From: Spirochaetia bacterium
Lineage (GTDB): Bacteria; Spirochaetota; Spirochaetia; SZUA-6; Bin103
Direction of reading: 5' to 3'
Assembly: GCA_965198005.1 (NCBI GenBank)
Contig: CBDAOI010000003.1
Coordinates: 832,001-896,000, forward strand
DNA: 64,000 bases
Part shown: one piece after another, positions 1-64,000 of the stretch
How positions within the stretch are numbered: position 1 is the first letter of the stretch
Layout of the letters: each line of letters opens with the position of its first letter
Program-made: the position numbers and the translations under genes
Notes under the pieces: generated by a model
Told to the model about the DNA's origin: nothing
The model's input: the letters and a program-made list of their open reading frames with translations, nothing else
Databases searched by the model: none

Positions 1-384
1 CACGTCGACGTACCCGAGCTGCTGCGGATCGGCCGCTTCGAGCCGGGCGCCGCGCAGGTCATCCGCGGCTCCGTGCGGCGCGCGCCGGCCACGGCGGCCG
101 CCGCCGAGGAGCGGCACTACGCCACGCCGGCGGCGGAGTTCGCGTTGTCCGAGATCCGCCTGGCCGGCGGCCCGGCGGCGGCCGCCACCGGCGGCCGGCC
201 GGAGGTGCTGCTGGTCCTGGACGGGCCGTGCGCGGTGACCGATGACGCCGGGCGCGGTACGCCGTGCCGGCCGGGCGATGCGCTGTTCGTGCCGGCCTGC
301 GTGGCCGGCTGGAACGCGCGCGGCGCGGGGCGGCTGTTCCGCGCGCGTGTGCCGCACGTGAACAGCACCGCCACCAGCGCGTAG
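1..384 (+). CDS. manA: Mannose-6-phosphate isomerase class I, C-terminal part (runs in from window start)
   Basis: Frame 1 reads HVDVPELLR...YATPAAEFALSEI...GDALFVPA, the C-terminal cupin motifs of type I PMI. Confidence 0.8.
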   Translation, partial: HVDVPELLRIGRFEPGAAQVIRGSVRRAPATAAAAEERHYATPAAEFALSEIRLAGGPAAAATGGRPEVLLVLDGPCAVTDDAGRGTPCRPGDALFVPACVAGWNARGAGRLFRARVPHVNSTATSA

Positions 385-457
385 CCGCCCGCGGCGAGCA
401 GATGAACGGGCGAGACCGGCCCGGTGATCATGATCGCCGGCGTGCCGTGTTGCGGTA

Positions 458-1240
458 TCAGGCGTCCCCGGCGGCCGGCGCCCGATACGGTGCGAACGCG
501 GCCGCCAGAGCGGCCAGTCCGCTGGCCGCGGCGCCGCCGTCGGAGCCGAGCGCGACGAAGGTGAAACCGCGCTCGACGGTCACGGCCACGTGCTCGGCCC
601 GGTGCAGCAGAATCCCGGTCGCCTTGCCGGCCGCGGCCGCGGCGCTCACCACCTGCTCCAGGGCCGCGACGAACTCGGGGTTCTGGTACTGGCCGCGCAT
701 CCCCATGCTGATCGAGAGATCGAACGGCCCCACGAACAGCACGTCGACGCCCTCCACCGCGGCGATGGCGGCGGCATTCCGCACCGCCTCGCGGGTCTCG
801 ATCTGGACCACGGTGAGCAGGTTGTCGTTGGCGTCGCGCAGGTAGTTCTCCGCCTCGGCGCCGAAGGCGGTGGCGCGGTTGAGCGTCGCCGCGCCACGCA
901 CGCCGGCCGGCGGGTAGCGCATGGACGCGGCCGCCGCGGCGGCTTCCTCCGGGGTGTTGACCCACGGCACCATCACCCCCGCCGCCCCCTGGTCCAGCAC
1001 CCGTTTGAACCGCCACGGTTCGTTCCAGGCGATGCGGACGATGGCCGGGGTCGCGGCCGCGGCGGCTGCCTGGAGCTGATGCAGCAGCTCGCTCTGGTCG
1101 CCGGCCCCGTGCTCCATGTCGAGCACCATCCAGTCGAAGCCCGCCCGGCCCGCCATCTCCACGGTCAGGGGCGAGCCCAGGTTGCAAAAGGTGCCGGTCA
1201 GCAACTCGCCGGCCAGCACCCGCTCACGTAGATAATCCAT
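458..1240 (-). CDS. HpcH/HpaI aldolase family protein
   Basis: GFDWMVLDMEHG, KRVLDQGAAGVMVP, YPPAGVRG, VQIET, LFVGPFDLS motifs. Confidence 0.92.
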   Translation of the reverse strand: MDYLRERVLAGELLTGTFCNLGSPLTVEMAGRAGFDWMVLDMEHGAGDQSELLHQLQAAAAAATPAIVRIAWNEPWRFKRVLDQGAAGVMVPWVNTPEEAAAAAASMRYPPAGVRGAATLNRATAFGAEAENYLRDANDNLLTVVQIETREAVRNAAAIAAVEGVDVLFVGPFDLSISMGMRGQYQNPEFVAALEQVVSAAAAAGKATGILLHRAEHVAVTVERGFTFVALGSDGGAAASGLAALAAAFAPYRAPAAGDA

Positions 1241-1333
1241 GGTCCGTAGTTTCGCTTCCGGACGGGTTGCCGTTCAAGGCGCTCGAGCGAGCGCCGGGGA
1301 GCGCACCTCGTGCCACGCCGTCGCCACCGCCGC

Positions 1334-1714
1334 TCACTGCGCGGCACGATCCAGCGGCGTGGCTATCCCCAGCCCCACGGCACACGCGGAGAGCTTGCCG
1401 TCGTACGTGGCAAGCTGGACCCGGGCGGCGACCGCCGCTGCCAGCAGAGCCGCGTCCACCCAGCCGATCCCCTTACCGGCCAACCCGTGGTGGCGTACGA
1501 AATCGAAAATCTCCTCCGGTGCGGCAACCTCGCACCAGACGAGCGACTGCAGGAGCTGTTCGTTGTTCGCCGAGAGACCGCCGAGAAGCAACTCACCGAT
1601 GACAAACGGATGCACCAGCACCGTGCCCGCGTTTATCCAGGGCCGTGCCACCAACCCCGCCGGTTCCCCGCGCAGGAATCTGAGCCACACGCCCGTGTCC
1701 ACCAGAACGATCAC
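1334..1714 (-). CDS. vapC: PIN-domain toxin (VapC)
   Basis: LVDTGVW, HPFVIGEL, GIGWVDAALLA, TYD acidic PIN motifs; start overlaps antitoxin stop. Confidence 0.9.
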   Translation of the reverse strand: MIVLVDTGVWLRFLRGEPAGLVARPWINAGTVLVHPFVIGELLLGGLSANNEQLLQSLVWCEVAAPEEIFDFVRHHGLAGKGIGWVDAALLAAAVAARVQLATYDGKLSACAVGLGIATPLDRAAQ

Positions 1715-1914
1715 CCGGGACTCTCCGGCGTGCGCCGGCGGGGAACGGCCGTCAGTTCGGGCTGGGAACCGAACGCCTCGCTCAGGAGCCGGCGCCGATG
1801 GGCGTCGATCAGCTCGCGTAGACCCAGTTCCAGGATCGCGGTCTTGGTTCTTCCGGCGTGGATCGCCATGGCCTGCCGGACGAGGTTATCGTCCAGGTTG
1901 AGCGTCGTTCGCAT
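1711..1914 (-). CDS. vapB: VapB-family antitoxin
   Basis: MRTTLNLDDNLV...TKTAILELGLRELI; immediately upstream of vapC; start trimmed from the longer ORF. Confidence 0.85.
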   Translation of the reverse strand: MRTTLNLDDNLVRQAMAIHAGRTKTAILELGLRELIDAHRRRLLSEAFGSQPELTAVPRRRTPESPG

Positions 1915-2010
1915 ATGCATACAGTACTGCGTTATTGCCATATGGACCAGTGGGATCGATCTGCATTCGGTGCCTGCTACGCTGTCAGGAGCGGGAGTGG
2001 AGTCCGAATG

Positions 2011-2019
2011 TGGTATATT
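2011..2019 (+). promoter_or_regulatory. Putative extended -10 promoter (TGnTATATT)
   Basis: TGGTATATT 13 nt upstream of ATG 2033. Confidence 0.45.
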
Positions 2020-2032
2020 GAGCGGCAGAGCG

Positions 2033-2431
2033 ATGACGGCAGCAGAGCACCGGGTAGCCGTGCTGGGGGCGAGTCGCAAGTCCCGGCGGTACTCCAACCG
2101 CGCGCTGCGGGCGCTGCGGCGGCACGGCTACGACGTGGTGCCGGTCAATCCCGCGTACGACGCAGTCGAGGGTGTGGCGGCGGTGCGCAACCTGGCGCAG
2201 ATCGCGGGTCGGGTGGACACCTTGACGGTGTACGTGGGGCCGCGTGACGTGGGGCCGATGATCGACGACATCGTGGCGGCGCGGCCGCGGCGGGTGATCC
2301 TGAATCCCGGGACCGAGTCGCCGGCGCTGGAGCAGGCGCTGGAGCGGCACGGCATCCCTTATCTGGAAGCGTGCACGCTGGTGCTGCTCGCCACCGGCCA
2401 GTTCGAGAGTGCCCCTGCGCCCGCCCGGTAG
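2033..2431 (+). CDS. CoA-binding protein (YccU-like)
   Basis: VAVLGASRKSRRYS, VVPVNP, VDTLTVYV, RVILNPG, CTLVLL. Confidence 0.9.
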   Translation: MTAAEHRVAVLGASRKSRRYSNRALRALRRHGYDVVPVNPAYDAVEGVAAVRNLAQIAGRVDTLTVYVGPRDVGPMIDDIVAARPRRVILNPGTESPALEQALERHGIPYLEACTLVLLATGQFESAPAPAR

Positions 2432-2465
2432 CACACGTGCGGGCCGGCGGCCGGGCGCAGGCCGG

Positions 2466-2521
2466 GCAGCCGCGTGCGGAGCCGGGTGGGGAGCCGGGTG
2501 GGGAGCCGCGTTGCAAGCCGG
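2466..2521 (+). repeat. Short imperfect 12-bp tandem repeat (gagccgggtggg-like)
   Basis: cagccgcgtgcg/gagccgggtggg/gagccgggtggg/gagccgcgttgc in the intergenic spacer. Confidence 0.6.
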
Positions 2522-2533
2522 GCGGAGGGCCGG

Positions 2534-4315
2534 GTGAGCGAGAGCGTATTCTCCTGGAGCAAGAGTGAAGCGCACGGCGAGCGCGCGCTGGCGGCCACCA
2601 AGCATCCGCTGGCCACGGCCGCGGCGCTGGAGTTGCTGCGCGGCGGCGGCAACGTGATGGACGCGGCGGTGGCCGCGGCGTTCGCGGTCGGGGTGGTGGA
2701 ACCGGGCGCCAGCGGCCTGGGCGGCGGCGGCTACCTGGCGTATCAGCTCGGCGAGCGCGGCGGAGTGTTCGGGTTCCCGATGCGCGCGCCGCGCGCCGCC
2801 GCGCCGGACATGTTCCGGTTGTCCGGTGCGCACGCGGCCGGCGACTTCGGCTGGCCGGCCGTGGTGGACGACGCCAACCTGGAAGGCGGGCTGGCGGTGG
2901 CCGTGCCGGGCGCGGTGGCGGGCCTGGTCGCTGCCCACCGGGAGTTCGGGCGGCTGCCGCTGGACGAGGTGGTGGCGCCTGCGGTCGAGCTGGCGCGCTC
3001 CGGCTTCACGCCCGGGTTCCGCGGCCTGATGAGGTTCGCGGCGCAGCTCGGCAAGCTCACCCGCTTCCCGGAGCTGCGGCGGCTGTTCCTGGCCGGCGGC
3101 GAGCTGCCCGCCGGGGTGCGGATTCCCGGCGCCGGCTACCGGCGCGGGGAGCCGGTGTGGGCCGAGCCGGCCAAGGTCCGGCAGCCGGAGCTGGCCGATA
3201 CGTTGCGCGCGATCGGCACCGACGGCGCGGTCGCCTTCTACCGCGGCGAGGTGGCCGGGCGTCTGGTGGACGCGGTGCGCGCGGCCGGCGGCGTGCTGAG
3301 CCGCGCCGACCTGGAGAGCTATCGGCCGCAGCACTGGCCGGCCGGCGGCAGGGGCACCGGCGACGGCGCGGCGGGGACGGCCCCGCTGGAGGTGCGCTAC
3401 CGCAACCTGCGGCTGCGGGTGCCGCCGTTCGCCACCGGCGGCATCACCAGCGCGATGACCCTGCAGTTGCTCGCCGGCACCGACCTGGCAGCCTGCGGCC
3501 ACAACAGCGCGGAGGCGCTGCACCGCTACGTGTGCGCCGCCCGTCTGGCCTACGCCGATCGTTTCGCCTTTCTGGCCGATCCGGCCACCGCCGACGTGCC
3601 GTGGGCGGGCCTCACCTCACCGGCCTACGCGGCGCGCCGCTGGGCGGGGGTGGGGGCCAGGGCGCCGCGCCGCTTCAAGCCGGGCGATCCGTGGCGGGAG
3701 GAAGGGCGCCCGGCGCCGCGGCGCCTGCCCGGCAGCGCGCCGGCGTACCACGACGGCACCACCCACCTGTGCGTGATCGACGCCGCCGGCAACGCGGTGT
3801 CGCTCACCAACACCCTGATGTCGATCTTCGGTTCCGGCATCGTGGCCGCCGGCACCGGCGTCATCCTCAACAACGGCATGATGTGGTTCGATCCGGTGCC
3901 GGGCCACGTCAACTCGGTCGCTCCGGGCAAGCTGCCGCTCAACAACATGGCGCCGCTGCTGGCGCTCGACGAGCATGGCGTGCGGTTCGCGCTGGGGGCA
4001 TCCGGCGGGCGGCGCATCACCAACTGCGTGACCAGCCTGGTGGTCAACATGGTCGACTTCGGACTCGGCCCGCAGCAGGCGATCGACGCCCCGCGCGTCG
4101 ACTGCAGCACGCCGCTGACCGCGGTGGACGGTCGCATCGACCCGGCCGTCATCGAGCAACTGCGCGACCGGCGCCATCACGCCGCGGCGATCGACCGCCG
4201 CCACGTTACCGACGAGCCGAGCCCGTTCGCCAGTCCGGTGGCGGTGGCGCGCACCCCCGGCGGGTTGCGCGGCGGCGCCGACTCGTTCCACTCCGCGCAC
4301 GCCGCCGGTCTCTGA
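2534..4315 (+). CDS. ggt: Gamma-glutamyltransferase family protein
   Basis: GGNVMDAAVAAAFAVGVVEP.SGLGGGG, VAVPG, catalytic GTTHLCVID, FGSG, LNNGM, GASGG. Confidence 0.92.
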   Translation: MSESVFSWSKSEAHGERALAATKHPLATAAALELLRGGGNVMDAAVAAAFAVGVVEPGASGLGGGGYLAYQLGERGGVFGFPMRAPRAAAPDMFRLSGAHAAGDFGWPAVVDDANLEGGLAVAVPGAVAGLVAAHREFGRLPLDEVVAPAVELARSGFTPGFRGLMRFAAQLGKLTRFPELRRLFLAGGELPAGVRIPGAGYRRGEPVWAEPAKVRQPELADTLRAIGTDGAVAFYRGEVAGRLVDAVRAAGGVLSRADLESYRPQHWPAGGRGTGDGAAGTAPLEVRYRNLRLRVPPFATGGITSAMTLQLLAGTDLAACGHNSAEALHRYVCAARLAYADRFAFLADPATADVPWAGLTSPAYAARRWAGVGARAPRRFKPGDPWREEGRPAPRRLPGSAPAYHDGTTHLCVIDAAGNAVSLTNTLMSIFGSGIVAAGTGVILNNGMMWFDPVPGHVNSVAPGKLPLNNMAPLLALDEHGVRFALGASGGRRITNCVTSLVVNMVDFGLGPQQAIDAPRVDCSTPLTAVDGRIDPAVIEQLRDRRHHAAAIDRRHVTDEPSPFASPVAVARTPGGLRGGADSFHSAHAAGL

Positions 4316-4337
4316 GGCGGAGCGCGTCCGGCGGGGC

Positions 4338-4976
4338 ATGGAATTGCTGACCACCGGTCCGCCGGACGCGCGGCACACCGTGGTGCTGGCGCACGGCGCC
4401 GGCCAGCCGATGGACGGCCCCGCCATGGCGCTGCTGGCGGCCGCCTTCACCGCCGCCGGGGTGCGGGTGGTGCGCTTCGAGTTCCCGTACATGCGGCGGC
4501 GGCGCGCCACCGGCCGCGGCGCCGCGCCCGACCGCCAGCCGGTGCTGGAGCAGTCCTGGCGCGACGCGATCCAGCGGGCAGGGCAGGCCACCGCCGCCGG
4601 CCCCGACGCCCTGGCGATCGGCGGCCGCTCCATGGGCGGCCGCATCGCCAGCTTGGTGGCCGACGGCTGCGGGGTGCGCGCGCTGCTCTGTTTCGCCTAT
4701 CCGTTCCACCCGCCGGGGAGGCCCGACCGGTTGCGCACCGCGCACCTGGCCAGCCTGCGGACCCCGACGCTGATCCTCCAGGGCGAGCGCGACCCGTTCG
4801 GCAACCCCGCCGAGGTGGGCAGCTACCGGCTGTCGCCAGCGGTCACCGTGCATTGGATCGCCGACGGCGACCACTCTCTCAAGCCGCGCAAACGCTCCGG
4901 CCGCACCCTGGAAGACAACGTGGCCGCCGCGGTCGAGTGCAGCGTGCGCTTCCTGAACCGCGCGGCGCCTCAGTAA
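4338..4976 (+). CDS. Alpha/beta hydrolase (KANL3/Tex30-like)
   Basis: LAHGAG, GGRSMGGR nucleophile elbow, YPFHPPG, QGERDPFG, GDHSL. Confidence 0.9.
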   Translation: MELLTTGPPDARHTVVLAHGAGQPMDGPAMALLAAAFTAAGVRVVRFEFPYMRRRRATGRGAAPDRQPVLEQSWRDAIQRAGQATAAGPDALAIGGRSMGGRIASLVADGCGVRALLCFAYPFHPPGRPDRLRTAHLASLRTPTLILQGERDPFGNPAEVGSYRLSPAVTVHWIADGDHSLKPRKRSGRTLEDNVAAAVECSVRFLNRAAPQ

Positions 4977-5485
4977 CCGTGCGCGCTGGCGAGCGCCGCG
5001 ACCGGAACCTCAGCCGCCCGCATCAGGCTGCGCAGCAGGTCACGGTTGTCTTCGATGAAGCGGCGCTGATCCGGCCACAGCATCGGCGGGAGCGCGTCCA
5101 GCGAGCCCCAGATCGCCGGCTGCGGATGCGCCTCGGGGTCCTGCGGCTCGGGAACGCACCAAGTGGTGACGTACGCGAACAGGTGCGTGACCGTCCAGCG
5201 CTTGCGGTTGAAGGTAAGCCGCTCCAGTACGCCGATCTTGGCCAGCAGGGCCAGGTCGGTGAACCCGGTCTCCTCGGCGATCTCGCGCCGGGCGGCGGCT
5301 TCCAGCGACTCGCCCGGATCCACCCCGCCCTTGGGGATGACCGCCGACGGCCAGAGCCCCTCACGGGCCAGCGCCACCTGCACCTCGCCGTCGTGCACGG
5401 CCAGGACCAGGCCGCCTGCCGTGGTCCGCTGCGGCGTACCGGGCGGCCGCCGGTACCAACTGGCGTCGATCATGCGCCTCAACAT
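4970..5485 (-). CDS. NUDIX hydrolase
   Basis: Nudix box PKGGVDPGESLEAAARREIAEETG; GGAGG-type RBS before ATG 5485. Confidence 0.88.
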   Translation of the reverse strand: MLRRMIDASWYRRPPGTPQRTTAGGLVLAVHDGEVQVALAREGLWPSAVIPKGGVDPGESLEAAARREIAEETGFTDLALLAKIGVLERLTFNRKRWTVTHLFAYVTTWCVPEPQDPEAHPQPAIWGSLDALPPMLWPDQRRFIEDNRDLLRSLMRAAEVPVAALASAHGY

Positions 5486-5679
5486 TCCGTCCCTCCCTCC
5501 AGAACGACCGCATGCTACACCGGATGGCGGGCGTAACGCCACCACGGGGTGCGTCAGAGCCTGAACCGTCTTGCCCGTCTGCTGGAGACGAATGACTGCG
5601 CGGGGCTCAAGGAGCTGTTCCACGGGCGGCTGGACAGGGCAGGGACGGACGGACCGGCCGACCGGCCGAGAGGAGGAGC

Positions 5680-5708
5680 TTGACGGTGGTGTTGCACGGC
5701 GCTAAGGT
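5680..5708 (+). promoter_or_regulatory. Putative sigma70 promoter TTGACG-17-TAAGGT
   Basis: -35/-10 hexamers with a 17-nt spacer just upstream of the 5726 gene. Confidence 0.55.
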
Positions 5709-5725
5709 TGCGCCAAGGTTGGATT

Positions 5726-6220
5726 ATGAGCGGTGCGGTTCGGCAACAGGCTTGGCTCAGTCTCCTGGATACCGACAGAGACGCCCTGTATCTGTCGGCG
5801 ATGGCCGATAGAATGCGGCGGTGGCACGTCGCGACCTCGGTAATCGTATCGCTTGGGGCCACAAGCGCTTTTGCCACCATAGTGACCGGACTGCCCATTC
5901 TGGTGGGAGGCAGTATCAGTCTGGTGGTGGCGGGAGTCGCAATCTGGTCGATGGTCTGCGACCATTCCCGCAAGTCGGCGGTAGCGGCGTCACGTGCCGA
6001 AGAATGCGCCAAGCTGGCCTTGCAGTGGCGTCAGTTGTGGGCTGAGCTGAGCAGCCTGAGTGATGGCGAAGCTCTGCAGCGGGTTCAACGCCTGGAGCGC
6101 CGCGAGATAGAGATCACCAGTGCGGTTCCCCACGACCTCGGGATCAAGCCACGGCTCAACCAGAAGTGCGCAGAGCGCGCATACGAAATGATCAAGCACG
6201 AATATGGGGCTGTCGCGTGA
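5726..6220 (+). CDS. Two-TM hypothetical protein, SLATT-like architecture
   Basis: N-terminal helix, two adjacent hydrophobic segments (VATSVIVSLGATSAFATIV; ILVGGSISLVVAGVAIWSMV), then helical C-terminus (SRKSAVA...C..L..QW..LW); lower GC than neighbours. Confidence 0.6.
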   Translation: MSGAVRQQAWLSLLDTDRDALYLSAMADRMRRWHVATSVIVSLGATSAFATIVTGLPILVGGSISLVVAGVAIWSMVCDHSRKSAVAASRAEECAKLALQWRQLWAELSSLSDGEALQRVQRLERREIEITSAVPHDLGIKPRLNQKCAERAYEMIKHEYGAVA

Positions 6221-6312
6221 GCCGGGTAGAGAAGGGTACCGTTCAAGACGGTCCGAAGCCGATACCGAGGCCGGACAAGCCTGAACCGCCCAAGCCGCCT
6301 CCACCCGAGTAA
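6217..6312 (+). CDS. 31-aa proline-rich microprotein (not in ORF track)
   Basis: GTGA start/stop overlap with upstream gene; reads MSRVEKGTVQDGPKPIPRPDKPEPPKPPPPE*. Confidence 0.45.
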   Translation: MSRVEKGTVQDGPKPIPRPDKPEPPKPPPPE

Positions 6313-6415
6313 ACCGGAACGTCACCCGAGCCGCGGCCGAGGCTCCGCACTTCACTTCGGCGGGGGTTTTGGGTAGCTTGGAGAGTGACAGATCGTCGCG
6401 CGAGTTCCGACTCTC

Positions 6416-7558
6416 ATGATACAGGTCAACAATCTCACGAAGGACTATGGCGCCACGCGTGCGCTGGGCGGCGTCAGCTTTTCCGTCGACCGAGGCGAGA
6501 TCCTCGGCTTGCTGGGTCCCAACGGCGCCGGCAAGACGACCACCATGCGGATCGTCACCGGCTATCTGCCGCCGACCTCCGGCTCGGTGCTGGTCAACGA
6601 GATGGACGTGGCCGCCAACCCGCTGCAGACCAAGCGGCTGATCGGCTACCTGCCGGAGTTCGCGCCCCTGTACGCGGACATGGTGGTGTTCGACTACCTG
6701 CGCTACGTCGCCGCCGTACGCCGCCTCGCGCCGCGGCAGCGAAACGCGCGCGTCGGCGCCGCGCTTGAGCTGTGCGGTCTGCGCGACGTCGTCCATCAGC
6801 CGTTTCGGGAACTGTCGCGCGGCTACAAGCAGCGGGTGGGGCTGGCGCACGCGCTGCTCGGCGACCCCGACGTGCTGATTCTCGACGAGCCGACCGCGGG
6901 GCTCGATCCCAACCAGATCGTCGAGATCCGCTCCATCATCCGGGAGGCGGGCCGCGCCAAGACCGTGATCTTCTCCACCCACATCCTGAGCGAGGCGGAG
7001 AGCACCTGCGACCGCATCGTGATCATCGATCGCGGTCGGGTGGTGGCCGACGGCACCGCCGACGCGCTCAAGGAGCGCACGCTGTCCGGCATGGTCGTGC
7101 GCCTGGCGCTGCTGGACGCCGAGCTGGCTGAGGTGCAGCAACACCTCGGGGTGGCGGCGGGCGTGACCCGGGTCGCCCGGGTGGCCGACGCCCGGCCGCC
7201 GGTGGCGGGCGCGCTGGTGGTGGAGGTCGCCTGCACTCGGGAGAACCTGCGCGAGATCTACGCGGCGGTGAAACAGCGCGACTGGGTGCTGGTCGAACTC
7301 GATTCGGTGGGGCAGTCGCTGGAGGACACCTTCCGCGAGCTCACCCGCGCCGGGGGCGGCGCGGGCGGCCTGGCCGGCGGGAACGCCCCCGCCGCCGGGC
7401 GGGAGGCCGCGCAGGCCACCGGGCCGGCCGCCGCGCAGGCCGCCGGGAGCGACGCCACGGCCGGCGCCGTGCAGGCGGAGCAGCCGGAGCCACGGAAGCC
7501 ACCGGAGCCGGCGGCCGGCCCGGCCGCCGGAGCGCGCCCCGGGGAGACCGCGTCATGA
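6416..7558 (+). CDS. ABC transporter ATP-binding protein (GldA-like)
   Basis: GPNGAGKTT, LSRGYKQRVG, LILDEPTAGLDPNQI, FSTHIL. Confidence 0.93.
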   Translation: MIQVNNLTKDYGATRALGGVSFSVDRGEILGLLGPNGAGKTTTMRIVTGYLPPTSGSVLVNEMDVAANPLQTKRLIGYLPEFAPLYADMVVFDYLRYVAAVRRLAPRQRNARVGAALELCGLRDVVHQPFRELSRGYKQRVGLAHALLGDPDVLILDEPTAGLDPNQIVEIRSIIREAGRAKTVIFSTHILSEAESTCDRIVIIDRGRVVADGTADALKERTLSGMVVRLALLDAELAEVQQHLGVAAGVTRVARVADARPPVAGALVVEVACTRENLREIYAAVKQRDWVLVELDSVGQSLEDTFRELTRAGGGAGGLAGGNAPAAGREAAQATGPAAAQAAGSDATAGAVQAEQPEPRKPPEPAAGPAAGARPGETAS

Positions 7559-8262
7559 GCCTGGCGTGGTTCCAGGTCGTGCGGCGCGAGCTGCGCGCCA
7601 CGTTCGGCTCGCCGGTCGCCTACATCGTCATCGTCATCTTCCTGACGGTTACCGGCTGGTTCTTCTTCACCCCGTTCTTCCTGATCGGCAGCGCCGATCT
7701 GCGCGGCTTGTTCCAGCTTCTGCCGATGACGCTGGCGCTGGTGGTGCCGGCGATCACCATGCGCGTGTTCGCGGAGGAGTTCAGCACCGGTTCCTACGAG
7801 GTGCTCAGCACCCTGCCGCTGACCCCGCTCGACGTGCTGCTGGGCAAGTTCGCCGGCAGCCTGCTGTTCATCGTGGCGATGTTGCTGCCGACCGTGGCGT
7901 ATCCGCTGATCGTGGCCGCACTCGGCGACCTGGACCCGGGGCCGGTGATCGGCGGCTACGTCGGCGCGGTGCTGCTGGCGGCCCTGTACTGCGCGGTGGG
8001 CATGCTGGCCTCGGCCCTCACCAAGAACCAGATCGTGGCGTTCATCGTGGGGCTGGCGCTGTGCGCGTTCCTGGTGCTGATCGACAAGGTCCTGGTGTTC
8101 TTTCCCGCCACGCTCACCGGGGTCCTGCAGTATCTCGGCGCGGACTACCACTTCCGCAACATCGCCCGGGGCGTGTTCGATACGCGGGACGTCGTGTACT
8201 TCGTCAGCGCCGCGGTGGTGGCGCTGTACCTCACCCGGGTGGTGGTCGGACGGCGCATATGA
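7555..8262 (+). CDS. ABC-2 permease (GldF-like)
   Basis: FGSPVAYIVI, VPAITMRVFAEE.STG.YE.L.TLP, TKNQIVAF. Confidence 0.92.
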   Translation: MSLAWFQVVRRELRATFGSPVAYIVIVIFLTVTGWFFFTPFFLIGSADLRGLFQLLPMTLALVVPAITMRVFAEEFSTGSYEVLSTLPLTPLDVLLGKFAGSLLFIVAMLLPTVAYPLIVAALGDLDPGPVIGGYVGAVLLAALYCAVGMLASALTKNQIVAFIVGLALCAFLVLIDKVLVFFPATLTGVLQYLGADYHFRNIARGVFDTRDVVYFVSAAVVALYLTRVVVGRRI

Positions 8263-8269
8263 GGCGCAT

Positions 8270-10519
8270 ATGAGTAGTCGAACCGCCCTGCGCGCGCTCG
8301 AGATCGCGCTGTTCCTCGGCGCCGTGGTGATGATCAACGTCACCTCCTCCGGCACCTTCGCCCGCCTCGACGTGACCCAGGAGGGGCTCCACTCGCTGTC
8401 GCCGGCCAGCATCGACGTGGTGTCGTCGCTGCGCGAGCCGCTCACGATCCGGGCGTTCTTCACCCCCAACCTGCCGGCCCCGTACAACACGGTCGAGCAG
8501 ACGGTGCGCGACCTGCTGGACGAGTACGCCGTGCACGGCGGCGAGCTGTTCAACTACGAGTTCATCAGCATGGGCGCGGGGGAGACCAGCCAGGAGGTGG
8601 CGCTGGCCAACGAGGAGCTGGCGAGCGGCTACCTGATCTACCCGATCCAGATCGAACGGCTCGACCGGGACGAGGTCACGCTGAGCAACGCGTACACCGG
8701 CCTGGCGCTGATCCACGGCGACCAGATCGAGACCATCCCCTCGATCACCGGCACGGCGCAGTTGGAGTTCGTCCTGACCGAGGCGATGACCTCGCTCACC
8801 GGGCGCGTCAGCCGGCTGCTGGCGCTGGACGAGCAGATCGAGGTGCGGCTGTACTTCTCGTCGCTGCTCGGGTCTCTGTCGCCGGACGTGGAACGGATTC
8901 CCGCCCAGATCGCGGAACTGGTCGACGAGCTGAACGCCACCTACTACGACCGCCTGCGCCACTCGCTGGTCGATCCCGACGCGGAGCCGCTGTCGGAGCA
9001 AGAGGCCGCGCACCTGCGGCTGGCGCCGCTGAACCTGCAGCGCGCCGACGGCCGCGCGCACCGGGTCTACGCCAGCCTCACGGTCGCGGCCGAGGGCCGC
9101 AGCACCACCCTGGACCTGGTGCGCAGCGGCCCGTTCGGCTACCAGTTCCTGGACCCCGAGACCATCCGGGGCTCGCTCGACGCGACTCTCAAGAACCTGC
9201 TCGGCACCCAGGAGGAGATCGGCTATCTGACCGACTTCGGCACGCCGCCGTACCAGGGGCGGGGCAACGCCCCTCCGGCCACCCAGGTGATGGAGACCGA
9301 CCTCGCCAGTCTGTATCAGCTCGTTGCGCCGGAGTACGCCTACCGCGACGTGGCGCTGGGGCAGGGCGCGGTGCCCGAGGGGCTGCGCAGCCTGCTGGTG
9401 GTCGCGCCCCAGCAACCGCTCAGCGAGTGGGCCCTGTTCCAAATCGACCAGTTTCTGCTGCGCGGCGGTTCGCTGCTGCTGTTCCTGGACTCGCACGACG
9501 TGTTCATCAGCGGCGGCCGGCCACTCTACCTGCCGCGCGAGACCGGCCTGGAAGCGATGCTCGAGCATTACGGCATCAGGCTCCGGCAGTCGTACGTGCT
9601 CGACGAGCAGTCGTTCGTGCAGCGCCAAGCCGCACGCGGCGGCGGGATCATCGAAAACCAGCTCTTCTTCGCGCCGTTGCTGAAGGGCGCGCAGATCGAC
9701 AACGACCTGCCGTTCCTGGCCAACGTGCACCAGTTGATCGTGCTCAACGTGTCGCCGCTGGAGGTGGTGGGCGGACAGGCCGACGTCACCTATTCCGAGG
9801 CGCTGCGCACCTCGCCGACGGCGTGGGAGATGGCGGAGAACATCGACCTGATGCGGGCGCTGCCGCCGGGCGACGAGCAGCGGGCCGAGTTTCCGCTGGC
9901 GATTCTGGCGCGCGGCAGCTTTACCAGCTACTTCGCCGAGCGTGAGATACCGGAGCCGCCCCGGCCCGAACCGGACGCCGCGCCGGCCGACGCGGGGGCG
10001 ATGACCTTCTCCGCCGATCGGATGCGCGCCGGGCAGAGCTTCGTCGCGGCGGGGGAGGGTGCGCTGTTCGTGGTCGGCAGCTCCGCCGTGCTCGGCAGCG
10101 GGCTGGTCGACGCGCGCAGCCGCAATCCCAATTCGCTGTTCCTGCTCAATCTGATCGACTCGATGAACGGCCGCGACGAGCGCGCGTTGTTGCGCAGCAA
10201 GGGGCGCGGGGTGCGCGTGCTGCGCCCGCTCGAGCCGCAGGCGCGGACCGCGATCAAGAGCCTGGCGGTCGCGGGGCTGCCGGCGCTGGTGGTGATCGCC
10301 GGACTGGCCGTGTGGCTGCTCGGGAGGGTGCGCCGGAGCCGCATTCGGGTGCGGTACGGCGGCGCGGCCGCGTCCGGCGGCGGCGCCGGGCCCGGCGGCG
10401 GCGCGCGGTCCGGTACTGCGGGCAGCGTGACCCGAGGCAGCGGGTCCGGTACCGCCGACGCGGGTGGTCCCCGGGCGGGCACCGCGCCCGGTACGGCCGG
10501 CAGCGATGAGGGCGGGTGA
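8270..10519 (+). CDS. GldG-family ABC auxiliary component
   Basis: RLDVTQEGLHSLSPAS, IDQFLLRGG, N..FLLNLID, C-terminal TM. Confidence 0.88.
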   Translation: MSSRTALRALEIALFLGAVVMINVTSSGTFARLDVTQEGLHSLSPASIDVVSSLREPLTIRAFFTPNLPAPYNTVEQTVRDLLDEYAVHGGELFNYEFISMGAGETSQEVALANEELASGYLIYPIQIERLDRDEVTLSNAYTGLALIHGDQIETIPSITGTAQLEFVLTEAMTSLTGRVSRLLALDEQIEVRLYFSSLLGSLSPDVERIPAQIAELVDELNATYYDRLRHSLVDPDAEPLSEQEAAHLRLAPLNLQRADGRAHRVYASLTVAAEGRSTTLDLVRSGPFGYQFLDPETIRGSLDATLKNLLGTQEEIGYLTDFGTPPYQGRGNAPPATQVMETDLASLYQLVAPEYAYRDVALGQGAVPEGLRSLLVVAPQQPLSEWALFQIDQFLLRGGSLLLFLDSHDVFISGGRPLYLPRETGLEAMLEHYGIRLRQSYVLDEQSFVQRQAARGGGIIENQLFFAPLLKGAQIDNDLPFLANVHQLIVLNVSPLEVVGGQADVTYSEALRTSPTAWEMAENIDLMRALPPGDEQRAEFPLAILARGSFTSYFAEREIPEPPRPEPDAAPADAGAMTFSADRMRAGQSFVAAGEGALFVVGSSAVLGSGLVDARSRNPNSLFLLNLIDSMNGRDERALLRSKGRGVRVLRPLEPQARTAIKSLAVAGLPALVVIAGLAVWLLGRVRRSRIRVRYGGAAASGGGAGPGGGARSGTAGSVTRGSGSGTADAGGPRAGTAPGTAGSDEGG

Positions 10520-11454
10520 TGCCGGTCAGACAACTGCTGACCCGCTTCCTGCTGCCGGCGTTGATCATCGTCGGGCTGGTCCTGTTCCAGACGCTGCGCG
10601 AGCGCGACCGCGTACTGTACGAACTGCCGCAGATCGAGGCGTTTGCCGCGGCGGACGCGGACCGGGTCGAGCTGTCACGCGGCGGGCGCGGGATCATCGT
10701 ACACCGCACCGATGCCGGCTGGGTGCTCGAGCCGGGTGACTTTCCCGCCGATGGCGTGCTGATGAACACGCTGCTGGAGACCCTGGCGCAGATCCGGCCC
10801 ACCGACCTGATCTCGCAATACGGCGCCTACGGCCGGTTCGAGCTGGATCCGGAGTCGGCGCTGCGCGTGTCCGCCTATCAGGGCGAGGAGTTGCTGCGCA
10901 CGATCGACGTCGGCAAGCAGGCCGGCACCCGCCAGCACACCTACGTGCGGCTGGCCGGCGACCCGCGCGTGTACCAGGCCCGGGGAAACTTGGCGGAGAG
11001 CTTCCCGTTCGGGCCGGACGCGTTGCGGGACAAGGTGGTGCTCACCTTCGACCCCGCCACGGTGGTCGGCATCGTGGCCCGCAGCCCGGCCGAGTTGCTG
11101 GCGCTGCAGCGGCTGCCGGCGGAGGAGGACGCCGCCCCGCAGTGGGCGACCGCGGCCGGCGCGGCCTGGGATGCGGCCAAGGTCGAGGAGTCGTTGCAGC
11201 GGATGGCGCAGCTCACCACCTTCCGTTTTGCGGACGCCGCCCCGGCCGCGGGCAGCGAGGTGCTGGAGTTGACCCTCACCACCGACGCGGGGAGCGTGCA
11301 CGAGGTGCGCGTGTTCGGGCGCGTGGACAACAGCTACCCGGCCACCTCGTCCGGGTCCGCTTATCCATTCCTGCTGTTCCCGTGGATGGTCAACGGCTTC
11401 CTGGACGCGTTCACCACCGCCGGCGCCCCGACCGACGAGTCCGGCACCGGCTGA
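10519..11454 (+). CDS. DUF4340-like membrane-anchored periplasmic protein
   Basis: N-terminal [28 protein letters not shown]; typical fourth gene of gldAFG-like operons. Confidence 0.78.
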
Positions 11455-11586
11455 GCCGCCGCCGCGCGGCGCCCCCCTGCAACCCGGCCACCGGCGTTCC
11501 CCGGCGGAACGACGGGCAATCAAGAGGCTCCGGAGGTTGCGGCCGCCCGGTTGGCGTAACGGCGGCCGTCGGATACCGTGCGCCGC

Positions 11587-11979
11587 ATGAGACTGGAGCA
11601 CGTCGCGTTCAACGTGAAGCACATGCAGGCGGTAGTCGCCTGGTACGTCGAGCATCTCGGGATGCAGGTGGCCCGAGCCGACGCTTCCCCGCCGTACGCC
11701 ACCTTCGTGACCGATTCGACCGGCCGCAGCATGTTGGAGTTCTACACCCAGACCCGGTTCGCGCCGCCCGACTGGGGCGCGCGCGACCGGATGCAGACCC
11801 ATCTGGCGTTTCTCACCGGCGACCTGGACGCCGACCGCGACCGGCTGGTCGCCGCCGGCGCCGCGGTGGAAGGCGACCCGGTCACGCACCCGAACGGCGA
11901 CCGGCTGCTGTTCATGCGCGACCCCTGGGGGCTGGCGTTCCAACTGGTGCGGCGCGCCGCCCCGCTGCTCGACACCTGA
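11587..11979 (+). CDS. VOC/glyoxalase family protein
   Basis: [36 protein letters not shown]. Confidence 0.9.
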
Positions 11980-11988
11980 GCGGCGCGG

Positions 11989-12108
11989 GGCGGCGTGCAG
12001 GTGGCAGGTGTCGAGGCACACGCCGATCCGGCTGCGGTCGTCGATCCGCTCGATCAACCCGGCGAGCTGGGCGAAGGTGTGCCCCAGGTTGTTGCCCTGG
12101 CCGGCGGT
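11989..12108 (-). pseudogene. nfo: Internal fragment of endonuclease IV
   Basis: [40 protein letters not shown] matches the Nfo (E.TAGQG...GVC.DTCH) zinc-binding region; no start or stop context. Confidence 0.8.
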
Positions 12109-12109
12109 G

Positions 12110-12577
12110 CTACGGGTTCGCCTCGACCCGCGCCAAGCGCTCGCCCAGACCGCGCAGGTCTCTATGTACCTCGACGATGCGGTCAGTCTGCTTTTCAATA
12201 GCGGCGGTCAACTCACTTCGCGTCGCCGTCAGGTCGGTCTTGACGGCGCCAATCTGGGCTTCCAGGTCGGTCTTGACGGTGCCAATCTGGGCACTCAAGC
12301 GGTCTTCCGTGGCCTTGATGTTGCCCTCGATCCTGGCATGCGCTTGGTTTGCCGCCGATTCCAGGTCAGTCTTGACGGTGCCGATAGCCTCGGTCAGGTC
12401 AGTCTTGACGGTGCCGATAGCCTCGGTCAGGTCAGTCTTGACGGTGCCGATAGCCTCGGTCAGATCAGTCCTGACGGCGCCGATCTGCCTTCCCAGGTTT
12501 CGCCAGATGAATCCCAGCACCGCCATCAGCAACAGCACGGCCACGCTTACGATGGCGACAATGGCCTCGGCACTCAC
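12110..12577 (-). CDS. Single-TM coiled-coil protein with 11-residue repeats
   Basis: N-terminal TM; six [AQ]IG[TA]V[KR]TDL units; AAGGAGG RBS (12586-12592) and TATACT -10 (12610-12615). Confidence 0.8.
12226..12490. repeat. Coding 33-bp tandem repeats
   Basis: caggtcagtcttgacggtgccgatagcctcggt repeated exactly twice plus several variants. Confidence 0.9.
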
Positions 12578-12706
12578 AGGTTCAGCCTCCTTACCGATTC
12601 ACACAGATCAGTATACATCCTATCGTGTTTGCGGTGGAGCGTCGCGCGGGATCAGCGATCGTGGCAGGCGGGTGGGGCTTGCGGGCCGGTCCGGCGCGCC
12701 GATAGC

Positions 12707-13369
12707 ATGGCTCATCCCATGCAGGGCGCAGCACCGCGGCTCGACGCCGTGATCAACCGGATCGACGCCATCAATCGCGCGGACCCGCAGCGCGAGCAGG
12801 CGGGCGGCATCGACTACCCCAAGGAGTTGCTGTACGCGCAGCGGATGAGCGCGTGGCTTGAGCGCCTGCGGCCGGACGCCGGCGACGCGTTGCGCATCGC
12901 CGTGCGCGCGCAACACGTCGAGCGCTGGAAGATCCCGCGCGCGCGGTTCCCGGACGGGCGCACCGGCTACCTGCGCTGGCGCACGCGCTTGGCGCGCCAT
13001 CACGCCGAGGTCACCGGCGGCCTGATGCGCGACGCCGGGTACGATGCGGCGGCCGTGGCCGCCACCGAGGCACTGCTGCGCAAGGAGGGACTGGCCGGGG
13101 CCGGCGCCGACAGCGCGGTGCAGGTACTGGAGGACGTCGTCTGCCTGGTGTTCCTCGAGCACTATCTGCCGCGGTTCGCGGAGGGCCATCCGCCAGCCAA
13201 GGTGGTCGCGATTCTGGCCAAGACTTGGCGCAAGATGTCGCCGCGCGCGCGCCGAACGGCACTGGACCTGCCGTTCCCGGACGAGACCCGCCGCCTGCTC
13301 CACGCCGCGGGCGCCGCGGGTCCGGGCTTGACGGCAGCCAAGCGGACAGCTACGGTAAACGTACGGTGA
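12707..13369 (+). CDS. DUF4202 family protein
   Basis: IDAINRADP, PKELLYAQRM, RAQHVERWKIPR..FP.GR.GYL.WR, LEDVVCLVFLE, KTWRKMS. Confidence 0.88.
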   Translation: MAHPMQGAAPRLDAVINRIDAINRADPQREQAGGIDYPKELLYAQRMSAWLERLRPDAGDALRIAVRAQHVERWKIPRARFPDGRTGYLRWRTRLARHHAEVTGGLMRDAGYDAAAVAATEALLRKEGLAGAGADSAVQVLEDVVCLVFLEHYLPRFAEGHPPAKVVAILAKTWRKMSPRARRTALDLPFPDETRRLLHAAGAAGPGLTAAKRTATVNVR

Positions 13370-13419
13370 ACGCATGAAGAAACCGAAGTCCGTCGCTCGG
13401 CAGCCCACATCCGCGCCCT

Positions 13420-14232
13420 GTGATAGACGTCGTCATCCACAGTGATAATCCGGAGAACCTGCTCGAAGTAGACGGCCTGTGCCTGAGCTTCGGCGGCCTC
13501 ACGGTGCTCGACGCGGTGTCGTTGCGCGTGCCCGAGGGCAGCATTACGGCCATCATCGGACCCAACGGCGCCGGCAAGTCGAGCCTGTTCAACTCCATTT
13601 CCGGCAGCTACCGCCCGCAGGCGGGCACGCTCCGGTTCGCCGGCCGCGACGTCACGCGCCTGTCGACGGCACGGCGTGCGGCGCTCGGCATGGCGCGCAC
13701 GTTCCAGAATATCGCGCTGTTCCCGAGCATGACCGTCCTGGACAACATCAAGCTGGGGAGTCACGTGCACCTGCGCACCGGCTTGCTGGCGGCCGGCATC
13801 TACCGGGGACGGGCGCGGCGCGAGGAGCAGCAGTTGCAAGCCGCGGTCGAGCGCGAGGTGCTGGAGCCGCTCGGGCTCGGCGACCTGGCCGGGCTCCCGG
13901 CGACGACGCTGCCCTACGGCCGGCAGAAACTGGTGGAGCTGGCCCGCGCCCTGGCCATGCGGCCCCGGCTGCTGCTGCTGGACGAGCCGGTGTCCGGCAT
14001 GAACCGGGCCGAGCGCGCGGAGATGGTGCGTCTTATCCGCGACCTTCAGCGGCAGCGCGGCGCCACGGTGCTGCTGGTCGAACATGACATGAACGTGGTC
14101 ATGGATATTTCGGATCTGGTGATCGTGCTCGACTTCGGGCGCGTGATCGCGGCCGGCACGCCGGCGGCGGTGCGCGCCGACCCGGCGGTGATCTCCGCCT
14201 ATCTCGGCACCGCCGCCCAGGAGCAGACCTGA
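13420..14232 (+). CDS. livG: Branched-chain amino acid-type ABC ATP-binding protein
   Basis: GPNGAGKS, ARTFQNIALF, LPYGRQKLVELARAL, LLVEHDM, V..AYLG. Confidence 0.9.
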   Translation: MIDVVIHSDNPENLLEVDGLCLSFGGLTVLDAVSLRVPEGSITAIIGPNGAGKSSLFNSISGSYRPQAGTLRFAGRDVTRLSTARRAALGMARTFQNIALFPSMTVLDNIKLGSHVHLRTGLLAAGIYRGRARREEQQLQAAVEREVLEPLGLGDLAGLPATTLPYGRQKLVELARALAMRPRLLLLDEPVSGMNRAERAEMVRLIRDLQRQRGATVLLVEHDMNVVMDISDLVIVLDFGRVIAAGTPAAVRADPAVISAYLGTAAQEQT

Positions 14233-15125
14233 TGGACCTGTTTCTCGAAGTGAGCCTGGTCGGGCTGGCGGTGGGCGGCGTGTACGCCCTGATCGCGCTC
14301 GGCTACGTGCTCGTCTATCGCGCCACCCGGGTGGTGAACTTCGCGCACGGCAACATCATGATGGTCGGTGCCTATTTGTTCCTCACCTTCGCGGCGCTGC
14401 TGGGCCTGCCCTGGGGCATCGCCCTGGCGCTGACGCTGCTCGCCGCCGCACTGCTCGGGGCCGGCCTCGAGCGGCTCCTGCTGCGGCCGCTGCTGCGCCG
14501 GCAGCGGAGTGAACCGACCGCGGCGCTGATGGCGACGTTCGGCCTGGCCTTCGCCCTGCACGGCATGGTGCAGATCATCTGGACCTCGACCGACTTCTTC
14601 CTGCCGTCCATATTCCCGGACCGACCGATCGTCATCGACGCCGCGCATGGCGCCATGTACATCCCCGCCAACATCGGCTACGGCGCCTTGATCGCGCTGG
14701 CGGCGATCGGCGTGTTGCTGGTGCTGCTGCGCTCTACCCGCGCCGGTCTGGCGCTGCGCGCGGTCGCCTCCGACCGGATGGCGGCCAGCGGGGTGGGCAT
14801 CAACGTGCCGGCAACCGTCAACCTGACGTGGGCGTGCGCCGCGGCCAGCGCCGCCCTCGCCGGGGTCGTGGTGGGCTCGATCACCACCCTCAATCCTACC
14901 ATGGGCATGCTCGGGCTGGCCGTGCTGGGGGTGGTCATCCTGGGCGGGCTCGACAGCCTCGCGGGCGTCATCGTCGCCGGCCTGATCGTAGGCTGGCTGC
15001 AGGCGCTGGCCGGCTTCTACCTGAGCGGCTCGTACCGCGACGTGGTGCCGTACGCCGTGCTGCTGGTCATTCTCCTGATCCGCCCGCACGGCCTGTTCGG
15101 CACCCCCCGGGTCGAACGGTTGTGA
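14232..15125 (+). CDS. livH: Branched-chain amino acid-type ABC permease
   Basis: YALIALGYVLVY.ATRVVNFAHG, GLALRAVA, ILGGLDS, IRPHGLFG. Confidence 0.9.
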   Translation: MDLFLEVSLVGLAVGGVYALIALGYVLVYRATRVVNFAHGNIMMVGAYLFLTFAALLGLPWGIALALTLLAAALLGAGLERLLLRPLLRRQRSEPTAALMATFGLAFALHGMVQIIWTSTDFFLPSIFPDRPIVIDAAHGAMYIPANIGYGALIALAAIGVLLVLLRSTRAGLALRAVASDRMAASGVGINVPATVNLTWACAAASAALAGVVVGSITTLNPTMGMLGLAVLGVVILGGLDSLAGVIVAGLIVGWLQALAGFYLSGSYRDVVPYAVLLVILLIRPHGLFGTPRVERL

Positions 15126-16132
15126 GCGGCCGGGGCGGCCGGCGTGGTGCCGCCGGCGCCGTGCTGGCCGCGGCTGCGGTCGGGGCGGCCGTGGCGCTGC
15201 CGCTGGCCGGCAACAGCTTCCACCTGCACGTGGCGTGCATGATCGGCATCAACCTGATCAGTGCCATGGGGCTCAACCTGCTGACCGGCAGCGCCGGTCT
15301 GGTGTCGCTCGGGCACGCCGTGTTCATGGGCGTGGGGGCGTACGGCGTCGCCTGGTTCAGCAACCACCTCGGGCTGCCGTTCTACCTGTGTCTGCCGCTG
15401 GCCGGGTTGCTGGCCGCCGGCGTCGGCATGATCGCCGGACTGCCCTCGTTCCGGCTGAAGGGGATGTACCTGGCATTCGCCTCGCTCGCGGCGCAGTTCA
15501 TCCTCAGCTTCGTATTCAAAGAGTGGGAAGCGGTCACCGGCGGCCGCAGCGGGGTGACGCTGGCTCCGGCGCAGCTTGCGGGGCTGGCGCTCGCCACGGA
15601 ACGGGAGATGTACTACCTGATCGGGGTTGTCACGGCCGCCGCCCTGCTGTTCGCGCGCAATCTGCTGCGCACCCGCGTGGGACGCGCCTGGGTCGCCATG
15701 CGCGACCGCGACCTTGCTGCCGAGGTGCTGGGGGTCGACCTGCGGCGCTACAAGCTGCTGGCGTTCGGCATCAGTTCGTTCTACGCCGGGCTGGCCGGCG
15801 GTCTGATGGCCTACTTCTTCAAGGTAGTGGCGCCGGGCCAGTTCGGCTTCCAGCTCTCGCTCTTCTTTCTCGCGGCGATCGTCGTCGGCGGTCTCGGAAC
15901 TGTACACGGTGTCTTGCTTGGTGCTACCTTCATGACCATCGCTCCGGGTCTGCTCGCATGGGCCGCGGGACCGTTCGGTCCGGTCGCTACGGGTATGTTG
16001 GCGCCTTTGCGCGAGGTGCTGTTCGGCCTGCTGATCGTGGTCTTCCTGATCGCCGAGCCGCGCGGCCTGTACGGGATCTGGAGCAGAGTCAGAAACTGGC
16101 GCCCAGCGATGACGCGAAGGAGCAACAGATGA
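15122..16132 (+). CDS. livM: Branched-chain amino acid-type ABC permease
   Basis: GLNLLTGSAGLVSLGHA, RLKGMYLA, GRAWVAMRD, VGGLGT, EPRGL. Confidence 0.9.
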   Translation: MSGRGGRRGAAGAVLAAAAVGAAVALPLAGNSFHLHVACMIGINLISAMGLNLLTGSAGLVSLGHAVFMGVGAYGVAWFSNHLGLPFYLCLPLAGLLAAGVGMIAGLPSFRLKGMYLAFASLAAQFILSFVFKEWEAVTGGRSGVTLAPAQLAGLALATEREMYYLIGVVTAAALLFARNLLRTRVGRAWVAMRDRDLAAEVLGVDLRRYKLLAFGISSFYAGLAGGLMAYFFKVVAPGQFGFQLSLFFLAAIVVGGLGTVHGVLLGATFMTIAPGLLAWAAGPFGPVATGMLAPLREVLFGLLIVVFLIAEPRGLYGIWSRVRNWRPAMTRRSNR

Positions 16133-17346
16133 GGAAAGGAAAGTCAGGAATGGGCCGAGGCCGGTGGCGGCGCCATGCCGCCGCCATGCTGGCGGTTGCC
16201 CTGGGGGTGGCGTGCGCGCCGCCGGCGCTGCTGGCCGATGAGAGCGAGCTGGTAGTGGGCGCGGTCGCGCCGCTCACCGGCATATACGCCCAGGCGGGCG
16301 CCCTCGGCCGCATCGGCATGGATGCCTACGTCGGCTACGTGAACGCCACCGGTGGCATCGATGGCCGGCAGTTGCGAGTCGTGCTGCACGACTCGGGCTC
16401 CGTGCCGGAGCAGGCCGTGGCCGTGTTCAAGCAGATCATGGCCGAGGAAGAGAACGTGGTGGCGTTCTACGGCGACTCCACCACCTTCATGAAGCTCTCG
16501 GCACCGGAGGTCAACGAACGCTACAAGGTGCTGATGGGCGGCTCCTCGCTGGCCACCGAGCTGGCCGATACCGACAGATATCGCTACCATTTCATGACCG
16601 GACCGACCTACGCGGACATGGTCGGCATGCTGCTGGAGTACATCGCGGCCGAACGCGAGGCGGGCGCCGCGGCGCCGCGGGTGGTGCTGTTCTACTCCAA
16701 TATCGACTTCGGTCTTGATCCGATCCCCGCATCCCGGGAGCGCGCGAGGCGCCTGGACATCGACATCGTTGAGGAGATCGAGACCGCGCCGGTGGGGGTC
16801 GACGTGGCGCCTGCAGTCCTGAAGCTGCGCCGCGCGAACCCGGATTACGTCATCTTCCACGGCTACGCGACCACGATCTGGCCCGAGGTGATGAAGCAGG
16901 CGCTGCAGTCCGGCGTGGACGCGATGTTCATGGGCACGTTCTGGGCGATGGAGCCGTTGATCATCCGGCAGCTCGGGCCGCTCGCCGACCGCTACATGGG
17001 CGTTTTCCCCTACCGGTATTATTGGGAGCAGGAGCAGTCGGCGACGCTCCGGCTGATCAAGCAGGTGACGCAGCAGGAGTACGTGCCGACGTTCGCGCTC
17101 CAGGCCTGGTTCTCCGGCATGATCATTCATGAGGTGATCAAGCGCACGCTGGACGCCGGCCTGGAGCTCACCGGCGACAACCTCAAGGCGACGCTCGACG
17201 GGATCCAGGACTGGGATACCGGCGGTCTGATCGGCGTGCCGGTGAGCTTCAGGAACGGCTCCATTCCGGTCGGCCGGATCTACCGGGGCAACTCCGCCAC
17301 CGGACTGATGGACCCGATCTCGGACTGGATCGTGATCGACGACTGA
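16129..17346 (+). CDS. ABC substrate-binding protein (Leu/Ile/Val-binding family)
   Basis: Signal peptide, PLTGIYA, YVNATGGIDGR, NPDYVIFHG. Confidence 0.88.
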   Translation: MRKGKSGMGRGRWRRHAAAMLAVALGVACAPPALLADESELVVGAVAPLTGIYAQAGALGRIGMDAYVGYVNATGGIDGRQLRVVLHDSGSVPEQAVAVFKQIMAEEENVVAFYGDSTTFMKLSAPEVNERYKVLMGGSSLATELADTDRYRYHFMTGPTYADMVGMLLEYIAAEREAGAAAPRVVLFYSNIDFGLDPIPASRERARRLDIDIVEEIETAPVGVDVAPAVLKLRRANPDYVIFHGYATTIWPEVMKQALQSGVDAMFMGTFWAMEPLIIRQLGPLADRYMGVFPYRYYWEQEQSATLRLIKQVTQQEYVPTFALQAWFSGMIIHEVIKRTLDAGLELTGDNLKATLDGIQDWDTGGLIGVPVSFRNGSIPVGRIYRGNSATGLMDPISDWIVIDD

Positions 17347-17359
17347 CGGCCGCGCCGCG

Positions 17360-18187
17360 ATGCGGGTACGGGCCGTGCCGGTAGGGGAAGTGCCGCCGGC
17401 GCCGCCCGCCGCTGGCGGGCAGCAACCGGGAGCCGTGGCCGCGGCGCTGGAGGTCGACCGTCTGGAGGCGGCCTACGGCCAGGCGGCGCCGGTGTTGCGC
17501 GGCCTGTCGTTGCGCGTGCCGAAGGGGCGCATCGTGGCTCTGCTCGGTGCCAACGGCGCCGGCAAGACCACCGCCATCCGGGCGATCGCCGGGCTGCTGC
17601 CGTACGAGAACGGGGCGGTCACGGCCGGCTCGATTCTGCTCGACGGGCGGCGCGTGGACGGGTTGCCGCCGCATCAGCGTGCGCGGCGCCGTCTGGCGGC
17701 GGTGCTGGAGGGGCGGCGCCTGTTCGCCGACCTTTCCGTCGACGACAATCTGCGCGCCGCGTCCTGGGCGCTGACCGGACGCCGCACGCGCCCCCGCGGC
17801 GGTCTCGACGCGGTGTACCAGTTGTTCCCGCTACTGGCTGCGCGCCGCCGCCAGCGCGCGGGCTACTTGTCCGGTGGAGAACAGCAGATGCTGGCCATCG
17901 GCCGGGCGTTGCTGACCGAGCCCACCGTGATGCTGCTGGACGAGCCCTCGCTGGGCTTGGCGCCACGCCTCCGGGAAGAGATCTTCGCCGGCATTGGGCG
18001 GATCAACCGCGAACGCCGCGTGTCCATGCTGCTGGTGGAACAGAACACCGTCATGGCGCTGGCGATCGCGCGCTACGGCTACGTCATCGAGCAGGGGCGG
18101 GTGGTGCTGGAGGGCCCGGTCGAGGCGCTCAAGGCGAGTCGCGAGGTGCGCGACGCCTACCTGGGCCCCGGCACGCGGGCACCGTGA
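17360..18187 (+). CDS. livF: Branched-chain amino acid-type ABC ATP-binding protein
   Basis: GANGAGKTT, LSGGEQQMLAIGRAL, LDEPSLGLAP, LVEQN. Confidence 0.9.
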   Translation: MRVRAVPVGEVPPAPPAAGGQQPGAVAAALEVDRLEAAYGQAAPVLRGLSLRVPKGRIVALLGANGAGKTTAIRAIAGLLPYENGAVTAGSILLDGRRVDGLPPHQRARRRLAAVLEGRRLFADLSVDDNLRAASWALTGRRTRPRGGLDAVYQLFPLLAARRRQRAGYLSGGEQQMLAIGRALLTEPTVMLLDEPSLGLAPRLREEIFAGIGRINRERRVSMLLVEQNTVMALAIARYGYVIEQGRVVLEGPVEALKASREVRDAYLGPGTRAP

Positions 18188-18366
18188 GTGTCGCCGGTCG
18201 CGCATGGTCCGGAGCTGCGCGTAGTCTAGTCTTCGGGGGGGGACTGACCAATGAGATTGCCGGAATTGTGGTTGCGCCGGGACCTGTGGTCAACCCGAAC
18301 GGACGGTGCCTGGACGGTGCTGCGCCGACTCGCCGGCGGGATGCGCAGGCGGTACATTTGCCTGCG

Positions 18367-19119
18367 ATGGCTATCGTGCAACTCAGCGGCGTGACCAAGG
18401 ACTACGCCCTCGGCAAGGTTACCGTGCAGGCGGTGCGCGGTGTCTCGCTGTCGATCGAGCGCGGCGAGTTCACCTCCATCGCCGGGCCGTCCGGCGCCGG
18501 CAAGACCACGATTCTCAACCTGGTCGGCTGCATCGACACGCCCACCGCCGGCACCGTGACGGTCGACGGCCAGGCCACCGGCGCTCTCAAGGATCGCGAC
18601 CTGACCAACCTGCGCCATGCCCACTTCGGCTTCATCTTCCAGTCGTTCAACCTGGTGCCGGTCCTCAACGTGTACGAGAACGTCGAGTTCCCGCTGCTGC
18701 TGGGCAGGACCAGCCCGGACAAGGCGGACAAGCGGCGCCGGGTGGAGGAACTGGTGGAGCAGGTAGGGCTGTCCGACCACATCGCCCACCGCCCCAACGA
18801 GTTGTCCGGCGGGCAGCGCCAGCGGGTGGCGATCGCCCGCGCCCTGGTGACCCGCCCGGCGATCGTGCTGGCCGACGAGCCGACCGCCAACCTCGACTCC
18901 AAGACCAGCGTGCAGATCATCGAGCTGATGAAACGGATCAACGCCGAGCGCGGCTCCACCTTCATCTTCTCGACCCACAAGCCCGACATCGTCGCCCTCG
19001 CCGACCACGTCATCCACCTGCAGGACGGTCTGGTCGTCTCCGAGCAGCGCCAGTCGCCGGAACCGTCCCCGGATCCGCCACCGCCCGCCCGCGGGTCCGA
19101 CCCGGCGCACCGGAGGTAA
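18367..19119 (+). CDS. ABC ATP-binding protein (LolD/MacB-like)
   Basis: GPSGAGKTT, GFIFQSFNLVP, LSGGQRQRVAIARAL, ADEPTANLD. Confidence 0.93.
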   Translation: MAIVQLSGVTKDYALGKVTVQAVRGVSLSIERGEFTSIAGPSGAGKTTILNLVGCIDTPTAGTVTVDGQATGALKDRDLTNLRHAHFGFIFQSFNLVPVLNVYENVEFPLLLGRTSPDKADKRRRVEELVEQVGLSDHIAHRPNELSGGQRQRVAIARALVTRPAIVLADEPTANLDSKTSVQIIELMKRINAERGSTFIFSTHKPDIVALADHVIHLQDGLVVSEQRQSPEPSPDPPPPARGSDPAHRR

Positions 19120-19125
19120 TGCCGC

Positions 19126-20649
19126 GTGCCGGTGATCCTGCGCATCGCGTTGCGCAACCTGCGTGAGCATCGCGCCAAGACCTTGATCGTGGGCATCATC
19201 ATCGCGGTCGGGATCGCGGTGCTGGTGGCCGGCAACTCGCTGGCCGAGACCGCCACCCGCGGCCTGCGCCGGTCGTTCATCGACAACTACACCGGCCACG
19301 TCATGATCCACGGGCGCACCGCCAAGGACCTTTCCCTGTTCGGCTTCGGCGCCGGGACCGGCAATGAGGAGCTCCCCCGCATCGGCAGCTACGCGGAAGT
19401 GTTCGCCCACGTGGCGGCGCTGCCCGAGGTCGCGGCGGTGAGCCCGCAGCTCACTTCCTTCGCCGTCGCCCACGCCGACGAGGAGCAGAACGAGGAGTTC
19501 TTCGTGATGCTGTTCGGGGTCGACGTCGCCAGCTACGGCGCGATGTTCCCCGACAGTGCCGAGGTCGTCGCCGGGCAGCCGCTGGCGCCGGGCCGGCCCG
19601 GCATCATGCTGCCGGCCACCTTGGCCGAGGAGATGGGAGAGCAGCTCGGCGTGGAGCTGCAGCCCGGCCATCCGCTGCTGCTCACCGCCGTCGGCGGCAA
19701 CGGGCTCCGCATCCGGGAGCTGCCGGTCAGCGGCATCTTCCGCTTCCAGCAGGAGATGCAGGGCCTCAATCGGGTCGCGATCGTGGACGCCCAGTCGCTG
19801 CGCGCGCTCGCCGGGCTGGTGGTCAGCACCGGCCAGATCGAGCTGGACGCGCGGGAAACCGAGATGCTCGACGCCGGTGACCCGGACGCGCTGTTCGCCG
19901 ACGGGGAGGAGATGGTGGAGGCTGACGCCGCCGCGGACAGTGCCCCGGCCGGCGCCGCCGCAGGCGCTGCCGGCGGGGCGGCGCTCAGCGAGCGGCGCGT
20001 GCTGGCGATCCTCGGCGACCGGGCACGCGCGCCGCCGGTGATGGACGCCGGCGCCTGGCACTTCCTGCTGCTCAAGCTGGCGCCCGGAGCGGGCTCGGAG
20101 CGGGTTCGCGTGCAGCGGCTGATCGACGAGCTGAACGGCTACTTCGAGGCCCGGCAGATCGCCGCCGAGGCGGTCGACTGGCGCGCCGCGGCGGGCGGCT
20201 TCAGCCGGCTGGCGGCGGTGATGCAGGCGGTATTCAACGGCACCGTGGTAGTGATCGCCGTGGTCGCCGTGATCATCATCATGAACACGCTGGTGATCTC
20301 GGTGATCGAGCGCACCTCCGAGATCGGCACCATGCGCGCCCTCGGCGCCCACAAGCGGTTCGTGCGGCGCATGTTCGTGGTCGAGACGCTCAGCATCTCC
20401 TGGCTGTTCGGCGGCGCCGGCATCGTGCTGGGGGCGGCGATCGTGGCGGTGCTGGGGTGGACCGGCATCCGCGCCGGCAACGACTTCCTCAAGATCCTGT
20501 TCGGCGGCGAGGTGCTGAACCCGGCGCTGTCGCCGTTCTCGGTGGTGCTCTCGCTGGTGATCATGACGGCGATCGGCCTGCTGGCCAGCATCTACCCGGT
20601 GATGGTGGCGTTGCGCGTGCAACCGGTGCGCGCGATGCAGCCGGAGTAG
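19126..20649 (+). CDS. FtsX/LolE-like ABC permease
   Basis: IALRNL, large periplasmic domain, ERTSEIGTMRALG, YP...ALRVQPV.AM. Confidence 0.9.
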   Translation: MPVILRIALRNLREHRAKTLIVGIIIAVGIAVLVAGNSLAETATRGLRRSFIDNYTGHVMIHGRTAKDLSLFGFGAGTGNEELPRIGSYAEVFAHVAALPEVAAVSPQLTSFAVAHADEEQNEEFFVMLFGVDVASYGAMFPDSAEVVAGQPLAPGRPGIMLPATLAEEMGEQLGVELQPGHPLLLTAVGGNGLRIRELPVSGIFRFQQEMQGLNRVAIVDAQSLRALAGLVVSTGQIELDARETEMLDAGDPDALFADGEEMVEADAAADSAPAGAAAGAAGGAALSERRVLAILGDRARAPPVMDAGAWHFLLLKLAPGAGSERVRVQRLIDELNGYFEARQIAAEAVDWRAAAGGFSRLAAVMQAVFNGTVVVIAVVAVIIIMNTLVISVIERTSEIGTMRALGAHKRFVRRMFVVETLSISWLFGGAGIVLGAAIVAVLGWTGIRAGNDFLKILFGGEVLNPALSPFSVVLSLVIMTAIGLLASIYPVMVALRVQPVRAMQPE

Positions 20650-20661
20650 CGGAGGCCCGTC

Positions 20662-21966
20662 GTGACCGTGTTGCGGATCGCCGCGCGCAACCTGAACCGG
20701 CAGAAGAAACGCAGCTTCCTGCTCGGCGGCGCCATCGCCTTCGGGGTGCTGGTGATCACCCTGGTGAACGGCTTCGCGGGCGGCTTCGTGGCCAACATCC
20801 GCGCCAACGTCTCGCACCTGTTCGCCGGCCACCTGTTCATCCAGGGCTACGAGAAGACCGCCAGCGGTCGACTGGTGGAGCTGGTGCGCGACGACCGCGC
20901 GTTGCAGCGCATCCTGGCCGCGGCGGAGCTGCCGGCGGTGTCGATCACGCGGCGCTCGGAGGTGGACGCGGCGCTGATCTTCGCCGGCGAGAGCGTGCGC
21001 CAGCAGGTGGTGGGGGTGGACTGGGAAACGGCCGACTTCCTGCGCGACCGGCTGGTGCTGCGCGCCGGCTCGGTGGAGGAGCTGCTGGCCCGGCGCGACG
21101 CGGTGGTGCTGAACGAGAACGTGGCGGCGCAACTGGACGTGGCGGTGGGCGACACCCTGCTGTTGCAGTCGCAGACCGCCACCGGGCAGCAGAACGTGGG
21201 CGAGTTCCTGCTGGCGGCGACCACGGTCGACGCCGGCGTGTTCAGCGGCATCACCGCCTACGCCCACCGCTCCTACGTCAACGAGCTGCTCGACGTCGCG
21301 CCGGACGCCTACCTTACCCTGGGCATCCTGCTGGACGACCTGGAGGCGATCGACGCCGAGGCCGATCGTCTGTACGCGGCGCTGGCGGCGGAGCTGGAGC
21401 TGGTGCCGCGCTTCACCGGCCAGGACGGGTTCCGCGAGGTGCGCCGTGAGCTGCTGCAGGCGGAGTGGCAGGGCACCCGCTACCAGCTCTCTACGATTAA
21501 CGACTTCCTCGGCGGCATCGACGACGTGGCGCGCACGGTGGTGATCGCCGGCGTGGTGGTGGGGCTGATTCTGTTCCTGATCGTCGCCGTGGGCATCACC
21601 AACACCTTCCGCATGGTGGTGTACGAACGCACCCGCGAGATCGGCACCATGCGCGCCCTCGGCCTGCAGCGGCGCCAGACGCGGCGCCTGTTTCTGACCG
21701 AGGCGGTGCTGCTGGCGCTGGCGGCTAGCGTGGCGGGGCTGGCGCTGGCGGCCGTTGCCCGCCTGGTCCTGCAGTCGATCGACTGGGGCCGCGACACGCC
21801 CTTCTTCATCTTCCTGGACGACGGCCACCTGTCGTTCCCGGTCGACCCGCCGCTGCTGGCCGCCTACCTGGCGGCGGTGGTCGCCGTCTCCCTGATCGCC
21901 GCCCTGTTCCCGGCCAACCGCGCCGCCCGCCAGGACCCCGCCACCGCCCTGCGCAGCATCGCGTAG
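20662..21966 (+). CDS. FtsX/LolE-like ABC permease
   Basis: IAARNL, ERTREIGTMRALG, PANRAARQDPATALR. Confidence 0.9.
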   Translation: MTVLRIAARNLNRQKKRSFLLGGAIAFGVLVITLVNGFAGGFVANIRANVSHLFAGHLFIQGYEKTASGRLVELVRDDRALQRILAAAELPAVSITRRSEVDAALIFAGESVRQQVVGVDWETADFLRDRLVLRAGSVEELLARRDAVVLNENVAAQLDVAVGDTLLLQSQTATGQQNVGEFLLAATTVDAGVFSGITAYAHRSYVNELLDVAPDAYLTLGILLDDLEAIDAEADRLYAALAAELELVPRFTGQDGFREVRRELLQAEWQGTRYQLSTINDFLGGIDDVARTVVIAGVVVGLILFLIVAVGITNTFRMVVYERTREIGTMRALGLQRRQTRRLFLTEAVLLALAASVAGLALAAVARLVLQSIDWGRDTPFFIFLDDGHLSFPVDPPLLAAYLAAVVAVSLIAALFPANRAARQDPATALRSIA

Positions 21967-22075
21967 GGTCATTGGCACCACGGCGTAGACCGCGCGCCTC
22001 GCGTTGTGTCGATACTCGCCTCAGATCGGGCTGCGGCTGGCCGGTGACACGCGGCCACCGGTACATTTCCGCGGC

Positions 22076-22873
22076 ATGAAGCGACAGTTCATGCTCCCAT
22101 CGATACGGCTCCTGCGGTCCATCTGCTCGGTGGCCGCGCTGGTGGCCGCGTTGCTGCTGGTGCCGGTGCTGGGGTCGGCGGCGGACGAGACCGACCACCT
22201 CGCGGTGCTGCGCGCCATCGATCGCGCGCGCAGCTTCGATACGACCGACTTTTCGGCGGTCTTCACGGTGGTGTCCGAGAAGTCGGATGAGGAGAACAGC
22301 GTGTTCAAGGCGCAGATGTTTCGCCGCGACGCCGAGGACAAGTTCGTGATGGTGTTCCTGGAACCGGACGTGCAGCGCGGCCAGGGCTATCTGCAGGTAG
22401 ACGACAACCTGTGGTTCTACGATCCGGACAGCCGCAAGTTCTCCCACTCGTCCATGCGCGAGAGCCTGCAGGATTCCGAGGTGCGCAACAGCGACCTGAA
22501 CCGGTCCTCCCTGGCGGACGACTACACCGTGGAAGCGGCGTCCGAGGGGCGTCTCGGGCGCTACGACGTGTACATCCTGGAACTGAGCGCGCGGCACAAC
22601 GAAGTTGCGTTCCCGTACCTGAAGCTGTGGGTGCGGCGTGACAACGAACTGGTGCTCAAGGCCCAGAACCTCAGCCTGTCGGGGCGCCTCGTGTGCAGCG
22701 ACTATTTCCCCAGGTACGTGCGCGTGGGGGACCGCTTGCTGCCCGCGCAGATGTTGTTCGTGGATGAGCTGAAGGAGGGCCAGCGCACCCAGGTGACGAT
22801 GGCCAACACCTCGCTGGCACGGGTCCCCGACTCGGTGTTCAGCAAGAGCTACCTGGAACGGGTTAACCGTTGA
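22076..22873 (+). CDS. Outer-membrane lipoprotein-sorting (LolA-like) protein, copy 1
   Basis: Signal peptide; FLEP...RGQGYL..DDNLWFYDP; F.KSYLE C-terminus. Confidence 0.85.
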   Translation: MKRQFMLPSIRLLRSICSVAALVAALLLVPVLGSAADETDHLAVLRAIDRARSFDTTDFSAVFTVVSEKSDEENSVFKAQMFRRDAEDKFVMVFLEPDVQRGQGYLQVDDNLWFYDPDSRKFSHSSMRESLQDSEVRNSDLNRSSLADDYTVEAASEGRLGRYDVYILELSARHNEVAFPYLKLWVRRDNELVLKAQNLSLSGRLVCSDYFPRYVRVGDRLLPAQMLFVDELKEGQRTQVTMANTSLARVPDSVFSKSYLERVNR

Positions 22874-23102
22874 CGGGGCTTTGGCTGCTCAATCTGGTGG
22901 TGGAGTGTGAGATTTTTGCGCGCTTTATTCTGAGAAAGATGGTGAAACAAAAACGGTCCGGTAACCGTCGTGATCAGGTAGGCTTTGGTCGCTGCGATCA
23001 TCTGCTGAATGCTGCCGGTACCGAAGCGATCCTTCAACGCCACGACAGCCTGTGCTATTGTCCACCCGGAGGCTCGGCCGCGTACTCTGTATTCGTTGTA
23101 GG

Positions 23103-23363
23103 CTAGCGGTACACATCTCTGCGATGGCCTACCTTGATGACTGCGACGGCTCGTCGTTGGTCGTCGACTTCGTAGACTACCCGGTAGTCTCCTTGTCGCA
23201 CGCGATACCTGGGCTGCCCTGACAGTTTCTCGCATGCAGTCGGCCGGGGGTCGTTACCGAGCGCGTGTATTCGGCGGGCGATGCGTTGGCGGTCTTTCTT
23301 GGATCGGATAGCTTCGAGTTCTCTTACAGCGGCGGGCTTGATTAGCAGCTCATATCTTGCCAC
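23103..23363 (-). CDS. RelE/ParE family toxin
   Basis: L..DPRP..CEKLSG..RYRVRQGDYRVVYE.DD...V.VIKVGHRRDVYR. Confidence 0.92.
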   Translation of the reverse strand: MARYELLIKPAAVRELEAIRSKKDRQRIARRIHALGNDPRPTACEKLSGQPRYRVRQGDYRVVYEVDDQRRAVAVIKVGHRRDVYR

Positions 23364-23583
23364 TGCGCTTCAGATCCTTCAGAACCTCCTCGTACTTCAG
23401 GTTGGGCTCATCCGCTCGGTCATCGAAGGCCGCAAGGTCCTCTGCATCCTCGGCCAGTCGCAAGCGAACGGCCTCATTCACCAGGTCGGACACCGATCGG
23501 TCGATCTCTGCCGCCTTCAGTCTCAGTGCACGGTATAGGTGGTGGTCAAAATAGATCGTCGTTCGCTTTGCATCAGGCATCAT
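23350..23583 (-). CDS. CopG/RHH antitoxin
   Basis: KRTTIYFD..LYRALRLKAAE..RSVSDLVNEAV, acidic tail; overlaps toxin start. Confidence 0.88.
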   Translation of the reverse strand: MMPDAKRTTIYFDHHLYRALRLKAAEIDRSVSDLVNEAVRLRLAEDAEDLAAFDDRADEPNLKYEEVLKDLKRSGKI

Positions 23584-23883
23584 AGCACTATAACGCTATG
23601 CCGTTCCAAAGTCAAAACGTCATGGGTCCGGTGGACGTTCCGTCCTCTTACAACGGTCACCCCGGCGGAGTACATGGCGTGCTTCACGGAGCCAGCTCTA
23701 CGGGACCACCTACTCGGTACACTTCGCCGACTCGGTCTGCGGTGCCCGATGAGGCGCAGACACTACGATGCCAGGCGCCACTTCGAGCCGACCGGCCAGG
23801 TCACGCCCATCCACAGCCCGGCGCTCGTCGACCTAGTCGGCCGCGTTCCGGGCGCGCCTCCGGAAAATCGCTAACAGCTAAGG

Positions 23884-24411
23884 GACATTTCCGCCGCCCA
23901 CTTCAACCCCGCCGTGACGATCGGTTTCTGGAGCGTGGGGCGCCTGCCGACCCGGCTTGTGGTGCCCTACCTGATCAGTGAGCTGGTCGGCGCGGTGCTG
24001 GCCAGCCTGGCGCTGTGGCTGCTGCTGCCCGACGACCGCGGGCTGATGGGAGCGCACGTGCCGGCGCTGCCCGCGGGCGCCTCGATAGTGATGGAGGTGA
24101 TCCTCACCTTCTTCCTGATGTTCGTGATTCTCGGCGTCGCGGGATACCTCAACGCCGCCCCGTCGGCCGCCGCGATCAACCGGCAGCCCTCCTCCGGACT
24201 GGCGGTGGGCGCGGTCGTGGGACTGGCGATCTGGTTCGCCGGCCCCACCAGCGGCGCCTCGATGAACCCGGCGCGCTCGTTCGCCCCGGCGCTGTTCGCC
24301 GGCGAACCGCTCCGTTACCTGTGGATCTACGTCGTCGGCCCGGTCGGCGGCGCCCTGCTCGCCGGCGCGGTCGGCCGCCTGATCCGCCACGCCAGCCGCT
24401 CCCAACCCTGA
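23884..24411 (+). pseudogene. MIP/aquaporin, 5'-truncated
   Basis: DISAAHFNPAVT and SGASMNPARSFAPA motifs present; in-frame TAA at 23872-23874 where TM1-2 should be. Confidence 0.85.
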
Positions 24412-25038
24412 TTACCGGGTTGCCTCCACAACGACGTCGCGGAATCGCGTGAAGCTGTTGGATCGGTTGCACCACGGATCGAAGTGACGCGCAACGGCAC
24501 GCGCGGCCTCAATCTTCCGTAAGCCCGTGGGATAGTATCCCGCACGCTTGAGGATTCGCTCGAACGCTTCCCAGGTTCCACCCGGAACTGCATCGGGATC
24601 ACGGAAGTTCGCTCGGCGCGGCACCGTCGCGGGCACTCTCGGGTATGCCCGGCGCACCGCGTCCCAGCTTCCGAAATACCACGCTTCCAACTCCTCGATG
24701 GCGATTCGGCTCACGACCTGCCAAGTTGCACCACCGGCCCGCGACCGGGGCAGTAGATTCGCGGTGGCTACCAGATCATCGAGTTGCTGCTTCAGTGTGT
24801 GACAGTCGTCCTGGTCGCGGTCTATTAGCAGGACGAGCCGCCAATTGGACGGTATCCAGTGTGCGTACGCTCGCAGGCGGTGCAGCAATTTGGTGCCCCT
24901 GGTGCCCAAGTGGCGCTTGTATGCAAACGTGTGAAGTGAGAAAGTGCACTCCGTGGGCAATATCCGCGGCAAGATTCCTCCGAGGAATGTCTCCATTGAG
25001 GGTTCCTCTACGAAGAACTCCAGATGTTGAGCCTTCAT
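24412..25038 (-). CDS. DUF4276-like (TOPRIM-type) protein
   Basis: [37 protein letters not shown]. Confidence 0.82.
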
Positions 25039-26264
25039 TGACTACCACGGTCCGTCGGAGCCCCCTCGTTTACGAGCGGGTCCCCCACACCGAGGTGTCC
25101 CTCCATCCACAGATCTCCAAGTAGTGCCCCTTCATCGGTGAACTCCGGGACACCGCGCTGGTCGACTGCCAATTCGCTGTGCGTGTACCCCTGTTCATCA
25201 CGCCATAGCACCCGTACCTCGTTTGCCCGTAACGCGTTCAGGAAGAACGGAGAATGTGTCGTGACGAGCAGCTGCGTACGCTCTGCGGCGGCCCGGCACT
25301 CCTCGGCTAGCTCCGGTAGTAGTCTCGGGTGCAGAAAGTTTTCCGGTTCCTCGATACCGATGAACGGCGGCGGCTCCGGGTCGTAGAGCAGGACCAGGTA
25401 CGCGAGCATCTTCAGGGTGCCGTCGGAGGCAAAACGGGCCATCACGGGGTTAATGAACGGAGCATCCTTGATCTGCAGCAACAAGCGCCCATCGGGCATG
25501 GTGTCGGCCAGCACTCGCTCGACACGTGGAACTCGCTGGCGCAGGACGCTGAAGATTTTTCTCAGCCGCTCCTGGTGTTGCTCGGCCAGATACTGGATCA
25601 CGTTAGCGAGGTTGTCGCCCGACCTGCTCAGTCGCTCCTGCGGACCCGCCTCAGGCTGTCCGCGGGCGCTATCGGACGAAAGATACGAGACGTACCAACC
25701 AGTGATGAAGTTTCGGAGCGCCGCGACACGCGGATGTTCGGCGAACTGTCCTAGTGCGTTCACCGCCAGCAGATCGGGCGCATTAAGGGGTATCTCAACC
25801 CGTTCGGCGTGTTCATCCGGCTCGTCACCCCTTACCGCTCGACCCAGGCCACCGCGATAATCAAGGAACCGAAATGGTTTTCCGTGTCGGCCGCGGCGCC
25901 AGCTCAACCACTCCTCCTCCACTCTGGGCTTGCCGTGTGTCTCGTCGACGGCAAGATGGTAGGTGATCAATGGGAGACTCGGGCGCTCGCGATACTTGAT
26001 TTCAATCGTTACCGGACCGGTCGTCCCGCGTGACTTGAGCTCGCGAGCACGTCCGCGTCGGTCCCACGCACGTCGCAAGCCGGTTTCAAAGCAGTCGGCG
26101 AGAAAAGCAAATACGTCGAACACCGTGGACTTGCCGCTGCCGTTGGGGCCGAGCAGTGCGGTGAGAGGCTTCATGCTCTTGAATTCGACATCGCGGAGAG
26201 CGCGGAAGTTGCGCACATGCAGCCGCTCGATCCGTGCCGGGCGAGGAAAGGCTATCGAATCCAC
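25035..26264 (-). CDS. AAA_21-type ABC ATPase
   Basis: [36 protein letters not shown]. Confidence 0.9.
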
Positions 26265-26499
26265 GTTTCTTGCTCCTGATAAGTTAAGTTAAGTGAAGTT
26301 ACGCCCTTTCGGGCCACGCACCTGCCGGATGTTAGCACGAATGTCGTCAACGAGTGGCTAAGTGGGCTGTGCCCTTGGATTCAGGCGAGGCCGCGGCGGA
26401 TTTCGGCGGCGAAGGCTGCGAGCCGGTCGCGCACTCGGCGAGCAGCCGCAGCCACCGCCCGCGACCGATGCAGGTGGCGGCAGGCTTGGCCTGGTAGTG

Positions 26500-27715
26500 C
26501 TACGCCTGGGCCGCATGTGGTTGGAAGCCGCGCAGCTGTTCAATCCGTGCCTGGTAATCTCGGCCGCGGCGTTGCACGAGGTCGCGGTCGAGGAGCCAAT
26601 TCAGGTCACGGGTCAGGGTCTTGTCGGTCTTGGTGGCATAGCTGCGCGCGAGCGCAGGAGTAAGCTCCGGGATCTTCGGCTTCGGGAGCGGCTGCTGCTC
26701 CGTACCGAGGGCCAGCACCAACGCCCGGCGCCGGGAATTGGCCGCCGTGGGCGGCTCGGCGTCGAACGTCCGGTAAACCAGGTGTTCCCAGGCAATCTTC
26801 AATTGCAGACCGCTGACGTACGCACATTGCTCACGTAAGCCGTCGGCGAAGCCCTGCAGTGCATAGCACACGAATTCCACGGGGTCGCCGCGGCCGGCGT
26901 TCGCGCGACTCGAGCGATCGAGCTGGCGGTAGTACTCGGTGCGCGTCTGGTGGTAGTGATTGCTCAACAGATGGGCAGTGGGCGCCGGAACTCCCGCGCG
27001 CGCCAGCAGCATGAATTCCACCAACCGCGCGGTGCGGCCGTTACCGTCGCCGAACGGATGGATCCACGCAATGTATAAGGTGGGCGAGGATGGCCCGCAG
27101 CAACGCATCGGCGATGCGGTTGTCCGCAGGATTGCCGAACGTCTTGGCTTCCGGCTCCCGCTCGAGCCACGCGCACATTCGGTCGAGCAGGTAGGCGCAG
27201 TCACCACGCGGTGCGCCGCGGTAGCCACCGACCGCCACCCCATGGCGCGGAATCGCTCCCGGCACCACGCCTTCATCGAGGTGCTGTTCCAGCCGGGCGA
27301 GGACGCGCCGGTTGTAGTCGGCGATCAGGTGCGGTGAGAGACGCGGCGATTGGCCGTCCTCGATCGCCTGCCGGATTGCTTCGCAGGCTGCCAGGATATT
27401 GTCCACCTCGCGGCCCAGGTATTCCTGCGACGGCGGCAACTCGAGCTGCCCCTCCAGCCGCGCCCTCACCTGTGCTTCGCTCAGCGTGTTGCCCTCGATT
27501 GCGGTAGTGGCGCGGGCGCCCTTGGAGAGGTACAGCCGGTACATTTCGGCGGCGGCCGCCGGCGGCAGGGCAGCTTCCGCGATCTGCCGGCAGCGCGCCA
27601 CGGCCTCACCGAGCAGCGACCACACGCGCGTCGCCGCGGGCCGCAGGTCGACCGTGAAGCTGATCCAGGGATGGCTCTGCTGATATGGGCGGCCGGCGCT
27701 CACGCGGGTACTCAT
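26500..27715 (-). pseudogene. Fic-family protein with a single-base frameshift
   Basis: ATTAIEGNTL N-terminal half (27041..27718) and WIHPFGDGNGRTARL half (26500..27276) join at ...CAC CTT A TAC ATT GCG TGG near 27076. Confidence 0.88.
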
Positions 27716-27921
27716 CACTCAGTCCGATTTTAGCACATGGAATGTCCGCTCTGCTGTCCGCTTGGGTGTCCGGCGCCTGCGCGGTGCGCTCGCAACCTTC
27801 CGCTTATTCCACTGGCCGTCGGGTCCGCCGCCCGCTACCTTGTTTGCACGGACGGCGTTGTCGGGACGGCGTCAGCCTGGACGGGGCGCTCGACGCCGTC
27901 AGGCGATTCACGGGGAGGGTC

Positions 27922-28704
27922 ATGGTGCAATCGACACGGTCTCTGCGGCGCACGAGGTCGCGGCTGGTGCTGGCCGGGGCGTTGCTGCTGGTGCCGCTAC
28001 TGGGGTGGGCGGCCGACGAGGTCGACTACGCGGCGCTGCTGCGCGCCATCGATCAGTCGCGCAGCTTCGACACGACCGATTTCTCGGCGGTGTTCACGGT
28101 GGTGTCCGAGAAGCCGGACGAGGAGACCAGCGTGTTCAAGGCGCAGATGTTCCGCCGCGACGCCGAGGACAAGTTCGTGATGGTGTTCCTGGAGCCGGAC
28201 GTGCAGCGCGGCCAGGGCTACCTGCAGGTGGACGAAAACCTGTGGTTCTACGACCCGGACAGCCGCAAGTTCTCCCACTCCTCCGTACGCGAGAGCCTGC
28301 AGGACTCGGAGGCGCGCAACAGCGACCTGAACCAGTCCTCGCTGGCGGAAGACTATACGGTGGAGGCCGCGAGCGCCGGACGGCTGGGGCGCTACGACGT
28401 GCACGTGCTGGAGCTCAGCGCGCGTCACAACGAGGTTTCCTTCCCCCAGCTCAAGCTGTGGATCCGGCAGGACAACGACCTGGTGCTGAAGGCGCAGAAC
28501 TTCAGCCTGTCCGGACGGCTGGTGCGCAGCGACTACTTCCCCAAGTACGTGCGCGTGGAAAGCCGCTTCCTGCCCTTGCAGATGTTGTTCGTGGACGAGC
28601 TGAAGGAGGGCGAGCGCACCCAGGTGACGATGGCCAACACCTCGCTGGCGCGCGTGCCCGACTCGGTATTCACCAAGAGCTACCTGGAACGGGTCAACCG
28701 TTGA
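27922..28704 (+). CDS. Outer-membrane lipoprotein-sorting (LolA-like) protein, copy 2
   Basis: Close paralogue of 22076..22873; GGGGAGG RBS. Confidence 0.87.
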   Translation: MVQSTRSLRRTRSRLVLAGALLLVPLLGWAADEVDYAALLRAIDQSRSFDTTDFSAVFTVVSEKPDEETSVFKAQMFRRDAEDKFVMVFLEPDVQRGQGYLQVDENLWFYDPDSRKFSHSSVRESLQDSEARNSDLNQSSLAEDYTVEAASAGRLGRYDVHVLELSARHNEVSFPQLKLWIRQDNDLVLKAQNFSLSGRLVRSDYFPKYVRVESRFLPLQMLFVDELKEGERTQVTMANTSLARVPDSVFTKSYLERVNR

Positions 28705-30200
28705 CGGGGCTGGTCCGCCGGACGGCGGCGAGCGCGCTGGTGCTGCTGGCGGCGGCAGCGTGGGGGCAGAACGGTGGCGGCGACGACGAATTCGATGCCC
28801 TGTTCGACGCGGAGATGATCGAGGAGCAGCCGGACGACGGTACCGGTGACGCCGCCACGGCCGACGCCCCCACCGACAACCTCGACGCACTGTTCGACGC
28901 GGAGGTGGTGGAGACGGTGGAGACCGGCGACGCCGGCCGTGCGCGTGCGGTCGCAGCGCCCGAGGAAGCGCTGCTGACCCGCGCCGGGGTCGACTGGGGC
29001 GGCTCGTTCCGCTATGCGCCGCAGGTGGAGCTCAGCTTCCCGAGCTACGCGGCGCTGTCGGCGGCGCTGCGCGGCGAGCGGTCCGCACGGCGTGCGTTGC
29101 GCCACGACTTGGCGGCGGAGCTGTACTTCGACGCCCGCCCGAGCAGCGACTTCCGCGTGTTCGGCAAGGCCAACGTGGACTATGCCCTGCCCGGCAGCGA
29201 GGCCGGCGCCACCGCCGGGCCCGGCCAGCCCGCTCCCGCCGACTCCGGTGCCGGCGGCGAGTTCTCCTTTACGCTGTTCGAGCTGTTCGCCGATTTCCAC
29301 TGGGACGACCGGGTGTTCTTCCGCGCCGGCAAGCAGCGTGCCGACTGGGGCGTGGGCCGGTTCTTCAGCCCCGCCGACCTGATGAGCCTGGTGACCATCG
29401 ATCCGCTCGACCCCGAGGCGGAGCGCGAGGGGCCGGTGGCGCTCAAGGTGCACGCTCCGCTCGGCGTGCACAACGCCTACCTGTATCTCATTACCGCCGA
29501 CTTCCGCGACCCGCTGGAGGTGGCCGTGGGCGCCCGCGCGGAGTTGGTGGCGGGCGGCGTGGAGCTGGGCGCGGGCGGCCTGATCCAGGCCGACCTGGTG
29601 CCCAAGGCAATCGCCACCGCCACCGGCTCGCTGGGCGACTTCGACCTGTTCGGAGAGCTGGTGATCCAGCGCGGCACCGAGCGCAACCGGATCGAGCTGG
29701 ACGCCGCCGGCAGACTCCGGGTTACCGCCCGCGAAGCGCGCGACCAGGAGTGGTTTCCGGCCGCCACCGCCGGCGTCGTCTACTTCGATCCCGGACCCGG
29801 CATCGTGCTGTCCGCGCAGTACTACTACAATCCCCTCGGCTACCCGGACAGCGCCGCCCTGGCGCCGGCACGCGCTGCCCTGCGCGCGGGCACCGGCGCC
29901 GGCCCGCCGCGCACCGGCCCGCAGCCGGAAGCCGTGGACCTGCTGTACTTCGGCCGCCACTACGCCGGCGCCAGCGCCGCCTGGAACGGCATCGCCGACA
30001 CCGACCTCGGCGCCTCCCTGTTCTGGCTGGCCAATCTGAGCGACGGCTCCGGCCTCGTGCGCCCCTCGCTCACCTACCAGGTGCTGGACTACGCCCGGCT
30101 CTCGCTCGGCGCGAGTCTCGGCTACGGCACCGGCGCCACCGAGTACGGCGAGCGCGTCGCGTTCACCCTGGGCGCCGCCCTGGGCATCGGCCGCTTCTGA
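28701..30200 (+). CDS. Putative outer-membrane beta-barrel protein
   Basis: TTGA overlap with upstream gene; signal peptide, acidic linker, RAGKQ..WG.G.FFSP.D, terminal Phe. Confidence 0.75.
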   Translation: MTGLVRRTAASALVLLAAAAWGQNGGGDDEFDALFDAEMIEEQPDDGTGDAATADAPTDNLDALFDAEVVETVETGDAGRARAVAAPEEALLTRAGVDWGGSFRYAPQVELSFPSYAALSAALRGERSARRALRHDLAAELYFDARPSSDFRVFGKANVDYALPGSEAGATAGPGQPAPADSGAGGEFSFTLFELFADFHWDDRVFFRAGKQRADWGVGRFFSPADLMSLVTIDPLDPEAEREGPVALKVHAPLGVHNAYLYLITADFRDPLEVAVGARAELVAGGVELGAGGLIQADLVPKAIATATGSLGDFDLFGELVIQRGTERNRIELDAAGRLRVTAREARDQEWFPAATAGVVYFDPGPGIVLSAQYYYNPLGYPDSAALAPARAALRAGTGAGPPRTGPQPEAVDLLYFGRHYAGASAAWNGIADTDLGASLFWLANLSDGSGLVRPSLTYQVLDYARLSLGASLGYGTGATEYGERVAFTLGAALGIGRF

Positions 30201-30239
30201 CGCGCGGGCGTACCCGGCGGGACGTGCGATGACCTCCCT

Positions 30240-30410
30240 GTGGAGGTCTCCCGTATCTTCTGGGAAGACCGCTCATTCCTGTCATCGACGCTGCTCCACG
30301 GGACGTTTTCGCTCAGGCTCTGTATCATCAACCACACTACGACTTGGGATGATGTACGCGAGCCCCTGGAGACCGCCGAGCGGTTTGGGCGGGAGACGTC
30401 GATCAAGTAG
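30240..30410 (+). pseudogene. C-terminal remnant of a group II PLP-dependent decarboxylase
   Basis: Reads FLSSTLLHGTFSLRLCIINHTTTWDDVREPLE...* ; rest of gene absent. Confidence 0.65.
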
Positions 30411-30450
30411 ACGCGGGGTACGTGGCTGGCCTCGCTACAGGAGGAGCTTG

Positions 30451-30954
30451 ATGTCGTGGGGAAAGAGCACGGTTACCCTGCTGGCCGCGGTGGCGGCAAT
30501 GCTGGTGGCGCAGGCGGCGATCGCCGAGGAGAGTGGCACGTATCGGTCGGTGAGAAGCTACCACCACGAGTACGTCACCATTGACCATGGCGCCGAGAGC
30601 TTTACCGGGGGCTTCCTGCGGGGAACGGAAACTATCGTCGAGAGCAGCGGAGGCACGTTCGCCATTGGCTCCAACAGGCGCGTCGATTGCCTGGTGTATT
30701 CCCGCAGCTCGGACGGCGGTATCGAGTTGGAGGCGCCGTGCACGTCGGCCGACGCGGATGGTGACAGCTTCTTCACGGTGTCCATCCGGCGTCAGGGCGA
30801 CGTTGCGGTTGGCGGTGGCGGCGCGGGCCAGTGGGAGTTGCTGGGCGGCACCGGGAAGTACGAAGGAATTGCCGGCAGTTGTTCCTACGTCACCGAGTAC
30901 CTGGAAGGCGCACGCGTGGTGGTGATCGGCGACTGTAGCTGGAGCAGATCCTGA
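30451..30954 (+). CDS. Secreted hypothetical beta-rich protein
   Basis: AGGAGG RBS, signal peptide, DADGD and GGTGKYEGIAG motifs, four Cys. Confidence 0.75.
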   Translation: MSWGKSTVTLLAAVAAMLVAQAAIAEESGTYRSVRSYHHEYVTIDHGAESFTGGFLRGTETIVESSGGTFAIGSNRRVDCLVYSRSSDGGIELEAPCTSADADGDSFFTVSIRRQGDVAVGGGGAGQWELLGGTGKYEGIAGSCSYVTEYLEGARVVVIGDCSWSRS

Positions 30955-31066
30955 AGCCCGGGGCTGAAGGGGCGATCGGTTAAGAAAATCTAACCGGCCG
31001 GTAACCGGCGCACAAAACCGATCGGCGACGCTTGAACTATCACACCTATCTACATGGAGGTTTTCG

Positions 31067-31969
31067 ATGAAGACCATGGTTCGAGCCGTTGTTGCGGCTG
31101 TGTTGCTGGCGGTGGGGTTGCCGCTGGCGGCCGATTACCACGAGTCGGCAGGCATCCAGGTGACTGCCGTGGACCCCGACGGGCCGGCCGCCGCGGCGGG
31201 CATCGAGCGCGGGGACCTGATCCTGAGCATTGACGGGCAACCGGTGGTGACCGCCAACGACCTGATCGAGGCGCTGGTTGCCGCGGAGGGTTCCGAGGTC
31301 ATGCTGTCGGTCAAGCACGGCAGCGAGCTGCGCGACCAGGTCGTGCAGATCGAGCACGTCTGGGGACGTCCCCGCATCGGCGTAATGATCGCCGCGGCGC
31401 CGCGTCCCGCGGTCGAGCTCGGCATGAGTCGCGACGACGCCGAGGCGAGCGCGGACGGTCCGCAAACCTGGTCGTTCCGGTTCGAGGGAACGGTTGACGA
31501 GCCGGGCGTCATCGTGGTGGACGTGGTTCCGGACAGCGCTGCCGCCGGCGCCGGGTTGCAGCCGGGCGACTCGATTACCGCAATCGACGGCGAGCAGGTC
31601 GGCCTCGACCGCGGCGACCTCGCGGCGGCCATCGGCGAACGCGCCCCGGGAGACAACATCACGGTCGACTTCGAACGCGCAGGCGAGGCGATGACCGCGA
31701 CCGCCACCCTCGGCGAGCACCCCGAGAGCGGCGCCGCCATGCTCGGCATACGGTTCCTGCCGCTGCCGTTCATGTCGGATGACCCGCGCGAGTTCGGCTT
31801 CGGGTTCGGCCGCGGAGGACACTTTGCCGAGATGCGCGAGCTGGTCGACCGGCTCATGCAGGAGCACTTCGAGCGGATCGGGAGCGACGCCGAGCCGATG
31901 CCCGAGGCGATGCCGGAAGCTGACGCGGAGGAGCACGCGGAGGAGATGGAGACCGAGAGCGGCTCATAA
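31067..31969 (+). CDS. Secreted tandem-PDZ protein
   Basis: Signal peptide; two PDZ motifs (V.PDGPAAAAGIERGDLI.SIDG; VVPDSAAAGAGLQPGDSI.AIDG); no protease domain. Confidence 0.85.
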   Translation: MKTMVRAVVAAVLLAVGLPLAADYHESAGIQVTAVDPDGPAAAAGIERGDLILSIDGQPVVTANDLIEALVAAEGSEVMLSVKHGSELRDQVVQIEHVWGRPRIGVMIAAAPRPAVELGMSRDDAEASADGPQTWSFRFEGTVDEPGVIVVDVVPDSAAAGAGLQPGDSITAIDGEQVGLDRGDLAAAIGERAPGDNITVDFERAGEAMTATATLGEHPESGAAMLGIRFLPLPFMSDDPREFGFGFGRGGHFAEMRELVDRLMQEHFERIGSDAEPMPEAMPEADAEEHAEEMETESGS

Positions 31970-32211
31970 GCGTAGGGGGCGCGTCCGGATCAATCCAGCG
32001 CGCCGTCGCTCAGGCCCAGCGGCAGTGGCAACGGGCGTTCGCAGGTGGTGGTCAGATCCACCCGGCGCCCGGCCGCTGCCGCGTTGTTTCACGGCGTGCA
32101 TGTTTCGAGCACGCGGCGCGCCAGTTGTCCGCCGGCGCGGTGCAGCCGGCCACGCGAATCGGAAAGTCGCGGCGGCCCACCTGCATACACCGCGCCGGGG
32201 CCAGCGCCGGC

Positions 32212-33237
32212 CTACGCGGCGGCGGGGCCGTCCGCGGCCGGCCCGACCAGCCGCGGCAGGAAGCCGGCGACCGCAAGCTGCCACAGGTGGTACATGATCA
32301 GCGGCAGCAACGCCAGACCGAGCAGGTCCGGGTCGCCCGCGAAGAACGTCGTCAGCAGCGGCGCGCCCAGGGCCAGCGTCTTCTGGGGCGCCACGAACAG
32401 CGCGGTGCAGGTGTTGGCGCGGTCCAGGCGCAGGGCGCGCGCGCCGCTCCACGCCAGCCCCAGCAGCAGCAGGTGGGACACCGCCAGGTAGCCCAGCAGC
32501 GGCCAGAACCGCAGCAGCGACGGCGCGAAGGTCGGATCGAGGGCCGGCCGCGAGAACGAGAACCAGACGATCACCACGATGGCGCCGTTCATGAATACGC
32601 CGAACCGTCTGCGCTGGCGTTCGATCCAGGCGCGCAGGCGCAGCCGCAGCACCTGGCCGATCGCCACCGGCAGCAGCATCTGCAACGACAGCGAGGACAG
32701 CATCCGCAGCAACTCCTCGGCCGGCAGCGCGCGGCCGGTCCGCTGCAGCAGCCAGGACAGCAGCAGCGGCGACAGGAACACGCCCAGCACGTTCGCCAGC
32801 GAGGCGTTGAAGATGGTTGCCACCACGTTGCCGCGCGCGAGCTGGGTGAACACGATGCAGCTCGACACGGTGGTGGGCAGCACCGCCAGCGCCAGGATGC
32901 CGGCGACGATGCGCGGGTCGCCGCCGCGCCACAGCAGGGCGGCGGTGGCGGCGAAGTACAGCGGGCACACCGCGAAGATGAAGAGCTGCAGGAACAGGTG
33001 CAGGCGCACGTCGCGCAGGCCGGTGCGGATCGCCTCGGTCGGCAGGCTCATGCCCGAGGTCAGAAACAGCAGCACCACCAGCACGGTGGCGGAGGCGCCG
33101 TCCCGGCTGACGGCGACACCGGCCCGCGGCGCGGTCAGCCCGACCGCCACCGCCGCCAGCAGCCCGACCAGGAACCAGTTACGCGCGAGCCAACTCGCGG
33201 CGTTCCGGGCGCAAGGTGTGATTCCGCTCAAACCCAT
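32212..33237 (-). CDS. Bile acid:sodium symporter family transporter
   Basis: NWFLVG, LPTTVSSC.VFT..A.GN, QKTLALGAP, YHLWQL. Confidence 0.9.
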   Translation of the reverse strand: MGLSGITPCARNAASWLARNWFLVGLLAAVAVGLTAPRAGVAVSRDGASATVLVVLLFLTSGMSLPTEAIRTGLRDVRLHLFLQLFIFAVCPLYFAATAALLWRGGDPRIVAGILALAVLPTTVSSCIVFTQLARGNVVATIFNASLANVLGVFLSPLLLSWLLQRTGRALPAEELLRMLSSLSLQMLLPVAIGQVLRLRLRAWIERQRRRFGVFMNGAIVVIVWFSFSRPALDPTFAPSLLRFWPLLGYLAVSHLLLLGLAWSGARALRLDRANTCTALFVAPQKTLALGAPLLTTFFAGDPDLLGLALLPLIMYHLWQLAVAGFLPRLVGPAADGPAAA

Positions 33238-34049
33238 TGCCCAGTGTTCCGGCCCAGGAAGGCGGGTCGCGTCCGAACAGCCGCCAGTGCCAGGATGATG
33301 CGATAGCCACCACTGAGCTGGTCGAGAGTGAGTTCTTCCGGCGGTCCCGAATCCGATTCCAGGGATACGACAAACCGAAGTGGACCGAGTTCGATACATG
33401 GCTCGGATGCGCCAGGGATCATCGACGTGATTGCCGTGCGAACCGCCTCCAGTTGTTTTGATACAAACCGCCGTCGGCGTCTCTGCTGCTCCCTGAGTTC
33501 CTCGCTTTCCTTGGCGTAGAACCACTTGAAAAAGTCACGGAAGTTGGGACGAAGCGAAAGCGCCCCCTCCAACGCGGCGTAGCGGGAAAACTCCTTGGGG
33601 AACCCGCGCCGTCGTTGAGGAGCATCGAATACGGCGCGATCGGTGTCGTAGAAGGCAACAATCGGCAGGTCGAAGTCACGGCCCGCTTCGTCCGCGTTGA
33701 TGATGTCGTCGACCGCCTCACGCAGCGACCGACCGCCAACGGACTTCGGTCTCCTCGTCGAACGCTTGTTTACTCGTCCCCTGCGCCGAACCCATACTAG
33801 GCCGTCGGTCGTTTCCAGCGTTACGCGTACGTATTTCGCAGACCGCCTCCGATCCGTATCACGAAACGAGATGCCGGAGACCTCCGGCAGCAAAGTCGGA
33901 ATAGCGCCCAGGCCAACGGCGATCGCGCTCAGTACACTTGTCTTTCCATGTGCGTTGTCGCCGTGAAATACGGTCAGAGATTCGTCCGGAGCGAGCTTGA
34001 GATACTTGATCACGCGATAATTCTCGATTTCGACCGAGCGCAGCTTCAT
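33228..34049 (-). pseudogene. AAA/ABC ATPase (PtuA-like), 3'-truncated
   Basis: IENYR, GDNAHGKTS, QLSGGYR signature, then ends without Walker B or H-loop. Confidence 0.75.
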
Positions 34050-34190
34050 CGGCGCAACTCCATGCGTGCCGTCAGGCCGTGCTGCCGTCGTTGATCACCC
34101 GTTGCTCGGCGCCGGCGGTCTCGATTACGTCGCCGAACGGGGCGAATGCGCGCTTGGTCAGTGGTTCGGGCAGGAGCCGGTGCGCGGTCG

Positions 34191-35180
34191 TCATGCAGCG
34201 CCCGCGGGGGTGCCGAACAGCCGCAGGCGGCTGAGGCCGCCGTCGGGAATGATGTTGAGGTGCACGTGCGACACCGGTTGGGCGGCGGCCGCGGCGGGAA
34301 GTTCGAAGGTGTGCTCGCGATCCGCCTGCAAGGGCTGCTCAGGCAGCAATACGGGCCAGAACATGGACTGGGCGATCACCGATTCCTGCAGCTGTCCGAG
34401 GTGGGCCGGCAGCAGCGCCCCCTGCAGCGAGCAGCGATCGGGGTAGTTGCCCTTGAAGTGGCTGGTGTCCACCACCACGCGCTGAATGGTGCCGGGGGTG
34501 GCCAGCGCGACGATGCACCAGTCCTGGCCCGGCTCCCGCCGCCGTCGCGTCTCCCAGCCTTCGCCGGCATGCCGCGCACGACCGGGCCGCAACAGGTTGG
34601 CCGGATGACCGTAGTGGGAGTTGTTCCACGCCACCGCTATCGCCCCGTTGCGTGCGCAGCCCAGGTCCACGAGACCGCGCGCGGCCAGCTCCTGCCAGTC
34701 GGGACGCGGCCGGCCGTACACGCGCAGGCGCGCCACGCCGCCGTCCGGCAACAGATTGAGCCGCACGTGGGTGACTACCTGCCCGGCCGAGACGTCGAAC
34801 AGATTGTGCGAGTCGGGTCCGATCGTGGCCGGCGGCACCAGGGTGATCCACTCGGCAGCCGCGTCCGGCTCGCCGCTGCAGGAGCAGCCCTCCAGGGAAG
34901 CCGCCGGGGGGAAGTTGCCGGTGAAGTGGGTGGTGTCGACGTCGACCGAAGAGACCTCGCCCGGCGCCGCCAGCCGCACGATGCAGTGGTCGTGCCCGCC
35001 GCGGCGCCGGCGGCGCGACTCCCAGCCGTCCATCCACTTGCCATGGTCGTCGTACTTGTCGGGGAAGAACACCGGGTCGGTGGGTTCCAGGATGCGGCTC
35101 ATGGGCCCGAAGAACTCGTCGCTGCAGGCAACGGCCATCGCCCCGAGCCGCGCATCCGCCAAGTTGGTTTCAGGCGGCAT
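34191..35180 (-). CDS. alc: Allantoicase
   Basis: [51 protein letters not shown]. Confidence 0.95.
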
Positions 35181-36081
35181 GCGGGTGGTGTTGCCGCCAG
35201 TGGCGGGCAATGTCGACGCGCCGGCAGCACCACACCGCCTCGTGGGCCAGCACGTAGTCGAGGAAGCGCGCCACCGCGGCGACGCGGCCGGGACGGCCGG
35301 CCAGGCGGCAGTGGAGCCCCACCGACATCATGCGCGGGATGTGCGCGCCCTCGGCGTACAGTACGTCGAACGCATCGCGCAGGTAGGCGAAGAACTGTTC
35401 GCCGCAGTTGAAGCCCTGAGGCATGGCGAACCGCATGTCGTTGGCGTCGAGCGTGTAAGGCACCACCAAGTGGGGCCGTCCGCCGACCTCGGTCCAGAAC
35501 GGCAAGTCGTCGTTGTAGTCGTCGGCGTCGTACAGAAAGCCTCCCTCCTCCACCACCAGCCGGCGGGTGTTGGGACCGGTGCGCCCGGTATACCACCCCA
35601 GCGGCCGTTCGCCGGTGAGCTGCCGGATGATCTCCACGGCGCGCTGCAGATGTTCGCGCTCCACCGCTTCGGGCACCTCCTGGTAGTCGATCCAGCGGTA
35701 GCCGTGGCTGCAGATCTCGAAGCCGTGGGCCAGCGCCGCGTCCGCCACCGCGGGGTTGCGTTCCAGGGCCATCGCTACCGCGAACACGGTGATCGGCACC
35801 TGCCGTTCGCGGAACAGGTCGAACAGCCGCCAGACTCCCACCCGGCTGCCGTACTCGTAGATCGACTCCAAGCTCAGGTGCCGCTGCCCGGCGAGCGGAC
35901 GCGCGCCCACGATCTCCGACAGGAACGACTCCGAGGCCGCGTCCCCGTGCAGGACACAGTTCTCGCCCCCCTCCTCGTAGTTGACCACGAACTGCACCGC
36001 CACCCGCGCGCCGTCCGGCCACTGCGCGTGCGGTGGGGTGCGGCCGTAGCCGCGCAGATCCCGTGGGTAGTCGTCAATCAC
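35170..36081 (-). CDS. puuE: Allantoinase PuuE (polysaccharide deacetylase family)
   Basis: YPRDLRGYG, VQFVVNYEEGGE, ESIYEYGSR.G.WR, PYTLDANDMRF, MMSVGLHCR. Confidence 0.95.
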   Translation of the reverse strand: MIDDYPRDLRGYGRTPPHAQWPDGARVAVQFVVNYEEGGENCVLHGDAASESFLSEIVGARPLAGQRHLSLESIYEYGSRVGVWRLFDLFRERQVPITVFAVAMALERNPAVADAALAHGFEICSHGYRWIDYQEVPEAVEREHLQRAVEIIRQLTGERPLGWYTGRTGPNTRRLVVEEGGFLYDADDYNDDLPFWTEVGGRPHLVVPYTLDANDMRFAMPQGFNCGEQFFAYLRDAFDVLYAEGAHIPRMMSVGLHCRLAGRPGRVAAVARFLDYVLAHEAVWCCRRVDIARHWRQHHPHAA

Positions 36082-36150
36082 CGCGTGTACGGCGCAATGC
36101 TACACTTGCCACGGTTCCCGCGGCAAATCCAAACCGCCAAGCCTCGACGA

Positions 36151-37173
36151 TCAGAAAACGGAGACCCGGGCGATCGCGAAGTTCTCGGCCTGGAGCAGGT
36201 TGATCAGACCCGCCACTCCGGGTAGATGCGCAGCACCGACTGCAACGACTATCTCCGAGGCTTGGTGCGCGTGCTCGAGAATTTTCCCCACCCAGGCTCG
36301 ATTGCGCTTCAGCACAAGGTAGTGATCAAGTTTTTGGTACGCATCGTCCAAAGCCTCCACGTCGTCGACCAGCGCACGGTTTTGGAGGCGCGTGAGTTCC
36401 ATGACCACTACTGGTTGCTGTTCCAGCCAAGTGACGACCGCGGTTGCAACTAGGTCGTCGTCTGCCGCTACGCCGGCGAGAGACAGGCGCAGCACCTCGA
36501 GCTGGGTCTCTTCAGGGGCGTCGATGAAGAACGCCAGGAGCTCCGTCGCGTCGTCCAGCCCCGCGGTCTCGATTGCCAGATCATGCGCGAGCATCTCTAT
36601 GCGCTCGTCAAGCAATCGGGCCCCCTGGCGCCGGGCGTCCACCTCACACAGCGCGGTCTCCAGCAGCACGGTCACGAACCAGGGGCGCAGGTATTCGGCT
36701 ATCTCCGGCGGTGTACCGATAGCAGAGAGGTGCCCGCTTAACGTCTCCCACTGCTGTTCCGAAAGCCGGGCCCGCAGACCGGGGCCCGCGAAGTCGAATA
36801 TCAGCATCGAATCATCAAGAACTTCATGCTGAAACAGCTCCTGTTCGGCCGCCGCCATTTCCACCAACACAAGGTCGGCGTCGCGGATCCGGTCGGCGAT
36901 CTCGCCGGGGATGACAACGGCAGGATCGCTGACGTGAACCGTCCCGAACAGCGTGATCCTGGTGTCGCCCCGGATTGCCTCGAACGCGAGTCCGTCGTGG
37001 AAGGGAATCTGGGCGACGCGGGCGTAGGCTTCCGCCACCATCTCCGGCGGCAGGGTGTCACGCAGGTCCGAACCATTGCAGACCGCGAAGGCCACCACGG
37101 GAGTGAGCAGCAGGAGGCCGCGGAGCAGCGGTGCGGACAGGCGCACGCGCGCGGCCGGCAGACGATCGATCAT
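36151..37173 (-). CDS. TraB/GumN family protein
   Basis: LFGTVHV, LRPW, RNRAW, VAVGAAHLPG..G. Confidence 0.88.
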   Translation of the reverse strand: MIDRLPAARVRLSAPLLRGLLLLTPVVAFAVCNGSDLRDTLPPEMVAEAYARVAQIPFHDGLAFEAIRGDTRITLFGTVHVSDPAVVIPGEIADRIRDADLVLVEMAAAEQELFQHEVLDDSMLIFDFAGPGLRARLSEQQWETLSGHLSAIGTPPEIAEYLRPWFVTVLLETALCEVDARRQGARLLDERIEMLAHDLAIETAGLDDATELLAFFIDAPEETQLEVLRLSLAGVAADDDLVATAVVTWLEQQPVVVMELTRLQNRALVDDVEALDDAYQKLDHYLVLKRNRAWVGKILEHAHQASEIVVAVGAAHLPGVAGLINLLQAENFAIARVSVF

Positions 37174-37598
37174 GCGCAGCAGCGTACGGCGCCTCGCCGG
37201 CGCTGGACAAGGGGGCGGTCACGCGCAGGATCCAGCATGTGCCGCGCCCCTGCCAGCGTCCAGGTCATGGCGAGCGCGACGCACCGCGCGGGCTCACGCG
37301 ACGGTGAGGGAATGTGGCTGCTGCGGAACCACGGCACCGCGGCCGCGTGCAGGGCAACCGGGGAGCAGATTCGGAGCCGGTGACCGCTGCGCCGCCCGGT
37401 CCAGCCGGCGACGACGCCAGGAACCGATGAACGGGTGCCGGTGCCGGCGTGAAGCAGCGATGGGCGGCGCTCCGGGAGCCTGGGGAGCGGCGCGCCCGCG
37501 GGGACGGCGCCTTGTTGCGGAACAGCCGGGACGAGGCGCGCCCGCGTGCCGGGCCGTCAGTCGTGTCGCCGCGCATCCGCAGATTGGGGTCACACCCG

Positions 37599-38414
37599 TC
37601 ACGTACGCTGGATGGTGCGGTAGCGGCGCACCGCAAGCGGGGCGAACACGGCGATGATCGCCGCCGCCCACAGCAGCGTGTAGAGCACCGGATGCTGCAG
37701 CGGCCAGACCGCGGGATCCGGCGTACCCGGGGGGATGTTGCCGAACAGCTCGCGCGTCGCCTGGGTCACGGCCGACACCGGATTCCACAGGGCGAAGGTC
37801 CGCAGCACCGGCGGCAGGCTGTCGGCGGGCACGAAGGTGTTGGCCACGAAGGTCAGCGGCATCGTCACCATGAATGAGGCGTTGTTGATCACCTCGACGC
37901 TCGGCACCAGCAGTCCGACGTAGGCCATGATCCACGAGAAGGCGTAGGCGAACGCCAGCAGCAGCGCGAATCCCGCAACCCCCGGCAGCACGCCGGTGTC
38001 GATCCGCCACCCCACCACCAGACCGGTCAGCGCCATGATCAGCAGCGACGCCGCGTTGTACACCACGTCGCTGACCGTGCGGCCCACCAGCAGTGCGCTG
38101 CGCGACATCGGCAGCGACCGGAAGCGGTTCATGATCCCCTTCTGGAGATCCTCGGCCAGACCCGCGCCGGTGAAGATCGAGCCGAACACCACCGTCTGGG
38201 CGAAGATTCCGGCGATCAGGAACTCCCGGTACGAGCCGCCGGGAATGACGATCGAGCCGCCGAACACGTAGGCGAACAGCAGCACGAACATGATCGGCGA
38301 CAGCAGTACGAACACCAGCACCTCGGGCACGCGCTTGATCTTGATCACGTTGCGCCGGGCGATCACCACGGCGTCGGAGACCGCGTTGGACACCGCGTTG
38401 AACCAGCCGCTCAT
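37599..38414 (-). CDS. ABC-2 exporter permease (DrrB-like)
   Basis: PIMFVLLFAYVFGG, D...G...RFRSLPMSR, WNPVS. Confidence 0.92.
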   Translation of the reverse strand: MSGWFNAVSNAVSDAVVIARRNVIKIKRVPEVLVFVLLSPIMFVLLFAYVFGGSIVIPGGSYREFLIAGIFAQTVVFGSIFTGAGLAEDLQKGIMNRFRSLPMSRSALLVGRTVSDVVYNAASLLIMALTGLVVGWRIDTGVLPGVAGFALLLAFAYAFSWIMAYVGLLVPSVEVINNASFMVTMPLTFVANTFVPADSLPPVLRTFALWNPVSAVTQATRELFGNIPPGTPDPAVWPLQHPVLYTLLWAAAIIAVFAPLAVRRYRTIQRT

Positions 38415-39406
38415 GTCTCCTCCTCCTCCTCATCCTCGTTCTCCTGCGGTGCGGCGCTATGGCCGGTCAGCGTGAGGAACACGTCGTCCAGCGTCGGCCG
38501 GCGCAGGCCCACGTCGCGCACCGCCACCCCCGCCTGGTCCAGGGCGCGCAGCGCCTGCGTCAGCACCGGGGAGCCGCCGGCGATGGGCGTCACCACCCGG
38601 CGCGCGCGGGCGTCTACCTGCTGTTCCCCCACGGCGAACCGGGCCAGCACCGCGCGCGCCGCCGCCAGCGCCGCCGCCACGGCTGCCGCGGCCGCCGCCG
38701 GCAGCGTCACCTCGATCCGCTCGGCCCCGACCAGACCCTTCAACTCGTCGGGCGTGCCTTCGGCGATCGCCCGGCCGTGGTCGATCACCAGCACGCGGTC
38801 GGCGAGCTGGTCCGCCTCCTCCATGTACTGGGTGGTGAGCAGCACGGTGGTGCCGCTGCCCACCATCCGGTGGATCACCTCCCAGAGCTGGCGCCGGCTG
38901 TGCGGGTCCAGGCCGGTGGTCGGCTCGTCCAGGAACAGCACCGGCGGGTCGGCCACCAGCGCGCCCGCCAAGTCGAGGCGGCGCCGCATCCCCCCGGAGT
39001 AGGTCTTGACCGGCCGGTCCCCGGCCGCGACCAGATCGAACTGCTCCAGCAGTTGGCGGGCGCGTGCGCGCGCCGGCCGCCGGCCCAGGTGATACAGGCG
39101 CCCGATCATGTCGAGGTTCTCGAACCCGGTGAGGTGCTCGTCCACCGCCGCGAACTGGCCGGACAGTCCGATCCGCCGGCGCACCTCGCGCGGCGCCGCC
39201 ACCACGTCGGCGCCGGCCACCCGGGCCATGCCGGCGTCGGGTCTGATCAGCGTGGCCAGGATCGACACCGCGGTGGTCTTGCCGGCGCCGTTGGGACCGA
39301 GCACACCCAGCACCGCGCCCTCGGCCACGGCGAGGTCGAGCCCGTTCAGGGCGGTTACGTCTCCGTACCGCTTGACCAGTCCGGTGGCTTCGACGAGGTG
39401 TGCCAT
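38411..39406 (-). CDS. ABC exporter ATP-binding protein (DrrA-like)
   Basis: GPNGAGKTT, YSGGMRRRLDLA, LDEPTTGLDP, LTTQYMEEAD, PTLDDVFL.LTG. Confidence 0.93.
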   Translation of the reverse strand: MAHLVEATGLVKRYGDVTALNGLDLAVAEGAVLGVLGPNGAGKTTAVSILATLIRPDAGMARVAGADVVAAPREVRRRIGLSGQFAAVDEHLTGFENLDMIGRLYHLGRRPARARARQLLEQFDLVAAGDRPVKTYSGGMRRRLDLAGALVADPPVLFLDEPTTGLDPHSRRQLWEVIHRMVGSGTTVLLTTQYMEEADQLADRVLVIDHGRAIAEGTPDELKGLVGAERIEVTLPAAAAAAVAAALAAARAVLARFAVGEQQVDARARRVVTPIAGGSPVLTQALRALDQAGVAVRDVGLRRPTLDDVFLTLTGHSAAPQENEDEEEEET

Positions 39407-39595
39407 GCGCCGCATGAAGCTATCGACAGCCGTCCCCCGCGGTCAACCTATACCCGCCCGGTACGCCCGGTACGGCGCGAACGAGCACCGACTGATCCCT
39501 CCAGCCATTCCATGTCGCGCTGGGTGGCGCTCAAGCGCTGCCGCAGCCGTCCCGGCGACGACGAGTGAGGATGCTTGGACAGGCGTCCGGCGGTC

Positions 39596-40441
39596 TCAGC
39601 GGAACAGGTCTTCGGTGCGTGGGCGGTTGATCATGGCCGCGGTGTGGGTGGCCGCGGCTGCCGTTGCCGGTGCGTGGGCCGGCGGTGGAAAGCCCTGCAC
39701 CAGGGCGGCCGGGATGCGCTCGGTGGATTCGCCCATTACCAGCATGGCGGCGCTGGCAATGGCGTCCGCCCGGTTGATAAGCGTGGCCTGCAGCTCGCGG
39801 CCGTACAGGTCGCGGCGGCCGCGGCGGTCGTCCAGCACCGCCAGGCCGGCGGCGCCGAGCGCGATGCCCACCGTGCCCAGCCGCCAGGGCCGGTTGCTGC
39901 TGTCGCTGATCACCACGCCGATCCGCTGGCCGGTGCCGGCGGCGATGGCCCGCTGCAGCCGGGCGGCGGTGGCGTCGGGCGCCGCCGGCAGCAGCAGCGC
40001 CGACGCGGACCGCCCGTGGTCGACGTTGGACTGGTCGATGCCGGCGTTGGCGGCTACCAGGCCGAGCCGGTGGCGGGTGATCAGCACGCCCGGGGCCGTG
40101 CGCACTACCTCGGTCGACTCGTCGAGGATGAGCTGCACCAGCCGCGCATCCTTGCCGGTCTCGGCGGCGAGGGCCGCGGCGCGGGCCGACGGCCGCACCT
40201 GGTCGAGCCGGAGCTGGCGGCCCTCCGCCTTGGAGACGATCTTCTGGGCCACCACCAGCACGTCGCCGTCGGCCAGTTCGACGCCGGCTCCGGCCAGCGC
40301 CGCCAGCAGGATCGGCGGCAGGTCGTCGCCGGCCGCCACCAGCGGAATCCCGCGCAGCCCGGTAACGGTGAGCCGGGCGTCAGCCACCTGCCGGGACGCC
40401 GCCGGCCCGGTCTCGTCGCGTGTGCCGGGAGCCGCCTGCAA
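39596..40441 (-). CDS. cofE: Coenzyme F420-0:L-glutamate ligase
   Basis: P.V..GDDL, VVAQKIVSKAEGR, ANAGIDQSN, ISDS..RPWR.G, DLYGREL..T, EDLFR. Confidence 0.93.
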   Translation of the reverse strand: MQAAPGTRDETGPAASRQVADARLTVTGLRGIPLVAAGDDLPPILLAALAGAGVELADGDVLVVAQKIVSKAEGRQLRLDQVRPSARAAALAAETGKDARLVQLILDESTEVVRTAPGVLITRHRLGLVAANAGIDQSNVDHGRSASALLLPAAPDATAARLQRAIAAGTGQRIGVVISDSSNRPWRLGTVGIALGAAGLAVLDDRRGRRDLYGRELQATLINRADAIASAAMLVMGESTERIPAALVQGFPPPAHAPATAAAATHTAAMINRPRTEDLFR

Positions 40442-40453
40442 CCGACTAGGCCG

Positions 40454-41113
40454 CTAGCCCTGGCCGACCACGCGGATACCGGCGTGGCTGAGGTCGTGGC
40501 GGCGATTGATCTGAATCAGCACGCTGGTCAGCGCCTCGGCGGCGGCGGAGTTCTCGATCGGGCCGGCGTGCCAGCCGGTCATGCCGGCGGCTTGAACCAG
40601 CTCGATCACTTTGTCGCGGGCCGCCTTCTTGTTGCCGGCGACCAGCACGTCGCACTCGATCGTGACCTCCTGCTGCAGCAGGTGGGCGGCGACGTTCTGA
40701 AACGCCGAGACCACCATCACCTCGTCGCCGAGGAACTCCTGCGCCCGCTGGCCGGCGGAGCCCTGCGCCGGGAGTTGCACCGTGCCGACCCGAGGCGGCA
40801 CCAGCGGCACCGTGACGTCGATCAGGATCTTGCCCGCGAGGCTCGGCTGCACGCTCGCCAGGGTGGCGATCTGATGCGCGGCCGGCACGGTCAGCACCAC
40901 GACGTCGGCCGCCTGCGCGGCCGCCTGGTTGGTCAGCGCGCGCGCGGTGGCGGCCGGATCGCGCTGCCGCAGACCGGCGAGCGCGGCCTGCGCCTTGGCC
41001 AGCGTGCGCGAGCCGATCAGCACCGTGTAGCCGGCCCGCGACCAGCGCTGCGCCAGCCCGGTTCCCAGGTCGCCGGTGCCGCCGAGAATGGCGATGGTTT
41101 CCCTAGTTGACAA
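40454..41113 (-). CDS. npdG: NADPH-dependent F420 reductase
   Basis: IAILGGTGDLG.GLA.RW, IGSR, DVTVPL.PP, VVSAFQNVAA, E.LTSVLI.IN. Confidence 0.92.
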   Translation of the reverse strand: MSTRETIAILGGTGDLGTGLAQRWSRAGYTVLIGSRTLAKAQAALAGLRQRDPAATARALTNQAAAQAADVVVLTVPAAHQIATLASVQPSLAGKILIDVTVPLVPPRVGTVQLPAQGSAGQRAQEFLGDEVMVVSAFQNVAAHLLQQEVTIECDVLVAGNKKAARDKVIELVQAAGMTGWHAGPIENSAAAEALTSVLIQINRRHDLSHAGIRVVGQG

Positions 41114-41588
41114 TGGTCTCTCCCTCCACCAGGTTCTCTCGCTCCACCAGCCGCACCCCGGCGCCGCGCACCGCGCAGTCACACGCCGGACAGTAGTAGC
41201 CGACCTGGATCGGCGTCCCGCACGCGCGGTGCACCAGCGCGCCGCGGTCGGACAGGTGCTTGCGGCCCCACACCGCGAGCGCGCCGGCCACCACCCCCAG
41301 CTCGTGGCCGCGGCGGGTCAGCGCGTACTCGGCGCGCGGCGGATGCTGGCTGTAGAACCGCCGGTCCACGATGCCGTGCCGTTCCAGCCGCTTGAGCCGG
41401 TGCGACAGGATGTTGGGCGCGATTCCGAACACCTGCCGCCGCAGCTCGGCGAAGCGCTGGAAGCCGCGCAGCAACTCCAGCAGGATCAGCACCGTCCAGC
41501 GGTCGCCGACGATCTCCAGCGCCCGTGCCACCGGACCGAGGCGGTCGTCCGCGGCGCCGGTGTGGTCGGCGATCGGGTTGGTTGACAT
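41103..41588 (-). CDS. HxlR-family winged-helix regulator
   Basis: ALEIVGDRWT.LIL, RF.EL, LS.RLK.L, PPR.EY.LT..G; C-terminal H..CG...C..C. Confidence 0.9.
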   Translation of the reverse strand: MSTNPIADHTGAADDRLGPVARALEIVGDRWTVLILLELLRGFQRFAELRRQVFGIAPNILSHRLKRLERHGIVDRRFYSQHPPRAEYALTRRGHELGVVAGALAVWGRKHLSDRGALVHRACGTPIQVGYYCPACDCAVRGAGVRLVERENLVEGETIVN

Positions 41589-41652
41589 TTGCTACCTGGT
41601 TGCATCCTAATACGTACGGTCCGCACCGTCCAGGTTGGGTGCCGCTCGTTCC

Positions 41653-42549
41653 ATGCACGCATCGGTCTCGATTGTCAACGTCAGCAAGGTGTTCCCCGTG
41701 CCGCCGGGGGCCACGCGCACCGTCACGCCCGCCGCCGCCTCGGCCGCCACAGCCGTAGCGCCGGCTGACGCTCCTCCCGGTAGGCGCCGCCAGCGCCGCC
41801 GCCGGCCGCGCGACCTGCTGGCCGCGCCGGCAGCCGGGCTCGAGGCGCTGCGCGGAATCACCGCCGACATCCGTCCCGGCGAGTTTCTCGCGGTCCTTGG
41901 CCCCAGCGGCTGCGGCAAGACCACGCTCCTGCGCATCGTCGGCGGCCTTATCGAGCCGACCGCGGGCACGGTCCGCATCGGCGACCGGACGGCCGCCCAG
42001 GCGCAACGGCAAAAGTGGGTGGGCTATGTATTCCAGGACCCGTCGCTGCTGCCGTGGCGCACCGTGCTGGACAACGTGCGCCTGCCGCTGCGGGTGAACC
42101 GCGCGGTGCAGCGTCCCGGCGCCACTTCGCCCGAGGAGTTGCTCCACTTGGTGCGCTTGGCGGAGTTCGCCGACTATTACCCGAGCCAACTGTCGCGCGG
42201 CATGCAGCAGCGGGTCGGCTTGGCGCGGGCGCTGGCGCTGGACCCCGCGTTGCTGCTGATGGATGAGCCGTTCGCCGCGCTCGACGAGATCACGCGCGAA
42301 CGGATGCGCTTCGAGCTGCTGCGCATCTGGGAGGCGACGCGCAAGACGGTGCTGTTCGTTACCCACAGCATCGTCGACGCGGTGCTGCTGTCCGACCGCG
42401 TGGCGGTGCTGTCGGCCCGTCCCGGACGGCTGCGCGCGGTGCTGCCGATCGGCCTGGAACGGCCGCGGGTGGCCGGAGTGGAACGCTCGCCGGAGTTCAC
42501 GGCCGCCTACCGCCGGGTGCACGACTTGGTGATGGCGGAGGCGGCCTGA
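41653..42549 (+). CDS. NitT/TauT-type ABC ATP-binding protein
   Basis: GPSGCGKTT, FQDP.LLPWRTV..NV, LLMDEPFAALD, FVTHSI. Confidence 0.92.
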   Translation: MHASVSIVNVSKVFPVPPGATRTVTPAAASAATAVAPADAPPGRRRQRRRRPRDLLAAPAAGLEALRGITADIRPGEFLAVLGPSGCGKTTLLRIVGGLIEPTAGTVRIGDRTAAQAQRQKWVGYVFQDPSLLPWRTVLDNVRLPLRVNRAVQRPGATSPEELLHLVRLAEFADYYPSQLSRGMQQRVGLARALALDPALLLMDEPFAALDEITRERMRFELLRIWEATRKTVLFVTHSIVDAVLLSDRVAVLSARPGRLRAVLPIGLERPRVAGVERSPEFTAAYRRVHDLVMAEAA

Positions 42550-43334
42550 TGCGCGCCGCCCAGCGCCCCCTGGCCCAGCCCACGGCGGCGCTGCTTCCCA
42601 CCGTGCTCAGTCTGCTGGTGGTCGGGGTCGTCTGGGAGGCCTGGATCGCAATCGCGGGCACGCCGGTCTACATGCTGCCTGCCCCTTCGGCGGTGGCGGT
42701 CCGCGTGAGCGCGGAGCCCGGCTACTTTCTGGGGCAGGGCGCGATCACGCTGGCGGAGGCGCTCGGCGGCTTCCTGCTCGGGACCGGCGTGGCGCTGGCC
42801 GCGGCCACGCTGATGGCGCACTCGCGCGCCCTGGAACGCGCTCTGTTGCCGCTGGCCGTGCTGGTCAAGGTGACGCCGATCGTGGCGGTGGCGCCGCTGC
42901 TGGTGATCTGGTTCGGGTTCGGTGTCGTGCCCAAGGTGCTGATCGCGTCGTTGATCACCTTCTTTCCCGCGCTGGTGAACGGGGTGACCGGACTGCGCGC
43001 GGTCAATCCCGGTGCGCTGGACTTTCTGCGCTCGGTGTCGGCGTCGCGGCGCGAGGTGTTCCTGACCCTGCGCGTGCCGAGCGCCTTGCCCTACCTGTTC
43101 GCGGCGTTCCGGGTGTCGATCCCGCTGTCGGTGATCGGCGCGGTGGTGGGCGAGTGGTTCAGCGCCGACCGCGGCCTGGGGGCGGTGATCATCGTCGCCC
43201 ATGCGAATCTCGACACCCCGACCCTGTTCGGGGCGATCTTTACTCTGGCGGTCATGGGCATCGGCCTGAGCCTGGCCGTCGCGGCATTGGAACGGAGGAT
43301 ACTGTTTTGGCACGAATCGACACTCATCGTGTGA
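42549..43334 (+). CDS. NitT/TauT-type ABC permease
   Basis: LPAPS, TP.VA.APLL.IWFGFG, P.ALPYLF, GAVVGE. Confidence 0.92.
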   Translation: MRAAQRPLAQPTAALLPTVLSLLVVGVVWEAWIAIAGTPVYMLPAPSAVAVRVSAEPGYFLGQGAITLAEALGGFLLGTGVALAAATLMAHSRALERALLPLAVLVKVTPIVAVAPLLVIWFGFGVVPKVLIASLITFFPALVNGVTGLRAVNPGALDFLRSVSASRREVFLTLRVPSALPYLFAAFRVSIPLSVIGAVVGEWFSADRGLGAVIIVAHANLDTPTLFGAIFTLAVMGIGLSLAVAALERRILFWHESTLIV

Positions 43335-44419
43335 CGGCCGGTGCGACACTCGGTGCGCCCCGGTTGCCGTTGCTGCGCGCCCGGCGCGCGTGGCTGGCGC
43401 TGGTGCTGGCGGCGGTGGCCGCGAGCCCGGCGCCGGCGACCGGCAAGCTGGAGATCGAGCAGGCGGCGGACCAGCCCGCGGCGGCGCAACCACCGCGCAG
43501 CATGATCTTCATGGCGGGCTTCAAGCCGCAGGCGAACCTGCCGTTCGTGGCGGCTTACGTGGCGCGGGAGAAGGGATACTTCGCCGCGCAGGGGCTCGAC
43601 GTCACCATCCACCACTCCACCGGCCAGCACCTGCAGCTCCTCCTCTCCGGCGAGGTCGACGTCACCACCGCCGCCGCCGGGTCGGTGCTCAAGCGGCGGG
43701 CGAATCCCGGCGTCCCGATCCGGGCGATCGCGCTGTTCGGGCAGCGCGGCCAGCAGACCTTCATCGCGCTCGCGGACTCGGGCATCACCAGCCCGCGCGA
43801 CTGGGAGGGCAGGACCTTCGGCTACCGCATCAGCCTGCCGCCCGAGTACCTGGCGCTGCTGGACGCCGCCGGCGTGGACCGCGCGCAGGTGCGGGAGGCA
43901 CGGGTGGGCTTCGATCCGCGCCTCCTGGTCGAGGGCCGGGTGGACGTGCTGGCGGTGTTCAAGTCGAACGAGCCCGACACCATCCGCAAGCTCGGCTTCG
44001 AGGTGGTGCAGTTCGATCCCGCCGACTTCGGCATCCCGGCGCTGGGACTCACCTACGTCACGCGCGAAGATCTGATCGCGGAGGAGCCGGACCTGATCGC
44101 GCGCTTCCTCAAGGCCACGCTCAAGGGGCTGGAGTTCTCGTTCGCGCATCCGGAGGAGACGCTGGACATCGTGCTGCGCTACGCCGAGAACGAGGACCGC
44201 GACCACATGCGGTTCATGCTGGAGGCGGAGCAGGCCGACGCCGTCTCTGCGGTCACGCGCGATCACGGGCTGGGCTGGATGACGCGCCGCCAGTGGCAGG
44301 AGTTCCACGACCTGCTGCTGCGGTACCAGGCGCTGGACCGGGAGCTGGACGTGGAGCAGGTGTTCACCGCGCGATTCCTGGAGGCGGCGTACCAGGACGG
44401 CCGCCTGGTCTGGCCATGA
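43331..44419 (+). CDS. NMT1/THI5-like ABC substrate-binding protein
   Basis: GTGA overlap; signal peptide; YVA.EKGYF...GLDV, SGI..P.D.EG. Confidence 0.88.
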   Translation: MTAGATLGAPRLPLLRARRAWLALVLAAVAASPAPATGKLEIEQAADQPAAAQPPRSMIFMAGFKPQANLPFVAAYVAREKGYFAAQGLDVTIHHSTGQHLQLLLSGEVDVTTAAAGSVLKRRANPGVPIRAIALFGQRGQQTFIALADSGITSPRDWEGRTFGYRISLPPEYLALLDAAGVDRAQVREARVGFDPRLLVEGRVDVLAVFKSNEPDTIRKLGFEVVQFDPADFGIPALGLTYVTREDLIAEEPDLIARFLKATLKGLEFSFAHPEETLDIVLRYAENEDRDHMRFMLEAEQADAVSAVTRDHGLGWMTRRQWQEFHDLLLRYQALDRELDVEQVFTARFLEAAYQDGRLVWP

Positions 44420-44800
44420 CCCAGCCCGCTGTGGACCGGCCGGGCCGTGACCTTCGACGGCAGCTGGCACCGGGTGCCCGACGCCGGCCTCAACCCGCTG
44501 CCGGTGCAGCGCCCGATCTCGCTCTGGTTCGGCGGCGGGGAGGAGCGCGTGCTGCGCCGCATCGCGCGCTTGGCCGACGGCTGGATGCCGCAGTTTCAGC
44601 CGGACGAGGCCGGCCGCTCGCTCCTGGCCCGCATGCACGGCTACGCCCGCGAGCACGGCCGCGACCCGGCCGCGATCGGCCTCAACGGCCGAATCGTCTC
44701 GGCCTGCGCGGCGTCGAACAGCACGTCGCACTGCTGGAACGATTTCATGTCGCAACGAACCGCGCAGCACCGCGCACGGGGTCACCGTAGTCGACACCAC
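44416..44800 (+). pseudogene. Deleted duplicate of the LLM F420-dependent oxidoreductase
   Basis: Near-identical to 50609-50872 and 50968-51070, with two internal deletions. Confidence 0.9.
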
Positions 44801-45004
44801 GGTTCGCCTGACGGGCCTCGTCCCGCCAACCGATGGCTCGGACATTGCTACCCGACCCCGGCCGTGCCGGTGACGCAGCATGTTCGACCGGCGGCCACGT
44901 GGCCATGGCCGGCGCCGGCGTGGTTCGGATCGTGACCGCCACTCACTGGGCCTGCTTCTCCCGTGCCTTGGCCGCTGCCCATATCTGTTTCCAGTCCTCC
45001 ACGG

Positions 45005-45688
45005 TCACCTCGGTACCGTGGCCGGCAGCGCCGGCAGGGCGCGCCGCATCCCGGCCCAGGTGGCGGCCTGGCTCTGTGCCAGTTCGGCGGCGAGCGCCTC
45101 GTCCACGCCCAGCCGGCTGGCGGCGGCGAGCTGGGCGAACTGCAGCGCCGAGGTGCCCTTGGTGACCGCCGCGTAGCACATCTTGAGCGCCGACGCGCGC
45201 CCGATCGCGCCGCCCAGGTCGCGCACCACGAGGCCGCCTCCCTCCAGCGGCGCCAGCAGGTGAGCGTCCGAGCCGGAGGTGTAGAACCGCGGTCCGCTGC
45301 CGTTGGCCGGCGGCCCGCCGATGATGCCGGCGTCGACGTAGGCGGCGCGGGTAGCTCCGATCAGCGCCGTGATGCGCTCCGTGGTAGCGGGCGCGATGGC
45401 GTTGCAGTCGGCATAGGGCGGGGTGGCGCCGGTCGCCGTCATCGCCTGCGCCACCCCGCTCGCTGCCGCCACCACCGCCGCCGGCGGCATGATCGACAGC
45501 ACCAGGTCGGCCTGGGCCAGCAGCGCGCCGACGCTGCCCAGGTCGCGGATACCCGCCCCGGCGGCCAGCCCGCCGGTGCGCGGCGACCGGCCGGCGAGCG
45601 AGGTAACCACGTCGAAGCCGCGGCTGCCGAGCAGCCGTCCGACCGCGTGCCCCATGTTGCCGGGGCTGATGATCGCGATTGTCTTCAA
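45005..45688 (-). pseudogene. NAD(P)-dependent oxidoreductase (DUF1932-type), 3'-truncated
   Basis: AGGAGG RBS; IISPGNMG, DCNAIAP, DAGIIG.PP, ASALKMCYA..TKG; the expected RW..EM.EI segment is missing. Confidence 0.75.
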
Positions 45689-45793
45689 GACGAGCCTCCT
45701 GTGTAATCGACCCGATTCAATGCTCGCCGTTCCCAGATCGTACGCAGCACCGGTGGGTCGCGTCATGCGTCGCGGACGCGACCGGATCCGCCG

Positions 45794-46217
45794 TCAATCG
45801 TCGTCACCCGGCTGGCCGAGTCGGCGCTGTACGACGCCGCGGTGCGCCTTGCCCTGCAGGCGTTGTTTGCGGGAGGCGCGGGATGGGGCGGGTCGCTTGC
45901 CGGGGCCGGGGTTCGGCGAGCGCCTGCGCAATGAGCGCCGACAGCCACGCGCGCGCGTCGTGGCGGTTCGCCTCTTGGGCGCGAAACCGGCGCCCGGTGA
46001 TCACCGGCGTCGCGTGCGTGGTGACACGCGTGTCGGCGATGCGCACCAAGCGCCGCCGCACCTCCGGCGCCAGCGACGGGAAGCGGGCGGCGTCGAAGCG
46101 GAGCTGCACTGGGGTGGCCACTTCGTTCACGTTCTGATCGCCCGGGCCGCTGCTCTGCACGAACCGTTCGGCGAGTTCCTCCTCCGGTATGGCAATCCAC
46201 GCCGCGATCTGCACGAC
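45794..46217 (-). pseudogene. arfB: Degenerate alternative ribosome-rescue factor ArfB
   Basis: IPEEEL..RF..SSGPGDQNVN.VAT.VQLRFD, R.Q..NR..A; GGQ changed to GDQ; basic tail KQRLQGKAHRG lies in another frame. Confidence 0.82.
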
Positions 46218-46289
46218 GCACGCTACGACGAAGCACGTCGGTGCGCACCGTAGCCGGTCCACCCACACGAAGCACCGTAGGCCTCATTC

Positions 46290-46604
46290 TCAATCATGGA
46301 TAGATGCGCGGTGGGGTTGGTAGGCCAGTCCAAGCTCCCGGTAGAGTTGCTGTCTCAAGCCCGGTTTCACCCGATGCGTATTGAGGTACATCTGTGTCTC
46401 GAACGAGACTATCCGCCGGCGGCGCTTCCGCCAATTCTTGGAGCTGACCTCCCGCACCTCAACCGGCGTCCGCACGAAGCGCTGCACCGCCGCCTCGAAT
46501 GTCAGATCGCCCGTATCAACCTCGACCGGCTTCTCCTTCTCATCGTTCGTCGGCTCATAGTCGTGTGCCGGCACCTCGATCACACGTTTCTTGCGTCGCC
46601 TCAT
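46290..46604 (-). CDS. Small hypothetical protein
   Basis: GGAGG RBS; charged ORF (HDYEPTNDEKEKPVEVD...FEAAVQRFV); true 3' end uncertain. Confidence 0.5.
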   Translation of the reverse strand: MRRRKKRVIEVPAHDYEPTNDEKEKPVEVDTGDLTFEAAVQRFVRTPVEVREVSSKNWRKRRRRIVSFETQMYLNTHRVKPGLRQQLYRELGLAYQPHRASIHD

Positions 46605-46864
46605 GGCTTCGTCCTCCGCGGTGTATGGGTTGACCTCCCACCCCGTGTCCGTACAATGATGCCCAAACGAAATTCGACCATCGCGTCTCGGTTCATGCCG
46701 GGTCGCTGGTCGAACACAACAGCCGCGTGAGGGCGGAGGCTAGCTATAGCTACCTCGGCCCGCGGTGAATAGGTCAGACCCAAGATCACCTCTGTGCTGA
46801 GCACGCGGTGGTCCAATCTCAACACGGCCCGGCACCTTTGCGTCCGGGCCACGGGAGGAATCGC

Positions 46865-47371
46865 ATGATTCACACTGCGCTTAGGACCATCCTCGGAGGA
46901 GCGGTCATCGTTCTGGCAGTCGTTTCTACCCAGCCAGCGTTCTCCCAGGAGGCTGACCGCAATTCGGGAGACGACAGAGCATTCCTGCAATACGAGATGC
47001 AGAAAGTAGATCCGTGGGGACCCTTCGCTCTGAATCTGTTGCTGGGTCTCGGTATAGGATCCTTCGTGCAGGGAGACACCACCGGTGGCCTGCTCGTCGC
47101 CGGTGGGGAGGTGGTTGGCGCAGGTCTGCTGATCGCCTGGTTGAGCAATCCGGAATCTGGGAACGCTCTGCTAATTGGTGGTGTGGTATTGCTTTCCGCT
47201 GCACGTATCGCAGGGCTCGTCATTCCCTTCACCTACGCTAACGGGTTCAACGAGAAACTGCGAAAGGACCTAGGGATTGCGATTTCAGACGTCTCGCTGA
47301 TCGTGCCAGGAGTCAACGGCGAGGCTGACGACGGGTACGGCGTGAACGTCACCTTTACCAGAGAGTCCTGA
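46865..47371 (+). CDS. Borrelia P13-like membrane protein
   Basis: GGGAGGA RBS; signal peptide; K.DPWGPFALNLLLGLGIGSFVQGDTTGG and PFTYANGFNEKLRK.L resemble the P13 family. Confidence 0.8.
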   Translation: MIHTALRTILGGAVIVLAVVSTQPAFSQEADRNSGDDRAFLQYEMQKVDPWGPFALNLLLGLGIGSFVQGDTTGGLLVAGGEVVGAGLLIAWLSNPESGNALLIGGVVLLSAARIAGLVIPFTYANGFNEKLRKDLGIAISDVSLIVPGVNGEADDGYGVNVTFTRES

Positions 47372-47543
47372 TTTTGGCCAAGCGGGCGAGAATGTCATAG
47401 AATGAAACGGCCCCCTGTGTGGGGTGGGGGCCGAATACATAGCCGCCTTGACGGCGGGGGTCGGAGAACTGACGTCTCCGGGGCTCTTGAGATTGCCAGT
47501 CCGAAAGCATCAAGAGCATAGTGCGCCTCCCGTGCGCCGGAGT

Positions 47544-47826
47544 TGGGAAGTCGGACAGGCCCATAGTACCCGGGAAACCCGCGAACAAGGACGGGAGCCG
47601 CCGCAGGCGGCGCGGCTATGGTGAACCCTACACGGGCACGCAGGCGGAAACGCCGGATACAGCCAGGGAGCACCTACGGTCACGCCGGGCGGCAGCAACC
47701 GGGCGCGGAGCGGGTGGAGGAAAGGGGCTTGGCCAAAGGGAATCCGCGCCAGCAAAACACGCCCCGGACACCGCGCCGGCAATACGGCGTGCACAGTGCG
47801 CTGGAGCGGATACGTCAAGCAGCGCG
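47544..47826 (+). mobile_element. Group II intron remnant (DII-DIV region and first RT codons)
   Basis: gggaagtcggacaggcccatagtacc..gaa.cc..cgaacaa; gcggagcgggtggaggaaagggg...ccaaagggaa; followed by (V)HSALERIRQAA, then breaks off. Confidence 0.75.
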
Positions 47827-48089
47827 ACGTCGACGACCGCCTGCTGGAGTACCGCTTCGGCAGCATCCAGTTCGACCTCACCATGGAGCAGCTTCGCGAG
47901 CGCCGCGACGACCTGCTGGCGTGGCACCCGGATCGCAAGCTGGCGGCCGATGGCGAGACGGTGCGCGAGTTCGCGACACGCGTCATGGCCGTGACCGACG
48001 AGATCGTGGAGCGATTCGACATCGCCACCGCGTTGGACGGCACATTCGACTACGTCCAGCTGTTTACCGATTCGCTGGCCGAGTTGGAG

Positions 48090-48428
48090 TCAGTCCTCGA
48101 TGGCCAGCGCTACTCTGAGGCTCCGGTTCAGGTCCTCCATCTTCACGCTCGACAGCGTGCCCAAGTAGTCAGTGAGAGCGGCCTTGGGCAGGCTCACCAG
48201 CTCGTCGCAGTGCACCGCACTATCGTGTTTCAGCCCCTCGTGTACCCCGACGGGAACCTGGGTCTCTATTCCGGCCCGGGTCGTGAATATCGGAGCGCAC
48301 ACCACGGTCGCGAACCTCGACTCGATCAGGATCTGGCGACTGACTACCACGAACGCCCGCCGTCGCCTGGGGTCGCGGCGCGCTCGGCGCGTCGCGTGCT
48401 TGACCAGATAGATTTCTCCACGCTTCAT
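48090..48428 (-). CDS. PemK/MazF family toxin
   Basis: [28 protein letters not shown]...CD.L.S. Confidence 0.9.
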
Positions 48429-48652
48429 GCGTCGTCCTGATACTCCAGCACCTCACGCGCCTCTCTGTTCAATTCGTCCACGTGGGCGTCGATCGCGGCA
48501 AGCTCCTTCCGGTCGCGTTCGGCACGCCGGAGCGCCCGCAGGTAGCTCCACGAAGCCTCCTCGATGAACGCCGATCGATTCCTCAACTCGACCTCCTCGG
48601 AGAGAGCCCGCATGAGCTCTTCGGAGAGTGTTACAGATGTCTTGACTTTCAT
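48425..48652 (-). CDS. RHH-type antitoxin
   Basis: [13 protein letters not shown]...NRSAFIEEA...LNREA.EVLEYQ; ATGA overlap with toxin; GGAGG RBS. Confidence 0.85.
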
Positions 48653-48692
48653 GCCTCCATAGATACCACTTTGGCGTGGATATGTCAGCAGC

Positions 48693-48749
48693 GTGCCGTG
48701 GTCCATCTACGGCGGCGCGTTGGCGGAAAGCTGGGAAACGCCCGACCCC
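48693..48749 (+). pseudogene. Isolated fragment of a family-5 SBP gene
   Basis: Reads VPWSIYGGALAESWETPDP; 26 nt (48721-48746) identical to 55200-55225 and 63456-63481. Confidence 0.75.
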
Positions 48750-48842
48750 GAGGGGCGCCGCAAGCACGGTCTGAGAAGTTTCTTCCGCGGACTCAGAACA
48801 TGTGGTTGACACCATATGATTTCTATAGCATGTTGTGTGCGT

Positions 48843-49214
48843 ATGGCGTGGGTCGTTGGGATTGGCGACGAGTTTGAGCCAGAGTTCGACGATCTGCATG
48901 AGGACGTTCGTATGGAGATTCTCGCCTTGACGCGCCTTCTGCAGCAGTTCGGGCCACAATTGGGGCGTCCCCGCGTCGATACGCTGAACGGGTCGCGTCA
49001 CGCGAACATGAAAGAACTACGATTCAGTACGGCAGATGGCGAGTGGCGAGTAGCCTTCGCGTTCGATCCGAAGCGCAAGGCGATCCTACTCGTTGCCGGA
49101 GACAAGTCCGGCGGCAGTGAACGACGATTCTATCGCGGACTGATTCGGAAGGCCGATGACAGATTCGACGGGCATCTACGCCGTTTGGAACATGGGAGGG
49201 AATCATGGCTGTGA
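48843..49214 (+). CDS. RelE/HigB (Gp49-like) toxin
   Basis: GPQLGRPRVDTLNGSRHANMKELRF, WRVAFAFDP.R.AILLVAGDKSG. Confidence 0.92.
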   Translation: MAWVVGIGDEFEPEFDDLHEDVRMEILALTRLLQQFGPQLGRPRVDTLNGSRHANMKELRFSTADGEWRVAFAFDPKRKAILLVAGDKSGGSERRFYRGLIRKADDRFDGHLRRLEHGRESWL

Positions 49215-49528
49215 GTGTTGACGACAAGATCGAGAAACTGAGCCATGCTCAGCGTAAGAGAGTCGAGGCACGTGCCGCTGACCTCATTGCCGAAGAGATG
49301 ACGCTGCGCGAACTAAGGCATGCACGCAAGCTCACGCAGGTAAGCATCGCCAAGAAACTTGGGATTACCCAGGACAGCGTCTCACGGCTTGAGAAGCGTA
49401 GCGACCTCTTGCTATCTACCCTCCGCAAGACGGTGGAGGCGATGGGCGGAGACCTGTCCCTGGTTGCCAAATTTCCGGATCGTGCACCCGTGGTGCTCTC
49501 GGGCATCGCCGAGGTTGAACCGGAATGA
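49205..49528 (+). CDS. XRE/HTH antitoxin (HigA-like)
   Basis: TLRELR.ARKLTQ..IAKKLGITQDSVSRLEKRSDLLLSTLR..VEAMGG.L. Confidence 0.92.
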   Translation: MAVSVDDKIEKLSHAQRKRVEARAADLIAEEMTLRELRHARKLTQVSIAKKLGITQDSVSRLEKRSDLLLSTLRKTVEAMGGDLSLVAKFPDRAPVVLSGIAEVEPE

Positions 49529-49668
49529 TTGCACGTCGAGTTGCTCGACAGCAGCACGGGGTGGTCAGTTCAACAGGCAAGGCGCAGGAGCCCGAAGAGC
49601 CCGAAGCTCCGAAGGACCCATCAACGGGTGAGGGGCGGAGCTGCGGTCAGGTGCGCGCTCGGCGGGTC

Positions 49669-49920
49669 GCGGCCGTGGGCGAGACGGCAGCCACCCCCGC
49701 TTGGCTGATCGTCCAGCACTCGCCGGACCTCGATTTCCAGAAGCGATGTCTGACTCTCATGCGCCACGCGGCCACCCAAGGCCAGGCAGCCATGCGAAAT
49801 GTCGCCTATCTGGAGGACCGGGTACTCGTTCGCGAGGGGAAGCCGCAGACATACGGCACCCAGGTACAACCCGGTCGAGCCGAGCCGTTCCTTATTCGCG
49901 ACCAGGATCGGGTCGAGCAG
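49669..49920 (+). pseudogene. DUF6624-like gene fragment
   Basis: AWLIVQHSPDLDFQ..CL, AYLEDRV.V..GKPQ.YGTQ. Confidence 0.65.
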
Positions 49921-50144
49921 GAGGACCGCGACCACATGCGGTTCATGCTGGAGGCGGAGCAGGCCGACGCCGTCTCTGCGGTCACGCGCGATCACGGGCT
50001 GGGCTGGATGACGCGCCGCCAGTGGTGGGAGTTGACCTGCTGCCGCGGTACCAGGCGCTGGACCGGGAGCTGGACGTGGAGCAGGTGTTCACCGCGCGAT
50101 TCCTGGAGGCGGCGTACCAGGACGGCCGGCTGGTCTGGCCATGA
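49921..50144 (+). pseudogene. Duplicated 3' end of the THI5-like SBP gene
   Basis: Near-identical to 44192-44419 with a small frameshifting lesion near 50025-50040. Confidence 0.9.
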
Positions 50145-50164
50145 CCCGGCCCGTAAGGTAGGTT

Positions 50165-51073
50165 ATGAGAATGAAACTGGGCGTGGTTTTCCCGCAGATC
50201 GAGATCGGCGCGGACCCGGGGGCGGTGCGCGCGTACGGGCAGGCGGTGGAGCAGCTCGGCTACCACCACATCCTGGCCTACGAGCACGTGGTCGGCGCCA
50301 ACACCGCCAGCCGGCCCGAGTGGCGCGGGCCGTATGACCTCGACTCGCTGTTCCACGAACCGTTCGTGCTGTTCGGCTACCTGGCGGGGTTGACCGAGCG
50401 GATCGAGTTCGCCACCGGCATCGTGATCCTGCCGCAGCGCCAGACCGTGCTGGTGGCGAAGCAGGCCGCCGCGCTCGACGTGCTGAGCGGCGGCCGGCTG
50501 CGGCTCGGGATCGGCATCGGCTGGAACCGGGTCGAGTACGAGGCGCTCGGCACCGATTTCCACAACCGCGGCCGCCGCTGCGAGGAACAGGTCGCGCTGC
50601 TGCGCGCGCTGTGGACCGACCGGGCGGTGACCTTCGACGGCGCTTGGCACCGGGTGACCGACGCCGGCCTCAACCCGCTGCCGGTGCAGCGCCCGATCCC
50701 GCTCTGGTTCGGCGGCGGGGAGGAGCGCGTGCTGCGCCGCATCGCGCGCTTGGCCGACGGCTGGATGCCGCAGTTCCAGCCGGACGAGGCCGGCCGCGCG
50801 CTCCTTGCGCGCATGCACGGCTACGCCCGAGAGCACGGCCGCGACCCCGCCGCGATCGGACTCAACGGCCGGATGGTGGCCGACCCCGCCGCGGCCCACA
50901 CCTGGACCGGCCGCATCCGCGCCTGGCGGGAGATCGGGGCCACCCACCTCAGCATCGACACGATGCGCCTCGGCCTGCGCGGCGTCGAACAGCACGTCGC
51001 ACTGCTGGAACGATTTCATGTCGCAACGAACCGCGCAGCACCGCGCACGGGGTCACCGTCGTCGACTCCATGA
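50165..51073 (+). CDS. LLM-class F420-dependent oxidoreductase
   Basis: GVVFPQ.E, YEHVVG, FHEPFVLFG.LA, ILPQRQT.LVAKQAA.LD.LSGGR.RLG.G.GWN..EY, DGWMP. Confidence 0.92.
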   Translation: MRMKLGVVFPQIEIGADPGAVRAYGQAVEQLGYHHILAYEHVVGANTASRPEWRGPYDLDSLFHEPFVLFGYLAGLTERIEFATGIVILPQRQTVLVAKQAAALDVLSGGRLRLGIGIGWNRVEYEALGTDFHNRGRRCEEQVALLRALWTDRAVTFDGAWHRVTDAGLNPLPVQRPIPLWFGGGEERVLRRIARLADGWMPQFQPDEAGRALLARMHGYAREHGRDPAAIGLNGRMVADPAAAHTWTGRIRAWREIGATHLSIDTMRLGLRGVEQHVALLERFHVATNRAAPRTGSPSSTP

Positions 51074-51099
51074 CTACGCGGACTACGCCGGGTCGCTCC

Positions 51100-51636
51100 G
51101 ATGAACTTCGTGATCTCCGGGACTTCTTCGATGAACGCCACGTCCTGGAATTCGTCGAGCACGATGAGCGAGTCGACTGCCGCGGTGATCCCGGCGATGT
51201 GTTCCCAGAGCGTCTGCAGACTGCGGTCAGGTTCCGAATCGTGCGCCTGCAGCGACAGGCTCGGACTCCCGGTCTGCGGGTCGAGCGCGATCGCGGGCCG
51301 CAGCGCTCCCAGGAACCGCCCGGCGTTCTCCAGAAGACTCTTCACCGGGACGGACGCGGCGAAGGAACGTTGCAGGCCGGTCGCTATCCGCCGGCTCAGC
51401 GATTGCAGGGAACGGACTCCGAGCAGGTCCGCAAACAGCACGAAGTGACGTTTGCGGGTGCGCCGGAACTCCTTGATGGTGATATTCCGCACGACCGAGG
51501 TCTTGCCGTAGTTGCGCGGACCGTAGACCACCATGCGGGATCCACGCTGGACCGCGTCCCCCAGCACTCGCTGCTCCCGCTGCAGGTTGCAGAGGTTGTC
51601 CGGGTCGACGAGTCGGTCGAACACGAACTGCTTCAT
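51100..51636 (-). pseudogene. AAA ATPase (ATPase_2-like), 3'-truncated
   Basis: YGPRNYGKTS Walker A and LIVLDEFQD Walker B, then runs into the end of the LLM gene. Confidence 0.75.
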
Positions 51637-51679
51637 GATGCGGATAGTATGATAGCGGTGGTAACATGAACAAGAGCCG

Positions 51680-51899
51680 TCGGCGCGGCTCCTGTCGACC
51701 GAGATCGCGACCCAGATGCGCGGTCGGGCGTTGTCCTGGGAGCTGTTTCCTTTCTCGTTCCGGGAGTTCCTGGATTATCGCGGGATCAGGAGCGAGGGCG
51801 TACGGTCGACCAAGGGGTGGCCGCGCGTGCGCCACGCCTTCGACGAGTACTGGGAGACGGGCGGATTCCCCGAAGTAGCCGGGCTCAGCCGCGCCTTGA
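51680..51899 (+). pseudogene. Internal fragment of an AAA_14/DUF4143 ATPase
   Basis: SARLLSTEIATQMRGR...ELFPFSFREFL...YWETGGFPEV. Confidence 0.75.
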
Positions 51900-52022
51900 G
51901 ATTTGAGACCTCTCAGTCATCGGAGCAATTATACTTCCACGCGATCTACCGCGCCACGTGCTGCCCAACATCGCGGCTGCAACGGTCCGTGCGGCCGGCG
52001 CTGGCTCTCCTGCGCATCGTCG

Positions 52023-52559
52023 TCATCTCGGCCCCGAGTTCCCGCGACGTACTTCGGAAGTCTCGGACAGCCGGCCCTCGTCGTCGATCAGGACTACGCG
52101 GGCGGGTCGGTCGGCGCTCCAACTCCACAGCACGAGATTGAGGTCGGCGGCGGAGGCCCCGGCGGCATAGCTTTGGACTCTCATGCCAACATGGCCCGCT
52201 GCGATCAGTCGGTCGGCGAGAGCCTGCGATGCAGGGATCGCACCAGCGCGCATTTCCGCTTCCCACGTGGGGCACGCGAGATCGGACTCCGTCACCCCCA
52301 ACGCCCGGCGCTGCTCTTGGTCCAGTGTATCGAAGACCGGCTCGGCATCGACCTCGTACGCGCACAGGGTGAGCGGCTGCATCGGCCGGCCGAGTGGCTG
52401 CGCTTCGCGGATGGCGACGAGCGGGGCGAGGGAGGTGTAGAGCGCCGGCACGCCGCGGCGGTTGACTCGTCCGCCGTGACGGCAAGCACCCTCGCCGGAT
52501 ATTGGCGTCCAGGACCACTGTGGATTGTGAGCCCGGTACACCATCGCCCGGAACCGCAC
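52023..52559 (-). CDS. RES-domain toxin
   Basis: YRAH, SGEGA..HGGR.N..G.PALYTS, E, SYA, NLVLW. Confidence 0.88.
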   Translation of the reverse strand: MRFRAMVYRAHNPQWSWTPISGEGACRHGGRVNRRGVPALYTSLAPLVAIREAQPLGRPMQPLTLCAYEVDAEPVFDTLDQEQRRALGVTESDLACPTWEAEMRAGAIPASQALADRLIAAGHVGMRVQSYAAGASAADLNLVLWSWSADRPARVVLIDDEGRLSETSEVRRGNSGPR

Positions 52560-52574
52560 CAGGAGAACGCAGAC

Positions 52575-52925
52575 TCAGGCATAGCCGCCGGCCATGATGC
52601 GGTCCAGATAGGCATGCACCTGGTCGGCCCTGCCTTCGCGCACCAGAAGATCGGGGGTAGCGCCGCCGAAGCCCGGCAGCGGCTCGGCGCGGAACCAGGC
52701 GTAAGCCGCGAGCGGCGATCCGGTTGCCGTTTCCACGCGATTGAGAATCTCCAACATCTGGCGCAACCGGACCTGGGTCTTGCGCGCCCGGACCCGCGAC
52801 GCGCGCGTGAACGCATCCTTGCCGAGGCCCAGCGTGCCGGCGATCTCGGACTTGGTGGTACGCAGCCCGTCGGCGATGAGCGACGGAGAGAACACCTGAT
52901 CCTGGACGAATTCCTGAAACCTCAT
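52575..52925 (-). CDS. Xre/MbcA/ParS-type antitoxin
   Basis: AYAWFR.EPLPGFGG.TP..LV.EGR...V..YL; directly upstream of the RES gene. Confidence 0.88.
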   Translation of the reverse strand: MRFQEFVQDQVFSPSLIADGLRTTKSEIAGTLGLGKDAFTRASRVRARKTQVRLRQMLEILNRVETATGSPLAAYAWFRAEPLPGFGGATPDLLVREGRADQVHAYLDRIMAGGYA

Positions 52926-53039
52926 TTCTGGCACCTCATACTTCTTGACATACCGTGATTCTGGTTGTCGTTCCAGGTGGCTCAACGCCTCCTCGACCAG
53001 CCGACAGCCGGTGAAACGATACTCGCGGCCTCGCGGCTA

Positions 53040-53308
53040 TCGGCGGTGCGCCAGTACACGGCCGCCGACTACGTGGCTGAGGCGGCATGCTGAGCCGGGA
53101 GGGGCGGCAGTACATGGAGATCGCGCCGCACCTGGCGCTGTGGCCGGGGGTGTGCCTGACCGTGGTGGTCTACATGTTCGGCGACGCGGTGCGAGATCTC
53201 TTGGACCCCCGCCTGCGCGGCCGGCTCGGGCGCTACGGCGCCGGCAGTGGCCGGCGGGCCGACGGCCCACAGTCAAGCTCTCCCACCGGGCCGGGCAGCC
53301 CGGCGTAG
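53040..53308 (+). pseudogene. Collapsed dppB/dppC-like permease remnants
   Basis: 53040-53076 (SAVRQYTAADYV) resembles 57191-57228 and sits next to a permease C-terminus GMLSREGRQYME...FGDAVRDLLDPR. Confidence 0.8.
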
Positions 53309-53386
53309 TCACGGAAGCAATAGCGTTCCGGGTAATGCTTGCCGGAACGCGTGGCGTTGGCTACCCTCGGATGAGCGAGCGTACTT

Positions 53387-54040
53387 ATGGCCGAAGGCAA
53401 CGAACACCGCGAACCCGCAACCCCGCAGGAGATCTGGGAGATTCTCCGCGAGGTCTCCGCAATGCAGCAGGAGACTGCACGCCGTATGCAGGAGACCGAC
53501 CGGCGGCAGCAGGACACCGATCAACTGCTCACGCGGCAGGCACGGGCCGCCGACCGGCGCATGGACAAGCTGGAGGAGCTGTTCAACGGGCAGTGGGGCA
53601 AGCTGATGGAGTCCCTGGTGGAAGGCGACCTCGTAGGGTTGCTCCAGCAGCGAGGCATCGTGGTGCAGCACACGGTAACCAACCCGCGGCAGAACTACGG
53701 TGAGCGGCGCTGGGAGTTCGACCTCGTGGCGATCAACGGCGAAGAGGTCGTGGTGGTGGAAGTCAAGACTAGCCTGAGGGTGCCGGACGTCGATCGTTTC
53801 ATCGGTCGGTTGAACGAGTTTCGGGAACTGATGCCGGAGTACGCCGAGCGGCGGATCTACGGGGCGGTTGCGTATCTGAAGGCCTACCAGGAGTCGGAGG
53901 TGCGAGCCGAGCGGCTGGGCCTGTTCGTGATTCGCGCCACCGGCAGCAGCGCCAGCATCACCAACCGGGAGGGGTTCACGCCGCGCGCGTTCGGTCACCG
54001 GAGCACGGCACCCAGCCGCCCAGCGGAGCGCTCCGACTGA
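53387..54040 (+). CDS. Coiled-coil + PD-(D/E)XK nuclease-like protein (DUF3782-like)
   Basis: QET.RRMQETDR coiled coil, WG.L.E.LV, EFDLVAING..VVVVEVK, YGAVA. Confidence 0.8.
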   Translation: MAEGNEHREPATPQEIWEILREVSAMQQETARRMQETDRRQQDTDQLLTRQARAADRRMDKLEELFNGQWGKLMESLVEGDLVGLLQQRGIVVQHTVTNPRQNYGERRWEFDLVAINGEEVVVVEVKTSLRVPDVDRFIGRLNEFRELMPEYAERRIYGAVAYLKAYQESEVRAERLGLFVIRATGSSASITNREGFTPRAFGHRSTAPSRPAERSD

Positions 54041-54473
54041 CCCCGGCGCTCGGCGGGTCGGCCGTGGGGGACGGACGAGTGACTACGCAAGCCAGACCTG
54101 CCACCGGTTGACGCTCCTGGCGCCTCACAGCCGCCGCGGCTCCGCGCCGGCCCGCGGCCTCGGCCGGGTGGCGGTAGCTGCCGGCGGCCAGCTCAGAGTG
54201 CGCACCCGCGCCTGTCGCCGGCTCGGATGATCGGTGCGCGCACGCCATCTGGCGGCCCTGCGCAGTGTCGGCACCGCCCGACCGGGCTGCAGGCGCCTCA
54301 CTCCCCTGTGTGGTCGTCGCAAAGAGCCGCACCCGACCATTTCTTCAACAATTTCGCCATCCGGGCCTTCTTGGTTATATTGGGGAGGTGCAGTCAATCG
54401 GCGCCACACGTATGCATAGCGCGTCTCAACTTCGGAGGGTTCGGGTGACCTACAACAAGTTAACGCTTATGAC

Positions 54474-54497
54474 CCCGCCCCCCCCCCCCCCCCCCCC
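54474..54497. repeat. Poly-C tract
   Basis: ccccg followed by about 20 C. Confidence 0.85.
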
Positions 54498-54844
54498 AAG
54501 CGTAAGCGCTCGGGCTGAGCGCGTAGCGCGCCCCGCGCGCCACGTCGCTTCGACCACCGCTACTCCGACCGCCTGCGCGGCGGGCCGCCGGCGTTGCCGG
54601 TCACTCACCTTCGCTGCATCGCCGACCACCGCCCCACGCGGCTCTCCCGGATCAGGTCCGCGCACGCGTTCAAGGAGGTGCCGGATGTAGGATGATGTAG
54701 GACGTAGGATGCAGAACTGACGTGGGACTCGGGGCTGTCGTCCTCGCTTTCCGGGCACTTGCGCTGCGGGTGTACCTTGAGAGTGGGCGAGGGATGGGCA
54801 GTGGCATCAGCACTCTCAAGCACTCAAGTATTTAGGAGTCAAAC

Positions 54845-56659
54845 ATGCACTACGCAATCTTTCGCAAGATCCTCGCGGTACTGTTCGGTCTCGTCCTGAC
54901 CGCAACCGGCCTCTGGGCCAGCGCCGCGGAGGAAGAGGAGCCGGCCGCGGCGATCGAAAAGGAAATGGTGATGGACCCCACTACCGGCAAGATGGTGACC
55001 GCGCCGGAGTACGGCGGGACATTAACCTATCCCTATAGCAGAGTAGGCGATATTACAGACCCCTTTTTTAATGGCATCGAAGCGGGCTGGCTCATAGACG
55101 GTGTTAATGAGAAACTCGCCTACGGGAACTGGGGACTAGATATAGAAGAATTTGACTTTTCAAACCCTTACGTCCCTTTGTTTGCCTTCACAGGGAATCT
55201 GGCGGAAAGCTGGGAAACGCCCGACGACACAACGATAATCTTCCACATCCGTCAGGGCGTTCGCTACGCTCTTGATCCGGACAGTGAGGCTAGCCGCCTA
55301 TTGAACGGTCGGGAGCTAACTGCCGATGATGTCGTATATAACTATCAGCGAAATAACGCTCTGGGTGACTTCACCGAACGTGTCCATCTTCCTGGCCCGG
55401 CTCACAACCTGCCATGGGAATCGATAGAGGCCACCGACAAATATACGGTTGTTATGAGGTTGACGAAGCCTCAGCTCGGTGCGCAAAGGACTATCTTCGC
55501 CGAAGCTATAGATTGGATATTACCCCCCGAGGTGATCGAGAAATACGGCGACTATAAGGACTGGAAGAACGTGGTCGGCACCGGGCCCTTCATACTGACC
55601 GACTACGTCGAAGGCGTCTCCAAAACCTATACCAAGAATCCTGACTACTGGGGCTTCGACGAAAAATATCCGGAGAACCGCCTGCCCTATATTGACCAGT
55701 TAAGGGCTCTTTGGATGGCAGACGAAGCAACACGTATCTCGGCAGTACGCACGGGTCAGGTTGATCGAATACTACACGCCGGCGTCAATGACATAAAAAG
55801 CCTAGACGTGGTAAAGAGCCTCCAGGGGACCAACCCCGGAATCCTGGTGCGCGGTTTTAGCCAGGGGTCGTTTGCTTCTTTTGGTCTGAACATTCGCAAC
55901 GCGCCCTTTGACGACATCAGGGTGCGCCGCGCACTGCAGATGGCACTGGACCTCGAGACGGTTAACGATACCTACTACGCCGGTTATGCAACGGTGGAAC
56001 CTAGGGGGCTTGTCGGCGTCAAGGGGTTTTACACACCATTTGAAGAGTGGCCCGAAGAGCTCAAGCAATACTACAGGTATGACCCGGAAGGTGCTGAGAA
56101 GCTCCTTGATGAGGCTGGGTACATACGCGGCGCGGACGGCGTTCGATTCAAGACCACCTATGACCACCGCGACATCTTAGATTTGGGCTTTGCAGAAATA
56201 GCTGCCGGCTACTGGGCTGATATTGGCGTTGATGTCACGATTAATATTGTTGAAACGGCGACTTTGGTCGCTAATAAAACAGAACTAGATTATGAGATGA
56301 TTTCTGGCAATATGTCCATGATTACGAGCCCTGAGTGGATCATGGGCAATTATCGCTCAGAGACACAATGGATGAACGAATGGACGGGCGGAGCCGAGAC
56401 CCCTGAGCTGACCGCCGCCCAAGATGCCTTTTTCGCCGCTACCACCCTTGAGGAGCGGATGAAGGCATCTAGAGAGTTTGATATGGCCCTGGTGAACCAG
56501 CACAATCAGATATGGGGTCCTATGGTTGCAGTGTATCAGTTGACTCAGCCGTGGGTCGGAGGTTTTAACGGAGAATACGCGATGGGAGACATGAACCATC
56601 ATACCATCATCGCCCGCCTCTGGATCGACCAGGATCTGAAGCGAGAAATGGGGTTCTGA
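54845..56659 (+). CDS. ABC substrate-binding protein, family 5 (DppA/OppA-like)
   Basis: AGGAG RBS; P.YGGTL, LAESWE, GRELTADDV, VGTGPF, KNPDYW, PF.D.RVRRAL..A.D, YDPE.A..LL.EAG. Confidence 0.93.
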   Translation: MHYAIFRKILAVLFGLVLTATGLWASAAEEEEPAAAIEKEMVMDPTTGKMVTAPEYGGTLTYPYSRVGDITDPFFNGIEAGWLIDGVNEKLAYGNWGLDIEEFDFSNPYVPLFAFTGNLAESWETPDDTTIIFHIRQGVRYALDPDSEASRLLNGRELTADDVVYNYQRNNALGDFTERVHLPGPAHNLPWESIEATDKYTVVMRLTKPQLGAQRTIFAEAIDWILPPEVIEKYGDYKDWKNVVGTGPFILTDYVEGVSKTYTKNPDYWGFDEKYPENRLPYIDQLRALWMADEATRISAVRTGQVDRILHAGVNDIKSLDVVKSLQGTNPGILVRGFSQGSFASFGLNIRNAPFDDIRVRRALQMALDLETVNDTYYAGYATVEPRGLVGVKGFYTPFEEWPEELKQYYRYDPEGAEKLLDEAGYIRGADGVRFKTTYDHRDILDLGFAEIAAGYWADIGVDVTINIVETATLVANKTELDYEMISGNMSMITSPEWIMGNYRSETQWMNEWTGGAETPELTAAQDAFFAATTLEERMKASREFDMALVNQHNQIWGPMVAVYQLTQPWVGGFNGEYAMGDMNHHTIIARLWIDQDLKREMGF

Positions 56660-56660
56660 A

Positions 56661-56807
56661 TCAATCGCCCCTTGGGCGATTGAAATGGGAGTCGCTGCGC
56701 GACTCCACGGAAACCGCCAGAGGCGGTTTCCATTGCAGCAGTGCTCCGCGCGGCTGCTCTGAACAAGGGCGCCGGGAGAACGCTTGCGAGCGCGCTTCCC
56801 GGCGCCC
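56661..56807 (+). promoter_or_regulatory. Array of intercistronic stem-loops
   Basis: Perfect inverted repeats 56661-56683, 56688-56706, 56709-56731 and 56767-56807. Confidence 0.75.
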
Positions 56808-56822
56808 ATTTACCACGAAGAT

Positions 56823-57777
56823 ATGAGAGCCTACATCATCCGGCGGCTGCTGCTGGTCATCCCGACCCTGTTCATCTTGAGCGTGTTGGTGTTCCTGTCC
56901 GTCCGCTTCATCCCCGGCGACGTCATCGACATCATGGCCAGTCGCACGCTATTCGTGGGCGCCCGGCTCGACCGCGCGGCCATCGAACAGCGGCTCGGTC
57001 TGGACCTCCCGATGCACGTGCAGTACGGCCGCTGGATCGGCGGCATCCTCCTGCGCGGCACCCTCGGCGAGTCGCTGCTGGGCGGTTGGCGGATCGAGGA
57101 GCGCATGCTGGGACGACTGCCGTCACCGCCGAGCTCGGGCTGCTGGCCATCCTCATCGGCTTGGTCATCGCCCTGCCGGTGGGCATCTACTCGGCCGTGC
57201 GCCAGTACACCGCCGCCGACTACGTGGGACGGTCGATGGCCATCATGGGGCTGGCGACGCCCAACTTCTGGCTGGGAACGATGGTGATGATCTACCCGGC
57301 CATCTGGTGGACGTGGTCGCCGCGGATGGAGCTGGTCCCCTTCGCCCAGGACCCGCTGGGCAACCTCGGCATGTTCCTCATCCCCAGCCTGATCCTGGGG
57401 ACCTACCTGTCGGCCAGCACCATGCGCATGACGCGCACCATGATGCTGGAGGTGCTGCGCCAGGACTACGTCGGACCGCCTGGGCCAAGGGTCTGCTGGA
57501 GCGGTCGGTGATCCTGCGCCACGCGGTCAAGAACGCGATCATCCCGGTGGTGACGCTGGTGGGCATGCAGCTGCCGATCCTGGTGGGCGGCTCGGTGATC
57601 ATCGAGAACATCTTCAACCTGCCGGGGCTGGGGCGGCTGATGCTGGACGCCCTCAACGACCGCGACTACCCGGTGGTGTCGGCGGTGAACCTGTTCTTCG
57701 CCACGGTGGTGGTGTTCGTCAACCTGGTGACCGATCTGCTGTACGCGTCGCTGGACCCGCGGATTCGCTACGAATGA
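56823..57777 (+). pseudogene. DppB/OppB-like permease with two frameshifts
   Basis: YIIRRLL..IPTL...PGD; single-base losses near 57120 (RLP/VTAEL) and 57471 (QDYV/RTAWAKG); ends LDPRIRYE*. Confidence 0.88.
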
Positions 57778-57800
57778 GGCAAAGGCAATGAGGGAAGCCC

Positions 57801-58208
57801 GTGGGTGACGTATCACAGCTGACTCCGGCCGTCGCCGAGCCGGCCGCGGGCGCGGCTGCGGCTGGGCACGCCGGAGCGCGGCGGTTCTTCGGACGGCTGG
57901 TCCGCGAGCAGCCGCTGGGGACGGCCGGCGGCATCGTTCATCCATGGGGCGCGGCTGTCGCTGACGGTGGGGCTGGCAGCCACGGCTACTTCCAGGCGGC
58001 GCAGGCGATCGGCAGCTCGCGCCGGCGCTCGCTGCTGCGCCACGTGCTGCCCAACATCGCGGCGCCGATCATCATCATCTTCAGCATCAACGTCGGCGGG
58101 GTGATCATGTCGGAGGCGGCGCTGAGCTTTCTGGGCTTCGGGCTGCCGCCGGACATCCCGAGCTGGGGCGGGATGCTGAGCCGCGAGGGGCGCCAGTACA
58201 TGGAATGA
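57801..58208 (+). pseudogene. DppC/OppC-like permease, internally deleted and truncated
   Basis: QPLGTAGG jumps to AAQAIG...RHVLPN...EAALSFLG.G.PP..PSWG.ML, stops at YME*. Confidence 0.85.
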
Positions 58209-58255
58209 ACGCTCGCGGCCACGGGGCTGACCCGAGAGACCGTGTGGTCTTGGGC

Positions 58256-58642
58256 CTACGGGGGCCGCGCCGCCGCGGCGTGCGACCGCAGCTTACCGTA
58301 TCGCTCACAGAAGAAGCGAACACACTCGGGGGCCAGATCAATCGTTTGCTCATCCTGTTCGCCGGTCTCGGGATTGGGCCAGACCAAGGCGTAGTCGGCT
58401 CGAACCATACGGAATCGTCTCTTGTCCCTCAGCAATTGAAACACGACGCCGGGATTCTCCTCGATCAGGAGCGGCCGAAAGTCCAACTCGTAGATGGAGA
58501 CGTCCAGTTCTTCCTCAAACCAGAGTCGCAACATGTAGTCGGTCACGTACTCAACCTTCAGCAAGCCTCGCTCCCATCGGTTCGTCCACTTCCTCGGGTC
58601 ATCGGCTACGGCTCGCCACTCGCTCCATCGCATGGTCTTCAT
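58256..58642 (-). CDS. DUF2442-like protein (TA partner)
   Basis: KVEY..DY.LRLWF, F..L.D...F..V, LVWPN...IDLAPE. Confidence 0.75.
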   Translation of the reverse strand: MKTMRWSEWRAVADDPRKWTNRWERGLLKVEYVTDYMLRLWFEEELDVSIYELDFRPLLIEENPGVVFQLLRDKRRFRMVRADYALVWPNPETGEQDEQTIDLAPECVRFFCERYGKLRSHAAAARPP

Positions 58643-58882
58643 CCCACTACGGAAACCGGCTGCCCCCGCCGGGATCTATCCCACTGCTCCAGATTCGATC
58701 ATTCTTCGCAGACGGGGTGGCAATGCCACGCCGGGCCGAAGCCACTCTCTGGTTCTGATGTCGAGCCGATAGCTGCGGACATCGCCTTGATACCTGACGT
58801 GTACGTGTGGCGGCGCATGGTCATTGTAGTTCATCAGGACGACCAGAGCACCTTGCTTGAAGGGATGCGACACCGGTGGCAT
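58639..58882 (-). pseudogene. DUF4160-like protein with an internal frameshift
   Basis: MNYNDHAPPHVHVRY; expected tail LEQWDRSRRGQPVSVVG* is in another frame and overlaps the DUF2442 start (ATGA). Confidence 0.72.
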
Positions 58883-59292
58883 TTGCCATCTCTCAAGTTT
58901 GAGTATACGCCCCTCGACCTAGTAGGTACAGTCAACGCCTTGACGGGCGAATGAGTCCGGTCGGTCAGTCTTTTCTCAGCGAACGGCCGGGCTCACTGGT
59001 GCAGGGGCGGACATCAGGGTAGGCCAGCGCGGTCGTGCTCGGCGACGCGGAGGCCGCACGAGGTGAGCCATGACGGGTCAGGAGCCGCCACAGCCGCCAA
59101 ACTCAATAACGTGCTGAATGGCGCTTGACTGCCCTGTCGCGCGTGTGCAAGGGTATCGGAGTTGGGACTCGAACGGATGTCGATGATGAGTGACTACGCG
59201 ATCCAGCCCTGCCGCGGGTTGACGCCACTGGCGTCCCACAGCCGCCCGCCCGGAGTGGCCGCCCTGGCCCATCCCGTCCGTTCGCCTCTGTA

Positions 59293-59310
59293 CCCCCCCC
59301 CCCCCCCCCC
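59293..59310. repeat. Poly-C tract (18 C)
   Basis: Directly abuts the 5'-truncated IS4-like transposase. Confidence 0.9.
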
Positions 59311-60366
59311 ACGCTGAAGGGGTTGCGCAAGTACAAATCGGTGGACAACCTGCTGCGCACGCTCTTGATCCATCTGGGCTGCGGGCACTCGTTGCGTGAG
59401 ACCGTGGTGCGGGCGCGGCAGGCGAATCTCGCCGATCTGTCCGATGTAGCTCTGCTGAAGCGCCTGCGGAAATCAAAGGACTGGTTGTACGCCCTGTGCG
59501 TTCAGCTGTTTCAGGAACACGGCATCGCGGTGGCGACCGACGGCGGCTTTCAAATCAGGGCGTTTGACGCCACCACCGTGAAGGAGCCGGGCAAGACCGG
59601 AGCGCTGTGGCGCATCCACTGGAGCGTATGCCTGCCGTCGCTGGCGTGCGACTTCTTCAGGCTCACGCCAACCGAGGGGCCGGGCACCGGCGAATCGTTG
59701 GTTCAGTTCCCGATTCGCGCCGGCGATCATGTAGTGGCCGATCGCGGTTACTCGACAGCCCGCGGTATCGGTTATGTGGCGGCCGCCGGCGGTCAGCTCA
59801 TCGTACGCGTCAATACCGGTGCGCTGGGGCTGCGCACAACCCAGGGTGAGCGGTTCGACCTGCTCGCCGCGGTCAGTTCGCTGAAGCGTGCCGGCGCCAC
59901 CAAGTCGTGGACAACGCAGGTGGTGATCAAGGATGACAGAGCACAACCGGCCAGAACCGTACCCGGTCGAGTGTGCGCGCTGCGCAAGTCGGCAGCAGCG
60001 ATCAAGCTGGCGCACCGCAAAGTCCGCCAGGAAGCAGCACGCAGGGGTAAGCGGACGCAAGCGGACACGCTGAGGTTTGCCGAATACGTGATCGTGTTCA
60101 CCACCTTTCCGGCGGCGAGCTTCAGTGCCGCCGAGATTCTGGAGTGGTATCGCATTCGCTGGCAGGTGGAGTTGGTGTTCAAACGGTTCAAATCGTTGGC
60201 GCAGTTGGGCCACCTGCCGAAATACGACGACGACAGCGCCAAAGCGTGGCTGTACGGCAAGCTGCTGGTTGCGCTCCTGGTCGAGAAGCTGATCCGCCAT
60301 GCCAGCGCTAGTTCCCCCTGGGGATACGACTTGGCGCCGTCAGCGGCCACCCAGTGCGTGGCGTGA
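59311..60366 (+). mobile_element. IS4-family DDE transposase, 5'-truncated
   Basis: SDVALLKRL, FDATTV, ADRGY, WYRIRWQVELVFKRFKS (YREK-like). Confidence 0.88.
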
Positions 60367-60639
60367 CTTCAGGTTCGTGCTGGGCCAGGTCACCCGCACC
60401 ATCGAACCGGCTCTGCCACTGGCGCGCTATCTCGCGGGCGCTGGCTGAGCCGCCACGGCGCCGGCTGTCTCAGTTGTCAGCTTACTTCGATCAGCAATTC
60501 TCGGTGAACGGAAGTGAGAGGGTCGGCGTGGGGGGCAATGGCGGGCGGGACGGCACGTAAGTGGTCGTATAGGTCATGAGCATGTAATAAGTTGCCTACC
60601 GGCTGGACACTCGATCCCAGGGTTGTCATGCTGTCTCCT

Positions 60640-61973
60640 ATGGCAAGAGGTCGCCGCAGAGGTCCATTTTTACTTCGTTTTCGTGCGCTCCTGGTCTCCT
60701 TGAACCTGCACGCCGCCAAGGTCGTCGATACGCGCCAAGCCAGCAAGGTCCGGTACTCCCTGCAGGATTGCTACGTGTGTGCTTTCGCCTTGTTTACCTT
60801 CAAGACCCTTCCGTGCTGGAGTTCCAACGCCGCTTCCAGGACGAACTCCGCACCAACAACCTCAACTCTACGTTTGGCGTCGCTCGGATCCCTGCCGACT
60901 CCCAGTTCCGCGATCTGCTCGACAGCCATGACTATGAACCGCTGCTCGGCTGCTTCGGCGACTGGATAGGGCGCATGCAGGACGCCAAATGGCTGCAGCA
61001 CTACCAGTTCCTCGACGGTCGCTACCTCATCACCATGGACGGCTCCCAGTACTTCAGCTCGTACAAGGTGAACTGTGAGTGCTGTCTGACCGCCACCAAG
61101 AACGGCACCGTACGCTACCACCACGACATCCTGCAGACCGCCATCGTCCACCCCGACAAGCGGCAGGTGCTGCCGTTGGCTCCCGTGTTCATTCACAACG
61201 CCGATGACTCTGGCGCCAAGAATGCCAAACGCCGCAAGCAGGACTGTGAAATAAAAGCCGGCTACCGTGCCTTGCAGCGCATCCGTAACGACCATCCCCG
61301 GCTGGCTGCGGTGATCGTCGCCGATAGTCTGTACTCCAAGCAACCGTTCATCGAACAGGTGCGCGCCGCCCGCTGCTCGTTTCTGCTGGTGGCCAAGCCG
61401 GAGGATCACACCAGCCTGTACCAGGATATCGACGGGCTGCGCCGCGGTCGGCTGCTGGACCACCGCTGCACCATCGACGCGACCGGGGACCGGCATGAAT
61501 ACGAGTGGGTTACCGGGGTGCCGCTGAACGGCAACCCCCGCAGTCCCCAGATCAACTTCGTGCACTACCGCATCGTACGTGCCGGCACGACCACCTATCA
61601 AAACGCCTGGGTGACCGACTTGGTGCCGACCGCTGGCAGCGTAGCGCGGATCGTGCGTGCGGGACGAGCACGCTGGAAGATCGAGAACGAGGGGTTCAAT
61701 ACGCTGAAGAACCAGGGCTACCACCTGGAGCACAACTTCGGCCACGGTGACAAGTACCTGTCGGAGGCGTTCTTCCTACTCAACCTGCTGGCCTATTTCA
61801 TGCACCAGATATTCGAGCTGGTGGACGGTCTGTATCAGCAGGTGCGGGCTGGGTTCGGGTCGCGCCGGGAGTTCTGGGGCGCGGTCCGTGCCACGTTTCG
61901 GCTATTCCTGTTCCCGTCGTGGGACCAGGTGCTGGTGCGGATGAACTCGCCGCCGCAGCCGCTGTCCGGGTAG
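60640..61973 (+). mobile_element. DDE transposase (ISNCY-like) with a frameshift near 60795
   Basis: D.RQ.SKV.YSL.D then FQDPS.L.FQ in the next frame; DGSQYFSS..V.C.CC, KQDCE, ADSLYS, GRARWKIENE.FNTLKNQGYHLEHNFGHG. Confidence 0.85.
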
Positions 61974-62494
61974 CCGCTCCCTGGAGAACTGAACCTGCTC
62001 CCTGAACGATCCCTGACGAGGGCCGCGGCGCAGGTGTGCCGGCCGCGGCTGAGCACCGCCCCCGAAGGCCGATCGCCGCACCGCGCCAGCCCGCGGCATC
62101 GGCCGAGCGGCGGTGGCTGACGGTGGTCAGGTCATCGCACGGGGCTGCATGACGGTGGCTAAATACTTCACCTGCAATCAGTTACAGAATTTCTGCCGGG
62201 TCGGACCGTGGGTGCATTCACTCGGTGGGCCAACAGGTGGGCATGGTCGCGTTTCACACTCGGAGGGCTTGAGCTTATGACAGGGCTTGCGGTCTCGCCC
62301 TCAAAACTTTTCTGTAACCTTTCGGCCCCCAATGTTGCATTACTGTTTATGATGCTCCGCTGCTCCCCGAGAATTGCTGCCGGTGACGTCCGAGTCGTTG
62401 ACAGGGTGGTCGCGCCCACGCTATCATGCCTGGCTTGGGGCGACGGATGCCGATGAAGCGCTATGAAGACAGTCAGCGCGGTGACCGGTTGCCG

Positions 62495-62710
62495 GTGACG
62501 CCGCGCGATGAGCGCGTTGGGTCGCTGTTGACACGGATTCGGGCGGCGGCGTACAATCTTCGGCGAATGGGCACCGACAGCATCCAGCCCAGTCGCCGGC
62601 CAGCGGTGACGAAGCGCGATGAGCGGGTTGGGTCGCGCTTGACACGGATTTGGGCCGGCCTCTACACTCGTCCGCGAATGGGCACTGACGCCATGCAGCC
62701 CAGTCGCCGA
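62495..62710 (+). repeat. Two imperfect 111-bp tandem units, each containing a sigma70-like promoter
   Basis: TTGACA-18-TACAAT (62528-62557) and TTGACA-18-TACACT (62639-62668). Confidence 0.8.
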
Positions 62711-62736
62711 CTACCGACTACCGACTACCGACTACC
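62707..62736. repeat. Heptamer tandem repeat (ccgacta)x4
   Basis: ccgactaccgactaccgactaccgactacc. Confidence 0.9.
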
Positions 62737-63100
62737 TAACCGCGCGACAGCCAGCCGCTCGGCGCCGGTGCTGACCGCGGCACCATCAATCCGCGCGGCA
62801 CACAGCCGTGCGTGTGGCGGCGGACCGCGTCGGCCGCAACCTCCACCAGTCTACATCAACCGGCGTTGCCGGGACTTCAGAAGAGAGGGGCACATCTGCG
62901 CCCGACCGAGGGGGTGCAAAATGATACTCAAAGAGCCGCACGCGCGCGCGGCGTGAGCCGGGGTGAACCCGTTGAGTCACACGCCGCGCGCTCTTAGTGA
63001 ATTTGACTCAGACTGGCCGTCTGCGTTGCGGGCATGAGAGTAGCCAGGGAGCGGCAAGTCGCTCCGCAATACTCTCGAAAATCAAGATCCGGAGTTACGC

Positions 63101-64000
63101 ATGAACTTTGTAAAAATTAGAATGACCTTCGCGTTTGCGTTGGTCCTCGTAATGACCGCAACCGGCCTCTGGGCCGCTGGCGCAGAAGAGGAGCCGGCAG
63201 CCGCAGCTGAAAAGAAGTATGTGACCGATCCCACCACCGGCAAGGCGGTAACCGCGCCAGAGTATGGCGGGACAATAACCTATGGCGAGGTCAGTTGGGC
63301 TGAGCATAGTGATGCCTGGTACATTACTGGCTGGGCGGCACAATCCATCGCTTTGGTTAATGAGATGCTCGGCATCGGGGACTGGGGAATAGATAGGGAC
63401 GTATGGGACTGGCGGCTCTTAGCAGACACACCTCTATGGGCCTGGAAAGGGGCACTGGCGGAAAGCTGGGAAACGCCCGACGATACGACCATTATCTTCA
63501 ACATCCGCACGGGCGTTTACTGGCACGACAAGGCACCGATGAACGGTCGGGAGCTGACTGCCAAAGATGTAGAACATCACTGGCAGCGTATGTTGGGTCT
63601 GGGCAAGTTCAGTGAAGCCGGACCTAGCCCAATGGCAACTGCCATGAAGCCAGCGAATTACGAGTCGGTAACGGCCACCGACGATTGGACAGTCGTTTTC
63701 AAGCTAAAGGAGCCAAACCTTCGCGCCCTGCCAGAACTTCTCGGCTGGCACATGGCTTTTATATACCCTCCGGAGGTCATCGAGCAACACGGCGACTATA
63801 AGGATTGGCGGAACACGGTCGGCACCGGACCCTATGAGCTGACGGAGGTGGTCGAAGGCAGCTCTAGGACCTGGACCAAGAATCCCGACTACTGGGGCTT
63901 CGACGAAAAATACCCGGAGAACCGCCTGCCCTATGTTGACAAGATAATAATGTTGTTTATGCCAGAAGGGGCAACTCGTCTGGCGGCTCTGCGCGCGGGT
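63101..64000 (+). CDS. ABC substrate-binding protein, family 5 (runs off window end; not in ORF track)
   Basis: MNFVKIRMTFAFALVLVMTATGLWAAGAEEEP...DPTTGK.VTAPEYGGT, LAESWETPD, KNPDYWGFDEKYPENRLPY; paralogue of 54845..56659. Confidence 0.92.
   Translation, partial: MNFVKIRMTFAFALVLVMTATGLWAAGAEEEPAAAAEKKYVTDPTTGKAVTAPEYGGTITYGEVSWAEHSDAWYITGWAAQSIALVNEMLGIGDWGIDRDVWDWRLLADTPLWAWKGALAESWETPDDTTIIFNIRTGVYWHDKAPMNGRELTAKDVEHHWQRMLGLGKFSEAGPSPMATAMKPANYESVTATDDWTVVFKLKEPNLRALPELLGWHMAFIYPPEVIEQHGDYKDWRNTVGTGPYELTEVVEGSSRTWTKNPDYWGFDEKYPENRLPYVDKIIMLFMPEGATRLAALRAG

What the first reader, a model, noticed from the sequence alone, without database searches (positions are those of the whole stretch)
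39596..51073. Candidate F420/FO deazaflavin uptake-and-salvage module
Seen: hxlR-npdG-cofE is divergent across 64 bp from a NitT/TauT ABC importer with an NMT1/THI5-like binding protein. An F420-dependent LLM oxidoreductase follows it directly (deleted copy at 44416, intact copy at 50165). No cofC, cofD or cofGH/fbiC is in the window. Known: THI5-like SBPs bind heterocyclic vitamin precursors (ThiY; RibY predicted for riboflavin), CofE polyglutamylates F420-0, and NpdG reduces F420. Inference: the transporter imports FO, F420-0 or F420 from community members, then CofE matures it and NpdG recharges it under HxlR control. I know of no characterised F420 importer.
Basis: partly seen in the sequence, partly recalled or inferred. 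Interest (0 to 1): 0.75.

Follow-up and report, generated by a model that had tools for sequence, protein, structure and literature searches.

The report
Candidate deazaflavin (FO/F420) uptake-and-salvage module
This bacterium keeps the enzymes that finish, recharge and use the cofactor F420 but has none that make it, and they sit beside a vitamin-type uptake pump that related genomes carry only when they cannot make the F420 precursor themselves, so the pump is a testable candidate importer of this cofactor.

Summary
cofE, npdG and hxlR are divergent across 64 bp from an ABC ATPase, a permease and a ThiY-like binding protein. A deleted F420-type LLM follows, and an intact copy lies 5.7 kb downstream.

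The genome has no cofC, cofD, cofG or cofH. Ten congeners have no cofD or cofG. The block, and 2-9 scattered F420-type LLMs per genome, occur in the same 7 of 41 related genomes.

Orthologues of the binding protein (44-70% identity) are common in Dehalococcoidia, some titled SAR202. In 121 genomes, 111 have cofE, 36 have cofG, 46 have the binding protein and none has both.

Context links recur:
- one genome has pump-cofD-cofC in one operon;
- six have npdG within 3.5 kb;
- five have hxlR beside the pump.

Neither thiC nor ribH explains the distribution.

Best reading (about 0.58): a deazaflavin importer, with CofE rebuilding the glutamate tail and NpdG reducing the cofactor.

Open points:
- FO alone cannot feed CofE without CofC/CofD, so F420-0 or F420-n must also enter, or unknown enzymes exist;
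- 28 cofE-only genomes lack this pump;
- the kin-corrected test is underpowered.

Nothing is shown biochemically. Two earlier scan notes propose deazaflavin importers of other families on other DNA.

The parts
39596..40441 (-). cofE, F420-0:gamma-glutamyl ligase (281-aa ORF)
   Evidence: PF01996 E 9.9e-73. TIGR01916 254.9 bits against a cut-off of 180.65. In a CofE tree it nests among Dehalococcoidia CofEs, with at most 48% identity and a long branch.
40454..41182 (-). npdG/fno, NADPH-dependent F420 reductase (242-aa ORF; the profile match begins at residue 30, so the true start is probably near 41095)
   Evidence: PF03807 E 1.2e-17. TIGR01915 177.9 bits against a cut-off of 149.8. It is the only copy in the genome.
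41103..41588 (-). HxlR-family transcription regulator
   Evidence: PF01638 E 8.9e-26. Homologues of 56-71% identity lie beside the pump in 5 Dehalococcoidia loci.
41589..41652 (.). 64-bp divergent intergenic region. A conserved block of about 35 nt spans 41581-41616.
   Evidence: Alignment of 7 congeneric loci. No strong palindrome, sigma-70 match or riboswitch was found. A regulatory role is inferred only.
41653..42549 (+). ABC ATPase of a NitT/TauT-type importer
   Evidence: PF00005 E 2.7e-31. Best NCBIfam matches are TauB, SaoA and NtrCD-like models, all below their cut-offs.
42549..43334 (+). ABC permease (BPD_transp_1)
   Evidence: PF00528 E 1.2e-24. It is the only clear permease of this type in the genome; the next phmmer hit has E 7e-4.
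43307..44419 (+). Substrate-binding protein, NMT1/THI5 (ThiY-like) fold, 370 aa, with an N-terminal hydrophobic helix
   Evidence: PF09084 E 1.5e-41. Start chosen at TTG after GGAGGA. Closest solved structure is ThiY 3IX1, E 4.4e-25. AF2 model pLDDT 89.9. Foldseek ranks 3IX1 first, target-normalised TM 0.79. Orthologues are mutually exclusive with cofG.
44424..44799 (+). Remnant of the F420-type LLM gene that follows the binding-protein gene in congeners (ORF 44447-44935)
   Evidence: 94-97% identical to the intact copy but lacking 450 nt and 88 nt. The LLM is intact in the same position in 5 of 6 congeners and split between two frames in G003.
49914..50153 (+). Fragment of the binding-protein gene's 3' end, 4-nt deletion
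   Evidence: 95.5% identical to 44185-44428.
50165..51073 (+). Intact F420-dependent luciferase-like (LLM) oxidoreductase
   Evidence: PF00296 E 2.2e-51. TIGR03619 276.4 bits against a cut-off of 166.9.

Best explanation
The three-gene ABC importer (ATPase, permease, ThiY-like binding protein) takes up a deazaflavin released by other community members: the F420 headgroup FO and/or F420 with no or few glutamates. Inside the cell CofE adds or extends the gamma-glutamyl tail, which by analogy with folate salvage would retain the cofactor and tune it. NpdG reduces it with NADPH. The reduced cofactor serves the adjacent LLM and about nine other F420-type LLM enzymes in the genome. HxlR, transcribed divergently, probably controls both arms.

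Shown:
- gene identities;
- absence of the biosynthetic genes;
- conservation of the block;
- the complementary distribution with cofG;
- the context links.

Inferred:
- the substrate;
- the direction of transport;
- the order of steps;
- the regulation.
For: 1. No route to make the cofactor. No CofD (PF01933), cofH (TIGR03551) or CofC (PF01983) is found in the genome. No cofG scores over its cut-off in any of 41 related genomes, and CofD occurs in 1 of 41, outside the genus. tblastn with a real cofD and cofC from G074 finds nothing at E<=0.01.

2. The cofactor is nonetheless used. cofE and npdG score above their equivalog cut-offs. Two LLMs score above the TIGR03619 cut-off, and seven more score 208-229 bits against the TIGR03560 cut-off of 231.

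3. Co-inheritance. The strong cofE, npdG, the binding-protein orthologue and all TIGR03619-like LLMs (E<=1e-30, 2-9 per genome, at scattered sites) occur in the same 7 of 41 genomes. None occurs in two complete congeners, G009 and G010. The block order is conserved in 6 congeners.

4. Complementarity with FO synthase in 121 Dehalococcoidia genomes. cofE is in 111, cofG in 36 and the binding protein in 46. None has both cofG and the binding protein; 46 have the binding protein only, 36 have cofG only and 39 have neither (Fisher p 4.5e-10, not corrected for kinship). Of 21 genomes with cofD and cofE but no cofG, 16 carry the pump. The states are interleaved on a CofE tree, which needs at least 16 changes for the pump and 13 for cofG; well-supported branches alone force 4-5 changes in each genotype class.

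5. Independent context links.
- G074 has ATPase-permease-binding protein-cofD-cofC on one strand (TIGR01819 301 against 257; TIGR03552 110 against 105) and no cofG.
- npdG above its cut-off lies within about 1.5-3.5 kb of the pump in 6 of 47 loci, in at least 2-3 lineages.
- An F420-type LLM lies 7 kb away in G111.

6. Family precedent. The same fold binds FAMP, thiamin and PQQ in solved structures. RibXY of the same COG families imports riboflavin (PMC4418817, passages read).

7. Weak hint of expression. Contigs from two RNA libraries, with 0-3 differences, cover parts of npdG, hxlR, the ATPase and the binding-protein gene. The tool warns that DNA can be present in such libraries.
Against: 1. 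Without CofC and CofD, FO cannot become F420-0, the substrate of CofE. In this genome the pump would therefore have to carry F420-0 or F420-n, a larger anionic ligand than any known for this fold. Otherwise unknown enzymes must exist.

2. The window's binding protein groups (support 99) with those of mostly cofD-positive genomes: 6 of its 7 nearest neighbours. No F420-specific subclade explains point 1.

3. 28 of 56 cofE-only genomes lack the pump. Five complete ones were checked individually: two have no homologue and three have only 28-32% identical ones.

4. Most orthologous loci have only housekeeping neighbours. None of 28 loci has cofE, npdG or an LLM within 10 kb.

5. The closest solved relatives bind a thiamin pyrimidine or thiamin. 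These lineages lack thiC, and one pump-bearing genome has tenA.

6. The independent-pairs test on well-supported branches has only 4-6 pairs and cannot reach significance (median p 0.5-1). A CofE gene tree is only a proxy for the species tree.

7. The completeness of the 121 genomes is not given, and many are small draft assemblies.

8. There is no binding, transport or cofactor measurement.
Confidence: 0.58

Rival explanations
1. ThiXYZ-type importer of the thiamin pyrimidine (HMP or formylaminopyrimidine) or of thiamin. On this reading its position beside F420 genes is coincidental.
For: - The closest solved structures are ThiY with FAMP (3IX1, E 4.4e-25, target-normalised TM 0.79) and a thiamin-bound binding protein (4NMY).
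- thiC is missing from all 24 genomes of the window's family and from 5 of 5 pump-bearing Dehalococcoidia genomes tested.
- tenA is present in pump-bearing G045.
Against: - thiC is equally missing in 5 of 5 complete cofG-positive genomes that lack the pump, and in the pump-less congeners G009 and G010. The need for HMP therefore does not predict the pump.
- The window's genome has no ThiE (PF02581), no TenA homologue and no ThiC, so it could not use HMP. This carries the 90% completeness caveat, and ThiN and ThiD were not searched.
- No TPP riboswitch lies upstream in the window or in 7 orthologous loci.
- Identity to ThiY is only about 26%.
- This reading does not explain the exclusivity with cofG, the cofD-cofC operon or the npdG links.
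Confidence: 0.14
2. An ssu-like catabolic unit. The pump imports the substrate of the adjacent LLM (for example a sulfonate or another small organic compound). NpdG plays the part of the reductase (the SsuE analogue) that supplies reduced cofactor. The cofactor itself arrives by some other route.
For: - In 6 congeners the LLM follows the binding-protein gene directly, 28-60 nt downstream.
- The ATPase, permease and binding protein give their best NCBIfam matches to taurine, sulfonate and Sao systems, all below cut-off.
- The layout of ABC pump, LLM and NAD(P)H-dependent reductase recalls ssuEADCB (recalled, not tested here).
Against: - Outside the genus the pump stands without any LLM. None of 28 loci has one within 10 kb, and 1 of 47 has one 7 kb away.
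- This reading does not explain the exclusivity with cofG or the cofD-cofC operon.
- In the window itself the LLM next to the pump is a deleted remnant, yet the pump genes are intact.
- The genome would still need an unexplained source of F420.
Confidence: 0.12
3. A RibXYZ-type riboflavin (flavin) importer.
For: - RibXY of Chloroflexus (same COG0600/COG0715 families) imports riboflavin, and RibY binds flavins (PMC4418817, passages read).
- FO and riboflavin are close in shape. One paper presumes that FO enters yeast by riboflavin routes (PMC8859854, passages read).
Against: - No FMN riboswitch lies upstream in the window or in 7 orthologous loci.
- Lumazine synthase (ribH) is present in 115 of 121 genomes, including 43 of 46 with the pump, so riboflavin supply does not track the pump.
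- This reading does not explain the exclusivity with cofG.
- I could not compare the sequence with RibY, because none was available from a tool.
Confidence: 0.08

Closest known systems
ThiXYZ / ThiY (Bacillus halodurans ThiY, PDB 3IX1; thiamin-bound binding protein 4NMY)
   Same: Same fold and the same three-part NitT/TauT-type ABC architecture. It is the best sequence and structure match (E 4.4e-25; Foldseek E 3e-27, target-normalised TM 0.79). Both scavenge a heterocyclic cofactor part.
   Different: - About 26% identity.
- No TPP riboswitch.
- No thiamin salvage genes in this genome.
- The distribution follows cofG, not thiC.
- The proposed ligand is a tricyclic deazaflavin.
RibXY(Z) riboflavin importer of Chloroflexi (Caur_0816-0817)
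   Same: Same COG families. It imports an isoalloxazine that is nearly the same shape as FO, and was shown by complementation of an E. coli ribB mutant (PMC4418817).
   Different: No FMN riboswitch here. The pump co-occurs with ribH (43 of 46 pump-bearing genomes) and is complementary to cofG instead. Sequence relatedness to RibY was not tested.
Putative F420-0 ABC transporter of Actinobacteria (NCBIfam TIGR03868/TIGR03869/TIGR03873)
   Same: Same proposed job, uptake of an F420 precursor next to F420 genes. It is likewise predicted from genomic context and, as far as I recall, is untested.
   Different: It is a different transporter family. The genome's best match to TIGR03868 scores 24.6 bits against a cut-off of 392.4, at another locus. 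That this family is of the FecB/BtuF type, and that Haft and Selengut proposed it, is recalled and comes from no call.
PqqT, PQQ-binding protein (PDB 9B1V)
   Same: A related binding-protein fold that scavenges a tricyclic redox cofactor (Foldseek E 2.5e-13).
   Different: A distant relative (15-17% identity) with a different ligand.
Folate salvage (importer plus folylpolyglutamate synthetase)
   Same: Same logic: import the cofactor with a short tail, then add gamma-glutamates inside the cell. This is an analogy from general knowledge.
   Different: Different cofactor and enzymes. The genome's second CofE-like gene (C4:38170-38928) is the TIGR04132/FolC2-like type and is not part of this block.

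Membership tests
NitT/TauT-type ABC importer (COG0715/COG0600/COG1116) | An ABC ATPase, a BPD_transp_1 permease and an NMT1/SsuA-type binding protein encoded together | tested here: met
   PF00005, PF00528 and PF09084 on three adjacent co-oriented genes. TIGR01728 SsuA_fam E 1.4e-16, below its cut-off.
ThiXYZ (HMP/FAMP importer) | Binding protein homologous to ThiY | tested here: met
   3IX1 E 4.4e-25; Foldseek rank 1, target-normalised TM 0.79, 26% identity.
ThiXYZ (HMP/FAMP importer) | TPP riboswitch upstream | tested here: not met
   No Rfam match at gathering score in 7 orthologous loci. None at E<=0.1 in window 34-54 kb.
ThiXYZ (HMP/FAMP importer) | Occurs with the enzymes that use HMP (TenA, ThiD, ThiE), in genomes that lack thiC | tested here: not met
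   In this genome ThiE, TenA and ThiC were not found; ThiD and ThiN were not searched. thiC is absent both in 5 of 5 genomes with the pump and in 5 of 5 genomes without it.
RibXY(Z) riboflavin importer | FMN riboswitch upstream | tested here: not met
   No FMN riboswitch was found.
RibXY(Z) riboflavin importer | Sequence orthology to RibY of Chloroflexus | not tested
   No RibY sequence could be obtained from a tool.
TIGR03868/69/73 putative F420-0 ABC transporter | Score above the model's cut-off | tested here: not met
   The best match in the genome scores 24.6 bits against 392.4, at another locus.
CofE (F420-0:gamma-glutamyl ligase) | Score above the equivalog cut-off of TIGR01916 | tested here: met
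   254.9 against 180.65.
CofE (F420-0:gamma-glutamyl ligase) | Acts on F420-0 made by CofC/CofD | tested here: not met
   No cofC or cofD is found in the genome. The source of the substrate must be external or unknown.
NpdG/Fno (NADPH:F420 oxidoreductase) | Score above the equivalog cut-off of TIGR01915 | tested here: met
   177.9 against 149.8.
F420-dependent LLM (TIGR03619) | Score above the family cut-off | tested here: met
   276.4 against 166.9 for 50165-51073. The remnant at 44447 scores 64.6.
F420-dependent LLM (TIGR03619) | Uses F420 rather than FMN | not testable with these tools
   Needs an enzyme assay.
HxlR-family regulator | HxlR-type winged helix domain | tested here: met
   PF01638 E 8.9e-26. 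Operator and ligand were not tested.

The most novel reading that the evidence does not exclude
This ThiY-like ABC family is a widespread deazaflavin importer that underlies F420 cross-feeding. In the marine and sponge-associated Dehalococcoidia sampled here, about two thirds of the genomes that use F420 cannot make its headgroup and live on FO or short-tailed F420 released by neighbours.

In cofE-only genomes such as this one, the pump would bring in F420-0 or short-tailed F420, and CofE would act as a retention and tail-remodelling enzyme, as in folate salvage. In some lineages a secreted MA-clan peptidase encoded between npdG and the pump may trim the glutamate tail outside the cell before uptake.
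Probability: 0.35. Interest if true: 0.88.

Novelty: new variant of a known kind. Interest (0 to 1): 0.75.

Why it matters
F420 is treated as a cofactor that each user makes for itself. The 2021 review I searched never uses the words uptake, scavenging or salvage. My other searches found no characterised FO or F420 importer.

If this pump carries a deazaflavin:
- F420 joins B12, thiamin and PQQ as a traded 'public good'.
- The many incomplete F420 pathways in abundant ocean and sponge bacteria are explained.
- Predictions of who can use F420 from genomes must change.
- Biotechnology gains a way to feed FO or F420 to production hosts instead of building the radical-SAM FO synthase into them.

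The claim is directly testable with one purified protein, because FO is fluorescent.

Tried and rejected
- **Earlier scan notes.** A search of this genome for 'F420' returned nothing. A search by the binding protein's sequence returned an unrelated locus.
- **Conserved neighbours.** The first 28 orthologous loci showed only housekeeping genes: PFK, PfkB kinase, SAM synthetase, SAH hydrolase, AroB/AroK, TauE, rhodanese, SDR.
- **Operator search.** In the 64-bp intergenic region I found only 6-nt palindromes and no sigma-70 match. I make no operator claim.
- **FDOR-A enzymes (PF04075).** No match in the genome, but the control genomes were silent too, so this is uninformative.
- **HIT-domain gene.** It lies between npdG and hxlR in three congeners and I considered it as a stand-in for CofC/CofD. 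I rejected it as part of the block because the window and G003 lack it there and the window's genome has its homologue on another contig.
- **Independent-pairs sign test.** Run on the CofE tree, it is underpowered (4-6 pairs).
- **ThiY ligand residues.** The paper is not held, so I made no pocket comparison. The structure tool returns no coordinates, so I could not measure the pocket.
- **Papers that gave nothing on uptake.** PMC8305020 and PMC13040438, and the SAR202 papers PMC5395668 and PMC6946804, which mention F420 only as an enzyme label.
- **Read laying.** Parts of the stretch without RNA-library cover, and the many 'joints' with 21-41-letter sides in metagenome contigs, are not interpreted.
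- **Not run.** Complex prediction, the protein atlas and the representative search.

Full report
**What is in the window**

On the minus strand:
- cofE, 39596-40441 (TIGR01916 254.9 bits, cut-off 180.65).
- npdG, 40454-41182 (TIGR01915 177.9, cut-off 149.8).
- An HxlR-family regulator, 41103-41588.

After 64 bp, on the plus strand:
- An ABC ATPase, 41653-42549.
- A permease, 42549-43334.
- An NMT1/THI5-type binding protein. I start it at TTG 43307, 7 nt after GGAGGA, and it ends at 44419.

The LLM gene that follows is a remnant. Compared with the intact copy at 50165-51073 (TIGR03619 276.4, cut-off 166.9), it lacks 450 nt and a further 88 nt. The intact copy is preceded by a 240-nt fragment of the binding-protein 3' end with a 4-nt deletion (49914-50153).

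The 5 kb between the two copies has lower G+C (0.61-0.63 against about 0.72). It holds a Gp49/HTH toxin-antitoxin-like pair and other small genes.

In five of six congeners the LLM sits intact directly after the binding-protein gene. In the sixth (G003) the match is split between two frames. Genes that flank cofE in the window lie on the other side of the block in congeners. The window's copy of the region is therefore rearranged. A DNA contig from another study's run matches 44698-45130 with no differences, which supports the junction between the remnant and its neighbour.

**The genome cannot make F420 by the known route**

The window lies in a 4.89-Mb, 4-contig genome rated 90.4% complete.
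- It has no match to CofD (PF01933), cofH (TIGR03551) or CofC (PF01983).
- No cofG reaches its cut-off in it or in 40 relatives.
- CofD appears in 1 of 41 genomes, outside the genus.
- tblastn with a bona fide cofD and cofC taken from genome G074 finds nothing at E<=0.01.
- Several congeners are single-contig genomes rated 95-98% complete, so assembly gaps are an unlikely explanation.
- cofH was searched only in the window's own genome.

**Yet it looks like an F420 user**

Besides the module's LLM, the genome has one more LLM above the TIGR03619 cut-off. Seven more best match TIGR03560 at 208-229 bits (cut-off 231.4), and there is one truncated copy.

A second F420_ligase-family gene (C4:38170-38928) best matches the folate-type TIGR04132 (202 bits, below its cut-off). 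It also occurs in congeners that lack the module, so I set it aside.

**Co-inheritance among relatives**

In 41 genomes of the same order, four features occur in exactly the same seven genomes (G000, G001, G003, G005, G006, G007, G008):
- the strong cofE;
- npdG above its cut-off;
- the binding-protein orthologue (77-82% identity);
- every TIGR03619-like LLM at E<=1e-30 (2-9 per genome, at scattered sites).

None occurs in the complete congeners G009 and G010, or in 30 genomes of other genera. G002 and G004, rated 81% and 76% complete, lack them too.

These seven are kin, so this may be a single evolutionary event. It does show that the module travels with a genome-wide set of F420-type enzymes.

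**The binding-protein clade elsewhere**

A protein search found thousands of homologues. The nearest outside the genus (55-70% identity) come from records titled Dehalococcoidia, Chloroflexi or SAR202 cluster.

In 28 such loci with 10-kb flanks:
- the three pump genes are conserved together;
- none has cofE, npdG or an LLM nearby, and two have hxlR;
- the other neighbours are housekeeping genes.

**Whole-genome profiles change the picture**

Five complete pump-bearing genomes all have cofE and no cofG. I then scored one fixed sample of 121 genomes of that order:

| Feature | Genomes of 121 |
|---|---|
| Binding protein (E<=1e-60) | 46 |
| cofE above cut-off | 111 |
| cofG (E<=1e-20) | 36 |
| cofD (E<=1e-20) | 56 |
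| ribH | 115 |

The cross-tabulation gives:
- 0 genomes with both cofG and the pump, 46 with the pump only, 36 with cofG only and 39 with neither (Fisher p 4.5e-10, uncorrected for kinship).
- 35 of the 36 cofG genomes also have cofD.
- 16 of the 21 genomes with cofD and cofE but no cofG carry the pump.
- 28 of the 56 cofE-only genomes carry it.
- Two pump-bearing genomes, both small drafts, lack cofE.

On a CofE tree of 112 rows the genotypes are interleaved. The tree needs at least 16 changes for the pump and 13 for cofG, and well-supported branches alone force 4-5 changes in each genotype class. In independent pairs the two traits never go the same way. With only 4-6 pairs on supported branches, however, the sign test cannot reach significance. 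The completeness of these genomes is not reported to me.

**Context links found once flanks were fetched**

I fetched flanks for 40 more loci of that sample.
- **cofD-cofC operon.** In G074 the order on one strand is ATPase, permease, binding protein, cofD (TIGR01819 301.2, cut-off 257.45), cofC (TIGR03552 110.2, cut-off 105). That genome has no cofG. These are exactly the enzymes needed to turn imported FO into F420-0.
- **npdG.** Six of 47 loci (G082, G094, G065, G120, G080, G128) have an npdG above its cut-off (170-183 bits) within about 1.5-3.5 kb of the pump, in at least two or three lineages.
- **hxlR.** HxlR homologues (56-71% identity) flank the pump in G086 and G079, divergently as in the window, and also in G105, G045 and L044.
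- **LLM.** One locus (G111) has an LLM above the TIGR03619 cut-off 7 kb away.

In the binding-protein tree the window's protein sits in a clade of eight (support 99) with G074, G086, G079 and four others. Six of those seven neighbours are cofD-positive.

**Tests of the rivals**

*Thiamin pyrimidine.*
- For: the best solved relatives are ThiY with FAMP and a thiamin-bound protein; thiC is absent from the window's whole family and from 5 of 5 pump-bearing Dehalococcoidia genomes; and G045 has tenA.
- Against: thiC is just as absent from 5 of 5 complete cofG-positive genomes without the pump, and from the pump-less congeners. The window's genome shows no ThiE, TenA or ThiC. No TPP riboswitch is present.

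*Riboflavin.*
- For: RibXY of the same COG families imports riboflavin (PMC4418817, passages read).
- Against: ribH is present in 43 of 46 pump-bearing genomes, and no FMN riboswitch is found.

*Substrate of the LLM.* The LLM is next to the pump only in this genus.

**Structure**

An AlphaFold model built from 45 sequences has mean pLDDT 89.9. Foldseek ranks ThiY, the thiamin-bound binding protein, THI5, TauA/SsuA and the PQQ-binding PqqT. The fold is thus one that repeatedly scavenges heterocyclic cofactors. I could not inspect the pocket.

**What remains unexplained**

CofE needs F420-0, and FO cannot become F420-0 without CofC and CofD. In this genome, and in the 28 pump-bearing cofE-only genomes, one of two things must hold:
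- the pump also carries F420-0 or F420-n, or
- unknown enzymes replace CofC and CofD.

The retention of cofD and cofC next to the pump in G074 argues for FO import there. A binder of the deazaflavin headgroup that tolerates the side chain would reconcile both cases, but this is inference.

Half of the cofE-only genomes have no such pump. Five complete ones were checked one by one, so another route must exist.

In four cofE-only genomes a roughly 410-aa Peptidase_MA_2 protein with a signal-like N-terminus lies between npdG and the pump. Extracellular trimming of the glutamate tail is an attractive idea but untested, and the window's genome has no such gene.

**Expression and literature**

Contigs from two RNA libraries, with 0-3 differences, cover parts of npdG, hxlR, the ATPase and the binding-protein 3' end. 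The tool notes that DNA can be present in such libraries, so this is only a hint.

Literature:
- Full-text searches for F420 with transporter, uptake, salvage, scavenging, auxotroph or importer found no characterised importer.
- The 2021 FEMS review contains none of the words uptake, scaveng- or salvag- (term search of the full text).
- NCBIfam does hold a model named F420-O_ABCperi (TIGR03868), from a different transporter family, which this genome does not match.
- Earlier notes of this scan describe two other candidate deazaflavin importers on other DNA, one ECF-type and one TIGR03868-type. I did not test those.
- Supplementary files of the papers were not consulted.

**Verdict**

It is a new predicted substrate for a known kind of cofactor-scavenging ABC system, with a clear first experiment.

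Noticed in passing
window 44185-44799 and 49914-51070: A partial duplication of the binding-protein 3' end plus the LLM gene, 94-97% identical between copies. One copy keeps the binding protein whole and the other keeps the LLM whole. The 5 kb between them has lower G+C. Compared with congeners, the drrA-like ABC gene and its neighbour have moved to the cofE side.
   Followed up: partly
window 48816-49528: A Gp49-like (HigB-type) gene and an HTH (HigA-type) gene, overlapping by 10 nt. This is a probable toxin-antitoxin pair inside the lower-G+C insert.
   Followed up: no
window 46808-47371: An ORF matching the Borrelia membrane protein P13 family (PF05628, E 4e-22), which is unexpected in a 70% G+C genome.
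   Followed up: no
window 36151-39415: A TraB/PrgY/GumN-family gene, an unannotated 379-aa ORF and a DrrA-like ABC ATPase lie downstream of cofE on the same strand. In congeners the latter two lie about 7 kb beyond the LLM instead.
   Followed up: partly
G000:C4:38170-38928 (locus L057 8170-8928): A second CofE-fold gene that best matches TIGR04132 (putative folate gamma-glutamate ligase, 202 bits, below its cut-off). It is present in congeners with and without the F420 block.
   Followed up: partly
L191 4345-5577; L201 4903-6117; L196 10828-12066; L200 about 4876-6024: In four cofE-only Dehalococcoidia genomes a roughly 410-aa Peptidase_MA_2 protein with a signal-like N-terminus is encoded between npdG and the pump. 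It could trim the F420 glutamate tail outside the cell; this is untested.
   Followed up: partly
L013 12415-12969; L015 3254-4561; L017 12543-14144: A HIT-domain gene sits between npdG and hxlR in three congeners but not in the window or in G003. The window's genome has its homologue at C2:527622-528206.
   Followed up: partly
whole genome G000 and family f1: thiC is absent from all 24 genomes of the family, and ThiE and TenA were not found in G000. The lineage looks like a thiamin auxotroph. Neither CofD nor YvcK (PF01933) occurs in 23 of 23 family members.
   Followed up: partly
L019 (congener G007): The public record of a congener is titled 'Spirochaetia bacterium'. Yet the nearest relatives of the module's binding protein, HxlR and CofE are in Dehalococcoidia, which suggests lateral transfer of the pump-hxlR unit. 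The taxonomy of the window's genome was not checked.
   Followed up: no
window 41700-41830: The ABC ATPase has an insertion of about 45 residues, rich in Ala, Pro and Arg, near its N-terminus. Its length varies between congeners (alignment).
   Followed up: no

Follow-up and report, generated by a model that had tools for sequence, protein, structure and literature searches.

A 64,000-nucleotide stretch of a Spirochaetia genome (the window) carries two substrate-binding protein (SBP) genes in which near-identical boxes alternate with strongly diverged segments. How does such an alternation arise? An earlier note on this DNA proposed that an expanded SBP repertoire is homogenised at anchor boxes and that the segments between them are diversified by gene conversion, as in vlsE and tprK, or locally hypermutated toward A/T. 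We compared the two genes with their paralogues in the genome carrying the window (G000), with other genomes including G001 and G005, and with two distant genomes (G021 and G022).

Shared boxes and base composition in an expanded family

SBP1 (54845..56659; all features given here lie on the + strand) is an intact family-5 (Dpp/Opp-type) substrate-binding protein gene of 604 amino acids (PF00496, E 6e-64). Its AF2 model has a pLDDT of 88, and its best Foldseek matches are DppA/OppA. SBP2, the second paralogue (63101..64000; PF00496, E 3e-36), is present in the window with its first 300 codons and ends 903 nt past it (full gene, G000 C3:895101-896903). The pair is 62.5% identical in nucleotides and 49% in amino acids, and SBP2 shares 68% of amino acids over the body with its nearest paralogue.

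The box matches reported in the earlier note are all present, and both peptides that it quoted occur in the translations. Box 1 (54897..54919), at the end of the signal peptide and inside the exchanged 5′ module, matches 63153-63175 at 23/23 nt. Box 2, the LAESWETPDD motif, matches at 26/26 nt (55200-55225 against 63456-63481) and belongs to a longer exact run of 29 nt (55199..55227). Box 3, the TKNPDYWGFDEKYPENRLPY motif (55631..55690), matches 63875-63934 at 58/60 nt and has a dN/dS of 0.26. By our own arithmetic, about 0.014 exact runs of at least 23 nt are expected in 1.8 kb at a uniform match rate of 62.5%, and the boxes therefore lie beyond uniform chance. Against a null that takes the family-conserved sites into account they do not stand out: the best tract of the pair is box 2, whose log-likelihood score of 8.5 is not significant at the family-wise threshold of 18.4 (null for this pair: 95th percentile 7.9, maximum 8.08 among 20 replicates). 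Box 1 recurs in 78 of the 121 intact paralogues with at most 2 mismatches, box 2 in 90 and box 3 in 40 with at most 6. The boxes are ordinary conserved protein motifs of the family, with no sign of cassette shuffling. Their codons are still common because synonymous divergence between the paralogues is unsaturated and conserved columns prefer G/C-ending codons.

An example of the variable segments is found at codons 61-85 of SBP1 (55025..55099), where amino acid identity to SBP2 falls to 0.20-0.45, pS and pN are both 0.53, and GC3 is 0.45 in SBP1 and 0.60 in SBP2. Across the family, dN/dS is 0.97 at codons 62-76. Further along, pS between the two genes reaches 0.63-0.92 at codons 455-535, compared to 0.23-0.6 in the rest, which could reflect a separate history of this segment or a bad alignment.

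The claim of an expanded repertoire is borne out. A tblastn search of G000 gives 217 HSPs, 121 of them spanning at least 540 of the 604 residues, and the family comprises 187 loci: 121 intact, 26 in several broken pieces and 40 partial. The 66 broken loci are scattered pseudogenes covering arbitrary parts of the gene. A downstream permease B accompanies 118 of the 121 intact genes and a permease C 110, and only 8 Opp/Dpp-type ATPase (oligo_HPY) matches are found genome-wide against 125-134 permease genes. As a rule, the SBP gene comes first in a module that comprises one SBP and two permeases but no ATPase. The E. coli and Salmonella proteins DppA and OppA (DppBCDF/OppBCDF; cluster C SBPs of peptide-type ABC importers) belong to the same Pfam family, their genes are likewise followed by two BPD_transp_1 permease genes, and their structures are the top Foldseek matches (E 1e-35 to 1e-30, TM 0.6-0.8), although sequence identity to these solved structures is just 16-21%. 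Unlike the modules described here, those systems include ATPase genes and have few loci, compared to about 190 in this genome. The Bug (tripartite tricarboxylate) family of Bordetella and Cupriavidus is a lineage-specific expansion of orphan solute receptors, with likewise about a hundred paralogous periplasmic binding proteins per genome, presumably broadening the substrate range. It is another protein family; in the present one nearly each SBP retains its own permease pair, modules are exchanged between species and one third of the loci have decayed. The diversity of the bodies may mirror a diversity of ligands.

The modules are GC-poor within a GC-rich host.

As the earlier note had stated, both genes favour A/T-ending codons: GC3 is 0.623 in SBP1 (GC 0.533) and 0.647 in the SBP2 part within the window, compared to 0.879 ± 0.076 in 37 Pfam-validated window genes, 0.88-0.91 in two SBPs of other families and 0.86-0.92 in GroEL, EF-Tu, EF-G and L2. 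The low GC is not local to the variable segments, as had been suggested, but gene-wide, with a family GC3 of 0.62 in the least and 0.75 in the most conserved columns, and it extends over the operon (permeases, GC 0.59-0.60). Nor is there a mutational bias toward A/T: polarised changes in 10 trios are balanced (95 GC>AT, 88 AT>GC), and the equilibrium GC derived from them is 0.53 for a current GC of 0.55. Low GC characterises whole genes throughout the family and is at compositional equilibrium. It is common to homologues in genomes of 45-69% GC; among the homologues fetched from G021 and G022, 19 of 20 have a GC of 0.52-0.56, and the flanks at one locus per genome are at about 0.62 (G021) and 0.45 (G022). 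This trait fits genes that belong to a pool of about 54% GC passed on by horizontal exchange.

Recombination along the gene and exchange between genomes

We scanned 7251 paralogue pairs for conversion tracts at the family-wise score threshold of 18.4. Significant tracts occur in 177 pairs, nearly all within the first 100-200 nt; beyond nt 200, coverage drops to 0-2 tracts per 100-nt bin. Conversion in the bodies, for which the earlier note had proposed a recombination test, is thus almost absent. A few body tracts do occur, one of them spanning 178 nt with 97.8% identity in a pair of paralogues whose overall identity is 80%.

SBP2 itself provides an example of 5′ copying. Its leader and signal-peptide module (62500..63191) is near-identical in a distant paralogue at G000 C4:2002140: between about -600 and the ATG, 13 of 15 40-nt bins are 98-100% identical and one is 90%, and an exact 402-nt run (62789-63191) covers leader and signal peptide. 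Identity is 88-90% at +81..+160 and at most 62% further on, with 68.5% over the whole aligned coding sequence and a tract score of 29.6. SBP2 and its closest paralogue also have a 169-nt stretch at 97% in common (raw scan, without null).

Synonymous divergence separates the 5′ end from the body in the same way. Between the closest class of pairs and the most distant one, pS rises 2.6-3.4-fold in the five tabulated body-box regions (2.62 for box 2 and 3.16 for box 3) and 2.2-2.7-fold in variable segments. The N-terminal module is uncoupled from the body, with a ratio of 1.59 against 2.2-3.4 elsewhere in the family. Homogenisation at anchor boxes therefore holds for box 1, which lies within the 5′ module swapped or homogenised among paralogues, and fails for boxes 2 and 3, where pS scales with the body. 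Recombination does act at a conserved anchor, but nowhere except the 5′ end.

The body is nonetheless uneven: in pairs with pS of 0.1-0.5, the most conserved windows have a pS of 0.26-0.35 and the most variable ones 0.54-0.68. Short box conversion tracts below the size limit of the scan could contribute to this, and an equivalent pattern would result from misaligned variable segments and from the codon preference of conserved sites. Pairs with pS 0.1-0.3 have a family dN/dS of 0.83 and those with pS 0.3-0.45 one of 0.71, with windows up to 0.93-1.17; values near 1 fit positive selection and relaxed constraint alike.

For the comparison between genomes, we drew on 40 genes from four related genomes and 20 from the two distant ones, picked from best hits. 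SBP bodies are 95-99.8% identical between species, compared to 72-80% for a 12-kb ribosomal-protein/EF region against the same four genomes. Genes of the window are 79-87% identical to related genomes, and SBP2 gives a 94% match to G005 across 62909-64000; for SBP1, no near-identical counterpart was found in the four related genomes searched, the best match being 83%. Tracts at or near 100% identity are about 3-4 kb long and have unalignable flanks. Among the 20 genes from G021 and G022, 5 are 88-96.6% identical to G000 paralogues, and bodies reach 92-97% identity with the two distant lineages; the longest matches of the ribosomal-protein/EF region to these genomes are at 71% and 65%, with no short fragments of more than 100 nt above 75% identity. 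This pattern of identities argues that SBP-permease modules are exchanged horizontally, among species of the genus and with distant lineages. Counterpart bodies as similar as these run counter to segmental diversification of the variable segments. Differences between close counterparts are spread along the body, within the permutation range, in 11 of 13 pairs and clustered in the other 2.

The exchanged sequence has a defined 5′ boundary. The leader and first 60-150 nt of the coding sequence differ in 11 of 15 near-identical cross-species pairs, and identity climbs to 97-100% from about +60 to +150. Homology with counterparts in distant hosts begins at +98, +127 and +129, with three different N-terminal modules in three hosts. 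Consistent with this, an AU test rejects the monophyly of nine G001 genes with one common signal peptide (p = 0.000125). The body is thus joined to the host's own leader and signal-peptide module at a recombination junction, placed at about codons 33-58. In SBP1, the predicted N-terminal export module (codons 1-43, 54845..54973) consists of a Sec-type signal peptide ending in TATGLWA and an acidic Glu/Pro/Ala linker, and residues 1-38 have a pLDDT under 50. Next comes DPTTGK..APEYGG (codons 44-58, 54974..55018), the first box conserved in the mature protein, in which host module and shared body meet; GC3 peaks for the whole gene at codons 41-50 (0.92). This box may serve as the recombination anchor, and the junction is probably produced by homologous recombination within it.

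Alternative explanations

Taking together family size, box conservation, dS behaviour, compositional equilibrium, cross-genome identities and junction position, we consider it probable that an expanded family, motif boxes, stable divergent bodies, horizontally moving modules of about 54% GC and recombination at the 5′ boundary jointly account for the locus. SBP1 and SBP2 are two members of a very large Dpp/Opp-type family. The segments between boxes would diverge through ordinary substitutions and small indels, either weakly constrained or under diversifying selection with dN/dS near 1, and would then be inherited stably. The module pool would move horizontally among species of the genus and distant lineages. 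At about codons 33-58, the exchangeable body meets a 5′ module typical of its host, built from a leader plus a signal peptide (or lipoprotein tether), and copies of this module also pass between paralogues inside one genome. This analysis adds the fixed junction, with N-terminal modules specific to each host, and the within-genome copying.

Borrelia vlsE and Treponema pallidum tprK are antigenic variation systems, and the present family resembles them in its spirochaete-labelled lineage, its alternation of conserved boxes with variable stretches and its many related genomic copies, among which the 66 partial or broken ones could act as donors. The few internal tracts would also be expected if variable segments were converted from other copies with the boxes as anchors. 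The differences weigh more: no single expression site with silent cassettes is seen, as the 121 full-length genes each come with a start and a signal peptide, and 118 also with a permease of their own; the broken copies are scattered and hold arbitrary gene parts; conversion tracts are confined to leader and signal peptide with few exceptions in the bodies; box pS tracks gene divergence; and the same variable segments recur in counterparts of other species and distant hosts. We therefore rejected cassette shuffling of this type and regard segmental conversion as very unlikely. Unlikely to a lesser degree is a short-tract, perhaps GC-biased, conversion between paralogues that would hold the body boxes similar and rich in G/C while unpairable regions drift apart and toward A/T. 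The low pS of boxes relative to variable windows, the increase of GC3 with conservation (Spearman 0.27, p = 4e-11) and the clear conversion at the 5′ end speak for it. Nevertheless, box pS climbs with whole-body pS as steeply as elsewhere or more steeply, which is unexpected if boxes were homogenised independently of gene history, pair-specific box tracts are not significant, and codon preference with misalignment explains the same pattern.

Targeted or local A/T hypermutation of the variable segments, for example by a diversity-generating retroelement, would account for their lower GC3, seen in 16 of 17 amino acids, and the genome has 32 reverse-transcriptase matches, many at most a few kb from SBP loci by coordinates. 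The polarised changes are nonetheless balanced in each class (34 GC>AT and 31 AT>GC at third positions of variable columns), the GC offset spans gene and operon, and both reverse-transcriptase loci examined (2 of the 32 matches) are group II introns (RF02005, 170 and 183 bits); we give this explanation almost no credence. Scarcely more plausible is that the high cross-genome identities are artefacts of chimeric assembly or binning at repeated genes. All genomes are metagenome-assembled, and short-read contigs break in so repetitive a family. Nonetheless, the records of G021 and G022 are titled as whole chromosomes and that of G001 lists a single contig; the N-terminal module on the shared bodies is host-typical and differs from genome to genome, as do the flanks in composition; and identity is not 100% but ranges over 71-99.8% according to the module.

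Genes between SBP1 and SBP2

The permease B of the SBP1 module (56823..57774) is split over three frames: tblastn recovers pieces in frames 1, 3 and 2, interrupted at about 57122-57140 and 57472. Contigs from other runs contain one more G after 57121 and one more A after 57472, and the gene is therefore either a pseudogene or the product of an assembly indel. Of permease C (57801..58205) only a remnant is left, internally deleted and cut short at its end, with matches to no more than residues 1-46 and 170-266 of 313. Beyond it lie a DDE transposase ORF (59323..60366; PF01609, E 1.7e-16) and, upstream of SBP2, a multi-copy IS element (60555..62500) whose transposase ORF (60768-61973) also matches PF01609. 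The element matches G001 at 96% and G005 at 97%, and about 25 more copies are found in G000, at 91-98% against a G001 copy.

A dispersed family of SBP-permease modules

SBP1 (window 54845-56659) encodes a family-5 SBP of 604 aa (PF00496, E 6e-64), and the first 300 codons of a second family-5 SBP gene, SBP2, lie inside the window at 63101-64000. Both score above the cut-off of 32.4 of the SBP_bac_5 Pfam model, with 216.9 bits for SBP1 and 125.9 bits for the available part of SBP2. An AlphaFold (AF2) model of SBP1 (mean pLDDT 88.1, pTM 0.84) matches 172 PDB chains in Foldseek at E <= 0.001, with DppA, OppA, AccA and NikZ at the top and E values down to 1e-35. Sequence identity to these solved structures is only 16-21%, and phmmer of SBP1 against the PDB gives an E value of 2e-19. 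Based on the model, SBP1 is predicted to have the Dpp/Opp-type fold, i.e. that of a large SBP with an extra domain.

The host genome (4.89 Mb in 4 contigs, 66% GC) contains many such genes. A tblastn search with SBP1 gives 217 HSPs, 121 of which span at least 540 of the 604 residues. After grouping, we count 187 loci, all dispersed, of which 121 are intact and 40 partial, and a further 26 are interrupted by frameshifts or internal deletions. Within 4.5 kb downstream of the 121 intact SBP genes, permease B is found in 118 cases and permease C in 110; near-full-length permease matches across the genome number 134 (B) and 125 (C). The module examined contains no ATPase genes and thus differs from a DppABCDF-like operon, which combines an SBP with two permeases and two ATPases. 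The C-terminal domain of Opp/Dpp ATPases (oligo_HPY) has only 8 matches in the genome, about four pairs, compared to 125-134 permease genes. Accordingly, many SBP-permease modules must share few ATPases.

The permeases of the SBP1 module itself are broken. In the stretch 56823-58205, permease B changes frame near 57122-57140 and near 57472 and is thereby split over three frames, and permease C survives as a remnant from which residues 47-169 and the end are missing (internal deletion). Contigs from other sequencing runs have one more base at two points, a G behind 57121 and an A behind 57472, so the frameshifts in permease B could be either real decay or assembly indels.

The expansion of the family is genus-wide: a first look finds 56-259 SBP candidates in each of the eight genomes of the genus with a listed completeness of 88% or more, compared to 21-22 in the sister genus and 2-21 in other families of the order. 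The listings and abstract openings returned by a full-text literature search contain no description of this SBP family or of its exchange.

Shared boxes, divergence and base composition

The earlier note described three DNA boxes shared by SBP1 and SBP2 and read them as anchors of segmental gene conversion of the vlsE/tprK type. The boxes are exactly as claimed: 23/23 nt (54897-54919 and 63153-63175), 26/26 nt within an exact run of 29 nt (55200-55225 and 63456-63481) and 58/60 nt (55631-55690 and 63875-63934). The two peptides that it quoted are also correct in the translations. Overall, the two genes share 62.5% identity in DNA and 49% in protein. To be meaningful, exact DNA boxes between paralogues call for a null model that is aware of sites conserved throughout the family. 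We scored all paralogue pairs for stretches of near-identity, using as null the family's own per-site match frequency shifted to the overall identity of each pair. The best SBP1-SBP2 tract is box 2, whose score of 8.5 exceeds the null of this pair (95th percentile 7.9, maximum 8.08 in 20 replicates) and stays below the family-wise threshold of 18.4. Significant tracts occur in 177 of the 7251 pairs under 90% identity, and they cluster at the 5′ end, with a coverage of 92 in the first 100-nt bin, 11 in the second and 0-2 in every later one.

The boxes are indeed widespread in the family: box 1 is found in 78 of the 121 paralogues (at most 2 mismatches), box 2 in 90 and box 3 in 40 (at most 6 mismatches each). 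From the closest to the most distant class of pairs, pS rises 2.6-3.4-fold in the body boxes and 2.2-2.7-fold in the variable segments, compared to only 1.59-fold in codons 1-40, where it already stands at 0.37 in the closest class (0.18-0.33 in the body). This result indicates that the body boxes have the history of the gene in which they lie and that the 5′ end does not.

The observation of the boxes is correct and the vlsE-like reading of it is wrong. Such a system has one expressed locus supplied by silent, partial donor cassettes, while this family comprises 121 genes of full length. The 66 loci that are broken or partial do not resemble cassettes either, being scattered over all four contigs and covering arbitrary parts of the gene. 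Block replacement of variable regions between anchors would leave conversion tracts in the body; these are almost absent, the pS of the boxes scales with that of the gene, and among 13 pairs of close cross-genome counterparts, the differences are distributed along the body in 11 and clustered in only 2. A story of antigenic variation is thereby replaced by a different and testable one.

The family as a whole is strongly diverged, with a median pS of 0.57 and a median pN of 0.37 (0.48 and 0.34 for SBP1-SBP2). The dN/dS ratio is 0.83 for pairs with a pS of 0.1-0.3 and 0.71 for pairs with a pS of 0.3-0.45; by window along the gene it reaches 0.93-1.17 and falls to 0.16-0.31 in conserved windows. 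Over 84 modules, permease pS follows SBP pS (r 0.73 and 0.51), and permease pN is about half of SBP pN, indicating that whole modules were duplicated and that the SBP diverged faster. Concerted evolution of the permeases at the scale of the operon is unsupported family-wide, as their pS (0.49-0.53) is similar to that of the SBPs (0.57) and correlated with it; even near-identical modules show local drops in identity within their permeases. In one part of SBP1, codons 455-535 (window about 56207-56449), pS to SBP2 is 0.63-0.92, compared to 0.23-0.6 over most of the gene, and identical amino acids almost never use the same codon. Either a separate history of this segment or poor alignment may account for it.

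The earlier note also proposed local hypermutation toward AT in the variable segments. A/T-ending codons are far commoner in both genes than in their surroundings: GC3 is 0.623 in SBP1 and 0.647 in SBP2, compared to 0.879 +/- 0.076 in 37 Pfam-validated window genes. The offset is nevertheless gene-wide and family-wide rather than local (family means of 0.569 for GC and 0.689 for GC3; permease GC 0.59-0.60). By column, family GC3 rises from 0.62 at the least to 0.75 at the most conserved positions, a trend that 16 of 17 amino acids also show individually, and never attains the 0.88 of the host. Substitutions polarised in 10 trios are balanced (95 GC>AT and 88 AT>GC, equilibrium GC 0.53), which argues against hypermutation and against a continuing decay toward A/T alike. 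Codon usage of highly expressed genes is rejected as a cause of the low GC3 since GroEL, EF-Tu, EF-G and L2 have values of 0.86-0.92, and a general trait of periplasmic binding proteins is rejected since the window also has two SBPs from other families, with 0.88 and 0.91.

The same composition is found in unlike hosts. Among homologues from two distant lineages, G021 (Dehalococcoidia-labelled) and G022, GC is 0.52-0.56 in 19 of 20, with flanks (one locus per genome) of about 0.62 GC in G021 and about 0.45 in G022; one orthogroup has a GC3 of 0.82-0.84 whether its host is GC-rich or GC-poor. Together with the balanced spectrum, this result indicates that the composition belongs to an exchanged pool and does not stem from local mutation. 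The family offers a natural experiment on why a gene family can keep a base composition 15 points from that of its genome.

Exchange of modules and the 5′ junction

We built a tree of 61 SBP bodies, the part of the gene downstream of the junction described below, comprising 21 from the host genome and 40 from four genomes of related species picked among best hits. The tree contains tight cross-species pairs with bodies that are 95-99.8% identical in DNA. The same four genomes are 72-80% identical to the host over a 12-kb ribosomal-protein/EF region and 79-87% over syntenic window genes. Tracts at or near 100% identity begin early in the SBP gene, run for about 3-4 kb and reach into the permeases, between flanks that do not align. 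Bodies so far above the identity of the core region reflect recent horizontal exchange of modules.

This exchange is not confined to close relatives. G021 and G022 have 60 and 132 SBP matches, respectively, and of 20 genes retrieved from these two genomes, 5 match particular paralogues of the host genome at 88-96.6% identity, with downstream permeases at 77-90%. In the ribosomal-protein/EF region, the longest matches to the host are at 71% (G021) and 65% (G022), with no short fragment of more than 100 nt above 75% identity. SBP1 and SBP2 thus belong to a family of SBP-permease modules that is exchanged horizontally and has a distinct base composition. Several per cent of the genome are given to about 190 binding-protein loci that are traded across species and phylum lines.

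What is exchanged ends at a 5′ boundary. Of 15 pairs whose bodies are near-identical, 11 have an identity of only 53-93% over the leader and the initial 60-150 nt of the CDS (3 of the others are collinear and 1 is mildly divergent). Among cross-species pairs, 9 of 10 have 77-91% identity over the first 165 nt. SBP2 provides an example within one genome: it shares an exact run of 402 nt (window 62789-63191) with the paralogue at C4:2002140, to which its overall coding identity is 68.5%. Between about -600 and the ATG, identity is 98-100% in 13 of 15 bins of 40 nt and 90% in one; it is 88-90% at +81 to +160 and at most 62% beyond. SBP1 lacks a partner of this kind, and the best match to its leader is 81%.

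Homology to the distant hosts starts at CDS positions +98, +127 and +129, and the N-terminal modules in front of it are host-specific. The genes of the host genome have a Sec-type signal peptide ending in TATGLWA followed by an acidic linker, and G022 has a different Sec signal peptide. In G021 (loci L063-L072), a lipoprotein-type signal with a Cys precedes tandem VPGETVVVEKEV-like repeats of at least about 100 residues, which look like a cell-surface tether, and then the shared body.

In the related genome G001, 6-9 of 19 sampled same-genome paralogues are nearer at the 5′ end than the body partner is. Nine of its genes share one signal peptide, with a 5′ identity of 86-97% and bodies at 68-81%, and monophyly of the nine is rejected on the bodies (delta lnL 3066, p-AU 0.000125), for a group that was defined on columns outside the tree, if after inspection of the tree. 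Over all sampled pairs, the same-genome excess of 5′ similarity is small (0.78 vs 0.76 at a body identity of 0.7-0.8). Homogenisation of the 5′ end is strong in G001 and not general.

Collectively, these data identify a real recombination junction, with a 5′ module bound to the host (leader, signal peptide or tether) on one side and the exchangeable body on the other. The body, which binds the ligand, and the permeases make up the part that can be traded, and this part is cleanly separated from the host-bound one. The first conserved box of the mature protein would act as the recombination anchor, and the diversity of bodies would reflect a diversity of ligands. A bolder and distinctly tentative proposal, to which we give rather less than even weight, is that unrelated bacteria draw on the modules as a common set of uptake specificities, with bodies crossing phyla and being plugged by first-box recombination into the leader and export or anchor module of each host. 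If so, a symbiont could alter its range of imports without having to evolve regulation and export anew, and the junction would be a built-in adaptor rather than an accident. The modules also constitute a natural experiment on the assembly of transporter repertoires in host-associated communities, and on how export signals limit gene transfer between bacteria of unlike envelopes.

Mobile elements and other neighbours

The DNA between SBP1 and SBP2 contains a transposase ORF (59323-60366) and, directly upstream of the SBP2 leader, a multi-copy IS element (60555-62500) with a DDE transposase (ORF 60768-61973). About 25 further copies in the host genome match a G001 copy at 91-98%, and matches to other species are at 96-97%. 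This element may help to move modules.

The genome also has 32 RVT_1 matches, many of which are by their coordinates within a few kb of SBP loci; at least 17 are near-identical frames of 538 aa. The two RT loci examined are group II introns (RF02005, 170 and 183 bits), located at L052 727-2536 (C4:683227-685036) and at L076 about 1337-3330 (contig C3). Their distance to the SBP gene downstream is 0.25-2 kb, and both orientations occur. A diversity-generating retroelement would pair such an RT with a template repeat and leave adenine-specific differences in the variable repeat; the loci seen here are these two introns, and the substitution spectrum is balanced.

Upstream of the SBP1 leader, the stretch 53076-54079 is multi-copy as well. 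A piece of about 170 nt (53076-53243) has 78-89% matches at several dozen loci in four related genomes, and the remainder has 88-95% matches to sites adjoining other SBP modules of the host genome. The stretch contains an ORF with a weak Hjc-like match.

In public sequencing runs, consulted for variants of one locus within a population, the best word share with the window is 0.44, so that no run reached half. The contigs of four runs are short and break within the SBP family, with joints between SBP1 and SBP2 that have sides of 21-31 letters, are flagged unreliable and are uninformative on mosaic alleles. Runs labelled as sponge metagenome contain fragments of the window, and contigs of an RNA library with this label match pieces of it without difference (193 and 188 nt), from which neither transcription nor habitat is firm.

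Elsewhere in the window, genes for a DUF4276 protein and an AAA_21 ATPase (24415-26264) and for an AAA_23 ATPase (33231-34049) have a GC3 of 0.66-0.70, compared to 0.88 in their neighbours. These genes were probably acquired and possibly have a role in defence.
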